In this document: piece after piece, positions 1-41,318 of the stretch
Layout: every line of letters starts with the position of its first letter
Numbering within the stretch: the first letter of the stretch is position 1
DNA from: Folioceros fuciformis
Lineage: Eukaryota
Length of the DNA stretch: 41,318 nt
Direction: 5' to 3'
Assembly (NCBI GenBank): GCA_049999805.1
Contig: JBNGIO010005421.1
Location: 1 to 41,318, forward strand
Program-made: the position numbers and the translations under genes
The notes under the pieces: model-generated
Seen by the model: the letters and a program-made list of their open reading frames with translations, nothing else
What the model was told of the DNA's origin: nothing
Database searches by the model: none

Positions 1-345
1 CATTGACTCAGACGCCGACTTCCGATTAAAGGTGAGACCGCCGGAGGAAGAAAGGATAACTCAGGTGGGAGCGTGAGAGCGTCCAATTCAAAAGCAAGCG
101 TAGGACCTCTGAACCACATTCCTCTGAATATGAATCAAGGAGGCAGTCATAATTACAACATTCCGAATGCCTACAACTTTGAAGAGAGATTGAGACTGAA
201 GAAGTTAGAAGACTGACTGCTAACCCCGATCTAACAACGGCTGTATGTCTCCACAGCCATATCTCCGTAGCCAAAGCGGCGAAAACCAGCAGGCACTGTA
301 GCAAGAGGGCAGGCAGCGAAGCAAAAGAGAAGGAAGGGCAGAGCA

Positions 346-1541
346 GTGCAGCAGGTGGAGCCAAAGCCCACTCAGGCAGTAGAAACAAATACAAAGAGGT
401 TTGAGAGGCTAGCGCAGGATGAAGACTACTTGAATGGGATAAGGAAGAAGGCCCACGCCAAGAGGATTCGGTCCACAACGTTTGATCTGCATGTAGATGT
501 TTTGCATCCTGTGTCTTTCATCACCTCTAACGCTCAGATAAGGCAAGTAGACGAAGCTTAGATGAAGAGCTTAGTAAAGCAGATGTAGGCTGGCTTTGTT
601 AAGGAAGGGATCTTGCCCCTCCTTTGTATGATTGATCCGAAGCAAGCAGTGAGCAAGGAAGAGGTTTCCTTGGACACGATAACGGCGCAGCAATACCATA
701 TGGGAGTCTTAGGGGGCACCCACTGCTTTGCAGCCATGCAAAAACTCCACCAAATGTCCCCGTGGAAGATAAGTATGAATGGATGGAAGGGCACGTGTAT
801 GCTGGGTTGACAGAGGAAGAGATGAGGGTTCTCGCTGTCGACCACAATGTCGATGCATACAAGTGGAAGAGGATGGGGTTCATTGAGCAGGTGCGATACA
901 TCCATGATGAGCTAGATATTTTTTTCCGGAATCATTCAGTGGAAGAGAAGCTGCCAGTGAAGTGGAAGTTCAACCTGTACAGGTTGCTAGGTATGACTAA
1001 CGAAGGTGGAGATCCTCACGACACAGACTAGGTGCAGAAAATGGTGGATAGGCAAACCTTGCCATATCGAGTAGCCAGATGCTCTTGGGTTCTTTGGGAC
1101 AATGTGGACATGATATTCATAATGAGGGAATAGGGTGAGCTACCAGAGCAGAAAAGCATGGTAACAGCAAAGACCACAAAGAGGGCAAAGGCAAAACGGA
1201 AGATAGAAGATTTTGCATTACAAAGTTATGTTACCCAAGTGACAGAAGATAGTAGCAGGAGGCTAGGAGCGATGCAGGGCAGGCCATGGAGAGCCTTTCA
1301 AGGTGTCCCAACAGGTGTGAAGGGAGAGGAGATGTTGATAGCAGTGACGCAGAAGGTGATTCAGGGCAAGCTTCAACTAAGAGACATGGACACTGAAGTC
1401 AGGAAGAAGAAGAAGATTCATCTGATACAACATGCCTTCCGAATGGCCATGAAGTGTGACACCTTTGAAGAAGCAGAAGAGATCTACCCCAAGCATACTC
1501 CTGGCCATCTTCTGAAATTCCAGATAGCCTTCGCCAAAGTG
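346..1541 (+). pseudogene. Decayed ParB/Srx-like domain gene, probably TE cargo
   Basis: Stitching ORFs 346-561, 613-810, 762-1031 and 1158-1580 across TAG stops and one frameshift gives IRQVDEA*MKSLVKQM...VLGGTHCFAAM...VYAGLTEEEMRVLAVDHN, resembling the ParB-N R..d...l...GxH(R)..A core. A GTAAG donor follows at about 1542. Confidence 0.5.
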
Positions 1542-1575
1542 GTAAGTTTTTTGCTGTTGTTTTCCTTCCCCCTAA

Positions 1576-2905
1576 TGTAGTGCATTGGACTAGAGTGCAC
1601 CGATCTACCGGCGCACTCTGGTCCTGCATGGGCAGCAGTGAGCCGGTAGACCGGCGCACTGAAGCCCGAGACTACAGCAGTGCACTAGTCTACTAGCGCA
1701 ATTGGGGCCGAACCGGCACTAGTGTGCCTCAAGGCGTAGCCCAAGCACCCAGTGCTCTCAAGGCCTTAAAGAGATACTGAACTCAACTCAAGAGTACAGA
1801 ACTGTCCTTAGCCCTTGGCTAGGTCCCCTTTTATACACAAGCTCTAGTCACTAACTTAGCAATTACTTACTTAAGCCTTAAGCTATTATTCACTACTACA
1901 CACTTTCCTAGGGCTGCTTGCTTTTCATGCTTTTAGTAACCTGCTCTGCTAAGCATGCCTCTGCATGGAGCTTACTTGCTTGGCACTCAAATCAGCGTTG
2001 TTACTTTCTCCCCCACTAGGAAAGAATCGCTGCCCTTAGTGATAACCAGTGTAACGAGCAATCATCTAGGAGCCTCTCTGGATATCCTCTAATGTTACCC
2101 AAACTAGTGTTGAGATCCCATGCAACTTTACCATGTATTGTGGTAGAGTTCCACGTCTCGTAGCCACGCTACCTTCTGCAAGGAATTCCTCAATCTCCCG
2201 CAGTCCTTGATCATTCTGCACCAGGATACTGTACTTCTTCCTGTCTATGTCCTCTTTCCCTTTACCTAGTACAAATGGTTTCAACATAGATACATAAAAC
2301 ACATTGTGTGCAAAAATCCAGTCAGGCAAGTCTAACTTGTAAGCCACTTCTCCAATGCGCTTCAAGACAACATATGGACCTCCATACTTTGGTCTCAACT
2401 TCAAAGACAATCCTTGGGGTAGTGTGAAATGCTTCAGTTTCACCCGAACCTTATCCCCAACATTGAAGACAATTTCTCTCCTGTGCTTATTAGCATATCT
2501 CTTTTGACGTGCTTGAGCCTTGGCTAATATCTTTTGGGCAACCTCATGCCTAGCCTTCAACTGCTCAACAAATTGGCATGGATCTCTGGTGGTAGTGTCG
2601 AAAACTTCAACATTTAACATGGATGTCACATTCAAAGCTGAATTTCCACTCATCTCAAAGGGACTACATCCCATGGAGCTATGTACTGTATTATTGTAAC
2701 AAAACTCCGCATCATCAAGATGATTAGCTCTATCTCTCTGATCAATCTGCACATATTGCCTCAAATATTCTTCTTGGATTCGGTTGACTCACTTAGTTAA
2801 CCCATCAGTATCTGGATGGTTTACAGTACTTATGCATAGTTGCACATTCAAACTCTTCATCAATTGCTACTAGAACTCTTTTGTGAATCTTGGATCTCTA
2901 TCACT
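1576..2905 (-). mobile_element. Truncated Ty3/gypsy (chromovirus-like) retrotransposon: integrase C-terminus, chromodomain-like tail, PPT and 3' LTR
   Basis: Minus strand reads SDRDPRFT (~2880-2905), [42 protein letters not shown] and a chromo-like tail (ORF 2066-2764). Polypurine tract AGTGGGGGAGAAAG at ~2004-2017. LTR-like segment with a TATA box runs down to ~1576 (boundary uncertain). Confidence 0.8.
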
Positions 2906-3184
2906 CAATCATTGGCTACTTACTCTAGTATATTAGGATATATTAGGATATATTAGGATATATTAGGATATTGCACTCTCGCATTTAGGGCTTACCTTCT
3001 CAATAGTTGTCTAGTAAAGGCTATATCTATAGCAGGTGCTGTGCACCATATTGCTTTGTATTGTTGAGTCCATATAAGCAAGTGGTGCTATTACGTATGC
3101 CATCCATAGCCTCTGCTTGTGTCTACTAACTGTGTTCATCTTATGTGTTGCCCAAGCTCTGTTGTGTCTAAGCTGTTTCTTTCA
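2905..3184 (+). repeat. Copia 5' LTR (first ~10 nt missing), with internal (TATTAGGATA)x4
   Basis: Aligns by eye with 5941-6184 and ends AGCTGTTTCTTTCA directly before the PBS. Confidence 0.85.
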
Positions 3185-3388
3185 TGGTATCAGAGCAGGA
3201 GCACTAATCGCGAGACTTGATAAGAGAGGACGGAGTTGTGATGGCGATGGGCTCAGTAACCACTGCGGCCTTGAGGACGCGGGTGTTTGATCCATGAAGG
3301 TTCTACTGATGGCAGAGAACACATATGGCATTGCCGATGGCAAAGAGCCGAAACCCGAAGATGAGGGGAAAAAGAGCAGAGAGAATGG

Positions 3389-4420
3389 ATGCAGATAGAC
3401 CACAAGGGTACTGCTCTCCTATATATGAATCTCTCTACGGCAGTCCAGCTGAAGGTCGGAGAACCAGACAAGGGCACGGAGTACATTTGGGATCTTCTTG
3501 ATAAGAAATATGGCCAAAAGGGAGTAGGTCAAGTATTTCACTTGTTTTGTCGTGTGAGAACATTAAAGTATTCAAACGGAGACGATTTGCGAAAGCACAA
3601 CGACACCTTTCATGAACTGTTTACAACGCTAGCATCAGCTAACGAGCGCTTTGCTATCCAAGAGGACATGCAGAAGATGTTTCTACATCGTTCTATGCCC
3701 GAAGCTTGGTCAGGGTTCATAGATTTTCTAATAGCCCAAGATACTCTCATATGGGAGGAGGTTACCTTTAAGATGTTGGCGAAGGAGACTTGCCAATCAG
3801 ACGCAATGGCGGGATCTTCAACTAGTTCGGAGCATGCGGTGTTCATCAAGGGGAAGGGACGGACCAAATGGAACAAGGACAAGCAAGGGGAGTCCTCGCA
3901 GGGACAGAAGGACAAGAGAATAGTGAAGATGGAACAATGCCGGAAATGCTTCAAGTATGGTCATTATGAGAAGGATTGCAAGGATTGGAAGACCGCACAT
4001 CTCATGGAGGGTGAGAGTAAAGGTGAGGTTGCGGAGGCAACGCTCATAGAAGAAGTATCGCACGCGTGCGACAGTACACAAACGAAACGATACCTAACGA
4101 TAGATTCTGCATGTATATCCTTTATGGTAAAGGATAAGAAGCTGCTTCAAGACTATAGGAGGGAGAAGATAGTGGTGCGCCTGAGGAATGATAGCGAGAT
4201 AGGCGTGGAGGGTGTGGGGGAGTATAGGCTCAGATTGCTCAACGACGAGGTCAAGGCAATGGAAGGAGCGCTGTCTGTACCGCATCTATGTAGAAATCTC
4301 ATGTCCGTGGCATCATTGACCGATGCAAGTCTGCAGGTCCTTTTTACAAAGAAGGAAGTTTTGTTTCTGAAGAATGGACAAATGCACATGCGATGTGGTG
4401 GCAAAAGGCCACCAGTATAA
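3389..4420 (+). pseudogene. Copia gag-protease ORF remnant
   Basis: 343-aa ORF with copia gag, zinc knuckle and aspartic protease motifs (VPHLCRNLMSV). The downstream pol is disrupted. Confidence 0.85.
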
Positions 4421-5779
4421 GGAACTTATACTAGATGGAGGTTCCTAACGACCAAGAGGTTTTGACAATGTCGGAGAATGGTGGAAATGCCTTACTGTGG
4501 CATAAACGGTTTGGGCATATCAACTTGAAGTTTCTCCTGGAGATGGAGCAGAAGAAGCTTGTGACAGAAATGGAGCTCTAGAAGGTAGAACTTGGTTTTT
4601 GTGACGCTTGCATGAAAGGCAAGCACCCCCGAAGATCTTATGTTTCAATCACGTAAAGAGCAAAAGAAGTCTTGGAAATTGTCCACTTTGATCTTTGTGG
4701 ACCAATGCAAGTGGAAGCAAGGAGGATATAGGCGAAATACTATATTTCGTTTATTGATGACAGGAGAACAGCGGTGTACTTCCTGCGGAAGAAGAGTGAC
4801 GCTCTCCAAGCATTTCAGATGTTCAGGGCGACTGTGGAGAAACAAATTGAAAAGAAGTTGAAGAAACGTCGAACTAATAGGGGAGGAGAGTATTTGAGTA
4901 AACTCTTCAAGGATGAATGCACAGCGGCCAAAATTGAGAGGCAGTTGACGACAAGGTACACATCGCAATAGGCAGGGATTACCGAGCAGAAGAATTGTAC
5001 CATCTGCAATGGCGCTAGGAGTATGCTAGTGGAAAGCAGGCTGCCAAAATATTTTTGGGTAGATATAGTGGCAGCGGCAGTACAGGTACAGAATATGTTA
5101 ATTACCATGGCGCTAGGTGGCTCCACGACTCCCCATGAAGCTTGGTTTGGTGAGAAACCAAATGTTTCACACTTGAGAGTGTTTGGCTATGTAGCATATA
5201 TGCATGTTCCTAAGCAACTGCGGAAGAAGTTGGATGACAGAAGCATCAAGTGCAGCTTCATGGGTTATGCGAATGAGCGAAAGGCTTACAAATTGTGGGA
5301 TCCCGTCAGCAAGCAGATGTATGAAAGTTCTGATGTCGTGTTCGCTGAGAGCAACTTCGGAAGTCATGCGGAGAGCACGACTATTTACACGGATCTCGAC
5401 TCTGAGTTTATCCAGGACACCTTCCTTGTTCTAGATCCACCAACGATAGCAGTAGAGGATCACCACACACTGAAGGGTGATGTAAGGACATCCTAGCAGG
5501 TGAGGTCGTACCACCTATTGTTCCCATAAGAATTCTTGAAGAAGGAAACCTAGAAGGAGCACAACAACAGCAGCTAGTTAAGGAGTTAGTTCCAGATGGT
5601 CGACAAGGGTCCGACTGCCTTCGTGGAAGGCCCTTCAGAATGCCCAGCTCAACATGGTGAGCAGACGAGAATGGTGTCTTCTTCTTGAAGATGATATCCC
5701 GCTCACAATTGAGGAAGCACGAAACGGACTTGAAGATCTCATACCTCCGTATCGAGGAGATAGTGGCGGATACCTTTAG

Positions 5780-5862
5780 CAAGGCGCTCAGCGTATCTTC
5801 ACCAAGGCGCTCAGCGTATCTTCACCAAGGCGCTCACCGTATCTTCACCAAGGCGCTCAGCG
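5780..5862 (+). repeat. 23-bp tandem repeat (CAAGGCGCTCAGCGTATCTTCAC) x~3.5 inside the RNaseH tail
   Basis: Read directly; units start at 5780, 5803, 5826 and 5849. Confidence 0.95.
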
Positions 5863-5930
5863 ATGCAAAGTTTGCACGTTGTTTTCGCTAGGATCTTGCG
5901 TCGGTAAGTAGCTTTAACTTAAAGGGGGAG

Positions 5931-6184
5931 TGTTAGAGATTCAAGCATCTGCTAATTATTCTATTATATTAAGATATATTAGTATATATTAGGATATATT
6001 AGGATATTGCACGCGTCTAGGGCTTACCTTCTCGATAGTTGTCCGGTAAAGGCTCGGTAAAGGTGATATATATGTAGCACCCTGCGCACCATGTTGATTC
6101 GTACTGTTGAGTCCGTCTAAGCCAGTGGTGTGCTATTGCGTGTGCTTGCCCAGGCTGTGTTGTGTCTGTGAGCTGTTTCTTTCA
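5931..6184 (+). repeat. Copia 3' LTR
   Basis: Follows the PPT, starts TGTTAG, ends TTTCA, and is homologous to the 5' LTR. Confidence 0.92.
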
Positions 6185-6236
6185 ATTTCCTGAAGTTTTC
6201 TGGAGTTGACGCTGCCTGCGGAGCTGCTTTACGCTG

Positions 6237-6246
6237 NNNNNNNNNN
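6237..6246. other. Assembly gap (10 N)
   Basis: Run of n. Confidence 1.
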
Positions 6247-7026
6247 TGCAAGGCGTTCATGCTCAGAATGTGAGGAAATTCGGTGTTGATGGAAGCAGAT
6301 ACATGCGGTTTGAGAACTGTAAAGTTTGGTTCCGGGTGCTTAATGTCAGCAGAGCAATTTTCACTTCGGTTTCGGTAGCGCGAGAGCACCCTGCTGTGTT
6401 GGATTGTCGTTTGCTTGGCAGTGCGTCTGTTTTTTCCCCTGGCAGATGGTGGCTGGGACGTCATGTAAGATCATTTCACTGGTGTCGTGTACTATCGGTG
6501 TCCCAGATCAATGTGATCCGACTCTGTGCTGTCAACTTGTGCTGAAGTGCTCTGTTGATGTCCATTCTTCGCGTCCTTAGCCCGTGGCCTGTGACGTGAG
6601 TTCCATGCACCTCTCGGAATTTGATTCCTCGTTGCAGATAGCTGGCAGTGCACTTCCTTGTCCTGTTGCTAGTGCACATTTCCCCTGGAACTATGCAAGT
6701 CTCTGGTCTAGGTTTTATGGCGTTGTTACCCTAATGCTTGAGCTGATGCTTTCTCCTGCAACGGTCAATACTTCTTCATGTAGCTGCACACGCATGTTTG
6801 GCAGGCCTTTGCCTTTTATCCTGTTCCTGAGTAGCAAAAGTTTCCTTCCCAACTCATGCCTGAACTCTTTTTGAAGCAGAGGCTTTGGTTGATGGTTGTG
6901 AACCCCTGAGCCTAGAGAGGTCATTATGTCTGGTGCAGGCAACGGTGTTTTACTCTGTTGGCATCAGCGTTGATCGGGTTCCGCTCTCGTGACTTCAGAT
7001 TGTATGGAATTCTTCCTTCCGAGGCT

Positions 7027-8770
7027 ATGGCATCACTACGAAGAGCTCTCTCGAGTCAGAACATCCCGAATGGCTCCCCCTTTGCGGTTCCCTCAGGCAC
7101 AGGTTATGGATCTGCCAGTGTTTCCCCGTCGATGAGTCCAACAGGGTTGAGCTCGCCTCCTGCTGCCGTCTCACCAGCAGAAGCGTATTTTACTAAGGTT
7201 GCAGCTCTGTCGCCTTCCTTCTTCTCATGGTTGAGGACTTATTCATGGTTTAGGACTGTAAAATTAGGAGGCCCGGATAAATCCAGATTCAAGGGAAGCA
7301 GCTTCAGAAAGTCAGTGTCTCTGGTGTTTCTTTGTTTCTTTGTGGGATTGGTTTTTGGCTTGACGCCACTGAGCTGGTATCACGCGAGACGGGAGTTTTT
7401 TCTGGAATCATTCAACAACCCTGACCTGGACGGGCCTGGTGACCCACATTTCACGACGGGAGATGAAACATCAATACACAGTAAGTCATATCGAAATCCA
7501 AGTGCTTCTAAGTGGAACATATGGTCGACTATGGGGGTAAGAAAGGAGTGGACAGTCCCTCTTAAGCCACTTATCATTGTTACTCCCACATACAACAGGC
7601 CTCTTCAGGCATATTATATGACGCGCCTAGCGCACACTCTGAAGTTGGTACCTCCTCCCCTTCTATGGATTGTTGTGGAGGAATACTGTCAGTCGGCAGA
7701 TACAGCACAGCTTTTAAGAACGACAGGCTTGATGTATCGGCATATAAGCTGTAATGCTACCACAACAGATATCAAAGACCGTGGGATATCGCAGAGAAAT
7801 GCAGCCCTTGCTCATATTGAGCAACACCAGCTTGATGGTATTGTGTACTTCGCTGACGACGACAACGTTTACACCATGGAGCTTTTTGAGCAACTGAGGG
7901 AGGTCAAGTAAGCCCCTGACGTACTGCCCTTGTGGCTATACTGCCTTGAGTCTCATTTTCTGTCATTGTAGGGGTGCCGAGCTGTACTTAGGCTCAAACA
8001 ATCCTCACAGCAAAGGGAGCTTCGGATAGGATTTCCTACCGGTGAAATCCACATGATCTAGAGTTATTTTAGTTGTTGCTGGTGGCTAGGCTGAAGAGAG
8101 CTCAAGTAATAGCTGCACCTGTTGACGCCTGTTGAGTATTGCGAGCGTGTCTGTGATGATGTTCTTCTCATGATCGCTTTGCAGGAGATTTGGAACTTGG
8201 CCCGTGGCGTTCTTGGTTCCAGGCAAAGCTAAGGCTGTGTTGGAGGGGCCTGTGTGCAAGGAACACGAAGTTATTGGATGGCATACAAATGACAAGAGCA
8301 AGAGACTTCGAAGATTCCATGTTGATATGGCTGGATTTGCCTTTAATAGCACCATACTCTGGGATCCTCAAAGGTGGGGGAGATGGATACGTGATCCCAT
8401 TCGGCAGCTGGACACGGTTAAGGAGGGATTCCAGGTACTTTACGGTCAGAGCTCGCCCGAGCTCCACATTGGATTCACCTCGAAGAGCAGAGATGACACT
8501 CCGAACGTCTCCTACTCAGTTAATTTGTGGATGACGATCTTCCATCAAATGGTGAGCCCTGATTCCTCATCGTGTTGCATCTTGCAGGAGACAACCTTCA
8601 TAGAGCAACTGGTGGAAGATGAAAGCCAGATGGAGGGCCTTCCCAGCGGATGCTCCAAGGTGATGGTCTGGCATCTACATTTTGAGACTCCAGGTCTGCC
8701 ATATCCCGCAGGCTGGGTTCTGAAAGACCATTTGCCATCCGTGATCCCTGCGTATCACCCATCTGCCTGA
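7027..8770 (+). CDS. IRX9L: GT43 beta-1,4-xylosyltransferase, IRX9/IRX9L clade (437 aa; exons 7027-7907, 8185-8434, 8588-8770)
   Basis: MASLRR start, type [62 protein letters not shown] introns keep the frame. Confidence 0.93.
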
Positions 8771-9258
8771 CGGGCTTCAGGTTGAAGACTGTAGCTCTGA
8801 TGAGAGGGGCAAAGTCAGACTCAGTTTTGCTGGCATCGACTGGCGTATGGCTCTCAATTGCTGCCATGCTTTTGCTCGTTCTTTGTCTGTACGATTACAG
8901 CTGTGCATTTAGCACCTCCTTGAGCGAGGCTCATCAGAAACGCTGGGAGAAGAGGTCGCGCTATTTGCTTCACCGACAAGCTCCACTGGAGGAAACCTGG
9001 ACAAGTTCTCGGGGGTTGCAAGCAAAAGGCTTCACACTTGGCCATATTGATTCGTTGGCCGAGGGTGTGAGTGGGCCACCAGGTGAGTGTACAAAAATTT
9101 TGCCCATGCATGAGGTACCAAAATTTAGGGATGAGAGGGAGGTGAGAGCCTTGTAATACACCATTCGCATTTTTCCTGGACTCGTAGGACTCAGGTAGAT
9201 TAGGTGTGTAGCCAGTCAGCAATAATTATACGTACTGGCCTTCACGTGCGCAACTGTA

Positions 9259-12200
9259 TCAAATGTCACATACGATACCCACCTCAATAAGCCGGTCGGC
9301 TGGGATGCCAAGCGCGAATACACCGGAGCGGCAGTTTCTCCTGAGAGCTGCGTACGCTGTGTCCAATACGAACCGGCGCAGCCAGCTGGAACCGGGAGCT
9401 GCCTGTATTTCGGATCGGCCGACAACATGGACTATACCCCGCTCCCGCGCGGAGCGGAGGCAGCTCAGTTCCAAGCCGACGGGTCCTGTCCCCTGGTCCC
9501 CGCCCACCCCCGTGTCCACCTGAAGGAAACGGGTCCCCGAGCCCCGGCGGTGGGTGACCGGGTTTGGGCTTGGTTCCGGTTCTGGCGAAGGGAGTGGGCG
9601 GGGAACAGGAGGCGGTCCCGACAGCAGCAACACCTCGAGCCCCTGTATGACGAGGTCCTCAAGAGCCCTCCCCCGCACGTGCGTGTCAGTGTAGCCATAG
9701 CGCAGCACGCATTGATAGCAATTGCGGACGGGCAGGCGGCGCAGCAGCAGGCGCTCCCCCGGTAGCACGCTGGTGACAGGAACAGGCTTCACGCACACGA
9801 ACACCAAAACCTGGTGGATGGCCGGTAGGCTGCGCAGGAAGTGTGTGAAAGTGGGAGGGACTGAGCTCACCAGTTGGCTGTAGAAGAAGGCTATCCCGGG
9901 CAACGCCACCTGCGACTGTGCGGCACCCACATCTCCAGCCACCGCGTCCATGGCGGCCGTACGCGCACCGTCGTATTTTCGCTTGCTGTCTGACCCGTAG
10001 TGCCAGACGTACATTACAGCGAGCAGGACGCCGCCCAGGAGGAGCGGCACCCATCCCCCTCCTGGCACCTTCACCAGCGCCGAGCTCAGGTACACGGCCT
10101 CCCCGCATCCGAACACTGCCACGAAGAGAGCCGCGCAGAAGGGGTGCCACACCCACACAACCACCATCACCAGCGCCACCAGCAGGCTGGTGATGAGCAT
10201 CACCGACACCACCGCGATGCCTGCACCGACACAGCTGCCCCTATCACGTGACCACGCTGTCTCTCTCTCCTCACGTGCTCACGTGAGGCTGGGAGCCCCC
10301 CCTTCCCTCATCGCGTGACCCTGGGAGCCCCCCCCTCTTCTCTCATCGAGTGACCCCATCTCGTGATGACTGCCTATTTTATACACATGTGTGCTACAGT
10401 GCAGTGCAGTACATGTTTGCTCCCCTGCTCCGCGTGTTTGCAGCATGCTGGGTTGTCCGTCCGCATTTGCCCACAGATGTCGCCTGAGGGGGCGAGACGC
10501 ACATCGAGGAAGGAGGACGGCAAGGTGCGGTGCGCAGGGAGGGGGGGAGGACGAGAGCACGGGACCAGGCAGAAAGCACGTACCGTATGCGTGGCCCAGG
10601 GCGTTGGCGGAGCGGAAGCCCGCGACGACGGCGATGGAGAGCAGCATGAGCATGTAGTTCACCTCGGGAATGTAGATCTGGCCCGGCACGGTCTTGGATG
10701 TGTGGATGATTTTGACGCGGGGGAAGCAGCCCAGCGCCATGGTCTGCTTGATGACGGAGAAGGCGCCGGAGATCATGGCCTGGCTGGCCACGATGGTGGC
10801 CAGAGTGGCCATCACCAGAGTGGGCCAGTACATGGCCTTGGGCACGGCTTTGTAGAAGGCCGCCGCCACGTTCTCGGGGTGGATGCTCAGGTACGCGGCC
10901 TGTCCGAAGTAGGCCAGGATCAAGCTCGGGTATACTACACCTGTGAAGGCCATCTGCACACGAGCAGAGCAGCAGCATCGATGTTTAGGGTTTATGGGTT
11001 AGGGTTAGGGTTAGGGTTGCGGAGTTAGAGCAGAGCTCACCTGGATGGATGTCTTGGAGAAGTGGCCTAGGTCGGCGAACATGGCCTCCGTGCCTGTGAT
11101 GCACAGCACCACGCCGCCGAGCTCCGTCCACCCCTGCTTCTTCTTCTTGAGGAAGAATTTGATGGCGTGGTGCGGGCCTACGGCTCGGAAGATGCTGGGT
11201 TGGTACTTGGCGATGTTGTAGGTGCCCAGGGAGCCGATGAGGAGCAGCCAGGTGACGACGATGGGGGCGAAGAGGAAGCCTACTTTGTCTGTGCCCTTGC
11301 TTTGGAGCAGGAAGAGGGCCAGGAGGATGGCGCATGTTATGAGCACCACCGTGTCTGCATGGGGGGAGGAGAGGACGGGTGGTGTCACGTACATGAGTGA
11401 GTAGCTTGATCATCATTTCTGCATCGTCAGGAAGGAGGGCTTCGTGTTACAGGGGGGCAGGAGGTGGGCATACTCTTGCCCAGATGTGGAGCTTGCACTT
11501 GGATTCCTTCCACGGCGGAGAGAACTGCGCGCACAGCAACCACGCAGCCAGGCAGAGGAGTGGTGATTTGAGTGAGTCAGGTGGTTGCAGTACATGTCAA
11601 GCGTTTGGAGAGAGAGAGACACAGGGCTGCTGCATAATGTCACGCAATGTTTAATGGAAGCCAAGGGGGAACGGGGAACTCACCAGAGATGGCTGGAGTG
11701 AGAATGCCGTCTCCTACTACCATGGAGCTTCCCAGCATGACGAACAGTAGCAACGCTTTCTTCAACACTTTGCTCTTCTCCAGTAGTAATCTGACCTTGG
11801 GAGTTGCGCCTACGGAGCGCCTGCGGCTGTAGTTTGCCAGCTGCGTGTCGGAGGTGTGCTGCGAGGCGAGAAGGCTGCATCTGGCATGCCTGCAGAGCAA
11901 AGTATACAATGCAGCAGTTCCTCCTGTTAAAGCAGGAGCACGAACGAGGCTGCTATCAGCAGCCTGAAAGAGGAAGCCCGAAGGTGTTAGTTTTGGGGGT
12001 GGCGTCGAGCAAGATGCTAGGTCTGCAAGGGCAGGATAGAGTTCTCACCTTCGCCGTTGTCGTCGGCGTTTAGGACGATGAAGACGTACTTGAGCAGACC
12101 GATCAGCGTGAGAGTCCAGAAGATGAGTGACATGGCGCCCAGTACCTCCACCCTCTCAACGGCAGTGTCTGCGAATGTGGATGAGAAGACGTAAAGTGGG

Positions 12201-12426
12201 GACGTTCCCAAGTCTCCGTAGATTACTCCCATGCTCTGATAAGCAAGCAGCAGGACCCTGTATTTCGAAGCTTCAGTCTGCAAGACAAGGACTTGCACCG
12301 TGAGAGACACAGGGCTGTCTTGGTGGTTGCACCCGACGAAAACATTCTGTGGCAACCCCAGTCTCCAGTTGTTCTGCCACCTACCTCGCTGAGAGTGACT
12401 GTCTGTGCTACGCTCTCCAACTCCAT
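9259..12426 (-). CDS. HAK: KUP/HAK/KT potassium transporter (exons 12426-12385, 12277-12049, 11923-11684, 11524-11474, 11354-11041, 10953-10584, 10220-9259)
   Basis: [59 protein letters not shown], and C-terminal LIEVGI. The start codon is uncertain because the frame stays open upstream. Confidence 0.95.
10983..11018 (+). repeat. Short telomere-like tract (TTTAGGG, then TTAGGG x3) in a KUP intron
   Basis: GTTTAGGGTTTATGGGTTAGGGTTAGGGTTAGGGTT read directly. Confidence 0.85.
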
Positions 12427-13381
12427 TTCCGGAGGAATCTTTTGGAGCTCCGACGTCTCAGCACTGTTCAGTTTCGCACAGCAAAGTCAGACCCACCTTA
12501 ATGCAACCGAAAGACTTCATATGACAACAAGTTCACCAGGTATGTCCAGAGTTGAATCTCCACCTCCATGAAATACTCGACCTTCCCTTCTCCACCGACC
12601 CATTCTCCAGGCTGTCAATGTGCTCATCATCTTGTGTGTCAACTTGGTCCATGTCACCCCAACCAACCAGTTTCTGAACTCGGAAACTCAACTCTATGGG
12701 GGAGCTTCCGTGTGTCGCATCAAGCTATCGGCCATGGCACCTGATCTGTATGTACTCCAAGCGGCACCTCAGTGCAACCATCTCCACGAACAGTCTTGTC
12801 ATTTCCACCGCATCATCTTCCAGACACATCACAAAGAAGCCCCACGGGGTCGAAGAGGGAACGCCGCGCTGGTTGCAGTTCCACCCAAGTCCAGTTCTCT
12901 TGCACTCCAGCCTGCCACAACAAGCGAACTTTTCACCCCCATGCATCCTCCTTCCAGCCCAATTGCTTCCCCGGTTACAGATCCAGAGACGGGGGAGAGC
13001 CATTGTCTCAAACCCTAGAGCTGGGCACCGGGAGTTGGCATGAAGATGGGAATCGGACTGACCCAATCCGTCCAGAATCCAGCCAACCGCAAGACACCAG
13101 AACTGTTGGATCACAGCCAACTGTCAGGCGGTCTAGCCGGGTAAAGCCAGCCTCACTACGGCCGACACCAGCGGCGGTTATCCCTGTCCCCGGCCCCGGA
13201 ACCTGCAAGTACAGTAACCTGCCCGTCTCCTTGGGGGCCGCATCTCTGCTAGAAAATGTAAGAAGACTGGAAGTGTCAAGATAAAAGAAAGTAAGGTGTC
13301 GGTGTGTACTCAATTCTGTTTTTCGTAGAAGCTTCCGTGAAGCCGAAAGTGAGTTGGAGCTCGTGTTGAAGCTTTTTGGCG

Positions 13382-14260
13382 ATGGCGGGAGGGGTTGTTC
13401 TAGGCCCTGTGACGCTCGCCGCCGCCGCCTGCCCGGCGCCTTGCGTAAGGGAACGCACCCGGCCAGGCCGTTCGCGATGGCATTGCCGAGCGGCAGTGCC
13501 GTCAGAAGAGGGGGGAAACGACGCAATGACGGATGTAGGTCTGGACGATGTCTTCAGCTTGATTGCGCAAGCACAGGAGGCATTCCCTGATGGACGGCCG
13601 CCTGAGGAGCTGGTGGCGGCGGACTTGACAGCAACTTCCACGAAGCTGCGGCGGGCTTCCACTCCGGCCTCCCGTTGGTACAGCGTCTATGGCCGTTCCG
13701 TGCCTCCGTCGCAGGACGCGCGCTCTGTCTTCTACGGTCCTCGCAGGCCGAAATGGCCTGGCCCAATCCCAGCTTACCTGCGCGGGGAGTTTCCGGGAGA
13801 TTACGGCATGGATCCGCTCGGCCTGGCCCGAGACCCTGCCACATTCAAGCAGCTGAGAGGGAAGGAAGTCATGAACGGCCGCTGGGCCATGCTCGGGGTG
13901 GTAGGGTGCCTGTTGCCGGAGATTCTGCAGCCTGGTGACGGCGGGGTTTGGTTCATTGCTGCCAGGGAGCATTTTGCGAGTCATCCTGGTGTGCTGGAAG
14001 TGGGATTGATTTTGTTTCTGGTAGCTTCTGAGCTTGCGAGAGCCGTGGGGATTGAGGGCTTGAACGGGATTCATCCGGGTGGCAAGGCTTTCGATCCGTT
14101 AGGGTTCGGGATCGAGGATGAATCTAATGCAGAGCTTAAGACGAAGGAGATAGAGAATGGGAGACTAGCAATGTCCGCCATGGCTGGCCTGTTTGCACAG
14201 GCTCTTGTCACTGAAGTCGGGCCTATCCAAAACTTGATAGGAATTTTGCAGCGCAGTTAG
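13382..14260 (+). CDS. Divergent chlorophyll a/b-binding (LHC, Lhcb-like) protein, single exon
   Basis: Transit-peptide-like N-terminus; FYGPRRPKW, YLRGEFPGDYGMDPLGL, EVMNGRWAMLG, HPGGKAFDPLG, LKTKEIENGRLAM, Q...T..GPIQNL. Confidence 0.9.
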   Translation: MAGGVVLGPVTLAAAACPAPCVRERTRPGRSRWHCRAAVPSEEGGNDAMTDVGLDDVFSLIAQAQEAFPDGRPPEELVAADLTATSTKLRRASTPASRWYSVYGRSVPPSQDARSVFYGPRRPKWPGPIPAYLRGEFPGDYGMDPLGLARDPATFKQLRGKEVMNGRWAMLGVVGCLLPEILQPGDGGVWFIAAREHFASHPGVLEVGLILFLVASELARAVGIEGLNGIHPGGKAFDPLGFGIEDESNAELKTKEIENGRLAMSAMAGLFAQALVTEVGPIQNLIGILQRS

Positions 14261-14569
14261 CGGACGGGTTAGGTTTCCGGTGATTACTTGTAGATAATGT
14301 CTTGGGGATGGATGACATGGACGAAAGCTATCAACAAGCATTTTGCTTCTACAGATGGGGTGCAGAGTAGGTGAGTGCAGGCCCCGCTGTTGGATTTCGG
14401 CACAACGGATCTGTCAACATATCTTATTCCAGTCTTCGGTCTTGTTAGTGAAGAGACAGGTAACAAGCTGTTCGCTAAGAGAAAAGGAACGATGTAATAG
14501 GATGGAACTTTAATAAGTCTCCTTCCCTGTCTCCACAGGACGAGTATCCACACTTACACATGCCCCGCA

Positions 14570-15700
14570 AGAGGCACACAAACATCACAGAATTAGGTGC
14601 AGCCATCTCTGCTCACATAGCACTGAACAATCGCAGGGTTTCCTGGCCTATGCCCTGGTGGAAGAACCCTGCTATCATGACATCGCAGTTCACGTTACCA
14701 ATTCCTTCCCACAAAGTCCATGGAGGATTCGCTGGGCAACTTCCAAGCTCCCGCTCTTTGCATACATGTCCACCAAGCCCTACAGACAAACAAATCTGGC
14801 TCAACGCCACTGGCCACACATCTGCATGCACCTGTTGCCCAGTTTCCAAAGTTTAATCCCCTTGCACAAGCTCGAACGGCCGCCACAAACACATGACCAT
14901 CTGGCTTTACGTTGAGCCCCAGCATCCGATGATACAGCTGTATGCCTGCTTCTCTTCTCCATACTTCACATACGCAGAAATGGTGGAAGACTACATGAAG
15001 CCATCAGGTACAGCTACCTACCATTGCAAACACATTAAATTTGTGATGAATACACTCGCAGGATGTGATTGCACAGGGAAGTATTCGACTAGCACCCGAT
15101 ACTCACCTTGAAAGCATGGACTCTGCGACCTAAAACAATATCCCTCTTCATCACAAATTTTCCTCAACACCATGAAAGACAGATCTCGAAATATAACGCC
15201 CTCCTCCCTATTTGCACCATATCACCCAAAGCCTTAGCAGCTTCTATCACACGGCCCCGCTCACAAAGCCTGCTTACAGTTTCAGCAGGCACGCCAATTG
15301 CATACCCTGCAGACCTAATCCTGCGAGCATGGGTCGCCATATTCCAGCTTCTGGCCACTGCCCCGAACTGGCTTTCCTGCAAAGGTGCTGCAACTCGTAG
15401 CTTCCGCGTTTGCCTTCAGCTGGTTCCTGGACATCATAGTCACGAGAGAGGAAGAAATTAAGTCAGTATCTGTTAATCCACCAGGTTCTTCGGTCCAGGG
15501 ATAGATAAAGCCGTTCCCTCGGAGGATCCAGCTGTACTTGAGCGCCTTGTGCGTGACTCGAGACGTTTTCAGTCCGAGGGATTTGCTCTCCGGTGCGGTG
15601 GGGTCTTGTTTTGCATCCCAGCAACCCGACTGCTGCAGGGATCTCAAGCCAAAGCAGCTGCAGCTAGCATTGGATCCCCAGTGCCTTACATATGCTGCAG
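14570..15700 (-). pseudogene. PLS-type PPR pseudogene with degenerate N-terminal OSB-like PDF motifs
   Basis: Frameshifted fragments DRRTWWINR, AETVSRLCERGRVIEAAKAL, NHILRVY, VKPDGHVFVAAVRAC, VHAD, LVDMYAK. Paralogous to 23945-24980. Confidence 0.75.
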
Positions 15701-15869
15701 TGAACTGGTGAAATTCAAGATGCGTCTTCCGCACTGGTTAGCGACGTGAGCAGATGAAATATTGCAGTTCCCACGGCCGATTGTCTTAAGCTGCACAAGG
15801 CATGCTTTGCTGTTTGGCTGGTGTACAGCCTGCGTAGCGGGAGGCATGCAGGACTGTCCTGTAAAGGTC

Positions 15870-16440
15870 TTGGATTGAGTGGTCAGCAGGGACAAAAACT
15901 TGGTTAAAATCCGACCTCTGTCTAGCTGTCCTCCATCTCTGCCTTTTTCTATACTGACTATCATTGCAAGACCTTGCCGGTGAGTTGCTTTCACCCTTTC
16001 GTTCGTTCCTTCCCTGACTTCAGTAGACGCGGTCGCTGTGAATGACTTTGGACATGATGGTTCCTTCCCTGAGGTTCTCCACACACAGTACTGAGGCAAA
16101 AGTTTTCTAAGCTGCTGCTTCCACCTTTCCTTCCCTCCCCACTTGTCACCTGAGGACAGAACATGACTGTTGCTACACTGCACCTTGCAGGAGAGATGCC
16201 TTCCTTCACATGGAAGGTGGGTCTATGGACCGTAGGATCCCACCACCTGAGTTCTGCTCAGCTCAGCTTGGCTCCCAGCCCATTCATCGTCATCCCTTCC
16301 TTTGGACCTTTTTCCTCTGAAATAGACTGCCCGTCTGGGTTGCTTCAAATCCCACATTGTACGTACCTCGAAAATATACATCATGCCTGCCAAAGCGAAA
16401 AAAGTCAGATTGCGTATTCGAATCAGAAACAGTCTGTATG
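15870..16440 (-). pseudogene. Decayed paralog of the ROCO-caspase gene (COR end to caspase N-terminus); may extend to ~17230
   Basis: NERVKATHRQGLAMIVSIEKGRDGGQLDRGRI matches NERAKAGHRRGLAMIVSMEDHRHGGQVDRGRL of the intact gene. Weaker matches: IRNLTFFALAGM vs ARNLIRFNYDGM, and GGILRS vs EGIIRT. Confidence 0.8.
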
Positions 16441-18041
16441 ACGTTTCCTTCTGAATTGTGTGTGCATCAAAAGGTCTGCCTCCCGTTGTACTCAGGTGAG
16501 CTCAGCTATCGTAAACATAAAGGCGAGCACGCTGAAGGGTGTAGAGGGCGATTCGTCGGCAGAGCGTAGGGAAGGAGTACACAAACTACCGTCCACTACC
16601 CATACAAACTATGCAATTCTCCCATTCACACAAACTATACAAACTATGCAACTCTCCCATTCACACAAGATATGCAATTATCCTATTCAGTGTGTGTGCC
16701 AAACAAGGAGCAAACGAGGAGAGAAAAAACAGTTTCACCCTCCACATTGTCGGAAGACAAACCCTCAATTCGTGGACCCCGTCCGCCGAATGCTCCAGGT
16801 AGAAAGGGCCCTGTTCTGAATAAGCTCTAGTCCTCTCCACTTTCAGCCTGTTAGGAACCTTTCGACCTGAGATTGTCTGCTGGTCATGGTAGGGCGTAGA
16901 AGAAATTCCTTCTGCACTTCCTCATTTGAGCATGATGTCATTGGCATTGCCCCGGTCATGAACTTATGTTAGCCGTCAGTGGAGGGGTCAGGTATCCGAT
17001 TGGAGCGGTGGCAGTGCAAGACAGGCCAGGTCGAACGGGCCGTTCTGTTGCAAGGCTGGCATCCATGTTCCACATCTCCGCCCTACAAGAGCTCCAGTCA
17101 CAACACAACACAGCACTGTGCCTTTGGCGGGCCGGTACATCAGTCAGAAGGAGAGACAAGTTGGCTTGCTGACTGGCCAAGTTGTCTAACTTCTGCAGCC
17201 AGCCATCAGGGATGAGAATCTGCATTTGTGCGGCAACGCCTTACACATTACTATTCAGCGAGCCGAAATGAGTCGCGCAGCCCGGTCAATGAAACATCTG
17301 CCTACCAACACCGAGATACGCCACGTTCACAATTCCCCTTGACATCCAGCGCGATCGAGAACGTTGTTAGCCGCTGCTGAGCGGCACACGAACATTACAC
17401 ACCGTACATGTACACATGTCGGTCAGTGTTTAGTGGAGAGAACGGGCTTTATTGATAGAGGAAGAGAGAGAAGGGCGTGGTCCAGACCAGGATAATAGAC
17501 GGCGACAGCACCAAACCCATAACGTGCTACCAACCCTAATTCAGTTATGAAAAACCGCTGCGTGCTGCCTGGTATCACTGTGACACGAAGGCACAAGCCT
17601 CGACGCCAGTTCAGACAGGGACATGCTGTCTCCGCTTTGCTTTTGACTGGTCGGGAATGGAAGATGAAGCATACATCCTCACGCCAGTGTACAGAACAAT
17701 GTAAACACCAGAAGTTCAGACCCCAAACTTGGACTTGCTTCTTGAAACCAACACCTCCCAGGTGTGTACAAACACAGCACCATCTTCCCTCCCTACACAT
17801 GGCCTCCACGACCCATCATCTGATCATCCACACCATGACAAGACCCTGTGAGAGAACGTTCTTGCCGAACAGGCAGAGAACGGGAGGAGACGAGAGAAGG
17901 TCGGATCAGAAGCAGTTTGACACAACAACAAACAGGCAGTACAGTCTGTAGCTAGAGTGACACTTGATACCTCACACTTGATGGAAGGCAATACACGCTC
18001 CTCACGCTAGCCAACCAGGCATGCGTAGAGAATGGAGTGAT

Positions 18042-21000
18042 TTAAGACCAGTATAGCTTTCCAGTGAGTGAGCTGACGAACTGGGGACACTGCACGTTCT
18101 GCATTTCGGTGACGTCGCGAGTCACTCTTGTTAGAATGCTCATCACATCTTCGGTACGAGAGTGGTCAATGATGGCTCTCACGAAAGCTACGATGAAGTT
18201 TGTGCCTTCCTCCACATTTCTGAAGGATAAATCTCCAGGACTAGTAGAGAAGACGGTGAGAATATCTTTCGCCTGATACAAGGGTCGAGTTCTCTTGTTG
18301 AGACCCTGCCTTCCCTCAACCTCTGACCCCTTGCCTTTGCTGGTAGTGGCAAGGTCGGCGGGGCCCGACCCCTGTGCTTTCATGCTTTTGACAAGACGGC
18401 CAGTTCCTCGACAAGCATTTATGACAACCACCTTAGGCTTGTGCGCCAAATACTTGCATTCAGCGATGGGCTTCAAAATATCTTCTTCAACATTAAGCTT
18501 CTCCGCATTGTCTGGTTCACCTGAGAAAACATACTGCCTTCCGTCTTCATCAGTCCCACCATGGGCGTTCACGCAAAACAGAAAGCAGTCGTCTTCTGCT
18601 AGGTGCGGGACCCTGAGAACGGCTTTCAACCTTGATTTCCCTTCCTTAGGACCGTTCACAACGATATCTATATCAAAATTCAACATCTGGAAGAGAGCTT
18701 CAAGTCGCCCTCTGTCTACCTGTCCTCCATGTCTGTGGTCTTCCATGCTGACAATCATTGCAAGCCCTCTCCGGTGACCTGCTTTCGCCCTTTCGTTTGG
18801 ATATGAATGTTCCTTCCCTAACTTCAGTATGGGCGGTACCTGTGGCTGACTTGTTCCAGCTGAAGGGCCACTCGTTGCGTCGAGGGACGGACGTGGCCCA
18901 CACTGCTGCAAAGCAGACTGCACCTCTTCGCTACTTAACAGATCCCTGGCTTTCTCGTACACAAGGGATAGACCAGCTTCAGGCATTTCTGGCCAGCACC
19001 ATTGATAATCGGAGCAATCCGAGCCGGAGGAAGTCTGCTCTGCATGGCTTTTGTGATGATGTAGAAAGCAATTAATCAAATGCTGGTTGAGAACCGATTG
19101 ACTGTGTCGGTGAATACAGAGTGTGAGCTTCTCCACACACTCAGTCCTGATGATCCCTTCTACTAGTTCAACTCCAGGACTACCTTCAGGAGAGGCACAA
19201 AATGCTCTCAGTTCCGCAACAATACTCTGCTGGAGAAACTGGATCGTTTCGTCTTTGCTCTTGAGTGACCTCATCAAAATGTCCACACGATCCCCAATGT
19301 CCCCGGTCTCGTCCCGAATATCCCCATTGCTCTCCAAAAACACGTCCATACCATCGTAGTTAAATCTGATCAAGTTACGCGCAATGCTATACTGATGAGA
19401 CTGCATACCGCAGAGCGCATCGAACAAGATCTGTCGTAACTTGACCTGCAATGCACAAGCAATGGCCATGTCATAAAACGCAAGAGAGGTTGTATGACTA
19501 ACAAAAGAGACAGCTCAGACGGCAACGTACCTGGAATCTTGGAAAGCAGCCTGGACCGAGAAATGTCTTTGTTTCATCTCGGCATTGTAGCCGCCTGCCT
19601 ACGTAATTGTACTTGGACGCCGCACCACTTTTCCAGTCCAACTGTCGTTTCCCTTGAAGAGCTTTACCTTCGGCGTCATCCAAGGTGAAGGGAACGAAAA
19701 ATCCAGGCCTTGGATTCGCATCATCTCGATAGCACAAGTTTAGTCTCATCATCAATGATACCAAATCTTCAACACGAATCCTGTCGGCCACGTGGGTGTC
19801 CTTGAGGATCCGGGCCAAGGTGTCGTTGAGGAGGTCTTCAGCAACAAATCCACGGTCTCGCGATCTCCCCAAGGAAGGCTGTCCGGCTAGGCGCTCAATG
19901 AGATGGCCCAGGAACGAATGACTGATCCAGTGTGGATTTACCACCACAGCATCTGCATCTGCATCTGCATCTTGGAACCAGATGACCCGGCCTGCATTGT
20001 GCAGATAGGCAAGAATTGCTTGAAGGCGTTGCTCATCATCTTCTTCAACAACCTTTTTGCATCTCTCCTTGGTCACCAGAGGCTGACCTGGATTTTGAGA
20101 TACCCAGTGAGTCAAAGCAGCACTCAATCGATTGCACGCCTTCGGAACCCAAAACAGAGGAAGCGCAAACAGCTCTCGAAAAGATTGGAATAGCTCCTCC
20201 AGCAAAGGCTGCGCAGTCTGTTTAGATCGAGCATCCATGAAGAAAGGCGCTGTCCTGATAAGAAGTACCTCCTTGAAAGTCTTGGCCAAGTCTTCCACGA
20301 CTGGTTGCAGCAGACCAACCAGTAATTTGGCGTCCAGATCCTCCATCCGATCCTTATGAGTGACAACCACAAACACCCGAGGCAAACAGGAACCCACGTT
20401 GCGAGAATTGGAGTGGATGAATCTTAGCCAAAACTTGAAGCCGTTTCTGAACTTGTCCAGCAGCATTTCATCGGACGGAAGGGGTTCACCAGGCTTGTGG
20501 GCATCAAGTGGGTTATATGTGAACAGGAAGACACATGTCTGGTTGAAGCTGGGGAACAAGTAGTCTTGCAGAGCTCGGTAGTGAGCTTGTCCAGCCAGAT
20601 CCCAAATGGTAACTTCCATCTCGTCGTCGTTGCGCAGCACCTCGATTTCTATGCCTTCCGTTCTGGGGACAGTTCCCACCACCTGGTTGGATGATGCGGC
20701 TCCTATGAGTGAAACATCACCGAACCAGGAACCATTCCAAGCTAGAGACATTTGTTCCCACAATTGGACTTGGTTGGCGGATGCGGCGGCTCCTGTAACT
20801 GAAACATCGCCGAACCAGGAACCATTCCAAGCTAGAGACAGTTGTTCCCACAATTGGACTCGCTTGGCTGATGCGGCTCCTGTACAATGTGATGTGTGTG
20901 GTTGCGATGCGCGCCATGCGGTGATCATGGTGTTTCGGAGAGTGGTCTTCCCTGCGTAAGGTGCACCGCACAGGAAAAGGCGGCCGACCCTGGGCTTCAC

Positions 21001-22338
21001 AGCCTCTTGCCCCTCCAAAAGCAAAGGCCAGTAGGTCCTGTGACTAACATTGCGTGCCAACGTCGCGTTGATGATGGCCTGCTTTCCCTCTTCCTCCCAG
21101 TTTGTGAAGTCTACGTCGATCTTCTGTAAAGTGGTGTTGACCTGGAGGGACTGCATCAACTCTCTGAACAGCTCATCGTCGAGTCCCCAGCAAGACTGAA
21201 AGCTGAGCTTATTCAAAGATGTATTTTTCTCCAAAGACTGCACCAACGCTTCCATGAAAGAGGGCTCGTTTATCTCGAAGAAACTCAGGATGCGTAATGA
21301 TTTGCATTTCAGAAACGACATCGAAAATTCACTTAACAACTCGTCACCGTAATAGTCGTACAACGTAAGTGTGGAGAGGGTGGAGTTGTGGCGCCAGGCG
21401 TCCAGGCCGAACTTGACAACAAAACAGCTGATCGTAAGGTCCGTGATGCAATCGTTGGTGCGCAACATTCCGGCCAGCGCGTCGGCCAGGCCTGGCTCCT
21501 CTTTGTTCCCGATACGCAACGTCAGCTTGGTGACCCCAGATATGGGGGCATCAGCCTCAGCATCAGCACGGGTGAAAGCCAGTTTCAACACAGTGCTCAT
21601 GGGCCCCAGGCTGCCCTGTACGGAACCCCTAACTGCATCACGTTCATCCCGATTGCCATCATCCAAGTAAAGCTCCCGGAGCGAGGCACACAGCGGCAAT
21701 GCCTTTGCAATACACTGGGCTCCCGCCTCATCCACGCGGATGCCCCGCAGATCCAGGACATTGAGACGGGGAGCGGTGGCCAGCATGCGAGCCATGTGCT
21801 GTGCCCCTTCACCATCTCCCACACTGTTCCGGCTTATGTCCAAATACTCCAGGACAGAATCCTGGTTGAAGCCATCGACCAGGGCACCAAGTCCAGCGGC
21901 ATCAAGCCTGATCACGCTTGCCTTCAGCTGTCGCAAGCTGCGACTAGAAGCAATAAGCTGGCCCAGGGCCTTGCAACCCGCCAGCCTTCCAAAACCTTCG
22001 CAATCATCCAGATCAAGAGCTTCAAGGGAAGGGTTGGATGCCAGGCCCTCCAACAGAACCGCGCATTCATCCTCCCGACCGATGCCGGTTTCCCACCGTT
22101 CAGATATCTTCAGGCGGCCGCGGAGACTGCGGCACTGGCCAATAGCTGTCAATACCCGCTTGCGCACTCGCCAGTGCCTGCCATCCGTGCTCGTTGAAGC
22201 TCCCTTTCTGAAGAAATCGCCGTACTCCTTGTTGTGCAATTCGGGGAGTTTGGTCAAGGCGGGCCCTTCCAGATCTTCCAGCAGCTGTTGCAGCTTTTCC
22301 GGCAACTCGCGCCAGTCATAGTCCTCCTGCTCCGCCAT
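18042..22338 (-). CDS. LRR-ROC-COR (TORNADO1-like ROCO) protein fused to a C-terminal caspase-type peptidase C14 domain; 1403 aa; exons 22338-19531 and 19445-18042
   Basis: RI-like LRRs; P-loop GAPYAGKTT, RTEGIEI, IWDLAGQ, VVTHKD; COR (LAYLHNAGRVIWF, VVVNPHW, FFVP, GRRLQC, FPRFQ|VKL). An 85-nt phase-0 GT-AG intron joins the two ORFs. Protease motifs DCFLFCVNAHGG and KPKVVVINACRG, and small-subunit motifs FSTSPGDLSFRN, GTNFI, QCPQFVSSL. Confidence 0.92.
20690..20885 (-). repeat. In-frame 90-nt (30-aa) tandem duplication inside the ROC domain
   Basis: VQLWEQLSLAWNGSWFGDVS and VQLWEQMSLAWNGSWFGDVS; GAAACATC(A/G)CCGAACCAGGA occurs at 20711 and 20801. Confidence 0.93.
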
Positions 22339-22419
22339 GCTGTGCTAAGCTGCGCTTCCCAATGCAAGCAAATATGATGAATGGAAAGTATGTATCATCC
22401 GTTTTGTAGCAGGGGCAGC

Positions 22420-22720
22420 AACCTCACAGCACACACTCGAGGATTGCGACACCAGACAAGGACAGGCTATGGGACAGGCAACTCACAAGCACACACGCGC
22501 GGAGGGTTGGGACACCAGACAAGGATAGGCCAGCAGGCTGCCTCCCAACAACACACTCGAGAAGGGTTGACAGACCACACAAGGATAGGCTAGGGGACGG
22601 TGCCATCAATCTCACAGGACACACACTTGAGGAAGATCCCGATTGGAACACCAGACACGGATAGGCTAGGGGACGACCACCTCACAGCACACACACTGGT
22701 TAAGGATAGGGACACCCTAC
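22420..22720. repeat. Degenerate ~60-80 bp tandem repeats just upstream of the ROCO-caspase ATG
   Basis: Recurrent CTCACAGCACACACT...GACACCAGACAAGGATAGGC, about 4-5 copies. Confidence 0.75.
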
Positions 22721-23394
22721 AAGGTCTCTTCAATGTCTGAGACGAGACGGTTATGTGGTAGCCGGCAATAGAGCTGCCAGGTCTCACTCACTCTCCCTCC
22801 ACTCATCAGCGCGTCAGCGTGCGCGTGCTTGGCTTTTCCCCTTCCCCACGTCTCTCTCACTGTGACCAGTGGATATTCCCCCTCCATACACACTTATGCG
22901 CGCTCAGTATTTTATCAAAGCACACCTACCTAAGTGTGGCGGACTCACTGGGCCGGCCAGCATCGTGGACAAGACACGACACGACACCAAAGGCTAAACT
23001 TTTCTCAGCTGCTGCTTCCAACCCTCCTTCCAATTCTCTCGCCCCTACCCCTACTTGTTACAACACGACATGCACCAAAGATGCCTTCCTTTACGTGGAA
23101 GGCAGGTACAGTACAGCACGTTTGTGGTAGGACCCAGCACCTGAGCTCCGCTCAGCAAGGTTCCTAGTGCACAAGCGCGCACGTTCTTCCCTCCCTACGC
23201 ATAGCCTCCATGGGCCATCATCTGTTCATCCCCATCGGGATGCTGTGAGAGGTGTCTCTGGCCAAACAGGAAAGAATGCCAGGCAAGGGAGAAGTGACCA
23301 GACTTATCAGAGGCAGTATTTAATAGACCAACAACATGTAGTTCAAGAGCATACCTGACTCTTGATTGACGGCATTGCAGGCCCTGGCCACATG

Positions 23395-23920
23395 CTACTC
23401 ACTATAGCCAGGCATGACAGGAGTCGGGGGTGGTCGAGACCAGTACAGCGTTTTGGTAAGTGTGCTGCGCAACTCAGGACACTGATATTTCTTCTCATAG
23501 TCCCCGTCTTTGGTTTTGTCTTGGACCTCCTTGTCCGTCGCCTTGCCAATGACGCTTGTCTGAATGCTCAAGACATCTTCTGTTTCAGAGCCCTTCACTA
23601 TGGCGTCCATCAAAGCTATGATGAAGTTTGTGCCCTCCTCGACATCTCTCAAAGATGCATCTCCAGGACTGGTGGAGAAAACTGTGAGGCAGTCTTTCAC
23701 ACAAGACAATAGTCGCACTCTGTTTCTGACAACTTGGCTTCCCTGAACGTCTGACCCCTCGGCTTTGCTGGTAATGGCAAGGTCGGCGGGGCCCGACCCC
23801 TTTGCTTGGCTTCCCTCAACCTGACACCTCGGCTTTGCTGGTAGTGGCAGGGTTGGCAGTGCTTGACTCCTACGCTTTCATGCTTTTGACAAGACGCCCA
23901 GTGCCTCGACAAGCATTGGG
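23395..23920 (-). pseudogene. Caspase-domain paralog fragment (NACRG, linker, small subunit)
   Basis: NACRGTGRLVKSMKA* followed by a partly duplicated linker and KDCLTVFSTSPGDASLRDVEEGTNFII...QCPELRSTLTKTLYWS. The His-bearing half is absent. Confidence 0.88.
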
Positions 23921-23944
23921 TTGGGTTGGGTCCTTCAAGTCGGC

Positions 23945-24980
23945 CTTTATACTGTACCAAGGTGCCACACTTTGCATACATGTCCACCAAGCAATTACAA
24001 ACTAACAAATCAGGCTCAAGCCCACTGGCCAAGATATCAGCATGCACCTGCTTCCCCTTGCACAGGCCTGAAATGCTGCCACAAACAGATGACCATCTGG
24101 CTTCACACTGGACCTGCGCATCCGTTGATATAGCTGCACGGCCTGCTTTGCTTTGTCTTGTCCATGTCTAACATGTGCAGAGATTATGGAAGACCAGATG
24201 AAGGCATTTGGTTCAGCAACCATGGTGAACACATCCATCGCGTCTTGCAACCTGCCAAACTAAGCATACATTCGCAGAATGTGATTGCTCAGGAACGTGT
24301 CCGACTGATACCCCTTGTCCATCGTCAAACCATGCACCGGACCGACGACCCAGAACAAGAGTCTTCTTCAACACACATTACTTAAGTACAGTAAAAAACT
24401 GAGACTTGGGTACACAGGAGTCTGTCTGCACCAGAACTTCCAGAGCCTCAGCAGCCTCAGTGAGCAGGCCCTCATGATATAGCTTGCTCACAGTTTCAGC
24501 CATCACAATCCTGCAGGCCTGAGATTGTCCCGACCGTCGGGCAAGCTAGGTTTGGGCTCAGAGACCTCACGACCCATATCCACATCCCAAGCAGCAAGCT
24601 TCGACTTCACCCAGGCTGGCTTGTAGAGGTGGTGCAGCCAGATCCCCTCATGGGATTCTCTGTACTTGAAGTCAGGCAAGCGCTTACTTTTCTTGGCATG
24701 CCTGTTATCCCACCACAGTGTTGGGTCCCGAAAGAACTGTCCCCACAATAGCTCCTGCTGACGAACCTGGCGGGCAGCTCCGCCTTTATCCACCCATCCT
24801 GTTCGATGAGCTGCCTGCCCGGCTGAAGGCCCCCATCTTTTGGCTGGTTCGGGTGGCTAAGCTCGCCTCCTTGAAGTCAATTGCGAGGGAGCCCTTCCAA
24901 AAGTGCCTGCTGATTTCGGCACAGCCATGGGGCCGCGTTACGCTTACGATTCCGAGAGACATTGATCCGTGGTTACGCAA
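23945..24980 (-). pseudogene. PPR pseudogene with N-terminal OSB-type PDF motif
   Basis: LLWGQFFRDPTLWWDNRHAKKSKRLPDFKYRESHEGIWL...PAWV, then PLS repeats (DAMDVF...PNAFIWSSIISAH, VKPDGHLFVAAFQAC, LVDMYAKCG), with stops and frameshifts. Confidence 0.85.
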
Positions 24981-26322
24981 TACGACGGGCAGATAACGCA
25001 GAGCAGCAAATGGAAGAACCTACACCTGGAGTACCTACGTGACTCAAATTAATTCTCGGAGCTGAAAGGCATGCAGTCTTGGTTCACCAGTTAATTCTGG
25101 GAATCTGATGTCAGCCTTGTAGGTGGGATAGGCAACCTATGCATCTGTAGGTACGCACTGGTTGCGTAAACGGGCGGGGCGACGCTTTCATCCAATCTCG
25201 TTGAGTTCAATTCAACCGAGTTTGCGGGCGACACATGCTAGTTTCTTCTGGGTAATTTACAACGGGTGGCCATACACTGTTTTTACACGGAAGGGAATGC
25301 AAAGCATATCATCCGTATGCATGATGACCCTCTTTCTCCAGACATGGAAACAAGAACAGCCGCCGGACCATCTCCCGCTCACGCTGATTACAAAGTCGAC
25401 TTCCTGCCCGCATCCAGGAAACCAGGCTCCGCTCACTACATATGTCCTTACCAGTCGCATTGTTGCTGCACATCCACTTGTTGGCCCGGTACACATTCCA
25501 GGCCGCACTTCAGTTCAAATTCAGAAACAGTACAAAAGCAGAGAAAGCATGCTTCCTACTGTCCCCAATTCGTCACCCCTCCCTGCATTCCGCACATGCG
25601 CACACGCCTCAAATTGCGCACTTCATGCTGCGTTGCTGCTGGTTAGCAGGATCACCGGGGTCTGGCAAGCAAGCAACCCATCAGATACGACAGAAAAGGT
25701 TGCCTCCCAGGATCACAATGAAGATCCATCATAGAATACCTGGAGGGGGCTGAAGCTCAATACACACATGAGGCAACCCTGCAAGGGAGTTTAAGGTTGG
25801 GTCAGGAATGGCGCCATACATCTTGCAGGCTGAAACCTGGCCTTCGATGGAACATGGTCTCCGACTTCTCCGTTTTCAGCTTTATCTGCGCCTGCTTCAT
25901 ACAATGAAAACTAGGGATGCCGGAAGATCCCACCTCCTGGCCCTCAAACGCGACGTCTCATGATCATGTGCTTGCAGCTCTTCATGGGAGGAATCCCATG
26001 GAACTACGCAGGGGATAGAGAGTGCCATTTGAGGAAATACAGCAGTGTACCCGAACGTTGTTAACCAGACATGGCTACACTACAGCCTCCTAGTTGTGAA
26101 ATGCTGGCCAAACATATGAGGCCTTGAAGGCTGCAAACATGTGACTTGAGAGAAACTCTCGGATTCTCAAGGGGCACCCGTGAAAATATATACATTGACT
26201 GTTCAGACGAATATGTGCCTTATAATTGTATCCTTATGGAATCACTACAAATGACGTCATTATCAATCGGATTATTATGGCGAAACAGAACGGGACGTTC
26301 AAAGGCCACTTCCCACATGGAA

Positions 26323-28054
26323 CTAGCCAGAAGACGGCAGTTCCCATTTTCTAAGTTGGGATTTGGAAGCACATCTTGAGTCCTCACTAGCCAACAACCT
26401 TTTGTCTTGACACCAGCACTTGTAATAAGGTCGAGAGTGCTCAAGGAGAGCCTGTGGACGGAGGCTCTCTAAGCGCTCTCGGTTCCAACGGTGGAAGATA
26501 TCCTCCTTTGGGCCGGGGAGACAAGCACCCGTATGTGCTCTAGCTCGTAACCACCGATAAATGCGCATTGCCGCAACTGCATCTTCGTAAGGCTCATGTC
26601 TGCCTTCATCTTGGATTTGGTATCTTTGAAAATAGGCATAGGGTTAGCTGGGCAGAAACGGTTACGTTTGGTACTCTTCACGAACTATTTATCGAAGGTG
26701 TGTGGGTGCCTTACCCCAAGTAGGTCCTCGCCAGGTCTCGCAGCTTATGTGGGACTCCGCTTGTTCTCAACAAGGGTGGATAGCATCCAGTGTCCCTGTA
26801 ATCAGGCATCATAGGGAACATAGAGAGTAAGAAGAAACCACGAGTTGCAAGTGCTAAACGTAGCTGATGTTTGAGAAGGGGAGGGGAGTAGAGTGGGGAT
26901 GGTATACCTGATCAGATGAGAAGGGTAGGTCAAGTTTAGACACTCCAAGTCATGGTTCAACGAATGACCCACCAGGAGCCTAGAGAATCCCTTCTTTCCC
27001 TTCCTACGATTCTCAGCACCTTGGAGAATGACCATGACTCTCCTTCTCGCCTCTTCAAATGACATTCCGTTCTCCAGATCCGTCGCCTCAATGTGAGTGA
27101 TGTCATATCTAGATACGCCACAGTCAGTAGAAAGCATATCAGCACAGCGAGAATGCTCGAAATGTACCAGGTCAGTTTTCTTGCCTGTAGTCGGTCACAG
27201 TGTGACTTGGCTTCACAAACGTATTCAGAAGCACGTTTTCTCCTTCGTCCACCACACAGATCCTCGCACATATATTGATAGAGCCATCATCTCCGCCTCC
27301 GACCATCTCACAGTCCAGCGACACAGCAGTTAAGCGCTCACCCTTTGACTGGAAGGACGCATACTGACCACCAACATCTGCTGGCACTCTGATCCTCTTG
27401 GTTGATAGCATCTGGCCTGCCCACGTCTGAATAAATGACAAGACACGTCTTAAAACAGTGCAACAGACAGCAGAACTTGCATCGAGGAAGAAAGGGGTTG
27501 AAGGACAGTGTGACTACGCTGCTGAAAGTGGACGTGGTAATCCAAGGACAGGTCAGTCGGTGGATCGCTGCCATTTCCTGGTCATCAACGAATTCCAGGC
27601 AGTAATGACACCCCTTCTCTGAGAAGGCCTTTGAGCATTCCTTCTTGCACAGAGGCCCTGATGAGAATGAACACAATGAGTGCCTCTCCTTCTTTTGGGA
27701 CATGTACGACCCATGACAACCTCCTCAAACACGAAATCTCTCACCAAGAAGATGCTCACGGAGTGCCTCAAAGCATTTGCAGTGCTTCTTACAGTGTGCA
27801 CATTTCGGTTCATGCTGCGAATGACCAGCCTTAGCTATATGCTCCACCAGTCTGGACATGGCACCAAACTGCTTGAAGCAAGCTTCACACCTGTTCGAGA
27901 CGCCAACACACAGAGATTTGTACCAAAAAACACGGGAGGATGCTTATGCGTGAATAGCACCAACACCACAACAATAGAGAACACACCTAAAGCGAGCTGC
28001 TGGAGTCGCTGCCCCCCCTTCTTTTGACAAGTTTAAGGAGCTCAGTGCTTCCAT
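26323..28054 (-). CDS. C2H2 zinc-finger plus DEDDh 3'-5' exonuclease (plant REX4-like), multi-exon
   Basis: RCEACFKQF...HEPKCAHCKKHCKCFEALREHL, LDCEMVGGG, VTDYR, LLVGHSLNHDL, HEPYEDAVAAMRIY, YYKCWCQD; GT-AG introns. Confidence 0.9.
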
Positions 28055-28624
28055 CTCGGAGCTATGATCCTGAGGCACTGCCGCCGTTAGCCCCAACACT
28101 GCAGCAGAAAAATTCGAAACCTTCTTTAAACGTAAAAGGAAAAAACTTACCTAGTGCTGGCCGGAACGAGGTTCACAAGAATCAACTCCGTCAGTGAAGA
28201 TCTAACGCGCCAGCAACTCCACACACCTCTCCGCTTCCGAGTCAGACGCAATTCTCGGCACAAACACAAGGTTCTGTGCTTGGCTTGAGTTCCCCTCTGA
28301 CAGAACTGTTGAAAACCCGTAGCACTGGAAGGATCACGAACGCAAGCGTCAAGCAGTAACAGAACGCCAAGATGAACGTGCTGAGACTTGAGACGCCTTT
28401 CACCGCCTGGTGACATGACGCTGAATTCGGAAGATGGCGGGAAACGTGAACCGCGGTTAGAGCCTTGACCAAGTACCGGTAACTCTGGTTTATTGCTTGA
28501 ACTAAAGCGGCAGGACTACACGTCTCCGTCGGTGAAGGTCGACTTCGTCTCTGGAGCTCGTGGCAGGGAAGTCCTGTTGGAGATTTCGAGCCATTTGTAA
28601 CGGATCCCGGGTAGGGTTGGAGGC

Positions 28625-29423
28625 ATGGCGAGCGGCGCACTGAATGATGTAAAGGTTCTCTATCGCTCGCTCAAGTCGTCATACGCATCCACTCCAGCCA
28701 AGCTCAAGGTGTGTTGCTCAATTGCCCTAGTTCTTGGAATGCTGCTCAACGTGGGTGCGTGCTGGCTTTTTCCTCTCACTGACATCCCGGTTCCCATGTG
28801 CAGGTGATCGATCTGTACGTTCTCTTTGCTATCACGACTGCTGCTATTCAGGTAACTTCCGGCATGAGCAGAATGTTTTTTGGGATACTGTGGTGCTAAA
28901 ATGAGCCCCACAGCATTGCAGCTCGTAGTGTTTGTCCTTAAGCTGATTTTTTTCTGGACTCTGTTGTAGGTGTTGTACATGGCGGTGGTTGGATCCTTTC
29001 CTTTCAATGCATTTCTGTCCGGAGTTCTCTCCAGCGTCGGCACAGCTGTGCTCGCAGGTAGCTTCACATGGCCTTACACGCAGTTCTACTGGAAAGAATG
29101 CATCGTCATCACCTGTCGGCTTTATTTTGATGCGCTCTTGGTCTGTATTTTCAGTCTGTTTGCGGATGCAAGTCAACAAGGAGAACAAGGAATTTAAGGT
29201 AACATCTTTGCCCTAGCTGAATTGTTCAAACCACCTTCCAAGCTCTGGTGTAAAAGACTCCCCTCATGTTTTCTTCTCCTCTTGGTGCGTAAAGGGAGAC
29301 ATGCGGGTGCTAACTGAGCCCTATGATGACCATGTGTAGGACCTGCCTCGAGAACGAGCCTTTGCAGACTTCGTGCTCTGTAATCTCGTGTTGCATCTCG
29401 TAATCATGAATTTCCTGGGCTGA
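28625..29423 (+). CDS. DAD1: Oligosaccharyltransferase subunit DAD1/OST2 (115 aa; exons 28625-28708, 28804-28851, 28970-29057, 29155-29198, 29340-29423)
   Basis: TPAKLKVIDLY, VGSFPFNAFLSG, VCLRMQVNKEN, ERAFADFVLCNLVLHLVIMNFLG. Confidence 0.97.
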
Positions 29424-30103
29424 TGGCACGCCTCATACATGCTAGTCTCTGAAGGGAAGCGGAATAGTAGGTAGATTCCACAGCTTCAAGTGGTCGAGTC
29501 TGGGTGTCATTTTGTTTGCTCCCTGACTCTGGCACACCCTGTCCGTCTAAGTGAGCTGTGTGAGTATCGGCGCATGTGCAATCATTGCTCTCCAATAGAG
29601 CTGCTTTGTGTCGTGATGAGCAATGGAACAATAATTGAGAGTGTGGACCATTAGCCGAGCAGCGTCGTGCGCACAGGTCGGACCACGCCGTCAGCGTGTA
29701 AAGGGGATGTGTAATTTTGCCGGTCATGATGCAGATTTTGCAAGAAAGAACGTGTCCCATGGTCATTGGGGGACAGAAAGGGAATCCCAAGGATTTGTCA
29801 GGGGAAATGAATTAATGCGTACAGGACGAGACACTACAAAATCTTTTTCTCCACTGACTTGGTTGTTTGCCGGTCCTGGCGCACGGCTTGACGCCATAAG
29901 ACGGCTTGCTTCAGATTGCTTCGCTTGGGCTTGTCTGCCGTCTACGGGCAGCCCAGGTTGGGATCGAAATCGCCTCCACGTTGCCTGCAGCTCAAGTTCT
30001 ATGAATTTGACCACCAACCACCATCGCGTGGTATTTTGACAGAGATTGCGTTGTCTGTCTGATTTTATCTAACGCTTCACAAGTTTTCAATCTTCCATCA
30101 GCC

Positions 30104-31904
30104 ATGGCTGAAAAGAAGCGCATCTCGGCGGCCTCCGCGAGGACTCATACCCGAGGGAAGAAGGGTTCGAGCAAAGGAAAAGAAGGTGAGCTCTTTAAGG
30201 GAATTTTACGGTTTGTAAGCTCCTGGACAAGGTGTGAGCATCTTTTACCTTGTTGTGCAAGTTGTCAAAGAAGGAATGTGTTGCCTCTCCATGATGTCCA
30301 ATGTTTCTGAAGCTGCCCGAATCGGAAGGGATCTCGTTCTTATCTGGTTGTGTAGTAAGGCTTCGTGTGGCATTATGGTCTAAGTGAACCCCTTCACTGA
30401 CACAATCTTCGAATTCGTGTCTGTTTGCTGGATGTGATGGCAGGAGGACTCTCTCTTCTTCCGCGGCAGTTGTTGCTTGTTGCTCTTGCAGTTGGGTTTG
30501 CAGGTGTGATTTATCTTTACTTCGTTCCTCCTGCACCTACTGTTGTTGGGACCCCAGGAGGCCCTCCTGTCACAGCGCCTCGAATCCGGCTTTCGGATGG
30601 GCGGTATTTGGCTTACCACGAGGGTGGTGTCCCCAAGGAAAGAGCTAAGGCCTTTGCCGTCACTTTGCATGGGTTTACAGGGTGTCGAACAGACCTATAT
30701 CCAGCTTCTAAGGTTCGTTGGTATACTTGTATGCGGTTGCGTTGGTGTGCTTTTGTGGTCATGTTGGTATCTGATCTCTTCAGCACAAAATTCGTCACAA
30801 GTGTAGGAACTTGTCGAGCGCGTAGAGTAGAGTCATGGTGTGTCGTGGTGCTATGCGGTTACAGGGAACTGTCAGTGTGATTGTATGTTGGTATGTACCA
30901 ATCCTTTGATTTCAACCTTCTGCAGGAGGTTTTCGAAAAGTTCGGTCTGTATCTCGTTTCTTTCGATAGACCTGGATATGGAGAGAGCGATCCTCATCCA
31001 GGACGCACTGCCAAGAGTGCAGCACAGGATGTGGATGAGCTTGCAGCTGCCTTGAATCTTGGGGATAAGTTTTACATTATATCTACCTCGATGGGAGGCA
31101 TGACAGCGTGGGGGTGCCTTAAGTACATCCAGCATAGGTATGTTATGTCCAGTACACGCACGGGCACGCTCTATGTTAAGAGCCTATCGACAGGATACCT
31201 GACACCTCACTCTCTTTCGTGGACAGAATTGCTGGAGTAGCAATGGAAGCTCCTGTCATCAACTTTTGGTGGAATGGCTTTCCCGCGAACGTGGCCAAGG
31301 AGGGATGGGACACCCAATACTGGAACGACAAGCTTGTCCTCTCAATCACCCATCATCTACCTTGGCTCCAGTACTGGTGGATGGCACAAAAGATTTTCCC
31401 AACATCCAGTGCAGTTCCTGGACGTGAACGTCGTTTAATGGGAACGGACATTAAAGTGCTGCAGTTGCTCAGGGAAAGGGGTGGCTTCGGTCCGGTGAGA
31501 AAATCCTGTCCTCCTACTTTACAACGCCGCAAGCAAATTCGTTCTGAAATGTGCTTGGTGAGTCTAGAAATCGCTTCTGTTTTGTGTGGCAGAGATTGAA
31601 GAACAATACCGTGCAAGGGGTTCACGAATCCCTCAACCGGGATCTCTTGGTCAGCTTTGGGAAGTGGCATTTTAGTCCTCTGGACTTGCACAATCCGTTC
31701 ATCCCAGTTCACGTATGGCAGGGGGATGAAGATTACCTAGTTCCTGTCGTGTTGCAGAGGTACATTGCTTCACAGCTCCCCTGGATAGACTATCACGAGT
31801 TGCCCAAGCATGGCCACATCCTCCAATTTGTCCCTGGTGTTGCCGATCAGATCGTTACCACTCTTTTGTCTGACAAGATGGAGGACAGAGAAATAGATAA
31901 GTAG
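30104..31904 (+). CDS. Membrane-anchored alpha/beta hydrolase (exons 30104-30185, 30444-30712, 30926-31137, 31227-31494, 31593-31904)
   Basis: RISAASARTHTR start, GTPGGPPVTAPRIRLSDGRYLAY, FDRPGYGESDP, nucleophile STSMGG, WQGDED, HGH. Confidence 0.92.
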
Positions 31905-32439
31905 TCGACGGGGCAGATTTTGTTAAACAGTGAAAGAAAATCACTAAGCGGACTGGGCTGATTGGGTAAACAGGGCATTAGGTAGGTGGGAAGTCGACTG
32001 GGTAGAATTGAGGTGAACTGGGAAACAGGTCGGGAGTCCCCTAGGAAGATTTTGGTACACGCAGACTCTGCAGGGTTTGCTTCTTTGCTGGGCTGCTTGT
32101 TTCGCCTTGTTGGAGTATCGATAGCCCTTGTCATCCTCTAAGTCAACTATTTAATATGCTGAGAGAGCTCGGTCTTTTATTTCACTCTTCTCCTCCTCTC
32201 CGTGACATGAGAGATGAGGACGTTTTTCTCACGAAACATTGCCTGGTTGTGTGACCAGGGCCTGCTTTTGATTTCTGTCTGTCATTGTTTAGCTACCACT
32301 GGAAATGGACACAAGGGGATTAAGCATCCTCTGTTTAAATCGGTACTGCTATGGATCCCTGAAGAGAAGATGCCTTAGCAGCAGCGTATAGCTCGAAACG
32401 TCATGGTACAAATTGTTCAGCACCGATGAACTCCAGTTT

Positions 32440-33130
32440 CATTAGGTTCTGTTATCCGTCATCGTTAGATTAGGGCTTCTTATCATCCAATTATTCGATT
32501 ACGGATCTTATGAATCGATCGTCCCATTAGGGCTTCCTATCAGTCATCGTGTGATTGGGCTTTTTCATTAGTCATCGTTTGATTAGGGTCTGGTATCAGC
32601 CATCGTTTTACTAGCCAGCCCCATCGTTTGATTAGGGCTTTTTTAGTCATCGTTGATTAGGGCTTTTTTAGTCATCGTTTGATGAGGGCTTTTTTAATCA
32701 TCGTTTGATGAGGGCTTTTTTAGTCCATCGTTTGATGAGGGCTTCTTTAGTCCATCGTTTGATTAGGGCTTTTTTAGTCCATCGTTTGATTAGGGCTTTT
32801 TTAGTCATCGTTTGATTAGGGCTTTTTTAGTCATCGTTCGATTAGGGTTTCGTTTCACACAATCGATCGATTAGGGCTTTTTATCACTCAATCGTTCGAT
32901 TAGGGCTTTTTATCACTCAATCGGTCGATTAGGATTTTTATCACTCATCGTTCGATTAGGGTTTGCTATCAATTAGGATTTGCTATGAGTCGTCGTGTGA
33001 TTAGGGCTTTCTATCAGTCAGTGCTTGATTAGGGCCCCCCAGCAGTCCTTGTTTGACTAGGGTCTGGCATGAGTCATGAGGAACTGTTATGAGTCATTGT
33101 TTGATTATGGTTTGTGTGAGTCAAGGTTTG
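32440..33130. repeat. ~24-27 bp satellite (CATCGTTTGATTAGGGCTTTTTTAGT) containing TTAGGG
   Basis: About 20 or more copies; homogeneous at 32620-32850 and degenerate at the edges. Confidence 0.92.
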
Positions 33131-33299
33131 ATTGTGGCCCTCATCCGTCATCGTCTTAAACACCAGCTTTGCTTCGCTTGTTGTTGTCTCTATACCAACA
33201 CAAAGCAGCCTGCTGTTGGAATAGTCTTCAAACCCGGACCGACATCAAATCAAAACACCGCGACATCACTAAAGTACAAAGTGACCACCCTATAACCAC

Positions 33300-33900
33300 A
33301 GGGTACTAACCTAACAACCTAAAGCACCAAGAGACCTGGGAACCTTTTCAAAAGCCAAACCTCGAAACCTAAAACCAGAAGACCAACCTCGAAACCTAAA
33401 ACACCAAAAGACCAACCTCGAAACCTAAAGCACCAATGACCAATCTGGCAACCTAAAACACCAAGAGACCAACCTAGCAAAATCAAGAGACTAACCTAGC
33501 NNNNNNNNNNTAAAACACCAAGAGACCAACCTAGCAAAATCAAGAGACTAACCTAGCAAATTAAAACACCAAGAGACCAACCTGGAAACTCAAAACACCA
33601 AGAGACCAACCTGGAAACCCAAAACACCAAGAGACCAGCCTAGCAACCCTAGCTACACCAAGAGATCAACCTAATAACCCTAGCTACAGCAATAGACCAA
33701 CCTAGCAACCTGAAACAAAAAGAGACCAACCTAGCAACCTCAAACGCCAAGACAACAAGAAACCAACCTAGCAACCTTAAACACCAAGAGACCAACCTAG
33801 CAGCCTCAAACACCAAGAGACCACCCTAGGACACAAAGAAACTATCCTAACAACTTAAAACGCCAAGAGACCACCCTAGGACACAAAGAGGCCAACCTTA
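33300..33900. repeat. ~29-30 bp satellite (AAAACACCAAGAGACCAACCTAGCAACCT), with a 10-N gap at 33501-33510
   Basis: Read directly; the true array length is unknown because of the gap. Confidence 0.92.
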
Positions 33901-34059
33901 GGTGAGCTGTTGGTGTAGCTCCACACAAAGAGACAGTAACCCAACATGAGCTCCTATGAAATCCACAGTGAGCTCCCTTGTGAGAGCAGCACATAGCTTC
34001 CATGCCCGACTGATCGAACCTTCGCTGAAAAGGAAATCTGATGACTTGTGCAAGCGAAT

Positions 34060-34370
34060 TCACAAGCTTGTCTCGGTCTGAAACATCAAAGAAAACGGCA
34101 GCAGATCCAGTCGCCTCTCCGTTTCGGGATGAGACGCGATTTTCAGCACAGGAACTGGACAAGTTCTTGCAAGTTCTTCCTTCGTCTCCGACGAAAGAAT
34201 TCCTTTTGGGCCCCGACAGATTGATGATCCTACCGTCGCGTGTGAAGCCCTACCTGGCTATCCAGTACTTTGTGAACACCACTTGCATCTCCCGTCTTAG
34301 CAGGAAACTGCTGTGGCCTGATGCAGGCCTGGCATTGTCCACAGCATCGTGCAAGCCACTGCAAGAGCCC
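34060..34370 (-). pseudogene. Inverted, heavily decayed copy of the secreted 3D/MltA-like gene
   Basis: Reverse strand reads LWTMPGLHQATAVSC*...VFTKYWIAR...DGRIINLSGPKRNSFVGDEGRT...GSAAVFFDVSDR, matching the 35240 copy. A TATAAA lies just upstream (~34375-34380, minus strand). Confidence 0.78.
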
Positions 34371-35239
34371 GTGCTTTATAGCTTGGATGTCTTGATGAAG
34401 CTGGAGACGAGAAGCCTGTTGGATCTCTATCATGGGTGTGCATGATGGGATCCTGTAGTGCCTGACAGTCCTCAGCCCGACCCGACGTTGAAAGCCCGAG
34501 ATCGGTGATGGTGAAAGCTTACTTATTAATTAGCCTCGCTTTGTTCCGGCCGAATCCCTGCACAGGAGAAGAGACGAATTCGAAGTCGGGCCGTTCCAAC
34601 TGCGCATTAATAGTTGCACAGCAGTACAGCAGCGGACACAGTCCCTTGTGCAGATGTCGATCGGTCGGAAGAGAAGACGAAGTCCCATGGATGGATGTCA
34701 CTCGTTCAAAAGAGAGAGGACGAAGATCAGTATCTGCTGCTCGTCCAAACGCGTCAGAGGACGAAGACCCAATGGAGATGTCAGGACGAGGTCCCATTCC
34801 CATGTCCTGCTGTCACCCGTTCAAACGAGGACAGCACAGAAGTCAAAGCTGGTGGGTTGCAACGGCTTAAATGTGCACTTCAAGCGGATATTTGAATTTC
34901 AAAGCTGTTTTCTTCTGACAATGCGTCGCAGGCTGCAGGCGCATTCTATGCTCCCCCTGCAGGATCCTAGAGCCTAGACATTATGGGATTAGAACCTAGT
35001 GTACCTCCACCAGTACTACTCCAGTCAAGCAGTCACCTTCTAGACGCTGATATGATGCAACTGGTATACACTATCCACTGGCTGCAGTAATCTACACTCC
35101 CCAGCTTGCCAAGCGTGTCTAGGCGGGCAATATAAACCTTGAGCGGATCATCAATGCCTAATCCTGTGCCAGCTTGGGGACATTTCGTTGCCCCCATCCA
35201 CACATCCTTTAGAGGAAACGAGCTCGAAAACAACGACCG

Positions 35240-35869
35240 ATGGCCACCACCAGCAACAGCAGGCTTGTGTCTTGCACTGGCTGCTTGACTCCTATGGACG
35301 CTGGCAGGTCTGCACCAAGCCAACGGATCCTGCTACAACGGCAAGGGAGACCTCATATTCACCAAGTACTGGGTCGTAAGGGATTGTTCCAGGACGAACG
35401 AGACGGACGAGGACGATTATCACCCTGAGTGGACCCAAAACTAAGGCGATCGTCGGGGGAGACGGCAAGACCATCGTCAGGGTGGATGTCAATACCTACG
35501 GCAAGCGTGTGGAGGAAGGAACGTGCCTTCTCAGCAATGGGGACCTCATCAACGCGGGCAGCGCGTCGGACGTGTTTGAGATCCTTGACAGGTCCAATTA
35601 CCCTTTCGGACAATGCGCGTTCTCAAACGCGCTGGTGCCGTATGTGAGTGTGGCCACCGTCGATCTCCCCCTCACCAAGCTCTATGTTCGGGAGCTGCAT
35701 AATGTGAGACTTCGCAATGGAAAAATCCACAGCGGATGCGTCCGGGTGCAGTTGCCACATCGATTTCTTCGTCAAGTTCTTCACACACTACAAGGCACTG
35801 GATGACGTTCTGCCTGACACCGCCCATTCCGTGATCGAGCCTGATTGCCACATCCTCTCCTACACTTGA
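35240..35869 (+). pseudogene. Stand-alone secreted 3D/MltA-like domain gene, frameshifted
   Basis: SCYNGKGDLIFTKYWV...LSGPKTKAIVGGDGKTI...EEGTCLLSNGDLIN...YPFG...NALVPYVSVA...LYVRELHNVRLRNGKIHSGCVRV (deletion and frameshift) SCHIDFFV...CHILSYT*. Colinear with the RLK ectodomain; TATAAA at ~35131. Confidence 0.85.
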
Positions 35870-36272
35870 TCCGATCTTGTCTGAAGGTCTGCATAGCTGT
35901 GTGCAAGCGTAGCCTTTGACAATTAGAAAAGATGGGCTAGAGGGGCACTATCAAGCTAGCTAGCTAGCTATGGAAAACAGACCACGAAGGTGAGGCAGAT
36001 TGGGAGCAAAGTGCCTTGGATGTTCATGAAGCTTTGTGCCCATGAAGTGGGTCTTGCAAGCTCAGTCTAAGAGCAGAATTAGGCCGCCATACCCACTTTA
36101 ACTTAAGCTCCTTCACCCACCATTAGATCAAGGTTGTCAGAACTCGGATTGCGAGGGAGGCATAGGAAAGGTAAGAACATGCAAGTGTCTTAAGAGGGAC
36201 CTGTGCAGTATCCCGTTCTCCACAAACTACCATAGTCGTGGGTGATGGCCTCGTTTAACACAGTCTGCTATC

Positions 36273-36346
36273 GCCTTGCTTAACATACGATCATGAACTC
36301 GTAAATGATTGCCTTGCTTAACATACGATCATGAACTCGTAAATGA
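36273..36346. repeat. 38-bp direct tandem duplication
   Basis: GCCTTGCTTAACATACGATCATGAACTCGTAAATGA occurs twice. Confidence 0.93.
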
Positions 36347-37094
36347 ATCTCTCTCCATATCGACAGAGCCCCATTGATCAGTGGAGCATGATGTGTGACG
36401 ATGATTATAGGATGATGTACGACGATTTAATTCAAGCAGGTTCATGGAGAAATATTTCCTCATGCTTCATAACTTGCGCCGTTCCGCGTGCTTGCACTGC
36501 CACAACTGTGTGCTGCTCATAGGCTGGATCCTCGAGGACGCCATTTAGCAGGGAAGTATTAGACTGTCTGTGCAGCATCCTCGGCTAGGTCACCGGCAAG
36601 ATATCTATGTACGTGTACGTAGCAGGGAAACCTTTATATGTATATCAGACTGGAGTCCGAGCAGCTCGATGTGACAGCACCGCAGACACGATAGAACTGG
36701 TACCTATCTACAGTTGACGAGCAGTAGCTTGAAAGGCGTGTTAAGCATGAGCTAAGACGAGTACTGTACTTCTCTGTTTCCTTAAGATGGTGCACCTGGT
36801 TCTAATGCTCCGTTGGATTGTGGGCTTGGCGGGTCGATTCTGCTGTTGCTTACCCCTTGAAGACGATGCTCAATCTGATCAGTGGTACTCTTAGACCCTT
36901 GGCTGTGTACATCAAAGCAGCGACTGATGGTTACGTGCTGGCAGCAGCCACTCAGAGGTGTGGATGTCTCTGGCCGTCATCCTTTGACCATCAGAATTAT
37001 CTTCAAGACTGGATGTCTGCTGGATGTACCGGGCCTCAAGGCTGTAACTGCTCGATGTATTCTGGGTTCCTGAGACCGCCAATTTGCATCCAGG

Positions 37095-39593
37095 ATGAAG
37101 TGGTTTTGTTGGGTTGTTCTGGTCTTGGCATACCAGATTATCCCACCGCATTGGAGAATCGATGCACAGGATGATCTGGTTCCCACCTGCTACACTCAAG
37201 GAGCCAAAAATGCGACTTTGGATTTCTACTGGATCGCAAAAGAGGGAACCGAAGACGCCCAATCCTACTGGGCACCCCGTCTCCACCTGGGATCAGGGCC
37301 GAAAAACAACACTCTCGTGGCTGACGACGGCTCTTTGATTGCGATGGTAGACACAGCCACTGAAGGCAGGTGCTTGGACTTGGGTACTTGCCTTCTTGAT
37401 AATGGGCAACTCATCAACCTTGGCTTCACCTCTAGTACCTTCCGGTTTCTGGACAAGACAAATTTCCCTTTCGGCATCGGCTTCTGGAGCAATCCTCTTG
37501 TGCCATTCGTTAGTGTGGGAAATCAATTGCCGTTCCATACGACTCTGTGTATCAAGGAGCTGGAAAACTGGAAGCTTCCCAACAACAAGACGCACAATGG
37601 ATGCGTTCGTGTAGACGACTACAGTGGAAACGACATGTCTGAAGCCTGTCATGTGACGTTCTTTGTGCTGGAGTTTGCTTTCTTCGATCGGATGCTGGCT
37701 GCCAACCTCCCGACAAAAGTCACTGCAAGTATCTGTCGTTGCAAGATCCTGGACTACACAACCCAAGACATGTATGCGTTTGTGGATGGTAAACGTGAAG
37801 CTTCTACCTTTTGCACACACAACCTGTTTGAGCAGGTTGGAGACGTGCATTCAAGGAACAATTCTCTGTGACGGGGATCATGATGTTTTTGGATGTGCGG
37901 ACGTTTTTGTCTTGCAGTTGGTCCACCTTCGAAAGGATCATCACACGTAATAGTGTGGGTGGGCGTTGCATTGGGTGTTGTACTTTTGCTGGCTATGGTG
38001 GGCCTCCTGGGCTTCTGTTGCCTGAAGACGAAGTGCTGTCACGAGCAGATCGAGCACCTCTCATTGATGTCGGGCCGTAGAGATGTGGAAGGTGAAGACG
38101 AGAAGCACCTTACTTGTAACCATCTGGAGTAACAAGAATACTTTGTGCTCGTCAGATTCATCTCCAAAGTATGGCTACCTGGCAGGACCGGAGGATGCGT
38201 CCGTTTCCTCAGCTCACAAAGACCTCGGAGCCGGTCTCCAAATGTTTTCCCTCAGCTCTATGCAGTTAGCTACAGCGAGATTCAATGTTCGAAACAAGCT
38301 GGGCGAAGGAGGCTTTGGTGTTGTATACAAGGTGCGTAAAGAGTTGCAGCAATGACATCGGGCTCAAGCAGCATTCCTAACTACATGTCTATGTTGGGGG
38401 GTTGTTCTTCTCCTTGGCAGGGAGTTTTGCCGGATGGGACAGAAGTGGCAGTGAAGCAAATGGCAAAGACCGGTTCCTCAAGGCAAGGAACACCCGAGTT
38501 CATGAATGAGGTGGCTCTAATCGGACAGTCACAGCATAGGAACTTGGTGAGGCTTTACGGGTACTGTCTAGAAGGTGAAGAGAGGCTGTTGGTGTACGAA
38601 TTCATGGAAAAGGGAAACCTCCATCAAGCACTTTTTGGTACCCTTAAAAGCTGCATAGCTTCATTCATCGACACAAGTCATGGAGCTGTTCCTTCTCTTA
38701 AGCATGATAAGCTGAGATTTTCTATTATCTGCAGAGCAGGAGCGGCTTCCGCTCTCCTGGAAGGCTCGTTTCAACATCATTCTGGGAACTGCCAAAGGTC
38801 TGGCCTACCTTCATCAAAGCCAAAGAAGGATAGTCCATCGTGATATCAAGGCCAGCAATGTGCTCCTAGACAAACATCTGCAGCCAAAAATATCTGATTT
38901 CGGGCTTGCCAAGTTCTTTCTGGAAGAAAAAAGTCATGTCAGTACCAGGGTTGCCGGCACCGTGTAAGCAATGCACCTCTCTTAAGCATCACATAGTTAC
39001 TGAACTGGATCTTGAAAGGTCCCTCTTCACCACTTGGTGTTGGTTGATGCCGTGTGCACTCAGAGGCTACCTTGCACCTGAATACGCCTTGACGGGGCAG
39101 CTCACAGAGAAAGCAGACATCTTCAGCTTTGGAGTGCTGGTTTTGGAAGTGGTCAGTGGTCGAAGAAACTTGGATTTCAGAAACACCAATGCACCAGTGT
39201 TTCTGCTTGAATGGGTAGAATTCCAGATATAACCCAGAACCCATACACAATGCACTCAATATTCATCCCGCATCGAAACACTAACAAGCCCTGAACCTGC
39301 AGGCATGGGACAGGTACGAAGAAGGTGAACCTCAAGACACCCTCGACCCCAGGATTAAGGACGACCCTGAAGCTGCACCCGAGGAAGTCTTCAAGTTGGT
39401 GCATATTGCTCTTCTCTGTGCACAAGGAACACCCCAGAGGCGGCCCAGCATCAAAGAAGTCATTTCTATGTTGGAGGGCCACACTGAATGTACCTCAGAG
39501 CCATCCAGGCCTGAATTTCTGAAAAACACTTCTTCCATCCTGCAGTCCAGTAGTTTCGTGGAAGGTTGGCAGTTTTTGCAACCTCGTACATAA
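37095..39593 (+). CDS. Receptor-like kinase with a 3D/MltA-like ectodomain (643 aa; exons 37095-37788, 37918-38091, 38156-38331, 38421-38637, 38735-38963, 39064-39214, 39303-39593)
   Basis: Signal peptide; ~200-aa Cys-containing ectodomain; TM ([25 protein letters not shown]); kinase motifs [33 protein letters not shown]. All six introns are GT-AG and the summed CDS (1932 nt) is in frame. Confidence 0.92.
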
Positions 39594-39713
39594 GTACAGA
39601 TCGGAATGCTGGCTGTGAATCCAGTCCTAGAACGATGTGCACCAACATCCGGAACAGTCTCATTGTTCCCTGTGTACAAGTCGTAAGCTAAGCCCAGTCG
39701 GTTCATTTTTATA

Positions 39714-39927
39714 GCTTCAAGCAACACAAGAGTTCCAAGCTTTAAGCAACACAAGAGTTCCAAGCTTCAAGCAACACAAGAGCTCCAAGCTTCAAGCAAC
39801 ACAAGAGCTCCAAGCTTCAAGCAACACAAGAGTTCCAAGCTTCAAGCAAAACAAGAGCTCCAAGCTTCAAGCAACACAAGAGTTCCAAGCTTCAAGCAAA
39901 ACAAGAGCTCCAAGCTTCAAGCAACAC
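39714..39927. repeat. 25-bp minisatellite (GCTTCAAGCAACACAAGAG[T/C]TCCAA) x~8.5
   Basis: Read directly; starts about 120 nt after the RLK stop codon. Confidence 0.96.
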
Positions 39928-40159
39928 CAGGCCATGAAACAAAAGGCACAGCAACCATCCCGTCTACAAAGATGGGTGCTGTTCCTTCCACATTTCATCA
40001 ACATATATTATTTAAAAATCATTAATTAATACTTTTAATCTAATGCTTAAGAATCTCCATGTTGTAAAGAATTTTCCATCTCATATGCATGCGAGCAGCT
40101 CTCTCTCAAGAGATCCTTCTTGATTCAAGTTAAAGCCTCATATCATCCTCCACCTCTCC

Positions 40160-40630
40160 ATGGCGAGATTACAAACTATGTTTATCTTGATGTTGTTTCA
40201 CACTTTAGTCCATTGTAAGCAATCTTCCGAAACACAAACCATACATCTTGTCGACTTCAATTCATGGATGCTAATGGAGCAAGACTGTGGATACAACACA
40301 AATGTATTCTCACCAGAGGACCCAATACTCCGTCAACTTCCACTTATGCTAATAAAGTTAGCTTTGCGAGGAGCAGACAAAGCTGTGAGGTTGAAGAGAA
40401 ACTACTATATGACAGAATATGCACTTATGGGAGTGGAATCTAGCTTATTTTGGGGCATGGCTGGGTGTGAGAATAATCCGCCTTTCGAAAAATGCCTTAA
40501 TTGTCTTCTCTATGTTTCAAGCGCCATTCAGAATGCTTGCCCAATGGCAAAAGAAGCTCATTATGTGGTGTTTGATTGTCATATTTATTATTCTTTTTTA
40601 TTGAAATGCTATCCTCCAAAAACTACATGA
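40160..40630 (+). CDS. Secreted single-DUF26 (Gnk2-like / stress-antifungal) protein
   Basis: Signal peptide; C-X8-C-X2-C motif (CENNPPFEKCLNC) followed by ACP...A.....DC..YYS. Confidence 0.82.
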   Translation: MARLQTMFILMLFHTLVHCKQSSETQTIHLVDFNSWMLMEQDCGYNTNVFSPEDPILRQLPLMLIKLALRGADKAVRLKRNYYMTEYALMGVESSLFWGMAGCENNPPFEKCLNCLLYVSSAIQNACPMAKEAHYVVFDCHIYYSFLLKCYPPKTT

Positions 40631-41318
40631 GAGATTGTAATCTATTAGATCATAAAATATTCATTAATCGTATCCTAAAGGTTATAGATGGCCTAACTTC
40701 TTAACCTAGGGTTATTTCTTTTCTTTTTTGCTTCCAAAATATTCAAAATTATGTACTAAATTTACATAATTCTAAGTTCATAGGTATTCATTCTATAAAT
40801 AAATTTAAAATATGGTATAAAATTTGAAATATGGCAACATCATTAATTGAGAGAGCATTTTTAAGCTTCATTTTTTATAATTTTTAATTATTAATTCTTA
40901 CATAAATTTATAAATTTATAGTAAGGTTCTAAGTATTCATTAGTTTGGATAATGTTCAAGCATGCATCAACTTTAGATCTTATTGAGTGTTTATTAATCT
41001 AGTTAATCAAAACTTATTATCATAGTATTAATTGAGAGATCCAAAATCATATAAATCAATCCCTAATTAAATTAATATAATATTATTTATTGGATAAATT
41101 ATTTTGATAAACTACCCTAAGAAAAAAAAACTATAAAGCATCTTTAAAATATATATTTTAATCTTGCTCATTAAGAAAATAGCCCCGATAAACCCTAAAC
41201 CCTTTTACTTGTCGCTCTTTTTAATTAATTCTCCTTTATCATAGCTTTCCAAATTTTTGGAGTCCCATAAGAAAGTAGTTTCTTGAATGAAAGACCTAGT
41301 GGCAAACTTTAAATCATG

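What the first reader, a model, noticed from the sequence alone, without database searches (positions are those of the whole stretch)
18042..22338. ROCO GTPase-caspase fusion: candidate one-gene sensor/switch/executioner in a land plant
Seen in the sequence: two ORFs joined by an 85-nt phase-0 intron give an uninterrupted 1403-aa LRR-ROC-COR-protease protein. Established: plant TORNADO1-type ROCO proteins have LRR-ROC-COR with no protease; ROC-COR modules form nucleotide-regulated dimers; initiator caspases are activated by induced proximity. Inference: LRR sensing and GTP-dependent COR dimerisation could activate the tethered protease, like an NLR/inflammasome built on a GTPase instead of an NB-ARC. 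I know of no description of this architecture in plants.
Basis: partly seen in the sequence, partly recalled or inferred. Interest (0 to 1): 0.95.

Follow-up and report, generated by a model that had tools for sequence, protein, structure and literature searches.

The report
Plant ROCO GTPase fused to caspase
A plant (probably bryophyte) gene joins a leucine-rich-repeat sensor and a ROCO GTPase switch to a protease that looks like an animal caspase, a kind of enzyme that plants are generally said to lack.

Summary
On the minus strand, exon 1 (22338-19531) and exon 2 (19445-18045, stop 18042-18044) are joined by an 85-nt GT..AG phase-0 intron and give 1403 aa. Domains: RNI-type LRR, Roc, COR-A, COR-B and Peptidase_C14. 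COR-B and the protease lie in one ORF, so the fusion does not depend on the intron. The junction aligns without a gap to hornwort and liverwort ROCO proteins. One public-run contig skips exactly these 85 bases, but its short side is 29 letters and the run is only guessed to be RNA.

The protease is caspase-type, not a metacaspase. VIA-align Z is 28.7 to caspase-3 against 19.3 to Arabidopsis metacaspase 4. The His/Cys dyad and both S1 arginines align to caspase-8.

Neighbouring genes are plant genes. COR-B+caspase relatives occur in Nothoceros hornwort transcripts and two unnamed clusters.

The architecture is not new to biology. LRR-Roc-COR-caspase proteins are described in bacteria (PMC8195603), and a sea anemone record has Roc-COR-caspase. 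Nine literature searches found no description in plants.

The proposed function, a GTPase-gated proximity-activated protease, is inference.

The parts
19531..22338 (-). Exon 1, 936 codons from the ATG at 22338: LRR region, Roc, COR-A and the first residues of COR-B
19446..19530 (-). Intron, 85 nt, GT..AG, phase 0
   Evidence: Sequence read directly. A contig joint in run X1 skips 85 bases here, and a loose end at 19432 fits the same junction. The junction aligns gap-free to relatives.
18042..19445 (-). Exon 2, 467 codons plus the stop at 18042-18044: COR-B, a linker and the caspase-type protease
21019..22161 (-). RNI-type (ribonuclease-inhibitor-like) leucine-rich repeats, about residues 60-440
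   Evidence: Pfam LRR_6 is weak and below cut-off. PDB sequence hits are to a designed LRR protein, E 9.9e-10, and to ribonuclease inhibitor and NOD-type LRRs.
20239..20991 (-). Roc G-domain, about residues 450-700: P-loop GAPYAGKT at 458, DLAGQ at 580, THKD at 660
20689..20877 (-). In-frame tandem duplication, period 90 nt, 2.1 copies; gives two 30-aa copies (25 of 30 identical) between the P-loop helix and switch I
   Evidence: It lies in the low-confidence segment, residues 43-121 of the Roc-COR-A model.
19690..20082 (-). COR-A, residues 753-883
   Evidence: Pfam PF16095, 38.3 bits. Foldseek top 30 matches are all ROCO proteins.
18921..19445 (-). COR-B, exon-2 residues 1-175
   Evidence: VIA-align Z 10.5, rmsd 2.6, 128 residues aligned to the C. 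tepidum Roco COR domain (3dpu_B 807-940). The 47%-identical Nothoceros relative P0007 hits Pfam COR-B at E 2.4e-4, below cut-off.
18051..18770 (-). Caspase-type Peptidase_C14 domain, exon-2 residues 226-465. Catalytic His1231 is at codon 18561-18563 and Cys1281 at codon 18411-18413. A low-confidence intersubunit linker covers exon-2 residues 351-384.
23437..23917 (-). Flanking partial copy of the caspase C-terminal part, from the Cys motif to the end. It is 52-69% identical and lies in two frames. Probably a pseudogene fragment.
15719..16003 (-). Flanking partial copy of the start of the caspase domain, 64-67% identical over 36-39 aa; the His and Cys parts were not found

Best explanation
This is a real two-exon nuclear gene of a land plant, most likely a bryophyte and perhaps a hornwort. 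It encodes a 1403-aa ROCO protein with N-terminal RNI-type LRRs, a Roc GTPase, COR-A and COR-B, a roughly 40-residue flexible linker, and a C-terminal protease of the caspase type (C14A-like, not a metacaspase).

Shown here:
- The gene model.
- The five modules and their order.
- Intact GTPase motifs.
- An intact His/Cys dyad.
- Two conserved arginines of a caspase-like basic S1 pocket.

Inferred:
- The protease is a zymogen that becomes active when two copies pair through the canonical caspase beta6/alpha5 interface.
- Pairing is gated by the nucleotide-dependent monomer-dimer cycle of the Roc-COR module. COR-B, the dimerising part in bacterial Roco, sits directly in front of the protease.
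- The LRRs act as a sensing or autoinhibitory module.
- The predicted specificity is for acidic P1 residues.
- By analogy with bacterial LRR-Roc-COR-effector proteins and with animal initiator caspases, the likeliest role is regulated proteolysis in immunity or cell death.

My odds: gene and architecture about 0.9; dimerisation-gated protease about 0.5; immune or cell-death role about 0.35.
For: Gene model:
- ORFs, splice sites and the 1403-aa join.
- The spliced motif FPRFQ|VKLRQ aligns without a gap to 6 of 6 relatives tested: Nothoceros P0007 (47% identity), P0069, and Marchantia and Riccia P0019, P0028, P0022 and P0082.
- In run X1, one contig (depth 212) joins 19446 to 19532, skipping 85 bases. 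This equals the intron, because 19446 and 19531 are both C. A second contig ending at 19432 carries 13 loose letters that read across the same junction.

Domains:
- Pfam Roc, COR-A and Peptidase_C14 all score above their cut-offs.
- For the Roc-COR-A model (pLDDT 71.5), the top 30 Foldseek matches are all ROCO proteins: M. barkeri Roco2 at E 3.8e-12, LRRK1, LRRK2 and C. tepidum Roco.
- Exon-2 residues 1-175 match the C. tepidum COR domain at Z 10.5.

Protease type:
- By sequence against the PDB, the best hit is Dronc at E 1.1e-13, followed by caspase-8, -3, -9, -1 and CED-3. No metacaspase is among the 60 rows shown of 165 matches.
- All Foldseek rows shown (ranks 1-50) are caspases, all but two human (zebrafish caspase-3 at rank 15, a coral caspase at rank 20).
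- VIA-align Z is 28.7, 28.6 and 28.2 for caspase-3, -9 and -8. It is 22.1 for MALT1, 19.3 and 18.8 for Arabidopsis metacaspases 4 and 9, and 15.8 for yeast Yca1.
- ESM Atlas features are nearest to caspase-1, -14 and -3 clusters, score 0.95.
- In the alignment to human caspase-8, the Arg of R-x-G...D, the His (AHG), the Cys (NACRG, with Asn in place of Gln) and the Arg of S-F-R-N all align.

Dimer:
- Homodimer prediction of exon 2 scored 0.35 against a best control of 0.00. That mark was reached by 21 of 30 proteins solved as pairs and by 0 of 23 solved as single chains.
- The runs agree in at least 23% of contacts, and partner pLDDT is at least 52.
- The interface covers residues 435-463 with a 457:457 contact, which is the caspase beta6/alpha5 interface. 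The pass may come from the model's memory of solved caspase dimers.

Plant origin and conservation:
- Neighbouring genes are a KUP potassium transporter, a chlorophyll a/b-binding protein, GT43, copia gag and a kinase.
- Of 150 representatives listed, 3 true cases combine COR-B and caspase. These are P0005, P0006 and P0014 (with its cluster member P0155); P0014 and P0155 are Nothoceros aenigmaticus transcripts.

Precedent:
- Bacterial LRR-AP-GTPase-COR proteins with caspase among their C-terminal effectors (PMC8195603, passages).
- A nucleotide-dependent monomer-dimer cycle in C. tepidum Roco (PMC5714945, abstract).
Against: - No functional data exist.
- The transcript evidence is thin. The joint's shorter side is 29 letters, under the tool's own 31-letter rule for bridging. 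Run X1 is only guessed to be RNA. If it is DNA, the joined form would be an intron-less copy.
- A 2 x 30-aa in-frame duplication sits between the P-loop and switch I and is modelled with low confidence. It might impair the GTPase.
- The S1 Gln is replaced by Asn.
- No COR-B to COR-B contact was predicted with confidence.
- One relative with the same layout, P0005, lacks the catalytic Cys in the alignment, so not all family members need be active.
- The gene is flanked by broken caspase fragments, which suggests a locus in flux.
- In C. tepidum Roco, GTP gives monomers. If pairing activates the protease, the active state would be GDP-bound or empty, which is unusual for a switch.
- No relative closer than 48% identity was found. 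This means conservation of the full-length architecture in an orthologue is not shown.
Confidence: 0.55

Rival explanations
1. Same gene and same architecture, but the protease is a limited-processing or signalling enzyme in development, trafficking or the cytoskeleton, as ROCO proteins such as LRRK2 and TORNADO1 are. It would not be an immune or cell-death executioner.
For: - Eukaryotic ROCO proteins with known roles act in trafficking or patterning (recalled; TORNADO1 is only cited in PMC11378527).
- Caspases have non-death roles (title and abstract listing of PMC11615176).
Against: - The closest described architecture, bacterial LRR-Roc-COR-effector, is interpreted as a conflict system.
- Relatives form many divergent paralogues in liverworts. 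There are 28 Roc/COR representatives at 50% clustering or less, and of the 15 whose source I looked up, 14 carry Marchantia or Riccia names and one is unnamed. Flanking fragments lie at this locus. This pattern is more typical of fast-evolving receptor families than of housekeeping genes.
Confidence: 0.25
2. A lineage-specific, recently shuffled gene that is decaying or has no selected function. The open frame would be recent, and the fusion would be a by-product of local duplication and rearrangement.
For: - Broken caspase fragments lie on both sides.
- There is a 90-nt duplication inside the G-domain.
- Relative P0005 lacks the Cys.
- No orthologue above 48% identity was found.
Against: - The frame is intact over 1403 codons, with every catalytic and nucleotide-binding motif kept.
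- The COR-B+caspase layout recurs in 3 clusters that are only 30-34% identical to this one, one of them from another genus. This argues that the fusion is old and maintained.
- There is probable transcript evidence.
Confidence: 0.12
3. An artefact: two separate genes read as one, or a chimeric or contaminant contig.
For: No single public contig spans the whole gene. No genome is held for this window, so assembly context could not be checked.
Against: - COR-B and the protease lie in one uninterrupted ORF.
- The junction lies inside a motif conserved in ROCO relatives and aligns gap-free.
- Nothoceros transcripts carry COR-B+caspase.
- Flanking genes are plant genes.
- Public-run contigs match flanking stretches with 0 differences: 15305-15944, 17201-17598 and 24228-24477.
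Confidence: 0.03

Closest known systems
Bacterial LRR-AP-GTPase(Roc)-COR proteins with variable C-terminal effectors including caspase (Kaur et al. 2021, eLife, PMC8195603; passages read)
   Same: The order of modules is the same: N-terminal LRRs, Roc, COR and a C-terminal effector. Caspase is named among the effectors. The proteins are interpreted as an NTP-switch-controlled effector.
   Different: This is a plant nuclear gene with a spliceosomal intron. Its protease is closest to animal caspases. A pattern scan of one genome for each of 185,579 prokaryote species found only 1 relative, on a 1141-bp MAG contig at 25% identity. I did not see or align any of the bacterial proteins.
Exaiptasia diaphana (sea anemone) XP_020902336.1 / KXJ13106.1 (P0160, P0144)
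   Same: Roc, COR-A and a C-terminal Peptidase_C14 in one protein.
   Different: The N-terminus is HEPN_DZIP3 plus a P-loop ATPase, not LRRs. The match to this protein is weak: Roc at 1e-3 and caspase at 2e-15. It is known only as an automatic database record, and I found no paper on it.
Liverwort and hornwort ROCO paralogues (Marchantia polymorpha Mp1g27080 and Mp5g17320, M. paleacea, Riccia spp., Nothoceros transcripts) and, by recall, Arabidopsis TORNADO1
   Same: RNI-type LRR, Roc, COR-A and COR-B, colinear with this protein from about residue 10 to about 1117. E-values reach 3e-98 (P0019) and 8e-65 (P0007).
   Different: The liverwort proteins carry a different C-terminal region of about 300 aa, with no Pfam hit and no caspase. 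TORNADO1 itself was not retrieved or compared.
Animal initiator caspases (Dronc, caspase-8, caspase-9, CED-3)
   Same: The fold is shared: Z 24-29, rmsd 1.9-2.9 over 192-211 residues. The His/Cys dyad, both S1 arginines and the KPK-x-x-x-I-x-A-C-x-G motif are shared. There is a long intersubunit linker and a predicted beta6 dimer interface.
   Different: There is no CARD or DED prodomain. A whole ROCO module takes its place in cis. Gln283 is Asn. Identity is 22-28%.
Plant metacaspases (Arabidopsis MC4, MC9)
   Same: Clan CD caspase-hemoglobinase fold with a His/Cys dyad.
   Different: The structural match is weaker, Z 19.3 and 18.8 at 9-11% identity. None is among the 60 PDB sequence rows shown. 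By recall, metacaspases have an acidic S1 pocket and Arg/Lys specificity, whereas this protein keeps the two basic S1 arginines of caspases.
Marchantia alpha/beta-hydrolase-caspase proteins (Mp6g00860, Mp6g00900, MARPO_0108s0037; P0018, P0042)
   Same: Caspase-type C14 domain in a bryophyte, 33% identical, E 3e-24.
   Different: The N-terminal module is an alpha/beta hydrolase, not a ROCO.
Brown-algal ROCO candidate immune receptors (PMC11378527; passages read)
   Same: An expanded eukaryotic ROCO family, some members with a C-terminal peptidase domain, proposed as immune receptors.
   Different: The peptidase there is IPR009003 (trypsin-like by recall), not C14. The lineage is different. No sequence comparison was made.

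Membership tests
ROCO proteins (Roc-COR tandem) | Ras-like Roc G-domain with P-loop, DxxGQ and an N/TKxD-type motif | tested here: met
   Pfam Roc 29.6 bits against a cut-off of 27. GAPYAGKT at 458, DLAGQ at 580, THKD at 660. The model's top 30 Foldseek matches are ROCO proteins.
ROCO proteins (Roc-COR tandem) | COR-A directly after Roc | tested here: met
   Pfam COR-A 38.3 bits against 35.3, residues 753-883; Foldseek.
ROCO proteins (Roc-COR tandem) | COR-B (dimerisation part) after COR-A | tested here: met
   VIA-align Z 10.5, rmsd 2.6, 128 residues aligned to C. tepidum Roco COR 807-940. Pfam COR-B did not hit the query itself. A PDB profile search with the COR-B alignment found nothing relevant.
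ROCO proteins (Roc-COR tandem) | GTP binding and hydrolysis; nucleotide-dependent monomer-dimer cycle | not testable with these tools
   Needs protein biochemistry.
Caspases (MEROPS C14A) | Caspase fold with p20-like and p10-like parts separated by a linker | tested here: met
   Model pLDDT 81.8, with a low-confidence linker at 351-384. Z 28.7 to caspase-3. All 50 Foldseek ranks shown are caspases.
Caspases (MEROPS C14A) | Catalytic His in an xHG motif and Cys in a QACxG-type motif | tested here: met
   AHG (His1231) and NACRG (Cys1281) align to SHG and QACQG of caspase-8. Gln is replaced by Asn.
Caspases (MEROPS C14A) | Basic S1 pocket (Arg179 and Arg341 in caspase-1 numbering, recalled) | tested here: met
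   The Arg of R-H-G-G-Q-V-D and the Arg of S-F-R-N align to the corresponding arginines of caspase-8 and Dronc.
Caspases (MEROPS C14A) | Closer to caspases than to paracaspases and metacaspases | tested here: met
   Z 28.7, 28.6 and 28.2 (caspases) against 22.1 (MALT1) and 19.3, 18.8 and 15.8 (metacaspases). PDB sequence ranking. ESM Atlas. No rooted phylogeny was made.
Caspases (MEROPS C14A) | Homodimer through the beta6 strand | tested here: inconclusive
   The prediction supports pairing, 0.35 against a best control of 0.00, at residues 435-463. It may reflect the model's memory of solved caspase dimers.
Caspases (MEROPS C14A) | Cleavage after Asp | not testable with these tools
   Needs an enzyme assay.
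Metacaspases (C14B) | Best sequence and structural match to metacaspases; acidic S1 pocket (recalled) | tested here: not met
   Metacaspases rank below caspases and MALT1. The S1 arginines of caspases are kept.
TORNADO1-type plant ROCO | LRR-Roc-COR without a catalytic C-terminal effector; orthology to TRN1 | tested here: not met
   A protease is present. Orthology to TRN1 was not tested, because no TRN1 sequence was retrieved. All named ROCO relatives are from liverworts or a hornwort.
Bacterial LRR-AP-GTPase-COR-effector conflict proteins | N-terminal LRR, Roc, COR and a C-terminal effector domain in one polypeptide | tested here: met
   the description is in PMC8195603.
Bacterial LRR-AP-GTPase-COR-effector conflict proteins | Sequence kinship with the bacterial members; several paralogues with different effectors in one genome | not tested
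   No bacterial member was retrieved, and the window's genome is not held. Liverwort relatives have a different C-terminal region.

The most novel reading that the evidence does not exclude
Bryophytes keep true, acid-specific caspases. Here one is wired in cis to an LRR-ROCO GTPase, giving a single-chain sensor, switch and protease that works in plant immunity or cell death.

This would overturn the statement that plants lack caspases. [quoted passage not shown]
Probability: 0.3. Interest if true: 0.9.

Novelty: new variant of a known kind. Interest (0 to 1): 0.72.

Why it matters
Recent papers state that plants lack caspases and have only metacaspases:
- the abstract of PMC12521494
- the abstract of PMC10896300
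- the discussion passage of PMC10565124, which says caspases are absent in plants and fungi

This gene, its hornwort relatives and the Marchantia hydrolase-caspase proteins show caspase-type domains, with the caspase S1 arginines, in land-plant genomes.

The cis-fusion to a ROCO GTPase gives a simple, testable system for two open questions. One is how Roc-COR nucleotide state controls an attached enzyme, which is the LRRK2 problem. The other is whether proximity-induced caspase activation exists outside animals.

It also adds a non-NB-ARC candidate to the list of plant intracellular receptor-like proteins.

Tried and rejected
- **Own genome:** The genome search 'own' returned that no genome is held for this window. 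Paralogue counts and assembly context could therefore not be checked.
- **The search for homologous proteins, all 3 uses:** Exon 1 gave only 4 LRR-only hits. The caspase region with 'longer' gave none. Exon 2 with 'near' gave none. The word index misses relatives at 30-48% identity, so these blanks say nothing.
- **RNA runs:** No RNA holder is listed. The one holder, X1, is 'RNA?' by guess. X2 and X3 hold next to nothing.
- **COR-B profile against PDB sequences:** No relevant hit.
- **ESM Atlas on the C-terminal 314 residues of the Marchantia ROCO P0028:** No usable hit.
- **Prokaryote genome pattern scan:** 47 stretches matched the pattern, and 1 encoded a relative.
- **Metagenome scan:** 234 relatives were found and the best 80 were kept, at 23-35% identity. 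None of the 80 loci with a hit carries a match to the ROCO part. They are ordinary distant caspases and gave no insight into origin.
- **The search of earlier findings:** Nothing by place, by sequence or by words.
- **Hidden intron in Roc:** I considered that the 83-residue insertion in Roc might be an unspliced intron. I set this aside because it is an in-frame 90-nt tandem duplication with an open frame. No transcript data settle it.
- **P0086:** This shark caspase-8-like protein was counted by my script as 'COR-B+caspase'. I treat that as a spurious extension of the alignment.
- **Not seen:** Supplements of the papers were not available. The supplementary tables of PMC8195603 and PMC12513842 may list related architectures or families that I could not see.

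Full report
**1. The observation**

The minus strand holds two long frames, 19498..22344 (948 aa stop to stop) and 18042..19514 (490 aa). Read on the minus strand, the first frame reaches ...TTCCAG at 19531. It is followed by GTACGT, and the sequence ...TTGCAG ends at 19446. Removing 19530..19446 (85 nt, GT..AG) joins codon to codon in phase 0. A script that joined 22338..19531 to 19445..18042 gave 1403 codons and a stop.

**2. The modules**

Pfam finds the following:
- Roc: 29.6 bits, cut-off 27, on exon 1.
- COR-A: 38.3 bits, cut-off 35.3, on exon 1.
- LRR_6: weak and below cut-off, on exon 1.
- Peptidase_C14: E 1e-27, on exon 2.

The N-terminal 440 residues match ribonuclease-inhibitor-type LRR proteins in the PDB by sequence, with a best E of 9.9e-10.

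The G-domain motifs are intact: GAPYAGKT at 458, DLAGQ at 580 and THKD at 660.

An AlphaFold model of residues 440-936 was built on 15 bryophyte relatives (mean pLDDT 71.5, pTM 0.72). Its top 30 Foldseek matches are only ROCO proteins: M. barkeri Roco2, LRRK1, LRRK2 and C. tepidum Roco.

Its one long low-confidence stretch is protein residues 482-560. This stretch contains an in-frame tandem duplication of 90 nt at 20689-20877. The duplication gives two 30-aa copies, 25 of 30 residues identical, between the P-loop helix and switch I.

A model of exon 2 (mean pLDDT 81.8) has two confident parts, joined by a disordered linker at residues 191-210:
- Residues 1-175 match the COR domain of C. tepidum Roco (3dpu_B 807-940; Z 10.5, rmsd 2.6, 128 residues aligned). 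This part is COR-B.
- Residues 208-467 are a caspase fold.

COR-B and the protease therefore lie in a single ORF. The intron falls inside COR. The fusion of a ROCO module to the protease does not depend on the splice.

**3. The splice**

Two kinds of evidence support it.

First, the spliced sequence FPRFQ|VKLRQ falls in a motif conserved in ROCO relatives. It aligns without a gap in 6 of 6 relatives examined: Nothoceros P0007 at 47% identity over 155 columns, P0069, Marchantia P0019 and P0028, M. paleacea P0082 and Riccia P0022.

Second, public-run data agree. Among contigs of run X1 laid on 15000-25000, one contig of depth 212 joins 19446 to 19532, skipping 85 bases. Because 19446 and 19531 are both C, this is the same event as removal of 19446..19530. 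A second contig ending at 19432 carries 13 loose letters that read through the end of exon 2 into the end of exon 1.

There are caveats. The joint's shorter side is 29 letters, under the tool's 31-letter rule. X1 is only guessed to be RNA. If it is DNA, the joined form would be an intron-less copy. Another joint in the same run, 23221 to 23355, has CT..AC ends, which is GT..AG on the minus strand. That fits RNA.

**4. The kind of protease**

- By sequence, the best PDB matches are Dronc (E 1.1e-13), caspase-8, caspase-3, caspase-9, caspase-1 and CED-3. No metacaspase is among the 60 rows shown of 165 matches.
- By Foldseek, all rows shown (ranks 1-50) are caspases, mostly human.
- An independent all-against-representatives structural search gives a clear gradient:

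| Match | Z |
|---|---|
| caspase-3 | 28.7 |
| caspase-9 | 28.6 |
| caspase-8 | 28.2 |
| Dronc | 24.4 |
| MALT1 paracaspase | 22.1 |
| Arabidopsis metacaspase 4 | 19.3 |
| Arabidopsis metacaspase 9 | 18.8 |
| legumain | 17.8 |
| yeast Yca1 | 15.8 |

- Protein-language-model features are nearest to caspase-1, -14 and -3 clusters, score 0.95.
- In the HMMER alignment to human caspase-8, four positions align. These are the Arg of the R-x-G...D motif, the catalytic His (AHG, His1231), the catalytic Cys (NACRG, Cys1281, with Asn where caspases have Gln) and the Arg of S-F-R-N.

That these two arginines line the Asp-binding S1 pocket of caspases is recalled knowledge. On that basis I predict acidic P1 specificity, which is the opposite of metacaspases.

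**5. Organism and relatives**

Other ORFs in the window encode:
- a KUP/HAK potassium transporter
- a chlorophyll a/b-binding protein
- a GT43 glycosyltransferase
- copia gag
- a protein kinase

This is plant nuclear DNA.

A full HMMER scan of 1.84 billion representatives with exon 2 gave 1050 hits at E 0.001 or better. None was above 48% identity.

I re-scored the 150 listed hits against the whole protein:

| What the hit matches | Number |
|---|---|
| Roc/COR-A plus COR-B | 28 |
| COR-B only | 13 |
| Caspase only | 104 |
| COR-B plus caspase | 4 |
| Roc plus caspase | 1 |

- Of the 4 COR-B plus caspase hits, the shark caspase-8-like P0086 is a spurious extension. The true cases are P0005, P0006 and P0014.
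- P0014 and its cluster member P0155 are transcripts of the hornwort Nothoceros aenigmaticus. P0005 and P0006 are unnamed.
- In the alignment, P0006 and P0155 keep the His and Cys motifs. P0005 lacks the Cys.
- All named ROCO-part relatives are from the liverworts Marchantia and Riccia or from Nothoceros. The liverwort proteins have a different C-terminal region of about 300 aa, with no Pfam hit.
- Marchantia also has caspase-type domains fused to an alpha/beta hydrolase: P0018 (Mp6g00860 and Mp6g00900) and P0042.
- The single Roc plus caspase hit is a sea-anemone protein. Its longer cluster member reads HEPN-ATPase-Roc-COR-A-caspase.

Because the closest named relatives are hornwort transcripts, I infer that the window is from a bryophyte, perhaps a hornwort. 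This is inference, not a result.

**6. The origin of the protease domain is open**

A pattern scan of one genome for each of 185,579 prokaryote species found one relative, on a 1141-bp MAG contig at 25% identity. A metagenome scan found 234 relatives. The best 80 are 23-35% identical, and none has a ROCO part. Both scans rest on one peptide pattern, so they do not exclude bacterial relatives.

**7. Likely mechanism**

The shown facts are the module order, the intact motifs and a flexible linker of about 40 residues between COR-B and the protease.

For bacterial Roco, the abstract of PMC5714945 states that the protein is dimeric when nucleotide-free or GDP-bound and monomeric with GTP. By recall, initiator caspases are activated by induced dimerisation.

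A homodimer prediction for exon 2 passed the tool's mark:
- Score 0.35 against a best control of 0.00.
- The mark was reached by 21 of 30 proteins solved as pairs and 0 of 23 solved as single chains.
- The runs share at least 23% of contacts, and partner pLDDT is at least 52.

The confident contacts are residues 435-463, with 457 against 457. This is the canonical caspase beta6/alpha5 interface. Because caspase dimers are solved, this shows likeness rather than binding. No confident COR-B contact appeared.

My model is therefore that the Roc-COR cycle sets whether two protease domains can pair, and the LRRs sense a ligand or hold the protein shut.

The two Asp residues in the intersubunit linker, at 1300 and 1330, are possible self-cleavage sites. 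This is speculation.

**8. Literature**

Nine searches found no paper describing a ROCO-caspase, or any caspase-type protease, in a land plant.

What I read:
- PMC8195603 (passages): bacterial LRR-AP-GTPase-COR proteins whose C-terminal position holds at least 24 different domains, including caspase.
- PMC7159879 (passages): AP-GTPases in bacterial conflict systems.
- PMC11378527 (passages): brown-algal ROCOs, some with a C-terminal peptidase, as candidate immune receptors.
- PMC10565124 (passage): caspases 'absent in plants, fungi'.
- PMC12521494 and PMC10896300 (abstracts in search listings): plants lack caspases.
- PMC12513842 (term search of the main text): no mention of caspase or Roc.
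- PMC4715348 (term search): no mention of Roc or GTPase among coral caspases.

Supplements were not available, and subscription journals are not covered by the library.

**9. Verdict**

As an architecture it is a new variant of a known kind. It has been computationally described in bacteria, and it is present but undiscussed in a cnidarian record. It has apparently not been described in plants, where its caspase-type protease contradicts a common textbook statement. Function is untested.

Noticed in passing
window 23437-23917 (-), overlapping ORF 23395-23877 and a PPR-like ORF 23697-24167: A partial copy of the caspase C-terminal part, running from the Cys motif to the end. It is 52-69% identical to the main gene and split over two frames. 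It lies next to a PPR-like reading frame that has no Pfam hit. A contig joint at 23221 to 23355 has GT..AG ends on the minus strand.
   Followed up: partly
window 15719-16003 (-): A fragment resembling the first 36-95 residues of the caspase domain. The His and Cys parts were not found. Together with the fragment upstream, it suggests local duplication and decay around the gene.
   Followed up: partly
window 20689-20877: A 90-nt in-frame tandem duplication (2.1 copies, 89% matches) inside the Roc domain, between the P-loop and switch I. The 15 bryophyte ROCO relatives aligned have no such insertion at this place.
   Followed up: partly
P0018, P0162-P0167, P0042 (Marchantia polymorpha Mp6g00860 and Mp6g00900; M. 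paleacea): Liverwort proteins that join an alpha/beta hydrolase (SERAC1-like by the source's name) to a caspase-type C14 domain. They are named automatically 'Caspase family p20 domain-containing protein'. I found no paper on them.
   Followed up: partly
P0160 / P0144 (Exaiptasia diaphana): A sea-anemone protein with HEPN_DZIP3, a P-loop ATPase, Roc, COR-A and a caspase in one chain. This is an animal ROCO-caspase known only as a database record.
   Followed up: partly
P0019, P0028, P0057, P0068 and other liverwort ROCO proteins, C-terminal ~300 aa: A conserved C-terminal region after COR-B, with conserved Cys and His positions in the alignment consensus. It has no Pfam or Atlas match, so it is an unknown effector-position domain.
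   Followed up: partly
window 15000-25000, run X1: 1057 contigs of one small public run lie on this 10-kb stretch: 257 at 99% or more, 307 at 95-99% and 493 at 90-95% likeness. This hints at many related copies in that organism, but the depth figures cannot be used as copy number.
   Followed up: no
window 9000-14000: G+C rises to 0.57-0.62 over the KUP transporter and chlorophyll a/b-binding genes, against about 0.48-0.52 elsewhere. It falls to 0.32 at 40001-41000.
   Followed up: no
window 2066-5496: Copia-type retrotransposon remains: gag and Pol beta-barrel on the plus strand, and an integrase- or chromodomain-like ORF on the minus strand. Runs of N lie at 6237-6246 and 33501-33510.
   Followed up: no
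P0005: An unnamed relative with the same COR-B+caspase layout. It keeps the His motif but lacks the catalytic Cys in the alignment, so it may be a pseudo-protease member of the family.
   Followed up: no

What the first reader, a model, noticed from the sequence alone, without database searches (positions are those of the whole stretch)
18045..18775. Protease domain has true-caspase (C14A) signatures, not metacaspase ones
Seen in the sequence: the His-Cys dyad lies in DCFLFCVNAHGG (His at 18561-18563) and KPKVVVINACRG (Cys at 18411-18413). Arg sits at both positions equivalent to the caspase S1 pocket (DHRHGGQVD, like R179; PGDLSFRN, like R341). A complete p10-like subunit follows (DIL..FSTSPG, GTNFI, LTRV, QCP..VSSL..KLY). 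Established: plants are held to have only metacaspases (D[A/S]CHSG motif, acidic pocket, Arg/Lys-specific), whereas QACRG plus two pocket Arg residues marks Asp-specific caspases. Here Q283 is Asn. Inference: possibly an Asp/Glu-specific plant caspase, ancient or horizontally acquired.
Basis: partly seen in the sequence, partly recalled or inferred. Interest (0 to 1): 0.92.

Follow-up and report, generated by a model that had tools for sequence, protein, structure and literature searches.

The report
Caspase-type protease on a plant ROCO
A land-plant gene joins a leucine-rich-repeat sensor and a GTPase switch to a protease domain that looks like an animal caspase, not a plant metacaspase, although plants are usually said to have no caspases.

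Summary
On the minus strand, 18045-18800 encodes a complete Peptidase_C14 domain (Pfam E 1.1e-27). His is at 18561-18563 and Cys at 18411-18413. Arg occupies both caspase S1-pocket positions, and Asn replaces Gln283.

Four comparisons place the domain with animal caspases and away from metacaspases: sequence search, profile scoring, predicted fold, and a tree rooted on bacterial metacaspase-like C14 domains. At the three pocket positions the bacterial domains carry Leu, Asp and Asp/Glu.

The domain is the C-terminus of a 1403-residue, two-exon gene with a TORNADO1-like architecture: RNI-like LRR, Roc GTPase, COR, then caspase. Ordinary plant genes flank it, so it is not contamination. Named relatives are only in liverworts (Marchantia, Riccia; fused to α/β-hydrolases) and a hornwort. 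My literature searches found no paper describing them.

Best reading: a sensor-switch-executioner protein whose caspase domain is activated by ROCO-driven dimerisation and cuts after acidic residues. Activity, biological role and evolutionary origin (ancient versus transferred) are untested. I rate it a new variant of known kinds, of high interest.

The parts
18042..22338 (-). Whole gene: ATG at 22336-22338, two exons, stop at 18042-18044; 1403 residues
   Evidence: ORFs; splice sites read; spliced length and coordinates computed
19531..22338 (-). Exon 1 (936 residues): LRR, Roc, COR-A and the start of the COR-B-like region
19446..19530 (-). Intron, 85 nt, GT..AG, phase 0
   Evidence: Sequence. 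One contig of run X3 (kind guessed RNA) joins across exactly these 85 nt; no such joint was listed for X1 or X2
18045..19445 (-). Exon 2 (467 residues): COR-B-like region, linker, caspase domain
   Evidence: The same N-terminal region plus caspase is seen in P0004 and P0011
21079..22137 (-). RNI-like leucine-rich repeats (about residues 68-420)
   Evidence: Pfam LRR_6 and LRR_14, both below their cut-offs; PDB hits to ribonuclease inhibitor and the NOD2 LRR; Atlas nearest clusters are 'Tornado 1'
20239..20991 (-). Roc GTPase domain: P-loop GAPYAGKT (458-465), DLAGQ (580-584), THKD (660-663)
   Evidence: Pfam Roc E 9.6e-07, 29.5 bits against cut-off 27; motifs located
20689..20877 (-). In-frame 90-bp tandem duplication (2.1 copies, 89% match) inside Roc, between the P-loop and DxxGQ
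19690..20082 (-). COR-A domain
   Evidence: Pfam COR-A E 1.6e-09, 38.2 bits against cut-off 35.3
18051..18770 (-). Peptidase_C14 (caspase-type) domain, Pfam envelope; p20-like and p10-like parts
   Evidence: AF2 model pLDDT 86.8; VIA Z 28.0 to caspase-9
18732..18734 (-). Arg1174, equivalent to caspase R179 (S1 pocket)
18561..18563 (-). Catalytic His1231 (NAHGG)
18411..18419 (-). Asn1279-Ala-Cys1281 of INACRG: catalytic Cys, with Asn at the Q283 position
18267..18404 (-). Inter-subunit linker (domain residues 133-178), predicted disordered; single Asp in ...SGPAD/L..., Glu in SEVE/G
   Evidence: pLDDT below 50 for residues 139-160; residues listed
18219..18221 (-). Arg1345, equivalent to caspase R341 (S1 pocket)
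23437..23917 (-). Paralogous linker plus p10-like caspase fragment (52% identity), next to a PPR gene fragment; probably a pseudogene piece
   Evidence: tblastn; Pfam Peptidase_C14 E 2.9e-08, profile positions 146-233 only
15896..16003 (-). Paralogous fragment of the p20 N-terminus (67% identity over 36 residues)
   Evidence: ORF 15686-16222

Best explanation
This is a genuine nuclear gene of a land plant. The exact taxon was not determined; named relatives are bryophytes. It encodes a 1403-residue ROCO protein of the TORNADO1 type: RNI-like LRRs, a Roc GTPase and COR. Its C-terminus is a complete protease domain of the caspase type (C14A-like), not of the metacaspase or paracaspase type.

Shown here: the domain order, intact GTPase motifs, an intact His-Cys dyad, a basic caspase-like S1 pocket (Arg/Asn/Arg), a caspase fold, and a disordered inter-subunit linker.

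Inferred mechanism: the LRRs sense a ligand or a perturbation. The Roc-COR module switches and dimerises. This brings two caspase domains together, so they activate by proximity-induced dimerisation through the last beta-strand, as initiator caspases do. The active protease then cuts after Asp (perhaps also Glu). It would first cut its own linker (candidate SGPAD/L) and then cellular substrates, giving a cell-death or immune output.

The gene belongs to a multi-copy, fast-diverging family. Liverworts carry the same caspase-type domain fused to alpha/beta-hydrolase domains.

The confidence of 0.6 is for the whole statement. It is about 0.9 for the shown part (a real plant ROCO gene with a caspase-type domain) and about 0.4-0.5 for the inferred mechanism.
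For: Plant context:
- The same contig carries GT43, a KUP/HAK transporter, a chlorophyll a/b-binding protein, a receptor-kinase fragment and an alpha/beta-hydrolase.
- The gene has an 85-nt GT-AG intron.
- The ROCO part is nearest to Streptophyta 'Tornado 1' clusters, score 0.98.

Architecture:
- Pfam finds COR-A, Roc and Peptidase_C14.
- G1, G3 and G4 motifs are intact.

Caspase type, by sequence:
- 60 of 60 PDB sequences shown are caspases, CED-3, Dronc or engineered caspases (Dronc 6.5e-14, caspase-8 1.2e-10; 211 matched at E<=1, only the best 60 were shown).
- An exhaustive HMMER search of 1.84 billion representatives gave 1161 hits at E<=1e-3.
- I looked up 30 of the best 150. Of these, 13 carry an organism name: 9 animals, 4 bryophytes, 0 bacteria.
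- A profile of 125 animal-type caspase domains scores the window domain at 164.6 bits. A profile of 91 bacterial metacaspase-like domains scores it at 5.2 bits.
- phmmer at E<=1e-3 hits 125 of 125 animal-type domains and 0 of 91 bacterial ones.

Pocket columns:
- R179 position: Arg in 18 of 18 plant-family rows and 122 of 125 animal-type rows; Leu in 10 of 10 bacterial rows.
- Q283 position: Asn in 16 of 18 plant-family rows; Gln in 100 and Asn in 16 of 125 animal-type rows; Asp in 10 of 10 bacterial rows.
- R341 position: Arg in 16 of 18 plant-family rows and 121 of 125 animal-type rows; Asp or Glu in 10 of 10 bacterial rows.

Fold:
- The AF2 model has pLDDT 86.8 and pTM 0.84.
- VIA Z-scores: caspase-9 28.0 (rmsd 2.6, 208 aligned), 4jj7 27.9, 4pry 27.4, then MALT1 22.4, AtMC4 19.5, AtMC9 19.2, Yca1 15.9, TbMCA2 13.5.
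- All Foldseek rows listed are caspases.

Trees:
- Bacterial C14 is split from caspases plus the plant family with SH-aLRT 100 in all three trees built (153 rows; 61 rows under two models).

Dimer:
- The homodimer model scores 0.63; the best of 3 controls scores 0.02.
- The mark was reached by 21 of 30 microbial proteins solved as pairs of one chain and by 0 of 23 solved as single chains.
- On eukaryotes it was reached by 17 of 29 pairs, but by only 1 of 7 with no older solved relative, and by 0 of 30 single chains.
- The runs agree in at least 51% of contacts, and partner pLDDT is at least 74.
- The interface is residues 238-248 plus 218-231, symmetric about residue 242, like the caspase beta6 interface. 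Because caspase dimers are solved, this pass may come from memory and shows likeness only.

Splicing hint:
- One X3 contig (kind guessed RNA) skips exactly the 85-nt intron; no such joint was listed for X1 or X2.

Multi-copy:
- 919 to 1412 short contigs at 90-100% likeness lie on 6.9 kb in three runs of the same organism label.
- Two paralogous fragments lie in the window.

Precedents:
- Bacterial LRR-AP-GTPase-COR proteins carry C-terminal effectors that include caspase (passages of PMC8195603).
- Bryophyte alpha/beta-hydrolase NLR N-terminal domains trigger HR-like death (passages of PMC11218826).
Against: - No enzymatic, genetic or expression data exist for this gene. Specificity is read from three residues only, and Gln283 is Asn.
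- The AF2 alignment was dominated by animal caspases, so the model is biased towards their fold.
- The 125 'animal-type' sequences were chosen as best hits to this domain, which inflates the profile contrast.
- Plant metacaspases and paracaspases were compared by structure only, not in the tree.
- COR-B was not matched by Pfam in the two exon pieces. The model of the exon-2 N-terminus was poor (pLDDT 30-74).
- The joint in X3 comes from one contig at 90% or higher likeness, so it may belong to a paralogue. X3 is only guessed to be RNA.
- Some family members have lost catalytic residues (P0011 Cys to Gly, P0163 Cys to Ser, P0014 and P0105 His to Tyr). Non-catalytic roles therefore exist in the family.
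- An immune or cell-death role rests on analogy alone.
Confidence: 0.6

Rival explanations
1. The domain is a catalytically silent scaffold or pseudo-protease, or the gene is a decaying member of an expanded family. On this reading the caspase-like residues are inherited and no longer used.
For: Four of 18 family rows have lost the His or the Cys. Two truncated paralogue fragments lie 2-5 kb away in the window. A 90-bp duplication sits inside Roc. There is no firm expression record: no listed holder is on record as RNA.
Against: This copy has an uninterrupted 1403-codon reading frame across a clean intron. It keeps all GTPase motifs, the dyad and both pocket Arg. The pocket Arg are kept in 16-18 of 18 family rows despite only 30-40% overall identity, which argues for selection on the pocket. 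The duplication is in frame.
Confidence: 0.15
2. The caspase-type domain entered an ancestor of these plants by horizontal transfer from an animal, or from an unsampled microbe, and was then fused to resident ROCO and hydrolase genes. It would not descend from a caspase already present before plants and animals diverged.
For: The distribution is patchy. Named members occur only in liverworts and a hornwort. All named non-plant neighbours are animals. In the 153-row tree the plant clade sits inside animal caspases, though with weak support (SH-aLRT 80-90). The ROCO half looks like the native plant TORNADO1, so the two halves may have different histories.
Against: Identity to any animal caspase is 33% or less. 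In the 61-row outgroup-rooted trees the plant lineages lie at the base, and 34 of 36 other caspases form their own clade, again weakly (SH-aLRT 83). No donor lineage stands out. A pattern scan found no bacterial relative in one genome per species of GTDB, though that scan is limited.
Confidence: 0.3
3. It is a C14B-type enzyme (metacaspase or paracaspase-like, Arg/Lys-specific) that only superficially resembles caspases.
For: Plants are known to have metacaspases. The fold is shared across clan CD, and MALT1 still scores Z 22.4.
Against: The pocket positions are Arg/Asn/Arg. The bacterial metacaspase-like domains have Leu/Asp/Asp-Glu there. There is no DxCHSG motif. The domain scores 5.2 bits against the metacaspase-like profile and 164.6 bits against the caspase profile. 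AtMC4, AtMC9, Yca1 and TbMCA2 score Z 19.5, 19.2, 15.9 and 13.5, against 28 for caspases. The split from bacterial C14 has SH-aLRT 100.
Confidence: 0.03
4. Assembly artefact or contamination: an animal caspase sequence was joined to plant DNA by mistake.
For: The window has two 10-N gaps (6237-6246 and 33501-33510). The contigs that could be laid on it are short.
Against: The caspase domain shares one open exon with the COR-side region. Plant genes lie on both sides with no gap between them and the gene. Three runs with the same organism label hold the stretch. Chromosome-scale Marchantia and Riccia assemblies encode relatives.
Confidence: 0.02

Closest known systems
Animal caspases (MEROPS subfamily C14A: caspase-9, -8, -3, Dronc, CED-3)
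   Same: Fold (Z 23-28); p20/p10 order with a disordered linker; His-Cys dyad in xHG and xACRG; Arg at both S1 positions; predicted beta6 homodimer; best sequence and profile similarity.
   Different: At most about 33% identity. Asn replaces Gln283, which is also seen in 16 of 125 animal-type hits. There is no CARD, DED or short prodomain; a 1150-residue LRR-Roc-COR module precedes the domain. The host is a plant. Activity is unknown.
Bryophyte 'Caspase family p20 domain-containing' proteins (Marchantia polymorpha PTQ31690.1 / Mp6g00860 / Mp6g00900, M. paleacea KAG6554914.1, Riccia fluitans and R. sorocarpa proteins, Nothoceros transcripts)
   Same: The same caspase-type domain family, one clade in the trees, with the same pocket residues.
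   Different: Only 29-42% identity. The liverwort proteins carry two or three alpha/beta-hydrolase (Abhydrolase_6 / DUF676-like) domains upstream and no Roc/COR. They carry only automatic names. None of the papers returned describes them.
Plant ROCO protein TORNADO1 (TRN1)
   Same: RNI-like LRR, Roc and COR in the same order, and about the same length (Atlas clusters of 1373-1376 aa against 1403 aa here; score 0.95-0.98).
   Different: TRN1 is described as LRR plus Roc-COR with no effector domain and one or two copies per plant (passages of PMC4104024 and PMC11378527). Here a caspase domain follows COR and the family is multi-copy.
Prokaryotic AP-GTPase conflict proteins (LRR + Roc + COR + variable C-terminal effector, including caspase; Kaur, Burroughs, Iyer and Aravind 2021)
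   Same: The same sensor-switch-effector logic and domain order, with a caspase-superfamily peptidase in the effector position (passages of PMC8195603).
   Different: Those proteins are bacterial. The pattern scan found no bacterial relative of this caspase domain. The ROCO part here resembles plant TRN1. The gene has a spliceosomal-type intron and sits among plant genes.
Metacaspases and paracaspases (C14B)
   Same: Clan CD fold and a His-Cys dyad.
   Different: They have acidic S1 residues and a DxCHSG-type motif; this domain has basic residues and NACRG. Structural and profile scores are much lower.

Membership tests
Caspases (C14A) | Caspase/haemoglobinase fold with p20 then p10 and an inter-subunit linker | tested here: met
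   AF2 pLDDT 86.8; linker residues 139-160 disordered. Z 28.0 (rmsd 2.6, 208 aligned) to caspase-9, 27.9 and 27.4 to 4jj7 and 4pry. Caveat: the alignment used for the model was caspase-rich.
Caspases (C14A) | His-Cys dyad in xHG and QACxG-type motifs | tested here: met
   NAHGG and INACRG. The first residue of the pentapeptide is Asn, not Gln.
Caspases (C14A) | Basic S1 pocket: Arg179, Gln283, Arg341 (numbering recalled) | tested here: met
   Arg, Asn and Arg in the aligned columns. The Arg columns are at least 90% conserved in 120 sequences.
Caspases (C14A) | Closer in sequence to C14A than to C14B | tested here: met
   (164.6 against 5.2 bits). Trees split bacterial C14 from caspases plus the plant family at SH-aLRT 100. 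Plant metacaspases and paracaspases were not in the trees.
Caspases (C14A) | Homodimer through the C-terminal beta-strand | tested here: inconclusive
   Score 0.63 against a best control of 0.02, with the interface at 238-248. The pass may come from memory of solved caspase dimers.
Caspases (C14A) | Cleavage after Asp; inhibition by zVAD-type inhibitors | not testable with these tools
   Needs a biochemical assay.
Caspases (C14A) | Metazoan recruitment prodomain (CARD/DED) or short prodomain | tested here: not met
   Pfam finds no death-fold domain; LRR-Roc-COR lies upstream.
Metacaspases / paracaspases (C14B) | Acidic S1 residues and a D[AS]CHSG-type motif | tested here: not met
   At the three positions the window has Arg/Asn/Arg. 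Ten of 10 bacterial metacaspase-like domains have Leu/Asp/Asp-or-Glu.
ROCO proteins | Roc GTPase followed directly by COR | tested here: met
   Pfam Roc (29.5 bits, cut-off 27) and COR-A (38.2 bits, cut-off 35.3); GAPYAGKT, DLAGQ and THKD motifs. COR-B was not matched in the split pieces.
TORNADO1 orthologues | Orthology to angiosperm TRN1 | not tested
   Only language-model similarity to 'Tornado 1' clusters (0.98).
Prokaryotic AP-GTPase conflict systems | Bacterial gene with LRR-Roc-COR and a C-terminal effector | tested here: not met
   The architecture is the same, but the gene is an intron-bearing plant gene and no bacterial relative of the caspase domain was found (limited scan).

The most novel reading that the evidence does not exclude
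Non-seed land plants retain, or anciently acquired, a true acid-specific caspase lineage that is wired directly to intracellular sensors. Here the sensor is a TORNADO1-type LRR-Roc-COR switch; in liverworts it is the alpha/beta-hydrolase modules also used by bryophyte NLRs. ROCO-driven dimerisation would then execute proteolytic cell death in a plant. This would overturn the rule that caspases are restricted to animals. It would also raise the possibility that the unexplained C-terminal region of canonical TORNADO1 is a degenerate caspase domain.
Probability: 0.3. Interest if true: 0.93.

Novelty: new variant of a known kind. Interest (0 to 1): 0.8.

Why it matters
Textbooks and current reviews state that plants have metacaspases but no caspase orthologues. 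The caspase-like (DEVDase, YVADase) activities seen in plant cell death are attributed to unrelated proteases.

A plant gene family with a caspase-type fold, dyad and basic S1 pocket makes one question directly testable: does any plant lineage have an Asp-directed C14 protease? Marchantia, which is genetically tractable, carries relatives.

The fusion to a ROCO switch gives a one-polypeptide sensor, switch and executioner. It parallels bacterial AP-GTPase conflict proteins and animal NLR/apoptosome-caspase pathways. It also gives a possible function to the poorly understood plant ROCO (TORNADO1) lineage.

Finally, it bears on when caspases arose and whether they moved between kingdoms.

Tried and rejected
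- No whole genome is held for the window, so paralogues could not be counted directly.
- The word-indexed search with the domain alone found nothing in the near length range. With the family profile it found only Riccia proteins.
- tblastn against plasmids found no match.
- The GTDB genome scan with the KPK..NAC pattern gave 14 pattern matches, none confirmed. This is a narrow pattern and weak evidence of absence.
- The metagenome scan gave 16 short loci, most at 22-37% identity (one 53% over 32 residues). I did not analyse them further.
- The genome search by locus handle was not possible.
- No RNA holder is listed for the stretch. X3 is RNA by guess only.
- The 'careful' trees with bootstraps did not finish (729 s with the mixture model; 276 s with LG+G4). 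Only quick trees with SH-aLRT support are reported, and no AU test was run.
- The position of the plant family relative to animal caspases differs between the 153-row tree (nested) and the 61-row trees (basal). I treat it as unresolved.
- Eighteen partial domains, including the hornwort sequences and P0003, were dropped before the trees. Twelve near-identical cluster members were also dropped.
- The AF2 model of all of exon 2 gave a poor N-terminal half, so no fold search for COR-B was run.
- Nine bacterial proteins with a C-terminal metacaspase-like domain were scanned for Roc/COR; 0 of 9 had it.
- The TORNADO1 paper of Cnops et al. 2006 is not held.
The source data of PMC8195603, which list AP-GTPase architectures, might contain eukaryotic examples that I could not see.
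- Contamination and the metacaspase reading were considered and rejected (see the rival explanations).
Full report
**1. What is in the sequence**

Read on the minus strand, 18045-18800 translates without stops to a 252-residue stretch (P0001). His is encoded at 18561-18563 and Cys at 18411-18413.

Pfam Peptidase_C14 matches end to end (profile 1-233 of 233, E 1.1e-27, 97.6 bits).

**2. The gene around it**

The domain is the C-terminal quarter of a much larger gene.

- The 490-codon frame that holds it (18042-19514) is preceded by a 948-codon frame (19498-22344).
- A GT..AG intron of 85 nt (19446-19530, phase 0) joins the two frames. The product has 1403 residues starting at the ATG at 22336-22338.
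- Pfam finds COR-A (E 1.6e-09) and Roc (E 9.6e-07) in exon 1. LRR matches fall below their cut-offs.
- PDB sequence hits to ribonuclease inhibitor and the NOD2 LRR cover about residues 68-300.
- The GTPase motifs GAPYAGKT, DLAGQ and THKD are intact.
- A protein-language-model search puts the ROCO part next to Streptophyta 'Tornado 1' clusters (0.98 and 0.95; clusters of 871-1376 aa).

The protein is thus a TORNADO1-type LRR-Roc-COR protein with a caspase domain added at, or retained at, the C-terminus.

One contig of run X3 (kind only guessed to be RNA) joins across exactly the 85 nt of the intron. No such joint was listed for X1 or X2. This is a weak hint of splicing, possibly from a paralogue at 90% or higher likeness.

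**3. The host is a plant**

The same contig carries several ordinary plant genes:

- a GT43 glycosyltransferase;
- a KUP/HAK potassium transporter;
- a chlorophyll a/b-binding protein;
- an alpha/beta-hydrolase;
- a receptor-kinase fragment.

By eye it also carries PLS-type PPR fragments and retroelement ORFs. I did not determine the species. Contamination is excluded by this context and by relatives in chromosome-scale liverwort assemblies.

**4. Which kind of C14 domain**

(a) Sequence.
- Against PDB sequences, all 60 rows shown are caspases, CED-3, Dronc or engineered caspases (Dronc 6.5e-14, caspase-8 1.2e-10; 211 matched at E<=1).
- An exhaustive HMMER search of 1.84 billion cluster representatives gave 1161 hits at E<=1e-3 and 66 at E<=1e-10, the best at 38-42% identity.
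- I looked up 30 of the best 150. Of these, 13 have organism names: 9 animals (mite, cricket, mussels, coral, flatworm, snail, hemichordate, fly) and 4 bryophytes (Marchantia polymorpha, M. paleacea, Nothoceros twice). None is bacterial.

(b) Outgroup.
- I fetched bacterial metacaspase-like C14 genes with a DNA pattern for the FDSCHSG motif.
- Ten of 10 tested are Peptidase_C14.

(c) Profiles.
- A profile of 125 animal-type domains, built without the plant family, scores the window domain at 164.6 bits.
- A profile of 91 bacterial domains scores it at 5.2 bits.
- phmmer at E<=1e-3 hits 125 of 125 animal-type domains and 0 of 91 bacterial ones.
- The animal-type set was selected by similarity to the query, which favours this result.

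(d) Pocket residues.

| Position | Plant family (18 rows) | Animal-type (125 rows) | Bacterial (10 rows) |
|---|---|---|---|
| R179 | Arg 18 | Arg 122 | Leu 10 |
| Q283 | Asn 16 | Gln 100, Asn 16 | Asp 10 |
| R341 | Arg 16 | Arg 121 | Asp or Glu 10 |

(e) Fold.
- The AF2 model has pLDDT 86.8 and pTM 0.84, with a disordered linker at residues 139-160.
- An all-against-representatives structural search gave the Z-scores below.
- All Foldseek rows listed are caspases.
- The alignment used for the model was caspase-rich, so this is not fully independent of (a).

| Match | Z |
|---|---|
| Caspase-9 (rmsd 2.6, 208 aligned) | 28.0 |
| 4jj7 | 27.9 |
| 4pry | 27.4 |
| Caspase-4, CED-3, Dronc | 23-24 |
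| c-FLIP | 22.6 |
| MALT1 | 22.4 and 20.0 |
| AtMC4 | 19.5 |
| AtMC9 | 19.2 |
| Legumain | 18.4 |
| Yca1 | 15.9 |
| TbMCA2 | 13.5 |

(f) Trees.
- Bacterial C14 separates from caspases plus the plant family with SH-aLRT 100 in all three trees built: 153 rows under LG+G4, and 61 rows under LG+C20 and under LG+G4.
- The plant family is one clade with support 90 or 84, or a basal polytomy.
- Its place relative to animal caspases is unresolved. It is nested with weak support. In some searches it is basal, with 34 of 36 other caspases in a clade of support 83.
- Bootstrapped searches did not finish.

**5. The family**

- Named members are liverwort proteins that carry two or three alpha/beta-hydrolase domains before the caspase domain (Pfam), plus hornwort transcripts.
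- UniProt labels several of them automatically as 'Caspase family p20 domain-containing protein'.
- Two unnamed Logan proteins (P0004, P0011) share the region upstream of the caspase domain with the window's exon 2. The ROCO-caspase form therefore exists on other contigs.
- In three runs with the same organism label, 919-1412 short contigs at 90-100% likeness lie on 6.9 kb around the gene.
- The window holds two more fragments: a p10-like piece at 23437-23917 and a p20 N-terminal piece at 15896-16003. The family is multi-copy and turning over.
- Four of 18 aligned members have lost the His or the Cys.

**6. Likely mechanism**

Shown here: the domain order, intact switch motifs, the dyad, the basic pocket, and a disordered linker with a single Asp (…SGPAD/L…).

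Predicted:
- A symmetric homodimer forms through residues 238-248 and helix 218-231.
- The score is 0.63 and the best of 3 controls is 0.02.
- The mark was reached by 21 of 30 microbial proteins solved as pairs of one chain and by 0 of 23 solved as single chains.
- On eukaryotes it was reached by 17 of 29 pairs, but by only 1 of 7 without an older solved relative, and by 0 of 30 single chains.
- The runs agree in at least 51% of contacts, and partner pLDDT is at least 74.
- Because caspase dimers are solved, this shows likeness only.

Inferred: ligand sensing by the LRRs and nucleotide-dependent Roc-COR dimerisation bring the caspase domains together. They activate as initiator caspases do and cut after Asp/Glu, with a cell-death or immune output.

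Two analogies support this reading.
- Bacterial LRR-AP-GTPase-COR proteins have a C-terminal effector position that can be a caspase-superfamily peptidase (passages of PMC8195603). Earlier notes of this scan on cyanobacterial examples agree.
- Bryophyte NLRs carry alpha/beta-hydrolase N-terminal domains that cause HR-like death in Nicotiana (passages of PMC11218826).

**7. Comparison with what is known, and novelty**

- Reviews state that caspases are restricted to animals and that plant genomes lack caspase orthologues (abstracts of PMC5756287, 10.1101/2023.04.28.538660 and PMC13272413, in the listings).
- Plant ROCO proteins are described as LRR-Roc-COR only, with one or two genes per plant (passages of PMC4104024 and PMC11378527).
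- None of nine full-text searches returned a paper describing caspase-type domains in bryophytes or a plant ROCO-caspase.
- Three bryophyte genome or immunity papers contain no occurrence of 'caspase'.
- The library lacks most subscription journals, and supplements were closed, so this is absence in what I could search.

The parts are known kinds: a caspase domain, a ROCO switch and effector fusions. The caspase-type domain in plants, and its fusion to a TORNADO1-type ROCO, appear to be a new variant.

**8. Verdict**

- Enzymatic specificity, biological role and origin remain open.
- Confidence is about 0.9 that this is a real plant ROCO gene with a caspase-type domain.
- Confidence is about 0.4-0.5 that it works as an acid-specific protease activated by dimerisation.

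Noticed in passing
window 23395-24167 (-): A p10-like caspase fragment (Pfam C14 positions 146-233 only) lies next to a PLS-type PPR gene fragment (…LVDMYAKCG…). The 23868-24300 part has word depth 887-4951 in runs X1-X3, against about 100-400 over most of the rest, so it is a high-copy sequence. It looks like a chimeric pseudogene or a rearrangement scar.
   Followed up: partly
window 15686-16222 (-): An ORF holds a 36-residue match (67% identity) to the start of the caspase domain (…GLAMIVSIEKGRDGGQLDRGR…) and then diverges. It is a second truncated paralogue downstream of the gene.
   Followed up: partly
window 20689-20877: An in-frame 90-bp tandem duplication (2.1 copies, 89% match) inserts a repeated 30-residue segment into the Roc domain between the P-loop and the DxxGQ motif. 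Its effect on the GTPase is unknown.
   Followed up: no
proteins P0009, P0030, P0161-P0165 (Marchantia, Riccia): Liverwort relatives fuse two or three alpha/beta-hydrolase (Abhydrolase_6 / DUF676 / PGAP1-like) domains to the caspase-type domain. Alpha/beta-hydrolase domains also head bryophyte NLRs. I did not test whether these are the same hydrolase type.
   Followed up: partly
proteins P0011, P0014, P0105, P0163: These family members have lost catalytic residues (Cys to Gly or Ser, His to Tyr) but mostly keep the pocket Arg. They may be pseudo-proteases or regulators, in the manner of c-FLIP.
   Followed up: no
window 6916-14260: A run of ordinary plant genes: GT43 glycosyltransferase (+), KUP/HAK potassium transporter (-, GC up to 0.60) and a chlorophyll a/b-binding protein (+).
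   Followed up: partly
window 2066-5496: ORFs that look by eye like retrotransposon gag, integrase and chromodomain pieces. They were not scanned.
   Followed up: no
window 35380-35805 and 37074-37871 (+): Two paralogous ORFs share a conserved C-terminal segment (…NGxLINxG…FxFLD+xNYPFG…NxLVPxVSV…H.GCVRV). Neither has a Pfam match at E<=0.001.
   Followed up: no
window 6237-6246 and 33501-33510: Two runs of 10 N (assembly gaps). Neither lies near the gene.
   Followed up: yes
loci L017-L136: Of 120 bacterial stretches with the FDSCHSG-coding pattern, 91 lie in long ORFs used as metacaspase-like C14 domains. Of 9 with a C-terminal C14 scanned, one (L104) has PKD and PPC domains upstream and none has Roc/COR.
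   Followed up: partly

Follow-up and report, generated by a model that had tools for sequence, protein, structure and literature searches.

The window analysed here is a stretch of 41,318 nucleotides from Folioceros fuciformis, and the forward-strand gene at 37095-39593 encodes a receptor. Its spliced product of 633 amino acids, read from a spliced contig and its translation, comprises a signal peptide, an ectodomain, a transmembrane helix and a kinase. The seven exons are joined across six GT-AG introns within one contig of run X3, while a second X3 contig spans exon 1 (37004-37767) with 0 differences, and the last base of the stop codon is 39593. Run X3 carries the label "RNA?" by guess, no run being on record as RNA, and is read as RNA because the six GT-AG introns, retained in the DNA runs, are missing from its contig. 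Pfam matches (Pkinase and PK_Tyr_Ser-Thr) fall on exons 4-6, and the kinase motifs from GxGxx to APE are, by reading, all intact in the translation. The hallmarks of a plant RLK/Pelle protein, i.e., a signal peptide, a single transmembrane helix and a cytoplasmic kinase with its catalytic motifs, are all present, the signal peptide and the helix having been assigned by eye rather than with a predictor. The receptor gene is real: a complete gene model, transcription and splicing were all observed. The features of the locus are listed below.

34142-34294, reverse strand: weak relic of a third copy of the domain, covering the region of the N-terminal strand and interrupted by an in-frame stop (tblastn E value 0.017; HMM i-E value 0.029)
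35240-35869, forward strand: pseudogene derived from a free version of the ectodomain, secreted type (tblastn, three-frame reading and HMM scan; same letters in the X1 and X2 DNA contigs)
35753-35773, forward strand: CHIDFFV of the pseudogene, Asp retained (sequence reading, three-frame reading, conserved-column table)
37095-37788, forward strand: first exon of the receptor gene, coding for the signal peptide (residues 1-24, approximately) followed by the MltA-like ectodomain (approximately 28-230) (open reading frame, AlphaFold model, top matches to MltA, exon end in the spliced contig)
37221-37223, forward strand: codon of D43, Thr in 90% of 82 family rows (TxYW strand, conserved-column table); likely equivalent of MltA T99, matched by shared motif only
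37380-37382, forward strand: codon of L96, Glu in 91% of the family (EGT motif, conserved-column table)
37614-37619, forward strand: codons of D174-D175, of which D175 aligns with MltA D297 (hhalign), a contact of the sugar N-acetyl group (available part of PMC4499186), and is kept
37656-37658, forward strand: ACG codon of T188, the residue aligned with the catalytic Asp of E. coli MltA, D308 (hhalign; homologue column)
37918-38091, forward strand: second exon of the receptor gene, encoding the linker, the transmembrane helix and the start of the juxtamembrane region (spliced-contig joints, translation)
38186-39593, forward strand: receptor exons 3-7 (38186-38331, 38421-38637, 38735-38963, 39064-39214 and 39303-39593), protein kinase domain and C-terminal tail (spliced contig, Pfam)

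The AlphaFold2 model of the ectodomain (pLDDT 89; pTM 0.83) has the MltA fold, a double-psi beta-barrel with an inserted domain. Foldseek places MltA-type lytic transglycosylases at ranks 1-11 (E value 1.9e-4 to 4.4e-3; probability 0.97-1.00). The results from VIA-align against 48,161 chains agree, with 2pnw (Z 10.2; 160 residues aligned, rmsd 3.7) and 2pi8 (Z 9.8; 164 residues, rmsd 4.6) followed by the MltA-type structures 2g6g (Z 9.0) and 7esj (Z 8.7) and by YuiC (Z 6.8), whereas barrels of other types reach Z 6.2 or less. Expansins, barwin, kiwellin and cerato-platanin share the barrel with the receptor (Z 5.0-6.2), and several of them are non-hydrolytic binders or looseners, but they lack the inserted domain of MltA, score well below it and belong to another sequence family. 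The MltA/3D assignment put forward in the earlier note is thus sustained by fold and by profile alignment, although neither Pfam 3D (PF06725) nor Pfam MltA (PF03562) matches the receptor at E values up to 1. Pfam 3D weakly matches three of 26 relatives (best E value 0.059), and an ESM Atlas feature match of 0.93 points to a cluster of bacterial proteins, 93% of them PF06725. A PDB sequence search with a 26-row profile returned low-complexity matches only. The sole Pfam match of the ectodomain, DUF1181 (E value 0.0099), is below the cut-off and was treated as noise.

Residue equivalences were taken from hhalign, whose alignments cover the C-terminal half of the domain, residues 113-190. A 100-row family profile aligned with E. 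coli MltA (probability 69%; E value 4.3e-5) and with a 25-row MltA profile (probability 81%; E value 1.2e-5), the latter made up of Enterobacterales only, at 71-86% identity to E. coli MltA. In both profile-profile runs T188 falls on precursor D328, which is D308 of mature MltA (numbering checked), and D175 falls on D297. The register is the same in a weak match that HMMER gives to YuiC (E value 0.26), with T188 on YuiC D162, and the position of T188 at the catalytic Asp, as read from the letters in the earlier note, is borne out. The first Asp of MltA (D261; D129 in YuiC) aligns to N144, where the family has N-D and the receptor N-Q, the gap placement being uncertain. Greedy hhalign settings extended the alignment neither to the EGT motif nor to the strand at the N terminus, and therefore the equivalences T43 = T99 and E96 = Q162 stay at the level of motifs. 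According to the available part of PMC4499186, D308 of MltA is catalytic and D297 binds the -2 N-acetyl group, the D308A protein holds chitohexaose, and a Thr (T99 in MltA, T91 in YuiC) orients the catalytic Asp.

The receptor string VRVDDYSG...CHVTFFV quoted in the earlier note is present in the window, the segment starting at 37590 and T188 lying inside 37602-37667. All three bases of the T188 codon differ from the Asp codons GAT and GAC. The letters of exon 1 are identical in the RNA-type contig of X3 and in the DNA contigs of X1 and X2, and T188 is therefore no read error. Asp occupies this column in 145 of the 153 homologues having a residue there and in 97% of 97 family rows, which puts the receptor Thr beyond chance; 12 of the 16 metagenome loci covering the position also have Asp. 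Altogether, of the 29 columns with a conservation of 80% or more, the receptor departs from the family at seven (T43, E96, A142, G148, G158, D188 and Y197). The other 22 are kept, including the Cys, Gly and Pro columns of that set; D175, Y45, W46, T98, H167, N168 and the cysteines are among the residues retained. Between the two Asp positions the receptor has a longer loop, in which D180 and E183 are additional acids. The receptor is also altered at the GWSF loop and at E96, probable lining elements of the sugar subsites, so that binding of GlcNAc-glycans may also be lost.

A homologue search returned 180 matches at an E value of 1e-3 or better, 10 of them at 1e-30 or better. All homologues with names come from early-diverging fungi (Jimgerdemannia, Endogone, Bifiguratus, Mucor, Umbelopsis, Rhizopus, Basidiobolus and chytrids), where they are secreted, uncharacterised "3D domain-containing" proteins; no land-plant member was seen among those named. 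The fungal family shares 46-48% identity (E value down to 5e-40) and 22 of the 29 conserved columns with the receptor but, unlike it, consists of free proteins of about 200-400 amino acids that keep T43, E96 and D188. In the tree the receptor nests within the fungal clade with weak support (61/86). Its closest relative, P0001, is 48% identical (clade support 100/99), departs from the family at six of the seven columns altered in the receptor, including all three polar ones (M43, I96 and A188), and has a nearly identical linker, YTT[QP]DMYAFV[DN]G. Both proteins also carry an N-x-T sequon (NNKT and NNET) just before the invariant His. A transmembrane helix with an RLK kinase is absent from all 150 matches listed, and one Bifiguratus model, P0057, continues into an unrelated kinase and has no transmembrane helix. 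A search for longer, fused homologues yielded none among 425 candidates at an E value of 0.01 or better, which is weak evidence, and none of the 18 loci in a metagenome scan has a transmembrane or kinase part like that of the receptor. The contrast between fused and free proteins suggested in the earlier note holds on the free side, where homologues, including the intact P0031 and P0032, nearly always have Asp at position 188; with one kinase-fused case proven, the fused side amounts to n = 1 plus one probable case.

Because the catalytic aspartate is missing, the receptor probably senses rather than cuts, and the loss of two more near-invariant polar residues fits a pseudo-enzyme. We consider it fairly probable that the ectodomain comes from a glycan-cleaving family of MltA/3D type, has lost catalysis, and now binds a ligand and signals to the kinase. 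The domain would descend from a secreted family otherwise found in early-diverging fungi, and would have retained the fold and the sugar-contacting D175 while the equivalent of Asp308 became Thr, the orienting Thr became Asp, a near-invariant Glu became Leu and the loop between the Asp positions grew. Such a domain would no longer cleave, and the old substrate groove would hold a ligand, whose signal would be passed to the intact RD-type kinase. A glycan that contains GlcNAc, for example a piece of chitin or peptidoglycan, might be that ligand. The receptor would then resemble the laboratory MltA D308A protein, in which chitohexaose is bound and left uncut.

It is quite unlikely, in our judgement, that the ectodomain is still an enzyme which cleaves its ligand, either with the carboxylate moved from position 188 to 43 or with D174, D180 or E183 taking over. 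The change of T43 to Asp does accompany that of D188 to Thr, as if two hydrogen-bonded residues had traded places, and D174 and D175 are kept; since the Thr of MltA and YuiC orients the catalytic Asp, the side chains at positions 43 and 188 should touch. However, P0001 has M43 and A188 and hence an acid at neither position, no other family row without Asp188 has Asp43 (P0042 has His and, by eye, P0151 has Ser), E96 is gone as well, and T43 is equated with T99 by motif only. Somewhat less improbable, but still unlikely, is a repurposed scaffold in which the sugar groove stands idle and the domain serves a protein or peptide ligand, a co-receptor, or as a mere spacer. Several groove positions (E96, the loop after D175 and the change of G158 to Asn) are altered in both receptor-type sequences, and the sequon is common to the receptor and P0001, as this explanation would have it. 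Against it, D175, Y45, W46, T98, H167, N168 and the cysteines are kept, as expected if the groove still matters. That the receptor itself is decaying, and that the ectodomain has changed by relaxed drift without function, is very improbable: seven of 29 conserved columns do differ, but the reading frame stays open across all seven exons, splicing of the transcript was observed, the kinase motifs are all intact, the other 22 columns are kept, and the linker is nearly the same in P0001 despite 48% overall identity.

The free copy upstream bears on the same question. The earlier note had taken it for an intact stand-alone counterpart of the receptor, which it is not. Its pieces lie in three frames (35277-35396, 35413-35748 and 35750-35890), the ATG is in another frame, a TGA lies inside the signal peptide, and the Asp-Asp loop (profile positions 176-183) has been lost. 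As a pseudogene it is unable to be the active counterpart of the receptor. Its CHIDFFV was read correctly, with a true span of 35753-35773, i.e., one base earlier than the start of 35754 first given. Short introns that would restore the frame were ruled out, the gaps being 17 and 4 bases. Run X3 has no cover over 35200-36988, which says nothing on expression. We find it hardly credible that assembly errors, odd introns or programmed frameshifts conceal a functional copy, and with it an active enzyme beside an inactive receptor, even though the family residues T43, E96, A142, D188 and Y197 are retained. Apart from the displaced ATG and the stop codon, there are the two further frame changes, too small for introns, and the eight missing profile positions with the Asp-Asp pair; the X1 and X2 contigs have the same letters without gaps (they come from the same sample and hence are not independent), and the adjoining seven-exon gene and a 948-codon open reading frame are intact in the same assembly. 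The conversion from enzyme to binder proposed in the earlier note consequently keeps its main supports, namely the fold, the correspondence of T188 to D308 and the Asp of free homologues, but loses the local copy. At the level of sequence it is well supported, and the functional part is a prediction.

Among known systems, E. coli MltA (PDB: 2AE0, 2PI8) and B. subtilis YuiC (PDB: 4WLI), a minimal enzyme with a 3D domain, have a two-domain fold like that of the receptor and present their motifs in the order found in its family, with a TxY strand, an SVA..GT strand, a D-x-G loop and an H-x-D-x-[FY] strand. The equivalent of D297 is kept as in MltA. In contrast to MltA, the receptor has Thr for the catalytic Asp, has no Pfam 3D match, shares about 11-15% identity in structural alignments, is eukaryotic with conserved cysteines, and continues into a transmembrane helix and a kinase. 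Tobacco CHRK1 and other receptor kinases with a GH18 ectodomain offer a parallel, being plant RLKs whose ectodomain likewise derives from a glycan-cleaving enzyme family, and CHRK1 reportedly (Kim et al.) lacks both the catalytic Glu and chitinase activity. Its fold is unrelated, a GH18 TIM barrel as against the double-psi barrel of the receptor. LysM receptor kinases of the CERK1/LYK type are plant RLKs that sense GlcNAc-containing glycans; the receptor has no LysM domain, and any likeness to them could be one of functional analogy only. In the available part of a review (PMC5485988), the number of plant sequences that combine a GH18 ectodomain with a kinase is given as 91.

Our literature search found no paper in which MltA or a lytic transglycosylase is described as the ectodomain of a receptor-like kinase, two co-mentions being incidental, and none joining "3D domain", MltA and fungi. 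Plants perceive their environment through receptor kinases, and the types of ectodomain are few and mostly long known. The receptor would add a further type, recruited from a lytic-transglycosylase-like family otherwise seen in early-diverging fungi, with its catalytic Asp replaced as in the laboratory substrate-trapping mutant of MltA, and would be a clean natural test case for the conversion of an enzyme into a sensor. A possible gene transfer from fungus to plant, followed by domain fusion, is also raised. Tentatively, and as a doubtful reading, we suggest that a gene for a secreted fungal (Mucoromycota-like) wall-glycan-cleaving enzyme entered a land plant and was duplicated in tandem, that one copy joined an RLK kinase and lost catalysis, giving a new, non-LysM class of receptor for GlcNAc-glycans, and that the free copy decayed. 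If transfer and fusion did take place, the receptor may be used to sense fungal partners or pathogens.

The receptor is a genuine gene, and it is expressed. Its open reading frame starts at 37095, the letters at 37590-37680 (+) proved on re-reading the window sequence to be those given in the earlier note, and residue 188 is a Thr encoded by ACG at 37656-37658 (+). The sequencing run X3, read as RNA since its contig skips introns, contains 41% of the sampled words from 35200-39650. One X3 contig joins 37749-37787 to six more blocks over six GT..AG gaps, and a second spans 37004-37767 with 0 differing letters; none of the six splice joints occurs in the contigs of the DNA runs X1 and X2. After GT-AG adjustment, the receptor introns (all on the forward strand) are:

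37789-37917
38092-38185
38332-38420
38638-38734
38964-39063
39215-39302

The product has 633 amino acids, with the stop codon ending at 39593, and consists of a hydrophobic N-terminus, a domain of ~200 residues, a linker, a hydrophobic stretch and a kinase with an APE motif, the signal peptide and transmembrane segment being assigned by eye. Pfam places Pkinase or PK_Tyr_Ser-Thr on exons 4, 5 and 6 (E values 5e-14 to 6e-6). Just 3' of the stop codon, at 39700-39930, lies a tandem array of ~24-base units (caagcaacacaagagttccaagctt and variants). Between the pseudogene and the receptor, at 36270-36345, a stretch of ~40 bases (gccttgcttaacatacgatcatgaactcgtaaatga) occurs twice in tandem; contig depth doubles and short-read contigs break there.

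The ectodomain has no usable match in Pfam. A word-indexed search returned 26 homologues, and an exhaustive search of 1.84 billion representatives returned 180 at E values of 1e-3 or below, 10 of them at or below 1e-30. Every named homologue is from an early-diverging fungus, including Jimgerdemannia, Endogone, Bifiguratus, Mucor, Umbelopsis, Rhizopus, Phycomyces, Gilbertella, Choanephora, Radiomyces, Mycotypha, Basidiobolus, Dimargaris, Hyaloraphidium and the chytrids Nowakowskiella, Lobulomyces and Clydaea; a few carry the UniRef label "3D domain-containing protein". A confident AlphaFold2 model based on the 26-row alignment (pLDDT 89, pTM 0.83) was compared with the PDB by Foldseek, where ranks 1-11 are MltA-type lytic transglycosylases (E values 1.9e-4 to 4.4e-3). 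VIA-align, which is independent of Foldseek and covered 48,161 representative chains, matched MltA from Agrobacterium (Z 10.2, 160 residues, rmsd 3.7), E. coli (Z 9.8, 164 residues, rmsd 4.6), Neisseria (Z 9.0) and Acinetobacter (Z 8.7), followed below these by YuiC (Z 6.8), whereas expansins, kiwellin, cerato-platanins and barwin reached at most Z 6.2. The ESM Atlas feature search gave Mucoromycota (0.95), a Zoopagomycota "3d domain protein" cluster (0.94) and a bacterial cluster that is 93% PF06725 (0.93). The earlier assignment to MltA/3D is therefore correct as regards fold and distant profile, but falls short of the Pfam threshold. In P0057, a partial homologue of 431 aa from Bifiguratus adelaidae, the same domain ends soon after the Asp-Asp pair and is followed by a cytoplasmic-type Ser/Thr kinase without a transmembrane helix; two genes merged in the model seem a better account of this than a real fusion.

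The reference E. coli mltA was taken from NC_000913.3; Asp 281, 317 and 328 of the precursor correspond to the published D261, D297 and D308 after removal of the 20-residue lipoprotein signal. With hhalign, the 100-row family profile matched E. coli MltA (probability 69%, E value 4.3e-5) and a 25-row MltA profile (probability 81%, E value 1.2e-5); the HMMER match to YuiC chains is weak (E value 0.26) and in the same register. Both hhalign runs place receptor A-C-H-V-T on MltA G-Q-H-F-D, so that T188 occupies the position of the catalytic D308, as the earlier note had held, and V-D-D-Y on A-L-D-V, which puts D175 at D297. MltA D261 falls on N144, where the family has N-D and the receptor N-Q, with gap placement unsure. 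According to the YuiC structure paper (PMC4499186), D297 (D151 in YuiC) binds the sugar in subsite -2 at its N-acetyl nitrogen, and the D308A variant holds chitohexaose uncleaved (2PI8).

Conservation was assessed at the 29 columns that are at least 80% conserved in 97 family rows. The receptor keeps 22, among them every Cys, most of the Gly and Pro residues, Y45, W46, H167, N168 and D174/D175, and departs at seven.

Conserved columns at which the receptor departs from the family, with its nearest relative P0001
Column 43: family T, receptor D, P0001 M
Column 96: family E, receptor L, P0001 I
Column 142: family A, receptor G, P0001 A
Column 148: family G, receptor H, P0001 R
Column 158: family G, receptor N, P0001 N
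Column 188: family D, receptor T, P0001 A
Column 197: family Y, receptor F, P0001 S

P0001 shares 48% identity with the receptor, and the two form a clade with support of 98 in a quick tree and 100/99 in a careful one. It departs from the family at six of the seven columns, and none of its residues at 43, 96 and 188 is acidic. After the last strand of the domain both carry a near-identical tail, YTT[QP]DMYAFV[DN]G, which the free types, ending at I-L-x-Y, do not have. In the receptor this tail is the linker up to the first intron, and P0001 for that reason probably represents the first exon of a receptor orthologue. In both, the loop from D175 to 188 is 2-4 residues longer and without the family G-W-S-F, whose MltA equivalent, G-G-A-I-K-G, lines the -1 subsite (PMC4499186). 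Right before the invariant His-Asn-Gly-Cys both have an N-x-T sequon (NNKT or NNET; 37584-37592 in the receptor) where the family has N-G-K-T; receptor-type sequences may thus bear an N-glycan where the former active site opens.

Among the window sequence and 168 homologues aligned with hmmalign, column 188 holds D in 145, a gap in 15, T in 4 (one being the window), H in 2, and A, R and I in one each. Free homologues have Asp in 145 of the 153 with a residue there. The contrast between fused and free forms thus holds in direction, its basis on the fused side being a single proven gene and a second, probable one. Position 188 is covered by 16 of 18 metagenome loci, with Asp in 12, Asn in two and Thr in two; the Asn loci may be one sequence twice, as may the Thr loci, whose alignments are gapped. 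None of the 18 has a receptor-like transmembrane or kinase part, and a search for longer homologues turned up no fused form, which is weak evidence.

We consider it fairly probable that the ectodomain has become a pseudo-enzyme, binding its ligand without cutting it and signalling via the intact RD kinase. The change of D to T at 188 would parallel the D308A substrate trap of MltA, with cleavage lost, the ligand held by the ectodomain and the signal passed through the kinase. The retention of D175, T98, Y45, W46 and H167 suggests that the old groove is still used. By analogy with MltA and YuiC, our guess at the ligand is GlcNAc-containing glycans, although E96 and the -1 loop are altered; that it is instead a new, non-glycan ligand seems unlikely. 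The main rival, itself rather improbable, is that the carboxylate has moved, from T43/D188 to D43/T188. Such relocation is conceivable, since in MltA and YuiC the likely counterparts of the pair, a Thr and an Asp, share a hydrogen bond; Met43 and Ala188 of P0001 speak against it for the clade, but not for the receptor gene. We give very little credence to a receptor in decay. That the upstream copy is a working gene is likewise very unlikely.

The upstream elements are:

35240-35869 (+), pseudogene of the same domain
34142-34294, opposite strand to the receptor, weak relic of a third copy

In the pseudogene, the CHIDFFV letters of the earlier note are right, but they start at 35753 (35753-35773), one base from where they had been put, and the copy is not the intact counterpart it was taken for. 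Its sole ATG (35240) is out of frame with the domain, a TGA in the domain's frame lies inside the signal-peptide-like stretch, and the frame shifts near 35413 and again at 35749-35752, where four bases stand in place of eight profile positions (176-183), including the Asp-Asp pair. Introns bridging the frame changes were excluded, there being insufficient room. X1 and X2 contigs match these letters without gaps, an agreement that is not independent because they come from one sample, maybe the assembly's source. The seven exons of the receptor and an ORF of 948 codons are open in this same assembly. The remnant retains family T43, E96, A142, D188 and Y197, and its sequence thus indicates descent from an enzyme-type free gene, not a receptor exon. 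In the careful tree it clusters (support 62/91) with the Logan records P0031, P0032 and P0042. The first two are intact free proteins ending I-L-H-Y in which E96, the Asp-Asp pair and D188 are all present, with T and Asn, respectively, at column 43; P0042 has Arg at 188. A degenerate tandem repeat may lie upstream of the domain relic, at 33300-33850 (-), to judge from several short ORFs there whose translations are repetitive and rich in Trp, Leu and Gly (WSLGVLG..., WFLVVLAFEV...).

The window comes from the nuclear genome of a green land plant. Its other features are:

in the window, chlorophyll a/b-binding protein gene
in the window, GT43 glycosyltransferase gene
in the window, KUP-type potassium transporter gene
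2069-5493, both strands, LTR retroelement pieces: copia-type gag, Pol beta-barrel and integrase SH3-like domain (+), Tf2-1-like SH3 (-)
18045-22344 (-), two long adjoining ORFs, of 948 codons (LRR, Roc, COR-A) and 490 codons (caspase, Peptidase_C14), possibly one ROCO-caspase gene
40160-40630, intronless Stress-antifung/DUF26 ORF (Pfam E value 1.6e-5), its start resembling a signal peptide

The G+C content falls from ~48% to 32% over 39980-41318, the DUF26 ORF lying within the AT-rich part. A short N run in the assembly at about 6240-6250 gives XXXX in the translations of two ORFs that overlap.

The receptor and P0001 are nested in a starred 46-row clade, to which every named row from Mucoromycota and some of those from chytrids also belong. 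The careful tree, of 68 rows, unites the receptor pair and the pseudogene group with Endogone, Jimgerdemannia and Bifiguratus in a weakly supported clade of 12 rows (61/86). Forcing the six plant-locus-like rows, a group picked after the tree was viewed, into one clade improved the likelihood by 5.2 units over the unconstrained search (p-AU 0.63). These trees fit, and do not prove, a scenario in which the gene was acquired once from a Mucoromycota-like fungus and later underwent duplication and fusion.

The earlier note had likened the change from enzyme to binder to CHRK1, which is reportedly inactive as an enzyme. Among the papers found in a literature search, none describes a receptor kinase whose ectodomain is of the MltA/3D type, and there are two incidental co-mentions. 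Receptor kinases with enzyme-derived ectodomains are already known in the GH18 or CHRK1 type, according to PMC5485988; an MltA/3D-type ectodomain would be a further one.
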